32,000 nt of DNA. Source: Cuniculiplasma divulgatum. GTDB lineage: Archaea > Thermoplasmatota > Thermoplasmata > Thermoplasmatales > Thermoplasmataceae. The position numbers and the translations under genes were made by a program. The stretch spans positions 1,110,001 to 1,142,000 of the forward strand of contig NZ_LT671858.1 of assembly GCF_900083515.1 (NCBI RefSeq), written 5' to 3'. Below are positions 1 to 32,000 of this stretch, piece by piece; the stretch's first letter is position 1, and each line of letters begins with the position of its first letter. The notes under the pieces were generated by a model that worked only from the letters and a program-made list of their open reading frames with translations, made no database searches and had not been told where the DNA came from.

Positions 1-87
1 ATTTTCTTCCTTATTAGGATGCATTTCTTTTGAACATAATAAAAGATAGCCTAATATTTAATAGCATAAATTACATGTTACATCTGA

Positions 88-633
88 ATGGACACTCAGA
101 ATGGAGATAAAGACATTAGGGTGGCTGTAGACAAAAACCAGTCCATACTTAAAAAGATTCAACTTGTAATTCCAGGTTTTAAGGGATACAGGGAAAAGGA
201 AGATATTAGAACAGCGGACGAACTATTGAGATCACAGATAGGAGGAGTTCTTGGAAGAGCTGTAAGTTCATTAACAACCGCACGTCAGAATGCAATAAAT
301 TTTAATAAATTCGGTTCTCTGAACTTTATTGGTAATACAATATCAGTGGTTGAGACATTTCAGGGTGATATAGTTCACGGACAGCAGGGATATTCAGGAT
401 TTGCACCCGCGATTCAGGTAAATACTACAGTTCTTGACAGACTTTATGAATATGACTTTGAATTTGTTTCAAAATGCAAGGAAATTGCGGATACCTGTTC
501 ACAGCTTGAAAATGTGTCTGGGATGCAGGACCCAGACATACTTGCTTCCCTGAACAGAATTTCTGATATGATTAAAGATGCTAAAAGAGCTTGGTCTCAG
601 AGAATAGAAACTGTTGAAGGTATAAAAGAGTGA
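88..633 (+). CDS. Hypothetical soluble, mostly helical protein; first gene of a 3-gene SPFH/zinc-ribbon operon
   Basis: 181-aa ORF with ATG start. A TATA-like AT box (aatatttaat, about 50-60) lies about 30 nt upstream. The stop is 6 nt before the next start. I recognise no enzymatic motif, so only coding status is called. Confidence 0.55.
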   Translation: MDTQNGDKDIRVAVDKNQSILKKIQLVIPGFKGYREKEDIRTADELLRSQIGGVLGRAVSSLTTARQNAINFNKFGSLNFIGNTISVVETFQGDIVHGQQGYSGFAPAIQVNTTVLDRLYEYDFEFVSKCKEIADTCSQLENVSGMQDPDILASLNRISDMIKDAKRAWSQRIETVEGIKE

Positions 634-638
634 TTTAG

Positions 639-1760
639 ATGTTTGGAAAGAAGTCAAAAGATATTCCATATAAGGGAGGAAGCGTATTTGGATCAATAAC
701 AATAGCATGGGAAACCCAATTTAAGGAAGGAAACGCCATGTGGAAGGTTCCAAGATTAATACGTCTTAATGATAACATTGTAGTAAGAGAGGATGAAACT
801 GCTGTTTTTTACAGAGATGGAAAAGTGCTGACTTATTTTGATAAGCCCGGAAGATACGCACTTACAGATTTCAATGCCCCAGTTGTAGGCGATCTCCTGA
901 AATATTTTTCAGGTGTTCAACAACAGGCTGAAGTCTATTATGTACAGAGAAGAATCATGGATGGTAAATATGGTAGTAGCAGCCCTTACCAGTTCATGGA
1001 TGCCGCTTTTGGCATTGTAAATCTAAGAGCATTCGGTGAATACAGATGGAAAATTTCAGATCCTGCATTATTCATAAATCAGTTTGTTGGAACATTTAAT
1101 GTCGATTCAACCACAGACGTAGAATCAAGGTTGAAAGATCAAATAATACTGCTACTTTACAATGCACTTGGAAAGTTAAAGGACACTGGAATGAAAGTGA
1201 CTGATATACCAGCAAATCTCTCAACTATCGAGCAGGCTGTTCTGGGTATGGCGCCTTCAAGCTTTCAGCAATATGGAATTGAGATAGATAAATTACAGGG
1301 AATTAACATATCGCTTCCTGATGAGGTTCAGAAGGCTGTAGACACAAGATCAGAAATGTCAGTTCTTGGTGTTAACTACATACAGTATCAGGCAGGACAA
1401 GCTATGGTTGATGCATCAAAGAATCCCAATGGATTTGCCGGTTTGGGTGCAGGTATGGGAGTTGGAATGGGTGCTGGAGCCGGAGTTGGTTATGCAATGT
1501 CCGGTCCGATGATGGCAAATATGCAAAATGCAAATAACCAAAACGTAAATAACCAGAATGCTGGAACAGCACAGCAGGCTCAAACAAGGACATGCCCAAA
1601 ATGTGGAGCAGCGGTACCCTCAACAAGCAATTTCTGCCCGAATTGCGGAAATGACATGAGAATACAGCAGCCAGCAACAATTAAATGTCCAAAGTGTGGA
1701 TCTGAAATTCCAGCTAATTCAAAGTTCTGCCCAGATTGTGGACAGAAGATAACGGGGTGA
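639..1760 (+). CDS. SPFH/band-7 (stomatin-prohibitin-flotillin) family protein with C-terminal double zinc ribbon (COG4260 / YdjI-like architecture)
   Basis: The N-terminal ~260 aa reads like the COG4260 SPFH family (…IRLNDNIVVREDETAVFYRDGKV…, …AEVYYVQRR…, …LPDEVQKAVD…). It is followed by a G/A/M-rich and N/Q-rich linker. The C-terminus has two zinc ribbons, CPKCG-x10-CPNCG and CPKCG-x10-CPDCG. Confidence 0.75.
   Translation: MFGKKSKDIPYKGGSVFGSITIAWETQFKEGNAMWKVPRLIRLNDNIVVREDETAVFYRDGKVLTYFDKPGRYALTDFNAPVVGDLLKYFSGVQQQAEVYYVQRRIMDGKYGSSSPYQFMDAAFGIVNLRAFGEYRWKISDPALFINQFVGTFNVDSTTDVESRLKDQIILLLYNALGKLKDTGMKVTDIPANLSTIEQAVLGMAPSSFQQYGIEIDKLQGINISLPDEVQKAVDTRSEMSVLGVNYIQYQAGQAMVDASKNPNGFAGLGAGMGVGMGAGAGVGYAMSGPMMANMQNANNQNVNNQNAGTAQQAQTRTCPKCGAAVPSTSNFCPNCGNDMRIQQPATIKCPKCGSEIPANSKFCPDCGQKITG
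1431..1583 (+). repeat. Low-complexity coding tract (Gly/Ala/Met-rich, then Asn/Gln-rich) inside the SPFH gene
   Basis: It translates to GFAGLGAGMGVGMGAGAGVGYAMSGPMMANMQNANNQNVNNQNAGTAQQAQ. This is read directly from the ORF. Confidence 0.6.
1754..1760 (+). promoter_or_regulatory. Shine-Dalgarno-like GGGGTGA overlapping the upstream stop codon, 4 nt before the ATG at 1765
   Basis: GGTGA is complementary to the conserved CACC(U) core near the 3' end of archaeal 16S rRNA. Its position overlapping the stop of the SPFH gene suggests translational coupling. Confidence 0.4.
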
Positions 1761-1764
1761 AAAA

Positions 1765-2796
1765 ATGTATTGTGACAAATGCGGAGCTCAGCTCCCAGAT
1801 GACGCTGTTTTCTGCTCTAAATGCGGAAACAGGGTAGGAACTGCTAGCCAACAGAATGCTGCCGGAAACCAGAATGGACAGCAAAACACAACAGAAGCCA
1901 GAACAGTGATTGCACAGAGTGGCGTCACAGAGCTTAAATGCCCTGGATGTGGCGCACCCATAAAACCCACACAGGGAGAAATGGTTGTGACATGTGAATA
2001 CTGTGGAACCAGCGTTACACTTGGTAATACGGGATGGACAAATGTTTCAAAACATACAATGCTCAATCTTTCAGTCGAGGACACAAATCAGTTACATGAA
2101 ATAATAAAGAAGCATCTTGACAAGGGTCTTCTTGGGAGACACATGTTTGAGGAGTCTAAAGAAGAAGAATTGACTTTGACCTATGTTCCATACTGGATAG
2201 TCCCCACAGGTGCCAATTCAAGTTTTAAATACCTGAATGTTGCTGCTGAGGTTGGAACTCTGGCAATGGATGCCGCCATTATGGGTGTTGCAGATGATGC
2301 AATGGGCGGCCGTGGAGGCGGAATGGGTGGAGGTATGATTGATGGAATGATGATAGGTGGAATGATGAGTGGAGGCATGGGTGGAAACAATGCCATCAGA
2401 GGTGGAACTTTTTCTCAGAACTATCAGTTCCCAGTACTTGCAATTAAAGACAGACCCCATCTACAGCCAGACTCTTATAATTTCAAACTTGAACAGAGAG
2501 TAGATTTCAACAATTCAAAAATAATGAAAAGCATAAAGGTTCTCAATGGAGATATTGACGAGGACACGTCAAAGGAAATGGCGAAGACTCTTGTTTCTCA
2601 GGTTCAGGAAAATATAATTAAGCAAAAACATCATCATCTTGAAGCACTTCAAACCCAATGCGTAACTGGAACACCAGAATTACTTCATGTACCAATATGG
2701 CAGGGCAAATACACACATAAGAAGAGAGAATATTACGTAATCGTAGATGGTTCAGACGGACAGGTAATGAAAACAGATGTTGAAAAACTGAAGTAA
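1765..2796 (+). CDS. Zinc-ribbon protein with internal Gly/Met-rich tract, unknown function (possibly YdjG-like partner of the SPFH protein)
   Basis: 343-aa ORF. There is an N-terminal zinc ribbon (CDKCG-x10-CSKCG), then an N/Q-rich linker, then a second ribbon (CPGCG…CEYCG). A globular part contains a GGRGGGMGGGMIDGMMIGGMMSGGMGGN tract. Confidence 0.7.
   Translation: MYCDKCGAQLPDDAVFCSKCGNRVGTASQQNAAGNQNGQQNTTEARTVIAQSGVTELKCPGCGAPIKPTQGEMVVTCEYCGTSVTLGNTGWTNVSKHTMLNLSVEDTNQLHEIIKKHLDKGLLGRHMFEESKEEELTLTYVPYWIVPTGANSSFKYLNVAAEVGTLAMDAAIMGVADDAMGGRGGGMGGGMIDGMMIGGMMSGGMGGNNAIRGGTFSQNYQFPVLAIKDRPHLQPDSYNFKLEQRVDFNNSKIMKSIKVLNGDIDEDTSKEMAKTLVSQVQENIIKQKHHHLEALQTQCVTGTPELLHVPIWQGKYTHKKREYYVIVDGSDGQVMKTDVEKLK
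2299..2388 (+). repeat. Imperfect tandem ggtgg/aatgatg DNA repeats encoding a Gly/Met-rich tract
   Basis: The DNA reads …ggaatgggtggaggtatgattgatggaatgatgataggtggaatgatgagtggaggcatgggtgga…. The unit ggaatgatga recurs. Confidence 0.55.
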
Positions 2797-2797
2797 T

Positions 2798-3406
2798 TTA
2801 TTTCATAAGAAATTTATCAACTATTTTAAAAAATTTCTCTGTTTGATCCAGGTACACTGGATGACCTGAATTTTCCACTATTTCAATTTCAAAGTTTTTA
2901 TGTTTTCTAATTTCATTCAACATACTGTTATACGGAGCAACGGTATCATTCTGTCCCCACAAGAAAAGGGTTGGTGGTGTGATTTGGTTTAACAGTTTCA
3001 TGTTAAACCATGCAGGTCCCACTACAACTAATCTTAAGACTGAATCTGGAAAGAGAGCTGTGTTCATTATTGCCATACCACCTCCCATTGATGCTCCAAT
3101 TAATGTATACTTATCTATTCCCATAAACTCCATAAATGACTGTGCAAATGATTCGGAATTTTCTATGTCCCCTCTTTCTATTTTGAAATTCGGGTTTTCC
3201 TCGCTCTTTCCAAAACCAGGGTAATCTGGCGCATATACGTTATAACCCATGTTAGAAAAGTGTTCCATTGATCCTATCCTTTCCCAGTCCTTTGAACTAA
3301 ATGAATAACCGTGGAGCATTATGAGATTTTTCTTATTTTCCTCCTTTTTGCTTTCCAGGTAGAATAAATTCCTGCCGTTAAATTTTATATTCTTTTCTTC
3401 AGTCAT
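2798..3406 (-). CDS. Alpha/beta-fold hydrolase (esterase/lipase-type)
   Basis: 202 aa. It has an HG oxyanion motif (IMLHGYSFS), a nucleophile elbow G-A-S-M-G-G, an acid in WGQNDTV and a catalytic His in NSGHPVYLD. Confidence 0.8.
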   Translation of the reverse strand: MTEEKNIKFNGRNLFYLESKKEENKKNLIMLHGYSFSSKDWERIGSMEHFSNMGYNVYAPDYPGFGKSEENPNFKIERGDIENSESFAQSFMEFMGIDKYTLIGASMGGGMAIMNTALFPDSVLRLVVVGPAWFNMKLLNQITPPTLFLWGQNDTVAPYNSMLNEIRKHKNFEIEIVENSGHPVYLDQTEKFFKIVDKFLMK

Positions 3407-3572
3407 ATCAATCTTAATGATATCACTGCACTGAGATTAAATGTTACACAATTTTTAATAAAGTATTGGGAGAGATTTGATGAACGATGAATATGTTAAC
3501 TTATATGACAATTCATCATTGTCAACCTTATAAACTGGAAAAACTTAAAGATTAAACACATAATAAGTACCA

Positions 3573-4880
3573 ATGGAAGTAGTAATTATAGGTGGAGGAG
3601 CTGCTGGAATGTCAGCAGCTTCAAAGGCAAAAAGAACTGCAATTGATTCAAGGGTAACAGTCGTGGAAAATGGAAATTTTGTATCCTATGCCGAATGTGG
3701 TATTCCATATTACCTATCCGATAAGTTTGAAAATTATGAAAATCTTATACATTACCCAATCAAAGAATTTACTGAAAATAGAGGAATTAATGTTATGACT
3801 GGGAAAAAAGTGAAAAGCATTGATTCTAACCAAAAGAAAGTAATTCTTGAAGGTGGAGAAACCCTGAAATTTGATAAACTTGTCATAGCAACTGGTGCAT
3901 CTGCAGTCAGGAGTGAATATGAATCCCTTGGCAATGTTTTTGCCGTCCGAACACTGGATCAGGCAATTGCAATAAAGAAAAATGGTTTAGGAAAGAAAAT
4001 CGCCATAATTGGTGACGGGATTCTTGGAATGGAGCTTGCTTCAGAACTGTCAATTGATGGAAAACAGGTTACACTTGTCTCTAAACATGATAGATTATTT
4101 CCAAAAATGGATGAAAAAGTTACAGAAGATATGATTTCATTCTTTAGTAGAAATGTGAAAGTTATTCTTTCTGAAAAGATTGTAAAAATCAGCAAAATTC
4201 AAAATGGGTTAAAAGTCGAACTTGAACATACAACAATTGAGGTTGATTCTGTATTCTATGCCATTGGTATTGTTCCAAACACGGGTTTCCTTAAGGGATC
4301 TGGAATAAAACTTAGCGAACAGGGACTCATTGAGGTAAACTCCCATATGGAAACAAATGTGGTTGATATTTACGCTGCAGGGGATTGTGCAACGTCTATC
4401 AATAGAATAAGTGGAAAACTGGAGGCTCAACCACTTGCACAGATCGCAAATAAGATGGGAAGGATAGCGGGATCAAATCTTGCTGGAAAGGAGATGGTAT
4501 TTCCTGGAGGATTAGGAACCACTCTAGTAAAGGTGTTTGATTTTGAACTTGGATTTTGTGGGTTAAATGAAGTGGTTGCGAAGAAAGAGGGCTTTGCACC
4601 AGATGTAAAAATAGTGAGGGGAAAGAGTAGAGCAAATTACTATCCTGGAGGCAGCACCCTGACACTAAAGATAGTTTATGATAAGGAAAGCAGACGTCTT
4701 CTTGGAGCTGAGGTATGTTCAATGGATAATGGGGCATGGAGATTGAACACCTTAGAAACTGCCATATATTCAGGAATGACCGTTGATGATTTGTTCTATA
4801 ACGATCTTGGCTATACACCCCCATTCGGTCCTGTCTGGGACCCAATAATTATAGCTGCAAGCTTGACCATGAGGGATTGA
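3573..4880 (+). CDS. FAD-dependent pyridine nucleotide-disulfide oxidoreductase, NADH oxidase / CoA-disulfide reductase family
   Basis: 435 aa. The N-terminal FAD fold is VVIIGGGAAGMSAA. A single redox Cys lies in the SYAECGIPYY motif typical of Nox/Npx/CoADR. There is a second dinucleotide fold (IAIIGDGILGMELA) and an AAGDCA motif. Confidence 0.85.
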   Translation: MEVVIIGGGAAGMSAASKAKRTAIDSRVTVVENGNFVSYAECGIPYYLSDKFENYENLIHYPIKEFTENRGINVMTGKKVKSIDSNQKKVILEGGETLKFDKLVIATGASAVRSEYESLGNVFAVRTLDQAIAIKKNGLGKKIAIIGDGILGMELASELSIDGKQVTLVSKHDRLFPKMDEKVTEDMISFFSRNVKVILSEKIVKISKIQNGLKVELEHTTIEVDSVFYAIGIVPNTGFLKGSGIKLSEQGLIEVNSHMETNVVDIYAAGDCATSINRISGKLEAQPLAQIANKMGRIAGSNLAGKEMVFPGGLGTTLVKVFDFELGFCGLNEVVAKKEGFAPDVKIVRGKSRANYYPGGSTLTLKIVYDKESRRLLGAEVCSMDNGAWRLNTLETAIYSGMTVDDLFYNDLGYTPPFGPVWDPIIIAASLTMRD

Positions 4881-5505
4881 TATCAGAATACCAGTCTTCT
4901 CTCATATTTATTGACAGAAATGGCGAAAAGATACCATGCTTTACTTCAAGTCCAAGTAGGGCGCAGTTGAGAAATGTTCTTGGCTTTGGAACCAAATTGA
5001 GTTTTTGATGAATAATTGACCACATAACACCCCCATGTGTAACGAGTAATATTTTCTCATTATCCTTTGAATTATTCAGTATATTATCCATACACTTTTC
5101 AATTCTCTTGTGAAAGGTTGAACTGCTTTCAACGCCCGGAATGAAATCAATGTTTGGCGTTACTGGAGAAAAATTCATTGAAACGCCAAAATTTCTCATT
5201 ATTCCTTCAGAATCCAACCCTTCGATTCCCCTGAAATTTCTTTCACCTAGACATTCGTCTATTATAATTGGGTATCTTGAATCTTTACCTGTAACCATTT
5301 CTGCAGTGTCAATACATCTTTGGAATGGACTACAGTAAACCCTTTCAGGGTCAATTTTAAAAATCACATCTTTAATAGCCTCAGCCTGCTTCCTGCCATC
5401 TTCGTTTATATGGCTATCCTCTGGACAATACCATAATCCTGCCTTATTGCAGTCTGTTTGTCCATGCCTCAAAATATATATTTTCCCAGTAAAATCATTA
5501 CCCAT
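4849..5505 (-). CDS. Histidine phosphatase superfamily protein (phosphoglycerate mutase-like)
   Basis: 218 aa. It has an N-terminal RHG motif (IYILRHGQTDCN) and a second His in LLVTHGGVM. Its 3' end overlaps the convergent nox-like gene by 32 nt. Confidence 0.8.
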   Translation of the reverse strand: MGNDFTGKIYILRHGQTDCNKAGLWYCPEDSHINEDGRKQAEAIKDVIFKIDPERVYCSPFQRCIDTAEMVTGKDSRYPIIIDECLGERNFRGIEGLDSEGIMRNFGVSMNFSPVTPNIDFIPGVESSSTFHKRIEKCMDNILNNSKDNEKILLVTHGGVMWSIIHQKLNLVPKPRTFLNCALLGLEVKHGIFSPFLSINMREDWYSDINPSWSSLQL

Positions 5506-5558
5506 TCCATTGGCTTAATTCTTGATGTAATAAAATTTTTCCCAATGATATATGGATA

Positions 5559-6719
5559 TTATGTTTTAAACCACGAATATTTCCAGTAAAGTATAATATC
5601 ATAGGCTGCTTTTATACCTCCAGCAGCGAATATTAAAGATGATGGTAACAGGTCAACTGCAAGACCTCCAAGAAGTGGACCAGGTATTTGTGAGGCTGAT
5701 CTGGCAGAGGTAAATCTTGAATTTGCTCCTATTCTGCTTTCTTTTGGTATAAAAGTGTTGATGAAACTATCCCTCGCTGGCACATCCATCTGGCTGGTTG
5801 TCTGGCGCAGGTACAAAAATGCCTCACTCCATAAAAGATTATGAACAACTGGCATGAACAGGAGAAAACCATTACTTATCAGATGAGTAAAAACCATTGT
5901 CCTTATCAACCCGATGCTGTTCTGTATCCTGGATGAAATCAGAATAGATATGGCCGTTAATATATTTACAACCAGGAAGATTGCCCCGGCAGTACTAAGA
6001 TCTACATTATATACAGCCTTGAACCACAGGGTGAGCATTGATGTGGTTATAAGGCCTCCTCCAATGGAATCCATGGAAAATAAAGCAGTCAATATTCGAA
6101 TATGACCCTTCATATCTTCAGATATTTCTGGGCGATCACTTTTCTTATGATATACTGGAAATTCAATCAAAAGATAGAAAAACAGTTGTGTTACAGCTAG
6201 AAGCATATCCATAATAAAAATTTCCTGAAATGTTATGGTGCTCAATATGAATAGAACGAGTGATCCAATTGACGCTGCTCCATAAGAACCAAAATTATAA
6301 ATGGAGAAGGTACGGTTCTTAATTTTTTGGTCAACTTCATAATGACTAATTGTGTATTGTTCTATAGGCTGATAAGCTGAAAGGTCCCTTCCACTTAAGG
6401 ATATACCACCTACTATCACACCTATCACATAGAACACTGGATTGTGAAAAATTATGAGAAGAACAAATCCAATGATCAGAAACGAGGATAACAGGATTGA
6501 TCTCAATTTGAGTGATTTATTAATACGTCCGTATAATATTACAAATATACTGGTAGAGAGAAGACTCAGAAATAATACCAGACCGATCTCTATTGAATTA
6601 TAATGGAAAGAGGCGAGATAATAGGGCGAGCTAACAGCCATCGTAATGAAAATAAATGATCTAAAAGACTTTGTTAGAGTAAGCAGACCGGATTGCCTGT
6701 TCATTTCCCATAAATACAT
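5559..6719 (-). CDS. MFS-type transporter (about 12 TM)
   Basis: 386-aa highly hydrophobic ORF with two 6-helix halves. A motif-A-like loop (GRINKSLKLRS) follows the second TM helix. The substrate is unknown. Confidence 0.7.
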   Translation of the reverse strand: MYLWEMNRQSGLLTLTKSFRSFIFITMAVSSPYYLASFHYNSIEIGLVLFLSLLSTSIFVILYGRINKSLKLRSILLSSFLIIGFVLLIIFHNPVFYVIGVIVGGISLSGRDLSAYQPIEQYTISHYEVDQKIKNRTFSIYNFGSYGAASIGSLVLFILSTITFQEIFIMDMLLAVTQLFFYLLIEFPVYHKKSDRPEISEDMKGHIRILTALFSMDSIGGGLITTSMLTLWFKAVYNVDLSTAGAIFLVVNILTAISILISSRIQNSIGLIRTMVFTHLISNGFLLFMPVVHNLLWSEAFLYLRQTTSQMDVPARDSFINTFIPKESRIGANSRFTSARSASQIPGPLLGGLAVDLLPSSLIFAAGGIKAAYDIILYWKYSWFKT

Positions 6720-6746
6720 CTATCATTAAAAATAGTTTTGAGAGTT

Positions 6747-8168
6747 TTATCTCTTTATGGCTCGATCCTCCTTTCCTCTTGCGAATGAGAATAATGCACC
6801 TACGAGTAATATTGCAAGACACACAAATAGGGCTGATCGTATTCCACCTAATAATGCAGATGAAACAGTTGGACTCAAACCACCATCCAATTCGCTTGTG
6901 CCTGCAAATACCTCATATGCAACATATCTTGAAACGCTGAGACTTGCTATGGATATAGATACTATGAAACTACCCAGCATTCCAATGTTAGACATTGTTC
7001 TCAGGAACCCTGATGATAAACCATAGAGGTCCCGAGGTGAATTAGCCATTACTGCACTGTTGTTAGCAGGGAAAAACAGTGAGGAACCAATTCCTGTGAA
7101 GAATGATCCAATTATAATTATATCCAGTGTTGAATTCACCTTTAAAGTGGAATATATAAGAATTGCCACGCCCATGATAAGAAGACCCGAAGTTGCAGGG
7201 ATCCTCGCTCCTATCCTGTCCGCCAATCTTCCAAACAGTGGACCAAGGATACTCCCTACTACATATCCAGGGAGAAGATACAGTGAGCTAACAAATGGTG
7301 TAAGATCCCTTATTCCCTGAAGATACATTATTAGAAGGAACACAACAGATAGAAAACCAAGACTCTGCAAAAAAGCAGAAATGATTGAATAACTCAAGAC
7401 ACGTATTTTGAAAATTCTGAATGGTATGAGTGGCTTAGAAACATACCTCTCTACGGCTATAAAAGCCAAAAGTACAATTGTACCCACAAGAATGAACATT
7501 TCATTGTAAAATGTTAGACCATTAGAAGTTATATCAACACCTCCATATGCCAGAATTGCCAGAGATGCAGCGAGTAGAGTTGCCCCCGGGATATCGAGTT
7601 TGTTAGGAATTTTCTGCCCCGGATTAATATTCTGTATTGCATAGATGAATGCAAAAATTCCAATTGGGACGTTTATATAGAAAATGTACTGCCAGCCAAT
7701 AAACGTAGTTATAATTCCTCCCAGAACTATCCCAAGCATGGCACCAGAGTTGAATCCGATTGCAGTGTATCCGAAAACTCTGCCCCTCCTCTGTGGTGGA
7801 AAATTATCAGCTACTATTGCTCCACTGTTTGACTGAATCATAGCAGCGCCAAATGCCTGGATTGCCCGGAAACCGATTAATTCATATATAGTGGTAGAGG
7901 CTCCACTCAGTGCAGAACCAATGGTAAAAATTCCAATTCCTGCCGTGAATATTTTTTTTCTAGTAACTATATCACCAAGCCTTCCAAGCTGGGTTGTCCC
8001 TACGGCAATTACAAGCAGATAAATCAGGATGACCCATATTGACAGAGAAAGTTGAGTTTTGAAATATCCGTTTATGGTTGTAAGGGCAAGGAGAACTATG
8101 GTGGAATCAATTGCACCCATTAGCACTCCGATTAGAAGTACAAGTATCAGTTTACTCTCTCTTTCCAT
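6747..8168 (-). CDS. MFS transporter, DHA2 (EmrB/QacA-like, about 14 TM) drug/H+ antiporter family
   Basis: 473 aa. Motif A is GRLGDIVTRKKIF. The motif-C-like sequence GFNSGAMLGIVLGG and the length are typical of 14-TMS DHA2 members. Confidence 0.8.
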   Translation of the reverse strand: MERESKLILVLLIGVLMGAIDSTIVLLALTTINGYFKTQLSLSIWVILIYLLVIAVGTTQLGRLGDIVTRKKIFTAGIGIFTIGSALSGASTTIYELIGFRAIQAFGAAMIQSNSGAIVADNFPPQRRGRVFGYTAIGFNSGAMLGIVLGGIITTFIGWQYIFYINVPIGIFAFIYAIQNINPGQKIPNKLDIPGATLLAASLAILAYGGVDITSNGLTFYNEMFILVGTIVLLAFIAVERYVSKPLIPFRIFKIRVLSYSIISAFLQSLGFLSVVFLLIMYLQGIRDLTPFVSSLYLLPGYVVGSILGPLFGRLADRIGARIPATSGLLIMGVAILIYSTLKVNSTLDIIIIGSFFTGIGSSLFFPANNSAVMANSPRDLYGLSSGFLRTMSNIGMLGSFIVSISIASLSVSRYVAYEVFAGTSELDGGLSPTVSSALLGGIRSALFVCLAILLVGALFSFARGKEDRAIKR

Positions 8169-8357
8169 GGAGGGATATTCTATTTTCGATATTTAACTTA
8201 ATTATAGATAATATTAAAATTTCCCATAAAAACCACCATATATAACGATAAATTGGTATGGTTAGTCAACCTGCAAAACGGTTCAATATTACAAAGTTTA
8301 TTAATCTTGATTATAGGAAATGTTTAATTAGTGGCAATGTAATAATATACTGATAAA

Positions 8358-8954
8358 ATGGCGATTAAATTACGCAAAAGTGAGGATGACAAACAATTTG
8401 AGACGAGAAGCAAAATTAGAAATTACAAATCTCAAATAGACAGAGGGCTTAAAAGACAGCAACAGCTTATGGCTCAGGCCATAGCCAACATTAAAAAAGC
8501 AGCATCGATCAAGGATAAAAAAGGGATGCTGAATGCAGCACAGAATGCAGTCAGAATAAAAAGTTCGGTGGAGTATCTGAAGAGCTTTTCACTTTATCTG
8601 GATAATTTGGAAATAACATTTGAATTTGTATATAACGAAAGGCGAAACAATGAAATATTATCTGATGCAAACAGGGAACTTAATAAGAGAATGCTCTCAG
8701 AGGAACAGGCAAGGCAGATTGAAAATAACATCCAGGCAATAAACCAAAAGACAGAGGATTTAGAAAGAAGACTTGAGGATCAGTTTGGTAACATAAATCA
8801 GAGTCTTGATGAATTTGCTGCAAGAGGAGGAGAAAACGTTGATGAGGTAATAGGAAGCATATTAGGTCAAAATCCACCAGAGAATCAGGAAAAATCAAAT
8901 AATGAAATCGATGATCTCATAAATAAAATAATGGGGGAGAATACAAAAACATAA
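8358..8954 (+). CDS. ESCRT-III / Snf7 (CHMP/CdvB)-like helical protein (tentative)
   Basis: 198 aa and all-helical by composition, with a basic N-terminal half and an acidic C-terminal half. The core …IDRGLKRQQQLMAQAIANIKKAASIKDKKGMLNAAQNAVRIKSSVEYLKSFSLYLDNLEITFE… parallels the CHMP2-type pattern …IKKMAKQGQMDAVRIMAKDLVRTRRYVRKF…. The protein ends in an acidic amphipathic helix (EIDDLINKIMGE). Assignment is by eye only. Confidence 0.5.
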   Translation: MAIKLRKSEDDKQFETRSKIRNYKSQIDRGLKRQQQLMAQAIANIKKAASIKDKKGMLNAAQNAVRIKSSVEYLKSFSLYLDNLEITFEFVYNERRNNEILSDANRELNKRMLSEEQARQIENNIQAINQKTEDLERRLEDQFGNINQSLDEFAARGGENVDEVIGSILGQNPPENQEKSNNEIDDLINKIMGENTKT

Positions 8955-8958
8955 TGAT

Positions 8959-11355
8959 TCATAGAGTGAGAAGCCATCCAAAGAATAGCTTGAATGCGTA
9001 ATTTGTTTCTGGATCATATGGTATCCTTAGAATTCCATTTATTTCCTGTGACTCAATGGAGGTTTTTCCCTGTTTATCAGTTTTTATCTTTATGCTTGGT
9101 CTTAGGTAGATGGTGCTTGATTTAATACGGCTCTCGATTACTTTTCTTGTTTCTGGTAAAAGCATAACAACTTCCCTTGGTGTCTGACCCTCAAGATCCA
9201 GTGTTCCCAAGGGAAAATTGAATAGAACGAAACAGAACTTCGGATCTGGAAGATCATTTTTCCTGTTATCAAGAATATTCTTGAGTATTTTTACAATTTT
9301 AATATCGTAATTTTTTAAATCTGAGTACATTGAATGATCTATAAATATGGCATAGGCCTTTCCATTGCTGAGATTATCTTTGAATTTTTCTGACTCCGTT
9401 TCAAGAGTTATACCCGACCAATCTACTATGGTCAAATTTCTGAATGTACTTTCATTTTTTGGCTTCAGGAGGATAGATATTTTATTACTTTTCCCATTTT
9501 TATTTTTCTCCGGAAACTGACTATTTACGATTATGCTATTTAGAAGTGATTCCATTAATTCTATGCCACTGGTTATATCCCAGGTGAATTTTGTATCAGA
9601 TGAAAGCGCATCTATGTAGTTTAAGAAGAATGCGAGAAAGGTAGTCTTGCCTGAATTTTCTGGTCCTACTAAACTCAGTGTACTATAACTCTCACTATTC
9701 ACCCCATACAGAACACCATATTGATTTGTTCCCCTGGAAATCATCGACTCCTCGTATTGCTTGTATCCCGAGCGGGATGTTTCATCAAATATAGAAAATC
9801 TTAAAGGCGTTGATATAACAGAAGCTGCATAGGAAATAGCCATTACAGTAAGGATGCTAACCAAATAGGTTATTCCAGACGCATGCACAGAATTGAAATT
9901 GGGAATGTAAACTGTTAAAATGAAGTAAATGCCGATTATTGAGGCCATCATTCCACCTTTTCTGGTGCCAGGAGATATGGTTCCACTCAAAATATACGCC
10001 AAAGCGAAAAGGATAAGAAGTATTATAAGTGAAATTGTCAGTGGTATCCAATTTATTCCACTATTGTACTGGAAGAACAGGGTTCCCTTATTGAAAAGCT
10101 TTTCAAAGAAAGGTATTTTCTCAATGATCATGGTAAAAAAAAGAAATATGAGAATAAATGAAAATAAAAGACTCGACATATTAAGGATTTCGTTCCTGAT
10201 TTTTGATAGCAGTCCTCTTGTTATTAGGTAGGTTGTGGAAAGAAATAGAATAATCAGGAAACCAGATTTAATTAGATCTGAAATAAGGATAAGGGAGATT
10301 ATGTCTCTAATTAGGAAAAAAAGAGAATAATAAACAACGACTGGACCGGAGGAGAATGACCCTGAGAAAAGCAAAAAAATAAAGATTGCAATAAAACCTG
10401 TTAGAAAGGAGAATACATAGAGTGTTGTCTTTGCATTGGACCACTTCATTCTGTAACCCGCAGCAGATGATATTGCAATGATTAGTGAAAACGAAGGAAA
10501 CCAGAGAAAAAGATACTCAAAAAATGTAATAGGTGAAATCACTGAAACGAGGCCAAGACTACTATTAGTATTTAGAATAAGTGCCAGTAGTATCATAACT
10601 ACGGCAGGCCCAGATGAATTTATTAGGAATACTGGATCACTATCAGATTCCTTAAATCGAAGAAAGTACCCTATAAGAATCATAACGAATAATGAAAATG
10701 GCAACAGGTAGTACAGAATCTCCTGATGTGGAATGCTTGGATATCCCACATATATCTCCATGGAGATAAATATCAGGATTATTGTTGAAAAGAACGCTGA
10801 GAAATATGAAATCCTGATTCTCTGTAGAATAGTAAGAAATTTGCCCTGTATCCCAACAAGCAATAATATGCCGGAGAATCCAGATATTGCAAATGCGGAA
10901 ATTATGAGATAAAATAAAGTTTCAGTACCGTTAGAAATTGATTTATATGTCGTCCCTAGAGCCAGTAATGTAAGTACCCTGATAAGGAGCAATATGATTA
11001 TATAAGAAATTGAAGAGAATATAAATTTGTACAGTCTCTTTATAACGATCTGATTTCTCACGCCCACTATGTATTTTTTTAGGTAGGCGAATAATCTACG
11101 CATTAAAAATGTATAAATAAAAATTGCAAGAAATATTTTTGATATTAACGGAATTCCAACATGACTGTCTATACCAAGAAATGTTGCAATTGATCTTTCA
11201 ATGTTTGCGTTCAGGTGAATGCCTCTGGAATTCAGATAAAAGTATGTAATTAATAGGTACAGAATGAAAAAGAGTGGTGATATTATTCTAAATATTTTGT
11301 GTAAAGCCCTGATGTCAAGTTTTTGCTCTCCACTACCTTTGAGATCTCTATTCAC
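8959..11355 (-). CDS. Polytopic membrane protein (about 520-aa multi-TM N-region) with C-terminal degenerate P-loop GTPase-like domain; paralog of the 14448-16127 product
   Basis: 798-aa ORF with a GTG start 1 nt after the upstream stop. Walker A/G1 is GPENSGKT (nt 9643-9666) and the G3-like motif is DWSG (nt 9412-9423). The G2 Thr is absent (FPEKN versus FPELT in the paralog) and G4 is absent (LFNFPLG versus LFTKTD). The C-terminal domain aligns by eye with the 559-aa paralog: GKTTFLAFFLNY…SGIELMESLLNSI…FPE versus GKTTFLAYFFHF…SGIDLMEEYINRI…FPE. Confidence 0.75.
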   Translation of the reverse strand: MNRDLKGSGEQKLDIRALHKIFRIISPLFFILYLLITYFYLNSRGIHLNANIERSIATFLGIDSHVGIPLISKIFLAIFIYTFLMRRLFAYLKKYIVGVRNQIVIKRLYKFIFSSISYIIILLLIRVLTLLALGTTYKSISNGTETLFYLIISAFAISGFSGILLLVGIQGKFLTILQRIRISYFSAFFSTIILIFISMEIYVGYPSIPHQEILYYLLPFSLFVMILIGYFLRFKESDSDPVFLINSSGPAVVMILLALILNTNSSLGLVSVISPITFFEYLFLWFPSFSLIIAISSAAGYRMKWSNAKTTLYVFSFLTGFIAIFIFLLFSGSFSSGPVVVYYSLFFLIRDIISLILISDLIKSGFLIILFLSTTYLITRGLLSKIRNEILNMSSLLFSFILIFLFFTMIIEKIPFFEKLFNKGTLFFQYNSGINWIPLTISLIILLILFALAYILSGTISPGTRKGGMMASIIGIYFILTVYIPNFNSVHASGITYLVSILTVMAISYAASVISTPLRFSIFDETSRSGYKQYEESMISRGTNQYGVLYGVNSESYSTLSLVGPENSGKTTFLAFFLNYIDALSSDTKFTWDITSGIELMESLLNSIIVNSQFPEKNKNGKSNKISILLKPKNESTFRNLTIVDWSGITLETESEKFKDNLSNGKAYAIFIDHSMYSDLKNYDIKIVKILKNILDNRKNDLPDPKFCFVLFNFPLGTLDLEGQTPREVVMLLPETRKVIESRIKSSTIYLRPSIKIKTDKQGKTSIESQEINGILRIPYDPETNYAFKLFFGWLLTL

Positions 11356-11356
11356 T

Positions 11357-12784
11357 TCACGACCTGTGTCTTATATTTTCTGCTATTTCGATAACATTCT
11401 CCATCTCTACCCTTGTTATCTTGTCTGTTCCCCTTAGAGAAAAATTAACTGAAAGTGCTGATAACCTGTTTTCAAGGTTTTCGTCTCCCTTTACATAATT
11501 TTTTAGTTCGTCAATAGCATTAACAACCTTTCTTACCTCCATTGTTTGTATGTCTTTGATCAGGATATCGATACTGTTTTCTCTTCTCTGCTCTGGCTTT
11601 GTAGCTTTAACAGAGGGTTCTTCAGTATCACTGCTGTGAACGATTACACTGGTTTCCTTTTTCGCCTCGTTTATTTTACGTTCAAATATGGCATCAAGAG
11701 TTAACTCTCCCCTCCAAAGATCTGAAGCTTGCAGCTCTACTGTTCCCTTTAGATGACCACTTGTTTCGGGGATCAGTCTTGATTCTAATTCTCTGTAATC
11801 ATTTATCTTCAGGTTTGACAATGATATTTTTGTTTGACCAACCACATCAAATGAGCCCAAAAGTCCGTTAAGATTTATGACAAGATTCTCCATGTCCACT
11901 ATGGGTCGGATCTTAAACACCAAAGAAAACTCCTCTCCTTCTCGAAGTATGCCAGAGAGTGAATATGAGACTGACATTTTAACGTAATTGGATGGATCGT
12001 TCGTAGAATCCACGATGGTAAAAATTGCATCGCGTACCATATCATTCAGATAGGCATAATCTCCGTTGTGCTTGAATTTAATCATATAATCTGGTATATT
12101 CAGTTTTCTGAGATTTATCCGCTCGTCGTTATCTGAATATTTGATCAACTCCTGAATGGCCTTTGTTGCCCCAACCCTCGAACACATTAAAATTATGATT
12201 GCTTTAATCTGGGGATCAGCTGAGTTCAGAGTTGAAAGGAGAGTTGATTCAAACTTCTTATAAATATCCGGCTTATAAGAACAGCATTCAAGAACGAATA
12301 TACCTGATGATAAAGCCAGTTCTGTTTGATCTGATGACATGTTTTTTACAGCCTCTGGAACATATATTTCGAATTCGTCTCTCCATGACTGTTTGACGTA
12401 CTGACTCATTTCTGTAAAACCCTTTGTTCTGTCTTCAATAACATCTGACTTGAATAGATTGATAAGCGATTCAAGATCTCTGTCCCTTTTCTTCTCTCTT
12501 TCTTCTTGCTCCAGCTTAGAAAGTGAATTTTGGAAATAAACTAAGTTCTTTTCATCAATCTTCCTGCTTTCTATTATGCCTCTTAAGGATATGAGCAGAT
12601 TGCTAAGAAGTACCTCATCACTTGGATTTTTGAATGTTGACTCTATGAGTGTCCTGACATATTTTATGTTATTTCTCTCTACAGGTGTTATATCTCTCCT
12701 TTTCTCAATTTTCTTGCATTCTTTAAAAATTCTTGTTGCAAGTTCCTCCTTGCTCTTAAATATATTTTCTTTTGCCATTCTCAT
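11357..12784 (-). CDS. Soluble protein of unknown function: N-terminal helical (HEAT/ARM-like) region, central beta-rich region, C-terminal helical tail
   Basis: 475-aa ORF with an ATGA overlap with the upstream gene. The segment …SADPQIKAIIILMCSRVGATKAIQELIKYSDNDE… resembles a HEAT-type repeat. Residues ~270-370 alternate in a beta-strand-like pattern (VSYSLSGILREGEEFSLVFKIRP…GTVELQASDLWRGELTLDAIF). There is no catalytic motif. Confidence 0.65.
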   Translation of the reverse strand: MRMAKENIFKSKEELATRIFKECKKIEKRRDITPVERNNIKYVRTLIESTFKNPSDEVLLSNLLISLRGIIESRKIDEKNLVYFQNSLSKLEQEEREKKRDRDLESLINLFKSDVIEDRTKGFTEMSQYVKQSWRDEFEIYVPEAVKNMSSDQTELALSSGIFVLECCSYKPDIYKKFESTLLSTLNSADPQIKAIIILMCSRVGATKAIQELIKYSDNDERINLRKLNIPDYMIKFKHNGDYAYLNDMVRDAIFTIVDSTNDPSNYVKMSVSYSLSGILREGEEFSLVFKIRPIVDMENLVINLNGLLGSFDVVGQTKISLSNLKINDYRELESRLIPETSGHLKGTVELQASDLWRGELTLDAIFERKINEAKKETSVIVHSSDTEEPSVKATKPEQRRENSIDILIKDIQTMEVRKVVNAIDELKNYVKGDENLENRLSALSVNFSLRGTDKITRVEMENVIEIAENIRHRS

Positions 12785-14451
12785 CCTCTCAGTCTGAATC
12801 TGCGCTTTTCAGTTGGTTCTTCATCACCACCTATCATTTCCACTATAATATTGTTGAGTTCTGGTGGAATTAGAACCTTTCTTTTTACCAATCCTTTCTT
12901 TACCTGCGTGATGAGATTGTACATCTTTTTCTGATCAAATACTTCATTGTTTTTTGCAATAATTTCTAAAACTTCCTTTAGGAATTCTAAATCTTCAAAT
13001 TTGTTTTCAACTATAGATTCCTCAACCAGTGAGAACAGGTCTTTCCTTGCAATATCGAAACTCTTCAGAATGGAAATGCTCTGATCGATCTCTGTTGGCG
13101 TCATCTTCCTGCTTGTAGAATATTTTGACCACGTCCTGAAAAGTGTTGGTATTGTGGTAAATAAAGTTCTGCCCATGTTTACGTTTGAATCACTTTTCAA
13201 CATGTTTTCAACCAGAATCTCATTTATCTTTCCATAATTCGATAAACTTATATTCTTTAGGAACTGAACGAGATTTCTACCACCTACAGTATTTGGGTCA
13301 CACTGTATCAGCACAGGCATCATGTTGTCAATTAGATCAGTGTCGTATCCCTTTGCCTTTTCCTCCTCAACGTTATTTTCAAGATACTTTACAGTAGCAT
13401 CAATTAGATCGTCTCTGAATCCACTTTTTCTAATAATATCGCTTACTATCTTGAAATATTCTTCCTTTGGTCCATATGATTCCATATTTGAAACTTTCAA
13501 TGCTGTGTTAATTGCCATTGATGGCTCAGCATTGTTGCATATAGATTTTACTATTCTTGATATAAATATGTTGGCCAGAATTGTTCTATTACTACTCTGC
13601 GGTAAGTCGTCTGATTTTCCTATATCGTAAACTTTTCCTGTCTCAATTAGTCTAAAATACTCATTTGATACAGATCTTATGAGGCTATCTTCACCTGGAA
13701 TTTCAACATTCTTTCCATTATAATTTATGATAACATTTGAACTATTATCAGTGGAAGGGAGTGTACACACCAGATCAAAAATTCTTTCTTCCTGCGAAGG
13801 CGGATAATCATATGTAGAATAAGTGAGTACTATCCATGGTGGAAAAAGACTCTCAAGAGTCATTATTTGCCTGAACATGGTAGTGATATCAGTGGATATA
13901 ACACCAATTTTTATCTGGCTTTGGAAAATATTCAGGAAAATACCATAAAGTGCATCTCTGGAAAATTCTCGATTTTTATCTGATATTAATTCTTCTCCGT
14001 AGGACTGGTCATTTACATCTATCTCTATATTAACTACTGGAAGTTGCATAAAATTGCCATTAGCCAGTTTTAATTTTTCTATGTCCTTAACCGAAGCAAT
14101 ACCTTTCAAATGATGTCTGTCCAGTTCCTCAAGGTTCTTTCTTGCCTCGACAAAATTCTTAAAATCAAAAATAAGGAAATGACTCATCAGGGCTCCATCC
14201 CTTCCATGTATGTCTTTTCCTATATTTTTTACATAGTTCATTGCGACTTTTCCAGACGGTAATGTTAACAATCTTCTGGATTCCTTAAATGCGATGTTAT
14301 TCAGACCGATTGGTATACTGTACTTTTCTATGTAGCTAAAGTCCTCTTCACTTAATGAGGAACTCTGTGTAATGAACTGATATCCTGACCTCCCTTTTTT
14401 TTCCGCCCAACCATAAAGAACCTGGTCTGCAACAATGCTAATTAGACTCAT
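12781..14451 (-). CDS. Soluble protein of unknown function; N-terminus resembles the GTPase-associated protein 1 (GAP1) N-domain pattern (tentative)
   Basis: 556-aa ORF with ATGA overlaps at both ends. The N-terminus …DQVLYGWAEKKGRSGYQFITQSSSLSEED… resembles the 'QLxYT…GLxGxxGFQxxAxSxGL' opening that I recall for GAP1-N domains. There is no P-loop or TM segment. Confidence 0.6.
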   Translation of the reverse strand: MSLISIVADQVLYGWAEKKGRSGYQFITQSSSLSEEDFSYIEKYSIPIGLNNIAFKESRRLLTLPSGKVAMNYVKNIGKDIHGRDGALMSHFLIFDFKNFVEARKNLEELDRHHLKGIASVKDIEKLKLANGNFMQLPVVNIEIDVNDQSYGEELISDKNREFSRDALYGIFLNIFQSQIKIGVISTDITTMFRQIMTLESLFPPWIVLTYSTYDYPPSQEERIFDLVCTLPSTDNSSNVIINYNGKNVEIPGEDSLIRSVSNEYFRLIETGKVYDIGKSDDLPQSSNRTILANIFISRIVKSICNNAEPSMAINTALKVSNMESYGPKEEYFKIVSDIIRKSGFRDDLIDATVKYLENNVEEEKAKGYDTDLIDNMMPVLIQCDPNTVGGRNLVQFLKNISLSNYGKINEILVENMLKSDSNVNMGRTLFTTIPTLFRTWSKYSTSRKMTPTEIDQSISILKSFDIARKDLFSLVEESIVENKFEDLEFLKEVLEIIAKNNEVFDQKKMYNLITQVKKGLVKRKVLIPPELNNIIVEMIGGDEEPTEKRRFRLRG

Positions 14452-16127
14452 AAGTCTCCTACCTCACTAATCCAGTTTGCAATTAAGATAAAACCTGAGT
14501 TTAGTTGAGGATCGAAGTTTATTCCGTACATTCCACCCACACCAAGATCTAACTTTGGAACAATTTCTCCATTTTGATCCCTTTCAGTCTTTATGAATAT
14601 CTTGAATGCTGATGGATTCTTTATGTTTTTTGTGATATATGCATAGGTATTTCTCAATAATTTTAAGAGGTCAATTGCTGAATAATTAAATACTGCGTCA
14701 GGAAGTGTATCTGTTTTCGTAAAAAGGAATGCTATATTTGGACGGCTTTTTTTGTCCACCCTTGCATTAAGAATGGTTTCAATGATTCTTCTGTATTGTA
14801 GATCCCGTGTAGCCCACTCACGGTATGAAGAACAATCGATCATTACCAGATATCCTTTTGCTTTCAGGAGGTATTCAAATCTTGTATTCATCAACATTCT
14901 CCTTACATTATCGGGACCACCCTGAAGACTGTTAAACGTTTCCCCAGCAATGTCGTTTATCCGCAAGTATATTCTATTTGATCCAAATCTTTTCTTCTTC
15001 GTGAATTGAAAGACTACCTCACCAACCCTGTCTTTCGCAGTGAGTTCTGGGAACTTGTGTTCGGAAAATATCCTGTTTATATATTCTTCCATAAGGTCTA
15101 TTCCACTCACAACATCTGCTTCCACGTTTATGGCCGCTTCAATGTCCTGCAAAAAATGAAAAAAGTATGCAAGGAATGTGGTCTTACCGGCTGCTGGTGG
15201 TCCGATTATGGCAATTGCGTCTTTCTGTTCATATTTAGTGTTTATAGTTGATACTGCATTTCTCTGCTGATAATTAGTCTGATTTTGACTGCTATTGACC
15301 TGTTGCTTTTGATTTGCTGACTGATTTTTATCACGGTTAAATTCAGGCTTGTACCCCTCATTAATAACCGGATCTCCTGCCATTGACATCGTATTAGTTA
15401 CATTGGTTTCTGCAATACCAGTATTGTTTTTGACAATCTTCATATGAAGCACCTTAGTTGTATGATAATTCACCATAAACAATAAAGCTATTAAGATTTC
15501 TGTGAATTCAATAAAATATATAATATTATAATTAAAAATTGTTGATCCTGACGATAAGATTACACCCATATATGCAAGTATAGAAAGTGTACCTACAACT
15601 CCTGTAGCACCTCTTATCCCGGGTGTAGATACTGACAATAATGTCCCAACCGATACTGTAAAATATATGGGATACCAGAGTATTTCAAGATAAAAGATTT
15701 GAGCATAGGAAGTACTATTATGCAGGAATCCTATTCCTGCTAGACTAACCAGGGTGCTGATAAACATCCCCAGTCCTGTTAGGAATGATACCATTACATA
15801 TCTCCTTGAGGCTTTGGAAAAGTTATGATTTATGGCAGCAGTAACCCTTCTCATCCTTGAAATAGAAGATGAACTTAAAAACATAAAAATAAAACCGATA
15901 TAGGGTATCATTGATAGAATCACATAAATTCCAGTTTCAACGGAACCACGGGAGAGGTTTCTATAATAAATCTCCTGAGAGCCCAGTATCTTCTTATTGG
16001 CCTCTTTGACATAATGACTTATTGAAAGATACCATGATAAGAGAACGAGAGAACACACTACCGTGAGAAATATGACTAATCCAATCTCTTCACCATATCC
16101 GAACTGGTTAAGTGGAATTCCTGGCAT
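14448..16127 (-). CDS. Membrane-anchored (about 6 TM) P-loop GTPase with complete G1-G4 motifs
   Basis: 559 aa. About 6 hydrophobic helices fall in residues 15-220, followed by an N/Q-rich linker (NRDKNQSANQKQQVNSSQNQTNYQQRN). G1 is GPPAAGKT (nt 15180-15203), the candidate G2 is FPELT, G3 is DIAGE (nt 14943-14954) and G4 is TKTD (nt 14709-14720). Start is ATG, and the stop overlaps the next start (ATGA). Confidence 0.8.
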   Translation of the reverse strand: MPGIPLNQFGYGEEIGLVIFLTVVCSLVLLSWYLSISHYVKEANKKILGSQEIYYRNLSRGSVETGIYVILSMIPYIGFIFMFLSSSSISRMRRVTAAINHNFSKASRRYVMVSFLTGLGMFISTLVSLAGIGFLHNSTSYAQIFYLEILWYPIYFTVSVGTLLSVSTPGIRGATGVVGTLSILAYMGVILSSGSTIFNYNIIYFIEFTEILIALLFMVNYHTTKVLHMKIVKNNTGIAETNVTNTMSMAGDPVINEGYKPEFNRDKNQSANQKQQVNSSQNQTNYQQRNAVSTINTKYEQKDAIAIIGPPAAGKTTFLAYFFHFLQDIEAAINVEADVVSGIDLMEEYINRIFSEHKFPELTAKDRVGEVVFQFTKKKRFGSNRIYLRINDIAGETFNSLQGGPDNVRRMLMNTRFEYLLKAKGYLVMIDCSSYREWATRDLQYRRIIETILNARVDKKSRPNIAFLFTKTDTLPDAVFNYSAIDLLKLLRNTYAYITKNIKNPSAFKIFIKTERDQNGEIVPKLDLGVGGMYGINFDPQLNSGFILIANWISEVGDL

Positions 16128-16136
16128 TATGTTAGC

Positions 16137-16141
16137 TCACC
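16137..16141 (-). promoter_or_regulatory. Shine-Dalgarno-like (A)GGTGA(G) 9 nt upstream of the ATG at 16127
   Basis: The reverse complement of 16136-16142 is aggtgag. It lies in the only sizeable gap (97 nt) within the five-gene operon. Confidence 0.35.
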
Positions 16142-16224
16142 TGTGGACCTTTTTTTGTATTCCTCATCTTCGAGCAAACATTGCAAAAAATCCATGGAAT
16201 GTAATGAAGATTTTGTATAAATAA

Positions 16225-18087
16225 TCACTTTTTCTTGAATACTTCTTCATCCTGAACTTTTGACTGAATTCCAAGACCTTCTTTTTCCATTAACTTCCAT
16301 ACGTATATTACGTCCTTGCTACTGCAGTCTGTCATCTTTCCTATGGATTTCAATCTTGCAATACCTGAAATCTTCAATTCGTCAAGTGTCTCCCTTCTTA
16401 TCTTTTCTATCTTATCCTTGCCTGGAGGTTGATCCTTTGCCATAAGTATATTACTGATCTCTACTGATTGACTGTTATTTTCGTTAAAATAAACATTACC
16501 ATTTCTCATATCTCTAAGCAGTAGCAGGAAGTTCTTGCTATCAACTCCATTATTTGATGAGTTCTTAACCTGATCAATCACACTATCTTCAAAACCATTT
16601 GGAGAGCCTATAACTGCTATAATGTAGGAATTTTCCATGTTGGAAGTTTCGATTAAAACACCCAGTATTCTTGCAAGATCAATATTATTAAATGGGTGCT
16701 GATCTATTCCTATTCCCATATTTCCTTCCTTTCTGTAAATCTCGGATTCATGAACATTATAAATAAAGGCCACTCCTATCCTGACATCATTCCTCAGAAA
16801 CCTTCTCTTCTGGTAACGGTACATTATTGCCCTACTTTCTACTGCATATGTTCCATCTCCACTCAATTCGTACATTTCTGAGAAAGTGTTTCTGTTAATT
16901 ATGTCCTTTACCTTAACACCTCCTTCAAAATCCATTCTTGGGTTGGAAAGTCTTATGGATTTTTCGTCTGTGAATAAGGATTCTGCTGTTTCGAAAAATG
17001 CAACTTCTCTTATCCTTGCCTCTTCTTCAGTACAGGCAAATGTGGAGTCAAAGGCTCCTGTTCCACTTTTTCCTGACACTGCAATGAGTTTTTTGAGCGT
17101 ATTCAGGGTACTAATCTGCGATTCTATATCATTTTCCATTTTATAGTTTGAATCCTGGATCAGTGATTGAATCCTCTTTACTTCTATTTCCCTTAACTCT
17201 GGATTGCCTGATATGTCAGGGTCTGAATTGAGTCTACCCATTTCATTCTCCAATTCGTTTATCTTTCCTTTCATTTTAATTTCAAAGGTCTTCAATTCCT
17301 TCAATGGAGACTCAATGTCAAAACTTTTAAGTGAAGCCATATCTCTGTTCTTCAGGAGGACTGTTGCTTCCATAACCTTGTTATAAATCTGATCAAGTTC
17401 ATTTCCCGATAACATTTCTGTTAATTCATTCTCTATTTTAGATCTCTTATTTTCCAGATCCAGTGAAATTTTCAGGACTCTTTCATAATTGTTAAACAGT
17501 TTCTTAATCTGACCTGGATCAATCTGAATAAACGAAATGACACCTTCGGTAATTTTCTGGAACCTGTTTCTGTATTTTTCCTCCATAGCCTGAGAGATCT
17601 CCCCTCTAACATTTTTTCCTGATAGTATATCTATGGTGGAAAGGAAATTCTCCATATTCTCATTGTACCATTCCTTGATAAGCCTGTATATCTGATCATC
17701 CCTGTTTATTAGTAGTGTCCTTATGGACTCACTGTTCATTGAATCTATTTTTGAGAAATGTTCAAGTTTTTCTACAGCCTCATATTCATCATCAGTAAAT
17801 TTCCTTACGTACTGTTCTATTTCCTGATCATCTATTGTTTTATTTTCAGATTCTTTCCTGAAAGAGAGTGATATCTTTAGCTGTGCCAGTTTTATATTAG
17901 CCAGAGCGCTCTTCGCCATTTCCATTCCAATTTTATCGCTGCATCTGGTTCCTATGGTTGAGTAATAGTTATCAAGATCTCTCATCATTCTCTTTCTGCC
18001 ACTCGTGTCCATTGTAACAATGTCCATGTAATCTCTTCCAGCCTCCTGAAGAGCTCTCCTGAAAATTGTAATGCATTCACTTTCCAT
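16225..18087 (-). CDS. Large soluble protein: about 340-aa coiled-coil-rich N-half, globular C-half, possible C-terminal winged-helix-like tail; unknown function
   Basis: 620-aa ORF with ATG start. Heptad-like K/E/L-rich stretches run through residues ~60-335. The C-terminus …ISGIARLKSIGKMTDCSSKDVIYVWKLMEKEGLG… looks wHTH-like. There is no bona fide Walker A. Confidence 0.65.
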   Translation of the reverse strand: MESECITIFRRALQEAGRDYMDIVTMDTSGRKRMMRDLDNYYSTIGTRCSDKIGMEMAKSALANIKLAQLKISLSFRKESENKTIDDQEIEQYVRKFTDDEYEAVEKLEHFSKIDSMNSESIRTLLINRDDQIYRLIKEWYNENMENFLSTIDILSGKNVRGEISQAMEEKYRNRFQKITEGVISFIQIDPGQIKKLFNNYERVLKISLDLENKRSKIENELTEMLSGNELDQIYNKVMEATVLLKNRDMASLKSFDIESPLKELKTFEIKMKGKINELENEMGRLNSDPDISGNPELREIEVKRIQSLIQDSNYKMENDIESQISTLNTLKKLIAVSGKSGTGAFDSTFACTEEEARIREVAFFETAESLFTDEKSIRLSNPRMDFEGGVKVKDIINRNTFSEMYELSGDGTYAVESRAIMYRYQKRRFLRNDVRIGVAFIYNVHESEIYRKEGNMGIGIDQHPFNNIDLARILGVLIETSNMENSYIIAVIGSPNGFEDSVIDQVKNSSNNGVDSKNFLLLLRDMRNGNVYFNENNSQSVEISNILMAKDQPPGKDKIEKIRRETLDELKISGIARLKSIGKMTDCSSKDVIYVWKLMEKEGLGIQSKVQDEEVFKKK

Positions 18088-18116
18088 TTTATTACAAAAA
18101 TAAAAGCACTTACCCC

Positions 18117-18126
18117 TTTATATTAA
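18117..18126 (-). promoter_or_regulatory. TATA-box-like element (ttaatataaa on minus strand) about 34 nt upstream of the ATG at 18087
   Basis: Its position is consistent with an archaeal TATA at about -27 and a very short 5' UTR for the five-gene operon. This rests on the motif only. Confidence 0.3.
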
Positions 18127-18150
18127 TTTCTACATCATGAAAAGAATAGA

Positions 18151-18159
18151 TTTATTTAA
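18151..18159 (+). promoter_or_regulatory. TATA-box-like element (tttatttaa) for the 286-aa / Vps4-like operon
   Basis: It is centred about 34 nt before the ATG at 18189 and only about 22 nt before the TTG at 18177. This favours 18189 as the real start. Confidence 0.25.
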
Positions 18160-18176
18160 GTGAGATATTATTAACA

Positions 18177-19037
18177 TTGAGGAAGAGTATGGAAAATGAA
18201 ATTTTTAATAAAATTACAAATCTAGAAAGTTTGATGAACAGGAAAGTCATTATTTTAAAGACGAGGCTCAAGAACCTGCAGTCACTCGATGAGGATACTG
18301 TACAGCTTGCCTTTTCCGTATTAAAGAAGTTTTTTCCGAAAAGAGATGAAAAAAATTATGGAAATATTGAGACAATTTTTTTAGTTTCAGGATACTGGCC
18401 ATACAACTCCCACTGCACTAATTCCCTTATTGAATTTCAGAAAAGATTCGATTATGATACAATTGCAGATGGGACTGTAGGTGGTGGTATGACCTTATTT
18501 TTTAAAAGTGGAAGGAAGAGGTTCAGAAAGAAGAACTCAATAATTTCAACCATTAACATTGAAGAAATAATACAGGATTTCAATTCTACAATACTCCAGA
18601 ATATGAAATCTTTCGTTCCTGAACTGACAGACCAGCAAAATGTCCCTGTCAGAGAAATCCTGAAGAATTATTCCGCAGATAAGGTTCTTGATGTGGATTT
18701 GATAGACCAGATAAATATAAACAAAATATATAAGAATTACATTGAATCCATGGGAAAGAAGATCTCTATCCTGACTGGAAATTCCGGAAGTTATAAGGAT
18801 ATCGTGGATGAATTTGGTAACTGTCCTTATGTGGGCGAAGGTATTGATGAATACCTAACACAGGAACAGGAAAATGGGGTGAATGAAATTGTCGATTTCA
18901 TTGACGAAATAGAAACGGACGAAGTAATGAAATCAAGGGATTTCAGGAAGCAGTGGATAAAGATATATTCAGGTAACTCGATGTTCTCAATTTATCTTGA
19001 TAACCTTGGAGCTGTTAGGGAGATAAAGAGTATATGA
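18177..19037 (+). CDS. Hypothetical protein co-transcribed with the Vps4-like ATPase (start may be the ATG at 18189 rather than the TTG at 18177)
   Basis: 286-aa ORF that stops 14 nt before the AAA ATPase start. It has an acidic C-terminal third (…VNEIVDFIDEIETDEVM…). I recognise no domain. Confidence 0.6.
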   Translation: MRKSMENEIFNKITNLESLMNRKVIILKTRLKNLQSLDEDTVQLAFSVLKKFFPKRDEKNYGNIETIFLVSGYWPYNSHCTNSLIEFQKRFDYDTIADGTVGGGMTLFFKSGRKRFRKKNSIISTINIEEIIQDFNSTILQNMKSFVPELTDQQNVPVREILKNYSADKVLDVDLIDQININKIYKNYIESMGKKISILTGNSGSYKDIVDEFGNCPYVGEGIDEYLTQEQENGVNEIVDFIDEIETDEVMKSRDFRKQWIKIYSGNSMFSIYLDNLGAVREIKSI

Positions 19038-19051
19038 GGGAGATTTAGAAC

Positions 19052-20149
19052 ATGGAACATGAAAAATTAAGGGAATTGCTGGAAAAAGGTCTGAAGGCTG
19101 AATACGATGGTGATAGAAAAACAGCACTGTCTCTCTACAGCGATGCAGTATTGATACTAAACGATGAACTTAGAACGGATAACCAGATAAAAAAGGAGAA
19201 AATACAGAGACAGATGAAATCTATCCAAACTGCTATTACGAGGTTAAAATCGGGTGAATCTTCGGGAAGCAGAGAGGATGCAGACGGGATCAAAATACTT
19301 GAAGAACTCGGACTGACACTGGAAAATGGCAATGGCCCCACCATGGATGAGGTTGCCGGTATGACAAAGGTAAAAGAAGAAATGTACACACAGATAATAT
19401 ATCCATTGAAATTTCCAGATCTGGCAAAAGAATTCAATATAAAATTTGGAGGTGGGATACTCTTATATGGTCCTCCAGGAAATGGTAAAACATTCCTTAT
19501 AAGAGCACTGGCAAGAGAGGCAAAGATGAATTTTATCTACGTTAATCCTTCAAGCCTGTTCAGCCAGTGGTTTGGTAATTTTGAAAAGAATATTACTAAA
19601 CTGTTCAAAGCGGCTAAAGAACTGTCTCCCTGCATTCTTTTCTTTGATGAACTTGATAGCCTCTTTCCATCCCGTGATCAGGTTAACAGTGATGCAGCGA
19701 GAAGAGGGGTTTCACAGTTTCTTAATGAAATAGGAGGGTTTTCATCTGATTCCTCAGATAGACCTGTAGTAATCCTCGGAGCAACAAACGTCCCATGGCA
19801 ACTGGACCCTGCAGTGACAAGGCCAGGAAGATTTGACAGGATGATTTACATTCCACCTCCCGACCTAGAAGCAAGGAAACTGATACTTCAACACTATCTC
19901 TCTAAAATAAAGAGACTTGGTAAGGTAGATGTTGACGAACTTGCTAAAAAGACCGAGGGTTACAGCGCGGCAGATCTTGAATATCTATGTAAATTCACGA
20001 CTCAGAAAGCCTTTTTGAGGGCTGTAGAAGGGAACAATGAAGAGTTCATAACAGATAATTCCATGAACGAAGCAATGCTTGATGTGAAGCCTTCCATTAA
20101 TCCTTCTGTTCTGCAAAGGTATAAAAGATTCATGGATCAAAGGTCATGA
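19052..20149 (+). CDS. MIT-domain AAA+ ATPase, Vps4/CdvC-like (meiotic clade)
   Basis: 365 aa. The N-terminal ~70 aa is MIT-like (…LLEKGLKAEYDGDRKTALSLYSDAVLILNDEL…IQTAITRLKSG). There is a single AAA module: Walker A GPPGNGKT, pore loop SQWFGNFEK (compare Vps4 SKWMGESEK), Walker B ILFFDELD, and the SRH/arginine finger region ATNVPWQLDPAVTRPGRFDR. The C-terminal …VKPSINPSVLQRYKRFMDQ resembles the Vps4/katanin/spastin C-helix region. Confidence 0.85.
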   Translation: MEHEKLRELLEKGLKAEYDGDRKTALSLYSDAVLILNDELRTDNQIKKEKIQRQMKSIQTAITRLKSGESSGSREDADGIKILEELGLTLENGNGPTMDEVAGMTKVKEEMYTQIIYPLKFPDLAKEFNIKFGGGILLYGPPGNGKTFLIRALAREAKMNFIYVNPSSLFSQWFGNFEKNITKLFKAAKELSPCILFFDELDSLFPSRDQVNSDAARRGVSQFLNEIGGFSSDSSDRPVVILGATNVPWQLDPAVTRPGRFDRMIYIPPPDLEARKLILQHYLSKIKRLGKVDVDELAKKTEGYSAADLEYLCKFTTQKAFLRAVEGNNEEFITDNSMNEAMLDVKPSINPSVLQRYKRFMDQRS

Positions 20150-20194
20150 TTAAATAAAAAATATAAAAATTTTATGGAGAAAGCGTTAAGTTGA

Positions 20195-20812
20195 GTGTAT
20201 TCATTATCTGTTATGACCGATGACATAGAGAAAGTAGTTGAGAAAGTGAAAAAAGAAGAAATGATGATACTCGATATGAGAGATTTTGAATCCTACATGA
20301 AAGGACATATTCCAAACTCGATTCTAGCTCCATATGTTGAAGGTAGATGGGCGCCAGAAATTTCAAATTTCCTCAGTTCCAGAGATAGCCCTACCATTGT
20401 GCTATATGAATCCGATGAGGAAAAGAATGTTGCATCCAGTGAACTGAGTAAGATTGGACACGAACTTCAATTCCTGAAGTATAAAGAGTTTAAGCAGGCA
20501 GGAAATTTCCAGGAAGCCCATGCCACTAATCTAGGACCTGATGAATTTGGAGAACATATCGAAGATTATCAGGTAATTGATGTAAGAGAGCCATATGAAT
20601 GGAATTCCGGATATATAGATAATGCTCATCTTATACCATTGAATGACCTCTTTATAGAGTATGAAAAGTTAGATAAAAAAAAGAAATACGCCATTATTTG
20701 TGCCCATGGAAATAGAAGTCTTTACGGTGCAATTTTCCTTGCTGACAAGGGGTTTGAAGTTTATAACGTTGATGGAGGCATGGATGCACTGCAGCGTTCT
20801 GGATATGTGTGA
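20195..20812 (+). CDS. Tandem rhodanese-domain sulfurtransferase (N-domain inactive, C-domain with catalytic Cys)
   Basis: 205 aa from a GTG at 20195; an ATG at 20213 is a likelier start. The second domain has the active-site loop CAHGNR (CX4R). The first domain lacks the Cys. Confidence 0.75.
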   Translation: MYSLSVMTDDIEKVVEKVKKEEMMILDMRDFESYMKGHIPNSILAPYVEGRWAPEISNFLSSRDSPTIVLYESDEEKNVASSELSKIGHELQFLKYKEFKQAGNFQEAHATNLGPDEFGEHIEDYQVIDVREPYEWNSGYIDNAHLIPLNDLFIEYEKLDKKKKYAIICAHGNRSLYGAIFLADKGFEVYNVDGGMDALQRSGYV

Positions 20813-20815
20813 ACC

Positions 20816-21316
20816 TTAAGGACTCTCAAGAAATTCTAAATCATTTATTACATCAAAAATTTCTTTCTCCTGAGTTCTGCTCCCCCGTGACCTTATAGGT
20901 TCAACAACTTTCTTGTTTACTATGACAAACAACCAGGTTGAAAATGACATTATACCGACGTAAAGTGTGATGAATGATATTGTTACCGTGTATGAACCAC
21001 CTGTACTTATTGACTGAAGATAAGCCGTAGAAATGATAAAAAGCAGAAAAATTATACCTACCACTGATCCAGCTCTAGTATAAAATGAACCTGAAATAAA
21101 GAGTCCGAGTAGAAGTACTATTGACAAAAGTGTCACGAAATCCTCGCTCTTTAGAATTAACGGTGACACCAGATATAAGACTATAATAGATATTAAAACT
21201 GGCAGAAGTATATTTAATTTCGATAATTTTTCAGTCAAACTTAACCTCCATTTTAATGAGTTCTTTTGCAACATCCCATTCGTTTTTAGAAATAGAGAAT
21301 TTTGTAACTCCCGCAA
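20816..21316 (-). CDS. Small integral membrane protein (about 4 TM), unknown function; start uncertain
   Basis: The track ORF starts at a TTG (21316). The first ATG is at 21274 and another TTG is at 21238. All candidate starts overlap the 3' end of the upstream J-domain gene, by 86, 44 or 8 nt respectively. The hydrophobic core is LLPVLISIIVLYLV…, LLSIVLLLGLFISG…, VVGIIFLLFIIS…, ITLYVGIMSFSTWLFVIV. Confidence 0.5.
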   Translation of the reverse strand: MRELQNSLFLKTNGMLQKNSLKWRLSLTEKLSKLNILLPVLISIIVLYLVSPLILKSEDFVTLLSIVLLLGLFISGSFYTRAGSVVGIIFLLFIISTAYLQSISTGGSYTVTISFITLYVGIMSFSTWLFVIVNKKVVEPIRSRGSRTQEKEIFDVINDLEFLESP

Positions 21317-22088
21317 AAAAATCGTCGTTTTTCTTCAAAAGATAACTGTGAAACTTCATGAACTTCTGGATAACCCTGTATTCCTCTTCTGTTAACTTTA
21401 TCTTTTTGAATAGCCCTGCATTTACTTTAAGAAAGAGCTGAAGTATTAATTCTTCTTTCGATATTAGTTGCATACCTACTTCCATTTCATCTCTCGTTTT
21501 TGAGGTTTCAAGGATCTGCTTGATCTTTTTTGAATTGAAATAGTTTGTCTTTATTCCCATTGTGGATTTTTCCATTTGAAATGTACAGTATATGAAGAAT
21601 GCATCTTCAAGTGTGAGATTTCCAGCCATCGCTTTTAATTTCAGATTTTCAGAAAGCTTCTCAAATGTATTACTGGCCCACTGATGATCCGCCATATACC
21701 TTGAAAGGTTTACCATCCATTTATCTAACCTCTCTCGTTCAAGTTTTGTTCTGTTTTTTCTTTCTATGTCCTCGAAATTATCAAATGATGGCCCTTTAAC
21801 AGTGTTTTCCCTGGGAGTATTATCTCTTTTTGGATTTCTGGCATATTGCATCCACTTTTCTCTTTCATTCTTGGCCCTTTCCAGTGAAAGATCATAAACT
21901 CTCCTTTTACCTGGGTCTGATAAAACCTCATATGCTTCGTTCAACTGTCTTGCCATCAACTCGTTCATCGTGGCATCTCCCTTGGCCAAATCGGGGTGCC
22001 ACTTCTTTATGAGAACCTTATATGAACTCCTGATTTCGTCTTCTGATGCGGTTCTGGAAACACCTAAAAGAGAATAATAATCAAGCAC
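21231..22088 (-). CDS. J-domain protein (DnaJ-like co-chaperone, non-canonical C-terminal region)
   Basis: 285 aa with a GTG start. The N-terminal J domain is LDYYSLLGVSRTASEDEIRSSYKVLIKKWHPDLAKGD…[18 protein letters not shown], with the HPD motif. It has no G/F region or zinc-finger domain, and the C-terminal ~200 aa is unassigned. Confidence 0.8.
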   Translation of the reverse strand: MLDYYSLLGVSRTASEDEIRSSYKVLIKKWHPDLAKGDATMNELMARQLNEAYEVLSDPGKRRVYDLSLERAKNEREKWMQYARNPKRDNTPRENTVKGPSFDNFEDIERKNRTKLERERLDKWMVNLSRYMADHQWASNTFEKLSENLKLKAMAGNLTLEDAFFIYCTFQMEKSTMGIKTNYFNSKKIKQILETSKTRDEMEVGMQLISKEELILQLFLKVNAGLFKKIKLTEEEYRVIQKFMKFHSYLLKKNDDFFAGVTKFSISKNEWDVAKELIKMEVKFD

Positions 22089-22272
22089 TGTGGTGTAATA
22101 ATACCTCAGGTTAAATTACTTTTGTCCAGTGAAATGAATTTTTTAAACTTCATAATTTAGAATTAATTAATTTAATATGATCCATAATTTTCTTTTAAGT
22201 GCAAAACATTGTGAAATCCTGCTTAATAGTGAAAGAATAATTCTATAAAATATGACACTAAAATAGAAAAGA

Positions 22273-22280
22273 TTTATAAT
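22273..22280 (+). promoter_or_regulatory. TATA-box-like element (tttataat) about 25 nt upstream of the grpE ATG, preceded by a purine-rich BRE-like agaaaaga
   Basis: The spacing fits a leaderless or near-leaderless archaeal transcript for grpE-dnaK-dnaJ. This rests on the motif only. Confidence 0.35.
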
Positions 22281-22300
22281 GAAGAACATATTTACTTCCA

Positions 22301-22837
22301 ATGACCGAGACGTCCGATAATATGGAAATTCTTATTAATCCCATACAGAATTCCATAAAAAATGCCAAGAGAAGGAATTCCATGAGAAAAGTATCTGTAA
22401 AAATTGAAGATGATCAAATAGACGAGCTTAAGAAACGAAATAATGATTTACTTAGGAACCTAGCTGACCTACAAAATTATTTGAAGATATCTCAGAGGGA
22501 CTTTGAGGCACAGAAGAAAACTGCTGGAATGGATATTCTGAAGGGCCTTCTTCCATTTCTGGACACTCTTGATGCAGGAGTTGCATCTGAAAAGGATAAC
22601 CAGGTGCTGATTTCATTAAGAGATAATCTACTCAATACCCTCTCCAAATATGGTCTAAAAACCATTGAGGCTGAAGGGCATAAAGTTGATTTAAAACACC
22701 ACGAAGTTGTGGGAATAGTAGATGGGGAAGAAGAGAACAAGATAGTCCATGAGATTCAGAAGGGATACCTTTTGAATAATGAAGTAATCAGGACATCAAA
22801 GGTCATAGTACAAAAAAAAGGTGAAAAAATTGAGTAA
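22301..22837 (+). CDS. grpE: GrpE nucleotide exchange factor
   Basis: 178 aa. It has a coiled-coil N-part (…[29 protein letters not shown]…) and a GrpE-type C-part (…LLPFLDTLD…HEVVG…[16 protein letters not shown]). It lies immediately upstream of, and overlapping, dnaK. Confidence 0.85.
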
Positions 22838-24668
22838 AATAATAGGAATTGATCTGGGAACAAGTAACTCTGCAGCTGCGGTAGTAATATCCGGGAAACC
22901 AACCATAATTCCAAGTGCGGAAGGTATATCTGTTGGGGGTAAATCTTTCCCCAGTTATGTCGCGTTCACAAAGGATGGCGAACTTCTTGTTGGAGAACCA
23001 GCCAGAAGACAGGCACTTCTGAATCCGGAAGGTACCATTTATGCCGCAAAGAGGAAAATGGGATCGGATTATAAGTATAAAATTAATGGAAAAGAATATA
23101 CTCCACAACAGATTTCTTCATATATTCTCCAGAAAATAAAGAGGGATGCAGAAGCATATCTAGGGGAAACCATTTCAGAAGCAGTTATAACTGTACCGGC
23201 CTATTTTGATGATAATCAGAGGCAGGCTACAAAGGATGCGGGAACAATAGCTGGTCTTAATGTTAAAAGAATAATTAATGAACCTACAGCAGCTTCTCTT
23301 GCCTATGGTATAGATAAAGTAAATCAGTCTATGAAGATCCTTGTCTATGATCTTGGTGGAGGAACACTGGATGTCACAGTAATGGACTTTGGAGAAGGCG
23401 TTTTCGAAGTTGATTCCACATCGGGAGATACAAAACTTGGTGGAACAGATATGGATGATGCAATCATCAAATATCTCATGGATGAGTTCAAGAGAACGGA
23501 TAAGGTCGATCTAAGCAAGGATGAAAAAGCTAAGATTAGACTGAAAGATGCAGCAGAAAAAGCAAAAATTGAACTTTCAACAACTCTTGAGACAGAAATT
23601 AACCTTCCTTACCTTACAGTTGTTAACAATGAACCAAAGAATATGCTCATAAAACTCAAAAGATCAAAGCTCGAGGAATTAATCGCTCCTATAGTGGCAA
23701 GATCAAAGGAACCACTGGAGAAGGCTTTAAAAGAAGCTAACCTCACGAAAGATAAGGTTGATAAGATAATTCTCGTAGGTGGACCTACTAGAATTCCTTA
23801 TGTGAGGAAATTTGTAGAAGATTTCTTTGGAAAGAAAGCGGAAGGAGGTGTTGATCCAATGGAATGTGTTGCAATAGGTGCGGCCATTCAGGGTGCAGTA
23901 CTTACTGGAGAAATAAAAGATATTGTACTTCTTGATGTAACTCCCCTTACACTTGGTATAGAAACACTTGGAGGTGTAGCAACCCCAATCATACCAGCAA
24001 ACACAACCATCCCAACTCAGAAGTCACAGATATTTTCTACAGCTGCAGATGGACAGACCGAGGTAACAATACACGTTGTCCAGGGAGATAGGGCAATGGC
24101 AAAGGATAATGTATCACTTGGAATGTTTAACTTGCAGGGGATTCCCCCGGCCCCTAGAGGAATACCTCAAATTGAGGTAACATTTGATATAGATGCAAAT
24201 GGTATATTGACAGTAACAGCCAAGGACAAGGCAACCAATAAGCAGCAGAGAATTTCCATAGAAGCAAAGAATAAACTCAGCAAGGATCAGATAGAAAAGA
24301 TGAAGAAAGAGGCGGAGGAATTTGCTGAAGCAGATAAGAAGAGAAAAGAGGAAATTGAAAAGGTAAATCTTGCAGAAACACTGGCATATACTACAGAGAA
24401 GACCATAAGTGAGAACAAGGATAAGATAGATCAGAAGGATCAGGATGAAGCAACTGAACTTATAAAACAGCTAAGAGATGCAATAAAGGATAATGATGCT
24501 GAAAAAATCGACTCTCTCTCGGAGGAGCTGTCAAAGAAAGCGCAAGCAATTGGAATGGCAATGTATTCAAAGGCACAGGAAAATCAGTCCCAGCAGTCTT
24601 CAGAAACACCAGATGAAACGAAAGATCAGGAAAATGGTCAAACCGAGGGTCAGGAAGAGAGTCAGTAA
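22821..24668 (+). CDS. dnaK: Hsp70 chaperone DnaK
   Basis: The Hsp70 signatures are unmistakable: [60 protein letters not shown]. The track start is a GTG at 22821. A TTG at 22830 would give the canonical [12 protein letters not shown]-terminus. Either start overlaps the grpE stop. Confidence 0.97.
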
Positions 24669-24678
24669 GTGATAGAAT

Positions 24679-25776
24679 TTGGCCAAAGACTATTACAAAA
24701 CACTGGGAGTTGAAAAGAATGCCTCCCCAGAGGAAATAAAAAAGGCATTCAGACAACTTGCCAGGAAATGGCATCCTGATGCCAATCCAAATAACAAAGC
24801 AGAATCAGAACAGAAATTCAAGGAAATTAGCGAGGCCTATGAGGTTCTTTCTGACGAAAATAAAAGAAAGGTATACGATCAAACCGGTCAGGTTAATTTC
24901 GGATCTAATGGAAGCGAAGGATTTAAATGGCAAGATTTCTCCCATTTCAATGATTTCTCAGACATTTTTGATGATATATTCAGGAACTTCGGTGGTGGAG
25001 GTTCATTTAGATCGGGATATGGTGGGAGAGATACAAGGCAACTTGATCTAAGTCTTAGTCTCTCAATTTCAATGGCAGAATCTTACAGAGGGGCAAAAAA
25101 AGAGGTAAGATATAAGAGAACCATAGACTGCCCAAACTGCAATGGGAAAGGATTTGAAGGAAACGATGTGAAGACATGCCCAACTTGTAACGGTACAGGT
25201 CAGGAAAGAGTTGTTCAACAGTCAGGTATATTCAGAATGGTAAACGTGATCACCTGCAGGACATGTAATGGGAGAGGTTACGTAGGCAGTACAAAATGCC
25301 ACGTTTGTCACGGTTCAGGCAAAAAGACAGAAGTTGAGACAAGAACTATAGATATTCCCGCAGGAATAAGCGATAATACTCAATTTGTAATAAGGGGTAT
25401 CGGTGATCAGGAAGGGGGACAAACTGGTGATCTTTACGTTCTAGTGAACGTGAGAGAAGAAAGCGGATACAGAAGGTCTAATTATGATCTTATAGTGGAA
25501 AAGGAAGTGGCCTTTCCAGATGTGGCCCTTGGGAAAGATGAAAGCGTAAATATATTCGGAGAGGATATTAAATTTAAAATACCGGCGGGGACTCAACCTG
25601 GCGAAGCCATAAGGCTAAGAAATCTTGGATTCCCTCACACACGGGGAACGGGAAAAGGAGATTTGCTTATAAGGATCAAGGTAGTTGTTCCAAAAAAACT
25701 CAATTCTACCCAGAGGGAAATTATAGAGAAGTTATCTGAAGAACTTAACACAAAGCATTCCTGGTTTGGAAAATAA
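24679..25776 (+). CDS. dnaJ: Type I Hsp40 co-chaperone DnaJ
   Basis: TTG start. It has a J domain with HPD (DYYKTLGV…KWHPDANP), a G/F-rich region ([16 protein letters not shown]) and four CxxCxGxG repeats ([32 protein letters not shown]). Confidence 0.95.
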
Positions 25777-25887
25777 GTTGTACTAATTATAAGTTCAATA
25801 CTAAATTAAAAAAAATAATATATTATTACTATCCAAAAAATCGAAAAATCTTTATAAACTTGTATAAGTTTACGTTTAGAGGTAAAA

Positions 25888-25992
25888 ATGGAAATAAAAC
25901 TAACCAAAAAGAGAATCAAGGAGGATCTAAAATTTTTTATGGAAGATGATCCAATAGGAAAAATGGTATATGACGCTTTAGATAAATTATAA
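25888..25992 (+). CDS. Possible small protein gene (34 aa: MEIKLTKKRIKEDLKFFMEDDPIGKMVYDALDKL)
   Basis: It is not in the ORF track because it is too short. GAGGT lies 4 nt upstream of the ATG. A TATA-like ctttataaac lies about 33 nt upstream. An oligo-T run (taattttttaa) follows the stop immediately. It sits in an otherwise empty 459-nt intergenic region. Confidence 0.3.
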   Translation: MEIKLTKKRIKEDLKFFMEDDPIGKMVYDALDKL

Positions 25993-26235
25993 TTTTTTAA
26001 AACCGATTAATAAGTTTCAAATCTATACAGTTCTTTTAGCCTTGGAACCTTGAACACTTAAAATTTATTGGATATATGAATGACTGTAATTAAATGGCGA
26101 TCAACTAAGACGTTTTATTTCAAAAAATAATAAAGTGAGACTGTATGATTGTTTACTTTTTTGTTCACTTCTAAATCATATATAAAATGGAGGATAGGCA
26201 AATACTTAAATACGAACAGTCCCTTAATATAAACA

Positions 26236-26676
26236 ATGAAAATGCTAGTAGCCTTCGATAATTCGCCAAGTGGTAGGAAAGCCCTGAGCTTCGCTTTAAA
26301 ATTTGAACCTATTTGTGAATTTTTGACCGTACTATATGTGAATCCCGGGATGGTAAGAGTCGCGTCTAATGTGGATACAATTGTTCCAGAAGCAGTATTT
26401 AGTGATCAGAACAAATTTGTAGAAGAAATTCAAAAGGCAGCCGTTGAGTTAATTGGTGATAGGGCAATTAGATATGAATTTGTTAAGGTAGAAGCGACCG
26501 GAGACGAAGTTGCAAAAAAGATTTATGATACCGCAATGTCTAAACAGGCTGATTTTATAATAACCGGGACAAGAAAACTGACAGGTTTAAGTAAATTCAT
26601 TCTGGGCTCTGTGAGTTCCGAATTGATAAAGATTGCACAGATTCCAGTAATGGTAGTATCTCCAGATGATATTTGA
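26236..26676 (+). CDS. Universal stress protein (UspA family)
   Basis: 146 aa. It opens with the typical MLVAFDNSPSGRKAL and has the ATP-binding-type motif ITGTRKLTGLSKFILGSVSSELI…. Confidence 0.85.
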   Translation: MKMLVAFDNSPSGRKALSFALKFEPICEFLTVLYVNPGMVRVASNVDTIVPEAVFSDQNKFVEEIQKAAVELIGDRAIRYEFVKVEATGDEVAKKIYDTAMSKQADFIITGTRKLTGLSKFILGSVSSELIKIAQIPVMVVSPDDI

Positions 26677-26752
26677 TTCAAATTGAAAAAAAATTCTTTG
26701 ATTTAATAAACTAAGAAATTTCAGATCAAAGTAAGATCGCATTAGATTATCT

Positions 26753-28621
26753 TTAAATAACGACCATTATAAGAACCAGAAACAGCGCCATAATAATGTA
26801 CTGAACGTACCTGTTTATATTTCCGTTCATAAAAAATTTTCCAAATTTTATAGACAGTCTTGAGTAAAGTTTTGCCAGGTCGATCATGAATATCCAGAAG
26901 ATATCAAACGTCCTCTCTTGATATTTTGAACCTTCTCTTTCTTCTCTTGAAAGATACACCTTTTTCAATATGATTCTCAACGTGTTTGCATAGGCAAATG
27001 AATTCATTTCCTCACTCTGATCTATTCCACCGTTCCATACAGGAATCTTTCTGTCATTTCCTCTTGATAATAATGATACTATAAGGGCCGTCAAAAATAT
27101 GAATAGAATATCAAAAGTGGGTGACAGAAACCCAAAGAATCCCACATGAGCTGGAGAATACAGTAGAAATGGGTATATTATTCCTTTCAAACTGGATAGA
27201 AAGATCGTTTGTGTTCCAATTCCAACAAATGTTCCAATAAATTTTGAATACATATAAACATAGGCTGGGGCTATAACTGTGAGAGAGAGTATTATAGTTC
27301 CTGAAATCTTCAGTGGAGTTCCTATTCTATGACCACTTTCACTATTGTCATTCTTTCTTGTTGTAAATCCAAAATATTTTGTAAAGGTAGGAATGGTTAT
27401 ACCTGCACCCAGTGCAGCCATAGATCCAGAGATTATTGCAACAACTGCGAATATTAAATTTGATGAAATAGATGAAATAAAGAGAGATTCAAGAAGAAGC
27501 CATTCGCCTATACCCCCACCGAGAGGGGCCAGTCCCATGAGGGATATCACTGATACTGCTGCTCCAACTCTTGCATATGGTGTAAGACCATTTCCTCTCA
27601 TAGTAGGAAGATTATTATTGTCTGAGATGCTTGAAAGTATGAACACTGAAGATTTAGCCCATGCGTGGGCTGTGGCATAGATAAATATCCCCAGCATGAT
27701 GAATGATGCCATTACGGGGTCATTCATTCCCTTCCAGACAATGAGAAGACCTACAAAAATGATCATTGCTCCTGAATTTTCCACTGTGCTGTATGCCGGT
27801 AACATCTTACTGTTCTCAGAAGATAACGCAAAAATTGAACCGAAAAGCAGAGAGAATGAACCTATCACCATAAGGATCAAACCCAAAACAAAGTTTGATG
27901 AAGATGTGAGAACAAATTCAACTATACCGTAAAGTGCCAGAGTTGTCATTGCAGCACTAAACAGTATTGAACCAGGAGTAGGGGAATTTCCATGGGCAAT
28001 TGGAAGCCACTCGACCATCTGTAATGGAACTATACCCATTTTGAAAGTAAATCCCAGAATAATTATTAGAAGAATATATGGATTTGTAAGGGCTGCACCA
28101 AGTAATAAACTGCCAGTTGATACATAATAACCTGCAAATCCCAAAATAAGGAATACTGTGCTGAGTTCTCCAAATGAAATGAAAACAAAGGGGGGATATG
28201 ATTTAGTTTCTTTCTTCAACCCAATCATTAGATAACCACTTATGGTCATGGATTCCCAAAACATCAGAAATAGAACGATATTGTCAGAAATGAGAACTGA
28301 ATTTATGGATGCTATGGTAAGACCCACAAAGAATGCGAGCTTTCTGTCCTGAGGCATATAAAATAGAGAGAATACGAAAACGAGAAATTCTACAACTGAG
28401 ATTATAAGTAGAAAGGTTACGTTAGGTCCCTGCAACATTATGCTGAAGTTACCTATTAACAGTGTTCCCGTTGAGAGATATCCAATCATAGAAATAATGG
28501 CAATTGCAGAATTCAGCAATGTAAAGAAAATGCCAAAATAATATGATAGTCTGGCCGAAAAAAGTGATATAGGGAGTGAAAGAAACGGTAGTACAAAAAG
28601 AAATAGAAGAAGATAGATCAT
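26753..28621 (-). CDS. NuoL/HyfB/MrpA-like antiporter-type membrane subunit
   Basis: 622-aa polytopic protein. It carries the proton-conducting transporter signature …GIVPLQMVEWLPIAHGNSPTPGSILFSAAMTTLALYG…. Its start overlaps the upstream stop (ATGA). Confidence 0.85.
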   Translation of the reverse strand: MIYLLLFLFVLPFLSLPISLFSARLSYYFGIFFTLLNSAIAIISMIGYLSTGTLLIGNFSIMLQGPNVTFLLIISVVEFLVFVFSLFYMPQDRKLAFFVGLTIASINSVLISDNIVLFLMFWESMTISGYLMIGLKKETKSYPPFVFISFGELSTVFLILGFAGYYVSTGSLLLGAALTNPYILLIIILGFTFKMGIVPLQMVEWLPIAHGNSPTPGSILFSAAMTTLALYGIVEFVLTSSSNFVLGLILMVIGSFSLLFGSIFALSSENSKMLPAYSTVENSGAMIIFVGLLIVWKGMNDPVMASFIMLGIFIYATAHAWAKSSVFILSSISDNNNLPTMRGNGLTPYARVGAAVSVISLMGLAPLGGGIGEWLLLESLFISSISSNLIFAVVAIISGSMAALGAGITIPTFTKYFGFTTRKNDNSESGHRIGTPLKISGTIILSLTVIAPAYVYMYSKFIGTFVGIGTQTIFLSSLKGIIYPFLLYSPAHVGFFGFLSPTFDILFIFLTALIVSLLSRGNDRKIPVWNGGIDQSEEMNSFAYANTLRIILKKVYLSREEREGSKYQERTFDIFWIFMIDLAKLYSRLSIKFGKFFMNGNINRYVQYIIMALFLVLIMVVI

Positions 28622-29247
28622 TTACGCCCCCTCACTTTTTCCAGCGCTTCAATTATAACGAAAGGATCAGGAGGACAACCTCCAATGATTAGGTCAGGAT
28701 CTAAAAGAGATTCAAGATCTTTTCCGAATATATTCCCAGATAGAGCACATGCACCAAAAAGTATTACAACCGCAGGCTTTGACATTGCACCAATAGCTGC
28801 CCTGATCACAGGAATCATCTTTTCGCTGTAGACCCCCATTATTACAAGCGCATCTGCCTGTTTTGGGGTATTGGTGAAGAAAATGCCAAGCCTGGAAACA
28901 TCGTAATAGGGATTATTAATAGAATGAAGTTCTGTATTGCATGAGCCACATGTTCCTGAATCTATTGGAAATATCTTAAATGATCTTCTTAGTGCCCTTT
29001 CTTTTCTCTTTAATTCATAATTATCTGTCCTCAGAGATGGTTCGAATGAAGTTACACACAGACCACAGGAAATGCATTTTCGCATATCTACGCCTTTTTT
29101 ATCTATGGCATCCGCAGGGCAGAAAACCTCTTCATCTCCTCTCCTTACCGGGATTGTACTCCATGGTGATATGGTCTCGTTTTTCTTTGCTGGAAACTTT
29201 GTGGTTATGATACCCTTTCTTATAGAATCAACAGGCCAAATCTTCAC
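28618..29247 (-). CDS. HycG/NuoB-like small subunit fused to a degenerate HycF/NuoI-like ferredoxin N-terminal remnant
   Basis: 209 aa with a GTG start in a GTGA overlap. The C-part has NuoB/HycG motifs: DSGTCGSCNTEL, NPYYDVSRLGI, FGACALSG, GGCPPDP (four Cys for the proximal 4Fe-4S). The N-part (…KFPAKK…VFCPADAI…CISCGLCVTSFEP) retains one CP and one CxxCxxC. Confidence 0.85.
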   Translation of the reverse strand: MKIWPVDSIRKGIITTKFPAKKNETISPWSTIPVRRGDEEVFCPADAIDKKGVDMRKCISCGLCVTSFEPSLRTDNYELKRKERALRRSFKIFPIDSGTCGSCNTELHSINNPYYDVSRLGIFFTNTPKQADALVIMGVYSEKMIPVIRAAIGAMSKPAVVILFGACALSGNIFGKDLESLLDPDLIIGGCPPDPFVIIEALEKVRGRK

Positions 29248-30443
29248 TCAATATCACCCATTTCACTTAACCATATGCCGAAGCTTTCAAATGCAAAGGG
29301 TATGTCTGTTTTCACATTTCCCTTTATTCCCAGTGCAAAGGCTTCCATGTTCAGCACGGAAGGAGTGCGAATGTATAGTTTACCAATTTTTTCATTTTCC
29401 ACATCTAACACAATCCTTGCATCTCCAGATGGTGTCTCGATACCGCTGGAACTCAATGCATCATATGTCTCACCTTTAAAATCTTCAAACTTCCTTGAGA
29501 CTGCATCTTCAATTAGCTGAAGGGAAGAAAATACTTCAGCTGAGAATACAAGAAAGCGGGACAATGAGTCTCCTCCATCCTCTGTTACGGGTTTAAAATT
29601 TGACTCCTTATAGTATGGATCAAACGATCTGTAGTCATAGGAAATACCTGCTGCCCTGAGAACAGGCCCTCTCTGGAATTTTTCTTCTATTTTACATGTG
29701 TTTTCAATCCTGTCTATGAATATTCTTGAAACTGTCAACCCATCAATTATCCTCCTGTATTCAGAAACAACTTCTTTTGCAGTATCTACAATTTTCGTGA
29801 CGTTTATTTTTCTTCCTATCCCACCTATCCTGTTCACTCCGAACATGTACCTATGACCTGTTTCCGTAGCCACTGCTCTCATCATTCTTTCCCTCAGCGC
29901 AAGCAGCCAGTACGAAGCTATATTTTGTGATGCCGCCTCACACAGCCTTGCAGTTTTAAAAATGTGAGAAATTATTCTCTCTATCTCCAGCAGAATCAGT
30001 CTTATTTTTACTGTTTCACCGGTAACAACAAGATCTAATTTCCTTTCAATCTCCCTTGCCAAAAGTGTGCTGTATGAAAAGCTGTGAAAACCATTAAATC
30101 TCTCCATCATTAAAAGTCCCCTTTCAAATGAAGATCCTGAAAATTTCATTACTCTCTTCTTAAAATCTGGAATCGCATCCAGTGAAAGAATTCTTTCACC
30201 GTAGGTATAAATCTTGAAATCTACTGTTTCTACCATCCCTCCAGTACTCGGACCATAATTGAATGGAAATACATTTTCTCCTGTTACTCTGTGATGGTAT
30301 ATTCCTCTTAGGGGATCGTAAATTCTTAAATTCTGAATTTCCTTTAAGTGGGATTCTTCTACCATCTCAGAATCATCTCTAATAAGGTAATATATTCCTT
30401 CCCTTTCAAAAAAACCAGTTACATTTTCTGTGTCCGGAATCAT
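29244..30443 (-). CDS. HycE/NuoD-like large subunit lacking all four [NiFe]-ligand cysteines (Ehr-type)
   Basis: 399 aa. ERFNGFHSFSYSTLL aligns with the HycE motif ERVCGICGFAHSTAY, so Cys changes to Asn and His. The C-terminal …AFESFGIWLSEM aligns with …ASIDPCYSCTDR, so Cys changes to Gly and Leu. There are ATGA/GTGA overlaps on both sides. Confidence 0.85.
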   Translation of the reverse strand: MIPDTENVTGFFEREGIYYLIRDDSEMVEESHLKEIQNLRIYDPLRGIYHHRVTGENVFPFNYGPSTGGMVETVDFKIYTYGERILSLDAIPDFKKRVMKFSGSSFERGLLMMERFNGFHSFSYSTLLAREIERKLDLVVTGETVKIRLILLEIERIISHIFKTARLCEAASQNIASYWLLALRERMMRAVATETGHRYMFGVNRIGGIGRKINVTKIVDTAKEVVSEYRRIIDGLTVSRIFIDRIENTCKIEEKFQRGPVLRAAGISYDYRSFDPYYKESNFKPVTEDGGDSLSRFLVFSAEVFSSLQLIEDAVSRKFEDFKGETYDALSSSGIETPSGDARIVLDVENEKIGKLYIRTPSVLNMEAFALGIKGNVKTDIPFAFESFGIWLSEMGDIE

Positions 30444-31795
30444 AAGAAACCTCCCAAATATACAAAAATTATGGAAAAAGCAAAGAGTACAGACAATCCT
30501 GCAACGTACTTTTGAGTTCTTTCCAACTGGATTACTTCCTGCCCATCTGCATTGCCATCAAAAATCATTACTGAAACTTTCTGTATAAGTGATATAGAAA
30601 TGATAAACAGACATATCACAATAATGATTACAGCAGCAATGGTTCCATTGTTGATCAACTGGTAAATGATCAAAAATTCTCCTAAAAAAGTAGTAAATGG
30701 TGGTGCACCAGTAACTATGAGCGAGGATGCCAGCAAGGACATTGAAGTTGATGGCATCCTGTTCCTCAATCCTCTAATTTCATCAATCTTTTTTGTACCA
30801 AAACCATTCAGAATATTCCCAGAGGAAAAGAATGCACCAGATTTACCAAATGCATGGGTGAGAATGATGAAGAGAGCTCCCACAAGGGCAAGACCACCTG
30901 TGATCAGGCCAAGGGTTATGAGGGCCATATTCTCCATTGTTGAATAGGCAAACATTCTCTTTATATTTCTCTGTGAGGGCATTATAAGGGCAACGAAAAC
31001 AAGAGTTGCGAGGATGAATATAAGAAAGATTTCTTCAAGGCGTGGCGTGTATGTGGCAAGAAAGAATCTGTATAATGCATATGCTGCAACAGGCAGGAGA
31101 ATTCCTGAAAACATAGCACTGATCTCAGATGGGGCTTCTCCATGTGCATCAGGAAGCCATGTGTGCATTGGGAATATTCCAATCTTTGTTCCAAATCCAA
31201 CCAGAGCAGTAGCACCTGCAATTGTGAGAATAAAGGAAGGAGAGTGTCCGGTTTCTATAATGGCAACAGAGTTCAGCGTGTGATAATTTAGATATATGAG
31301 TATCACTGAAATTAATGCGAGTGTAAGGCCAGTAGATACAATCAAAACATATCTCCATGCTGCCTCTATCTCAGTTTTCTGCCTTTCTATTATTAGCAGT
31401 AAGGCGCTTGATGCCGTTGTCGCCTCTATTCCAATCCACATCAATCCAAAATCGTTTATGACCAGAGTGAAAAGCATTGTGAAAACAAACAAATGCATCA
31501 ATGAATAGTGCAGCTTCAGATTTCTTGACTCTTTTATTTTACTGTGATAGGTCGACGCAAAGAATATAGATAGGGTATATACAAGCGATACTGAAATAAC
31601 AAGAATCCTGTTCACAGAATTTATGTTAAAATGTGAATATACCCCCATTGGAATTGATAGCACTACAAATGAAACAATGACTTCTATGACACTTCCTATC
31701 TTTCCAATCAACTGGGAAAGATTACTAAAGTATGAAAAGGATAGAACTACCGGTATAATCAGCAAAATATAGATGAGTAAAGTATCCAAGTTCAT
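30440..31795 (-). CDS. NuoN/NuoM/HyfF/MrpD-like antiporter-type membrane subunit
   Basis: 451-aa polytopic protein with the signature …GFGTKIGIFPMHTWLPDAHGEAPSEISAMFSGILLPVAAY…. Confidence 0.85.
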   Translation of the reverse strand: MNLDTLLIYILLIIPVVLSFSYFSNLSQLIGKIGSVIEVIVSFVVLSIPMGVYSHFNINSVNRILVISVSLVYTLSIFFASTYHSKIKESRNLKLHYSLMHLFVFTMLFTLVINDFGLMWIGIEATTASSALLLIIERQKTEIEAAWRYVLIVSTGLTLALISVILIYLNYHTLNSVAIIETGHSPSFILTIAGATALVGFGTKIGIFPMHTWLPDAHGEAPSEISAMFSGILLPVAAYALYRFFLATYTPRLEEIFLIFILATLVFVALIMPSQRNIKRMFAYSTMENMALITLGLITGGLALVGALFIILTHAFGKSGAFFSSGNILNGFGTKKIDEIRGLRNRMPSTSMSLLASSLIVTGAPPFTTFLGEFLIIYQLINNGTIAAVIIIVICLFIISISLIQKVSVMIFDGNADGQEVIQLERTQKYVAGLSVLFAFSIIFVYLGGFL

Positions 31796-32000
31796 CCTAT
31801 CAACTCCTCCATCTTTTCAGAAGTGTGATCCCCTGTCAGTAATACGGCTGCAACAATAACCAGAGCTAAAACATCCAGAAGTACACTTATCTCAACAATA
31901 AGTGGCAAGGGGAATATGCCAAGACTCAACAGAATCATTGCATTCTCCTCTTCAATATATCCGGTGAACTGTGTTATCTTGTTCTTTCTTGTTCCTATAA
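31792..32000 (-). CDS. 3' end of a truncated gene, probably a NuoK/MrpC(MnhC)/HyfE-like small membrane subunit
   Basis: My own translation of the minus strand gives an open frame to the window edge: …ITQFTGYIEEENAMILLSLGIFPLPLIVEISVLLDVLALVIVAAVLLTGDHTSEKMEELIG*. The TGA overlaps the next ATG (ATGA). The hydrophobic helix followed by an acidic tail resembles MnhC/NuoK C-termini. This is a partial gene, so confidence is moderate. Confidence 0.45.
   Translation of the reverse strand, partial: IGTRKNKITQFTGYIEEENAMILLSLGIFPLPLIVEISVLLDVLALVIVAAVLLTGDHTSEKMEELIG

Follow-up and report, generated by a model that had tools for sequence, protein, structure and literature searches.

Linkage of a membrane DO-GTPase/GAP1 pair with ESCRT-III-like and Vps4 genes in Cuniculiplasma divulgatum and related Thermoplasmata suggests GTPase-gated control of ESCRT-III

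As a pair, DO-GTPases and GAP1 proteins are known only from computationally predicted, chiefly bacterial conflict systems, in which they are the constant core and the effectors vary; C. divulgatum is named as one of few archaeal occurrences (Kaur 2020). A Vps4 clade specific to Thermoplasmata has also been described, and two proteins of the locus analysed here, of 198 aa (arCOG07402) and 365 aa, are already annotated as ESCRT-III and Vps4, respectively (Makarova 2024). A connection between the DO-GTPase/GAP1 and ESCRT-III systems is made in neither paper. An earlier note on this DNA had called the locus a candidate undescribed system; ESCRT-III, Vps4, DO-GTPase and GAP1 are each published, and what is new is that the two systems are linked.

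The window, the whole 32,000-nucleotide stretch that was analysed, comes from Cuniculiplasma divulgatum, a wall-less Thermoplasmatales archaeon, so the wall-less Thermoplasmata-type host guessed from the sequence was right. Cuniculiplasma is acidophilic, lacks a wall and lives at ~pH 1. The locus contains the following features.

8358..8954, plus strand: ESCRT-III-like protein, 198 aa (EQB68987, arCOG07402), from ORF, arCOG, AF2 model, Foldseek and hhalign
8959..11355, minus strand: second membrane GTPase paralog, 798 aa, with a degenerate G domain; lineage-specific
11357..12784, minus strand: soluble protein, 475 aa; HEAT-like repeats, beta-rich region, helical region at the C-terminus
12781..14451, minus strand: GAP1-N2 domain protein, 556 aa; ATGA overlap with the DO-GTPase gene, translationally coupled
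14448..16127, minus strand: TM-anchored DO-GTPase, 559 aa, a conserved predicted nucleotide switch by Pfam, motifs and TM segments
16136..16142, minus strand: SD-like AGGTGAG, 8 nt upstream of the 559-aa ATG at 16127, read from sequence
16225..18087, minus strand: 620-aa adaptor candidate with a conserved N-terminal helical domain, coiled coil, alpha/beta domain and C-terminal winged helix
18113..18130, minus strand: TATA-like block GAAATTAATATAAAGGGG, ~34 nt upstream of the 620-aa ATG; putative operon promoter
18144..18159, plus strand: TATA-like block GAATAGATTTATTTAA, ~34 nt upstream of ATG 18189; putative promoter of the 282-aa and Vps4 genes
18189..19037, plus strand: 282-aa protein, fast-evolving and lineage-specific, 14 nt upstream of the Vps4 gene
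19052..20149, plus strand: Vps4-like AAA ATPase, 365 aa (EQB68980, arCOG01307); one AAA module behind an MIT-like N-terminus

All eight ORFs claimed in the earlier note are present with the coordinates and lengths it gave, and the tight packing that it described on the minus strand was recovered: the 798-aa and 475-aa genes are 1 nt apart, 4-nt ATGA overlaps occur at 12781-12784 and 14448-14451, and the only sizeable intergenic gap (97 nt, 16128-16224) contains the SD-like motif where it had been reported. The 198-aa gene converges on the operon end with 4 nt between them. For the protein upstream of Vps4, read previously as 286 aa, the ORF exists (TTG 18177) and the start needs correction to ATG 18189, which is the most likely start because orthologs begin MENEI, a GAGG occurs shortly before this ATG and the protein collection lacks the 286-aa form. 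The two TATA-like blocks stand back-to-back in the 101-bp divergent region between the 620-aa gene and the 282-aa/Vps4 unit, and are putative promoters of the operon and of that unit; the minus-strand block is kept in the window and in loci L008, L009, L010 and L001, while the intergenic bases around it diverge. Scans for tRNA genes across the window and for integrase or transposase families among its neighbours (Pfam) returned none, and the Pfam-matched neighbours are all housekeeping genes (MFS transporters, rhodanese, dnaK-operon genes). GC content is 0.34-0.37 in the locus and 0.33-0.44 outside it. Both observations agree with the earlier description of borders lacking integrases, transposases and tRNAs, and of a composition like that of the flanks.

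The 198-aa protein has a basic N-terminus (16 K/R versus 6 D/E in residues 1-60) and an acidic C-terminus, and its AF2 model is all-helical (pLDDT 72.7; helices 9-50, 54-111, 115-156, 161-169 and 180-194). Top Foldseek matches of this model include CdvB2, CdvB, CHMP2A-CHMP3, CHMP1B and CHMP3, with probability ~1 but E 0.06-0.6, and hhalign against the Pfam-Snf7 family of the type B loci described below covered 155 collinear columns (probability 52%, E 1.5e-4). Neither a Pfam Snf7 match nor a PDB sequence match was found for the protein itself. Orthologs are 61-96% identical, making this the best-conserved part of the module, and share a variable linker followed by a conserved C-terminal helix, E[IV]DxLIxKIxG. 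We call the protein ESCRT-III-like on the basis of the published arCOG, a model of medium confidence, and profile and fold matches with weak scores. In the 365-aa protein, Pfam recognizes one AAA module (137 bits) and, weakly, an MIT domain (E 0.0011; 7 of 9 orthologs match, best E 3.8e-4). The NCBIfam CdvC model covers the protein end to end (residues 7-362) and scores 220 bits, short of the cut-off (650); QWFG is the sequence of pore loop 1, and the sequence list of the published Vps4 tree places it directly after the Vps4 proteins of Thermoplasma, Acidiplasma and Ferroplasma (Makarova 2024). Where scored against curated thresholds, the candidate MIT domain and candidate MIM-like helix fall below them. 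The 282-aa protein has no match in Pfam, NCBIfam or PADLOC, its orthologs are 17-76% identical, and no protein of Cuniculiplasma (Gpl) appears in the membership that Makarova 2024 lists for arCOG07400.

Both membrane GTPases belong to the DO-GTPase families predicted by Kaur 2020, and a divergent GAP1-N2 domain is present in the 556-aa protein. The 559-aa protein exceeds the Pfam cut-off of 27 for DO-GTPase2 (45.6 bits) and DO-GTPase1 (41.0 bits), has ~5-6 hydrophobic/TM segments in residues 10-221, and its family keeps GPPxxGKTTFL, DIAGE (with the Walker B Glu) and TKTD. Its 798-aa paralog (~13-16 hydrophobic/TM segments, residues 17-516) scores below threshold (DO-GTPase1 19.7 bits, DO-GTPase2 17.6 bits) and retains an intact P-loop, GPENSGKTT, with a Walker B region, DWSGI, that lacks the Glu, and no [NT]KxD. 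The two end in P-loop domains that are paralogs of each other (BLASTP E 6e-20, 24% identity over 282 aa); the other proteins of the locus have zero hydrophobic segments. GAP1-N2 is matched directly by the 556-aa protein (E 0.012), by 11/11 orthologs (best E 4.9e-4) and, among 101 representative proteins found with a family profile, by 35 of the 49 tested (best E 3.5e-12); ~140 N-terminal residues are conserved and the remainder diverges fast. HEAT_2 matches occur in 6/10 orthologs of the 475-aa protein (best E 1.4e-5), and its PDB profile search returned alphaRep/HEAT proteins, with weak matches to coatomer-gamma and AP-1-beta. The analysis upheld every family guessed from the sequence (ESCRT-III, Vps4, DO-GTPase, GAP1 and HEAT), together with the helical, basic-to-acidic reading of the 198-aa protein, the Vps4/CdvC architecture of the 365-aa protein and the pair of polytopic proteins with paralogous C-terminal GTPase-like domains.

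The 620-aa protein was modelled from a 16-sequence alignment (AF2, pLDDT 76.2) as a helical region (1-371), a novel alpha/beta domain (377-549), whose SPxG core is invariant (GSPNGF in type A), and a winged helix (557-618). Foldseek matched the winged helix only, to AspA, TubR, eS25, Zalpha and ESCRT-II 3cuq_B (probability ~1, rmsd 2-3 A, E > 0.09), and several orthologs have weak wHTH Pfam matches.

The linkage of the GTPase and ESCRT-III/Vps4 genes is not confined to this genome: all related loci that were recovered have both sets, in three arrangements with differing outer flanks, so the refutation tests proposed in the earlier note do not overturn its idea. Five families (TM DO-GTPase, GAP1-N2, the 620-aa protein, ESCRT-III-like and Vps4) are found together in ~15 Thermoplasmata lineages, a number of independent observations inflated by shared ancestry, as the linked loci all belong to this one class and originate in acid-mine or acidic settings. 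Type A loci (L001-L019 and L021; ~10 species-level lineages including Caldiplasma) place Vps4, with or without the 282-aa gene, divergent from an operon running from the 620-aa gene through the GTPase, GAP1 and 475-aa genes, and in some cases the second GTPase, on which ESCRT-III converges; their flanks are of three kinds (MFS plus rhodanese/dnaK, aCPSF1 plus MarR/ABC, or extra AAA/ESCRT-III-like pairs). In type B (L020, L024, L026, L027), a more distant TM DO-GTPase and GAP1-N2 pair is divergent from an operon of a Pfam-positive Snf7 (31.3 bits, cut-off 27.3) and a 620-aa homolog (E 2.5e-42), with a Vps4 ortholog (281 bits) 0.1-2 kb downstream. In type C (L028), a single operon runs in one direction through genes for the 620-aa homolog, a small helical protein, the GTPase, GAP1 and a small TM protein, and is convergent with Vps4 (447 bits). 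Homologs of the 620-aa protein occur in all three (E 1e-42 to 1e-97). The unit is not the five-gene operon built on two GTPase paralogs that had been proposed: the 798-aa paralog is found only in the window, L001, L002 and L008-L010, the 475-aa gene is confined to type A and absent from types B and C, and the 282-aa gene is missing from L003, L004 and L018. More distant GAP1-N2 relatives without the 620-aa gene (L022, L023) also lack ESCRT genes, and related ESCRT-III/Vps4 loci of Thermoplasma and Ferroplasma lack the switch genes, so ESCRT-III does not depend on the switch.

These unlinked occurrences, and the restriction of linked loci to one archaeal class, would fit two unrelated systems, with a DO-GTPase/GAP1 cassette inserted once beside a resident ESCRT-III/Vps4 pair in an ancestor of these Thermoplasmata, and neighbours ever since with no functional coupling between them. 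We consider this improbable, as the same five families persist across three rearranged architectures despite changing outer flanks, which is the main argument against frozen synteny. Moreover, the 620-aa gene belongs to the GTPase transcription unit in types A and C and to that of Snf7 in type B, linkage holds though GAP1 identity between types drops to ~20-35%, and the putative divergent promoter blocks are conserved. Cytokinesis by a GTPase-regulated ESCRT-III/Vps4 machine, like that by the Cdv system of Sulfolobales and one of the roles offered in the earlier note, has precedent in TACK archaea, which divide by ESCRT-III and Vps4, and in the minimal ESCRT system suggested for division in FtsZ-less Thermoplasmata (Makarova 2024). 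It is unlikely here because Cuniculiplasma (Gpl) has a complete FtsZ machinery; the genome also has two further ESCRT-III/Vps4 pairs (Makarova 2024), neither CdvA nor a PRC-barrel protein was found at the locus, and fast-evolving accessory subunits are atypical for a core division apparatus.

A dedicated conflict system, in which DO-GTPase/GAP1 would detect viruses or other invaders at the membrane and ESCRT-III/Vps4 would be the effector arm (through abortive membrane damage, expulsion of infected membrane or guarding of ESCRT from viral hijack), is a lesser possibility. It accords with the constant DO-GTPase/GAP1 core and variable effectors of predicted conflict systems (Kaur 2020), with a GAP1-N2 fused to SRA_ScoMcrA beside an MmeI-type RM system and an IS element in L022, and with the IS110 adjoining the distant relative L023. 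The fastest-evolving parts of the neighbourhood, by identity between the window and L001, are the GAP1 C-terminal region (37%), the 475-aa (44%), 798-aa (30%) and 282-aa (~19%) proteins, compared with 69% for ESCRT-III and 87% for DnaK. However, ESCRT-III is strongly conserved, unlike typical variable effectors, and the module appears to have been inherited vertically: its chromosomal site is stable across all the Cuniculiplasma-like genomes recovered, and neither an integrase, a transposase nor a tRNA was found near it. No relatives were found in IMG/VR viral contigs, and PADLOC matches do not exceed P-loop-level similarity; the 123 bits of the AAA protein against IetA defence ATPase models are expected for any classic-clade AAA protein. 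We note that this explanation overlaps mechanistically with the one preferred below and differs in trigger and purpose alone.

On balance, we lean towards the locus being one module, in which a membrane DO-GTPase/GAP1-N2 switch is coupled via the 620-aa protein to ESCRT-III and Vps4. With its 5-6 TM helices, the 559-aa GTPase would be anchored in the cytoplasmic membrane and would cycle GTP in a cytosolic G domain, as its motifs predict; in the Cuniculiplasma lineage it may pair with the 798-aa pseudo-GTPase. The GAP1-N2 protein may bind the GTPase and read or set its state, as suggested by the family-level co-evolution reported by Kaur 2020, and lineage-specific sensing or cargo contacts could come from the GAP1 C-terminal region and from the 475-aa HEAT/beta and 282-aa proteins. 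Candidate triggers are membrane damage, an invader, and vesicle formation or cargo. Alternating operon membership and the winged-helix end make the 620-aa protein a candidate bridge from the switch to ESCRT-III. By homology, a local ESCRT-III polymer would deform or cut the membrane, and the Vps4 MIT domain would bind the conserved ESCRT-III C-terminal helix and recycle the polymer. The output is likely to be either repair of the membrane on a local scale or release of a membrane patch by shedding or budding. The linkage thus suggests an undescribed GTPase-gated control of ESCRT-III in Cuniculiplasma and its relatives.

Bacteria offer a parallel in the psp operons of gammaproteobacteria, which are reported to encode a DO-GTPase family protein as well; PspA is a member of the ESCRT-III superfamily (Ravi et al. 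2024).

The open reading frame (ORF) map of the Cuniculiplasma divulgatum window is identical to the description in an earlier note, which had read ESCRT-III-like and Vps4-like genes as bracketing a five-gene operon with two GTPases.

Genes of the locus in the window (ORF map)
8358-8954, plus strand: ESCRT-III-like gene, 198 aa
8959-11355, minus strand: second GTPase paralog, 798 aa
11357-12784, minus strand: p475, 475 aa
12781-14451, minus strand: GAP1-N2 protein, 556 aa
14448-16127, minus strand: membrane GTPase, 559 aa
16225-18087, minus strand: p620, 620 aa
18177-19037, plus strand: ORF of 286 aa beside the Vps4-like gene
19052-20149, plus strand: Vps4-like gene, 365 aa
21231-25776: DnaJ-domain gene (285 aa, minus strand) and grpE-dnaK-dnaJ, 1-2 kb from the Vps4-like gene

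The minus-strand genes, between the 198-aa and 286-aa genes, are spaced as claimed: two junctions overlap by ATGA, one has a 1-nt spacer and one a 97-nt gap; read from the sequence, AGGTGAG lies within this gap, 8 nt before the ATG at 16127. The claims of borders lacking tRNA, integrase and transposase genes and of flank-like composition also hold: a tRNA search of the window found none, no flanking gene matched an integrase or transposase family in Pfam, and base composition is uniform across the window. The host is, as had been supposed, of a wall-less Thermoplasmata type, C. divulgatum, to which exact sequence matches assign the window, being a wall-less acidophile of the Thermoplasmatales.

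For the question of adjacency, 28 related loci (numbered with the prefix L) were recovered, among them three gene arrangements. Type A (the window, L001-L019 and L021) covers ~10 species-level lineages including Caldiplasma, and its order is always Vps4 ← (p286), p620 → GTPase → GAP1 → p475 (→ second GTPase or another gene), ← ESCRT-III, within outer flanks of three unrelated versions. Type B (L020, L024, L026 and L027) has an operon of transmembrane (TM) DO-GTPase, GAP1-N2 and a small TM protein, divergent from an operon in which a bona fide Pfam Snf7 gene is joined by a p620 homolog (E 2.5e-42), with the Vps4 ortholog just downstream, next to a Ser/Thr kinase; its GAP1 is only ~20-35% identical to the window protein. 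In type C (L028), the p620 homolog, a small helical protein, TM DO-GTPase, GAP1-N2 and a small TM protein form one co-directional operon, convergent with Vps4. The three arrangements thus show that TM DO-GTPase, GAP1-N2, p620, ESCRT-III-like and Vps4 genes stay linked despite inversions and flank changes, with p620 sometimes in the GTPase operon and sometimes in that of ESCRT-III. The lineage-specific members are the 798-aa paralog, p475 and the 282-aa protein (the 286-aa ORF with its probable later start). The conserved unit differs from the five-gene, two-GTPase operon described earlier, its members being the linked set named above. Wherever a type A or type B locus extends far enough, it holds an ESCRT-III-like gene as well as Vps4; on the single type C contig, which ends just upstream, only a helical protein without a Snf7 match lies near Vps4.

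We consider it likely that the GTPase and ESCRT gene sets are functionally coupled. The earlier interpretation is partly supported: the idea of a functional unit withstood the attempts at refutation that the earlier note had listed, but its parts belong to known families. Thermoplasma and Ferroplasma carry ESCRT-III/Vps4 loci without the GTPase, GAP1 and p620 genes, and the loci of two distant GAP1-N2 relatives, L022 and L023, contain neither p620 nor ESCRT genes. L022 encodes a short DO-GTPase and a GAP1-N2 protein with an SRA_ScoMcrA (modified-DNA-binding) domain (8904-11578), beside an MmeI-type RM enzyme and an IS element, and is a classic defence-island version of the family; L023 has IS110 and a TIG/Ig-repeat protein in place of the FNIII-repeat component of related systems. 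Identity between the window and L001 is 19-44% for the GAP1 C-terminal region, p475, p282 and the 798-aa protein, 69% for ESCRT-III and 87% for DnaK.

Flanking genes with Pfam matches comprise MFS transporters, rhodanese, the DnaJ-domain gene, grpE-dnaK-dnaJ, an SPFH/zinc-ribbon pair and complex-I-like genes. The SPFH gene (SPFH/Band_7_1 with double zinc ribbons, 639-1760) belongs to a plus-strand trio at 88-2796, with a 181-aa gene without known family and a zinc-ribbon protein gene (1765-2796); unrelated genes separate the trio from the ESCRT-III gene ~5.5 kb away, and it is syntenic in L003 and absent near L006-type loci. In the literature, SPFH proteins are associated by genomic context with ESCRT and PspA systems. 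Between p620 and p282/Vps4, a divergent region of 101 bp holds two back-to-back TATA-like blocks (18113-18159; centres ~34 bp apart), each ~34 nt from its own ATG; they are kept in close relatives while the remaining divergent region drifts, and even in L001, whose proteins are only 55-61% identical. HSP70, GrpE and DnaJ are one published theme of GAP1-N2 systems (Kaur, Burroughs, Iyer and Aravind 2020, eLife e52696). A link between the HSP70 genes and the module was rejected, their adjacency being lost in L006, L012, L014, L017, L021 and L024 and therefore probably a coincidence.

The C-terminal domain of the 559-aa protein matches Pfam DO-GTPase2 at 45.6 bits and DO-GTPase1 at 41.0 bits (cut-off 27; PF19975/PF19993), and both domains were found in 17/17 homolog clusters. 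Its motifs are GPPxxGKTTFL, DIAGE with the Walker-B glutamate, and TKTD; DIAGE is kept throughout the 559-aa family, and the glutamate appears in DVSGE or DASGE in types B and C. The 798-aa protein is paralogous to this domain (E 6e-20) and its DO-GTPase matches are sub-threshold (19.7 and 17.6 bits); it keeps the P-loop, has lost the Walker-B glutamate (DWSG[IK]) and lacks [NT]KxD, and is probably a pseudo-GTPase partner. TM segments number ~5-6 in the 559-aa protein, ~13-16 in the 798-aa protein and ~4 in the type B GTPase, and no zinc ribbon is present in the membrane GTPases.

The GAP1 gene lies directly 3' of the DO-GTPase gene (ATGA overlap at 14448-14451), an order kept in 28/28 loci. 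The direct Pfam GAP1-N2 match of the 556-aa protein is weak (16 bits; cut-off 24); the domain was matched at the same position by 11/11 orthologs (best E 4.9e-4), and an exhaustive search with the family profile returned 101 representatives, with Pfam GAP1-N2 in 35 of the 49 tested (best E 3.5e-12). GAP1-M and GAP1-C gave no match at E ≤ 1 in any of the 11 orthologs, GAP1-M was found in only 2/49 of the distant matches tested, and the C-terminal ~400 residues of the 556-aa protein had no family match. The third component of the published GAP1-N2-type systems is an FNIII-repeat protein (Kaur et al. 2020); fn3 had no match in any operon protein, and p475 consists of HEAT repeats (6/10 orthologs), a beta-rich region and a helical tail.

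The 198-aa protein is listed as arCOG07402, 'ESCRT-III/Snf7 family' (Makarova et al. 2024, mBio e00335-24). Its AF2 model is a long helical hairpin with further helices (9-50, 54-111, 115-156, 161-169 and 180-194), its N-half is basic and its C-half acidic, and Foldseek places it with CdvB, CdvB2, CHMP3, CHMP2A and CHMP1B at probability 0.9-1.0, but at E 0.06-0.6 and with BAR domains interleaved. Alignment by hhalign with the positionally equivalent Pfam-Snf7 family of type B spans 155 collinear columns (probability 52%, E 1.5e-4). Pfam Snf7 itself does not match the 198-aa protein, and ESCRT-III identity by sequence against PDB was rejected, as the family profile matches only chemoreceptor-like helices at E ≥ 0.05. 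After a variable linker the protein ends in a conserved helix, E[IV]DxLIxKIxG, an inexact fit to the MIM1 consensus.

The p620 model (16-sequence alignment, pLDDT 76.2) is helical/coiled-coil to residue 371, followed by an alpha/beta domain (377-549) and a winged helix (557-618). Foldseek matched the winged helix alone, and the p620 profile found nothing in PDB at E ≤ 10 and, in Pfam, only weak wHTH matches. The alpha/beta domain (residues 377-549; gene 16225-18087) matches nothing in Pfam or PDB by sequence or by fold, and may be a new domain; its SPxG core is invariant across types A, B and C (most type A orthologs have GSPNGF, types B and C SPTGF). Among metagenome contigs, p620 matched one fragment only, from the same species. 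Two small families, a 163-171-aa alpha/beta protein and a 198-214-aa helical protein, accompany p620 in types B and C.

Small p620-companion genes
L024 (type B): 3961-4560 and 6481-6996
L028 (type C): 26-517 and 2448-3092

In three type B loci the helical protein carries a C-terminal motif (LDKKIDEMIKEK in L024) resembling the C-terminal helix of the window's ESCRT-III-like protein. As an ESCRT-III candidate in types B and C it was rejected, for want of Pfam or PDB support or a detectable Snf7 match.

The 365-aa protein is arCOG01307 Vps4 and stands directly after the Thermoplasma, Acidiplasma and Ferroplasma Vps4 proteins in the sequence list of the Vps4 tree; a Thermoplasmata-specific Vps4 clade is described in the same work (Makarova et al. 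2024). It has a single classic-clade AAA module (Pfam AAA, 137 bits) with AAA_lid_3 and a QWFG pore loop. Its N-terminus scores 19.5 bits against Pfam MIT, below the cut-off of 30, and had no MIT match by PDB sequence search; MIT was matched in 7/9 orthologs (best E 3.8e-4). NCBIfam CdvC aligns over residues 7-362 at 220.5 bits, below its cut-off of 650. By this score the protein is not an ortholog of CdvC and is classed as a Vps4-like paralog or member of the clade. The unknown gene beside it exists as described and is probably shorter than stated: the 18177 start is a TTG, orthologs begin (MENEI...) where the window has the ATG at 18189, which GAGG precedes and which gives 282 aa, and the 286-aa form was the only queried protein absent from the protein collection. 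The true product is thus probably 282 aa. As a candidate arCOG07400 member it was provisionally set aside on the published list for that family, which contains no Cuniculiplasma (Gpl) protein (Makarova et al. 2024).

Within a few kb of the module, L004 (11984-14987), L006 (18237-21581) and L021 (15991-18883) carry further AAA genes (Vps4-like, 33-39% identical) interleaved with 170-212-aa genes. These sets are probably counterparts of two ESCRT-III/Vps4 pairs located elsewhere in C. divulgatum (EQB69932/33 and EQB69935/36), and their position near the module makes an ESCRT supercluster in some lineages. In type B, a Ser/Thr kinase gene (505-523 aa) lies divergently beside the Vps4-like ATPase gene (L024 13415-14986, L026 14075-15592 and L027 12908-14467); kinases partner some GAP1-N2 systems (Kaur et al. 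2020) and 'Main'-clade archaeal ESCRT systems (Makarova et al. 2024).

Motifs, topology and gene linkage are the direct basis for a mechanism, with the p620 and 198-aa folds at medium confidence. The membrane GTPase and GAP1-N2 protein, with the pseudo-GTPase partner where present, would form a nucleotide switch at the membrane, which the winged helix and coiled coil of p620 would bridge to ESCRT-III. ESCRT-III would then polymerise locally and be recycled by Vps4 through contact between MIT and the C-terminal helix, and specificity would come from the fast-evolving parts (the GAP1 C-terminal region, p475, p282 and the 798-aa paralog). As a specific mechanism, this scheme is on balance mildly favoured.

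What would trigger such a switch can be read in more than one way. Fast evolution and family ancestry point to conflict. Membrane repair or vesicle shedding is indicated by the locus being vertically inherited, stable and absent from viral contigs, and by a wall-less life at pH 1. A viral origin or hijack was rejected, p620, the GTPase and ESCRT-III being without relatives in IMG/VR. A role in division is unlikely, given that the genome encodes FtsZ, SepF and PRC-barrel proteins (Makarova et al. 2024). The most far-reaching interpretation, which we regard as improbable, is an archaeal GTPase-gated budding and scission machine that makes or sheds vesicles from the wall-less cell, in which an integral-membrane GTPase, an adaptin-like p475 and p620 as coiled-coil/winged-helix nucleator in the role of ESCRT-II or CdvA would act with ESCRT-III and Vps4. 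If true, it would be the first prokaryotic ESCRT-III assembly licensed by a GTPase, and the DO-GTPase/GAP1 'conflict' core would be a general switch for deploying membrane polymers.

The linkage itself ties DO-GTPase/GAP1, known by prediction only, to the biochemically well-understood ESCRT-III/Vps4, giving it a concrete, testable output. For ESCRT biology it offers a candidate for a new type of upstream regulator, in which a GTPase switch integral to the membrane would work with a coiled-coil/winged-helix adaptor. Because C. divulgatum is cultivated, wall-less and small, localisation, vesicle proteomics and in-vitro reconstitution are within reach.

Among known systems, the GAP1-N2-type DO-GTPase 'GTPase-centric' conflict systems were defined by prediction in a paper that names C. 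divulgatum among the few archaeal occurrences of the conflict systems it covers; in bacteria, several themes join the DO-GTPase/GAP1 core with machines that form polymers or act as chaperones (tubulin, HSP70, kinase) (Kaur et al. 2020). The locus shares with them a DO-GTPase with Walker-B glutamate and N-terminal TM segments, two paralogous GTPases in the window, GAP1-N2 directly downstream of the GTPase, and a constant switch core with lineage-variable partners. Unlike them, the window lacks zinc ribbons and detectable GAP1-M, GAP1-C and FNIII-repeat components, its partners are ESCRT-III, Vps4 and p620, and the locus is chromosomally stable rather than mobile. Snf7, ESCRT and Vps4 have 0 occurrences in the text of that paper, and the p620 family is likewise unmentioned. 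A defence assignment by PADLOC was rejected as generic, with only P-loop-level MkoA and MkoC matches plus IetA and TRIP13 (to the AAA protein).

The Thermoplasmata 'minimal ESCRT' consists of Vps4, ESCRT-III and the beta-barrel arCOG07400, with its function given as unknown; the GTPases at this locus are unmentioned there (Makarova et al. 2024). The listed arCOG01307 Vps4 and arCOG07402 ESCRT-III are common to both, as is a small uncharacterised gene directly upstream of Vps4, but the T. volcanium genes are contiguous and co-directional, whereas the window's ESCRT-III and Vps4 genes stand 10 kb apart around the GTPase operon. With the Cdv system of Sulfolobales and Thaumarchaeota (CdvA-CdvB-CdvC) the locus would share an ESCRT-III polymer, a Vps4 with a putative MIT domain and an AAA module, a non-ESCRT recruiter and winged-helix recruitment modules, and Foldseek puts the 198-aa model beside CdvB and CdvB2. 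In contrast to Cdv, the window has no CdvA, the genome encodes FtsZ, the CdvC equivalog score is not reached, and recruitment is proposed to go via the GTPase switch and p620. Eukaryotic Arf/Sar1 with adaptin or COP coats is a functional analogy only: a membrane GTPase switch, a HEAT plus beta-domain partner (p475) and a membrane-deforming polymer would recur, but the GTPase is integral to the membrane and from another TRAFAC family, the HEAT matches are generic and no homology is shown.

Beyond these two papers, a full-text literature search for the family names yielded one relevant study, in which gammaproteobacterial psp operons also encode a DO-GTPase family protein, for which the authors predict a role in membrane-related stress (Ravi et al. 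2024, mSystems e00847-23). These psp loci, known here from the paper alone, co-encode an ESCRT-III-superfamily protein (PspA) with a DO-GTPase; they differ in being bacterial and in having PspA/PspF regulation rather than Snf7-type ESCRT-III and Vps4, with no p620 or GAP1 reported. They are an independent hint that the DO-GTPase family works with ESCRT-III-superfamily proteins. The C. divulgatum locus may be regarded as a DO-GTPase/GAP1 system with ESCRT-III, Vps4 and p620 as its theme or, equally well, as an ESCRT system fronted by a GTPase; the reported bacterial PspA/DO-GTPase link suggests that the principle may be general across the ESCRT-III superfamily.
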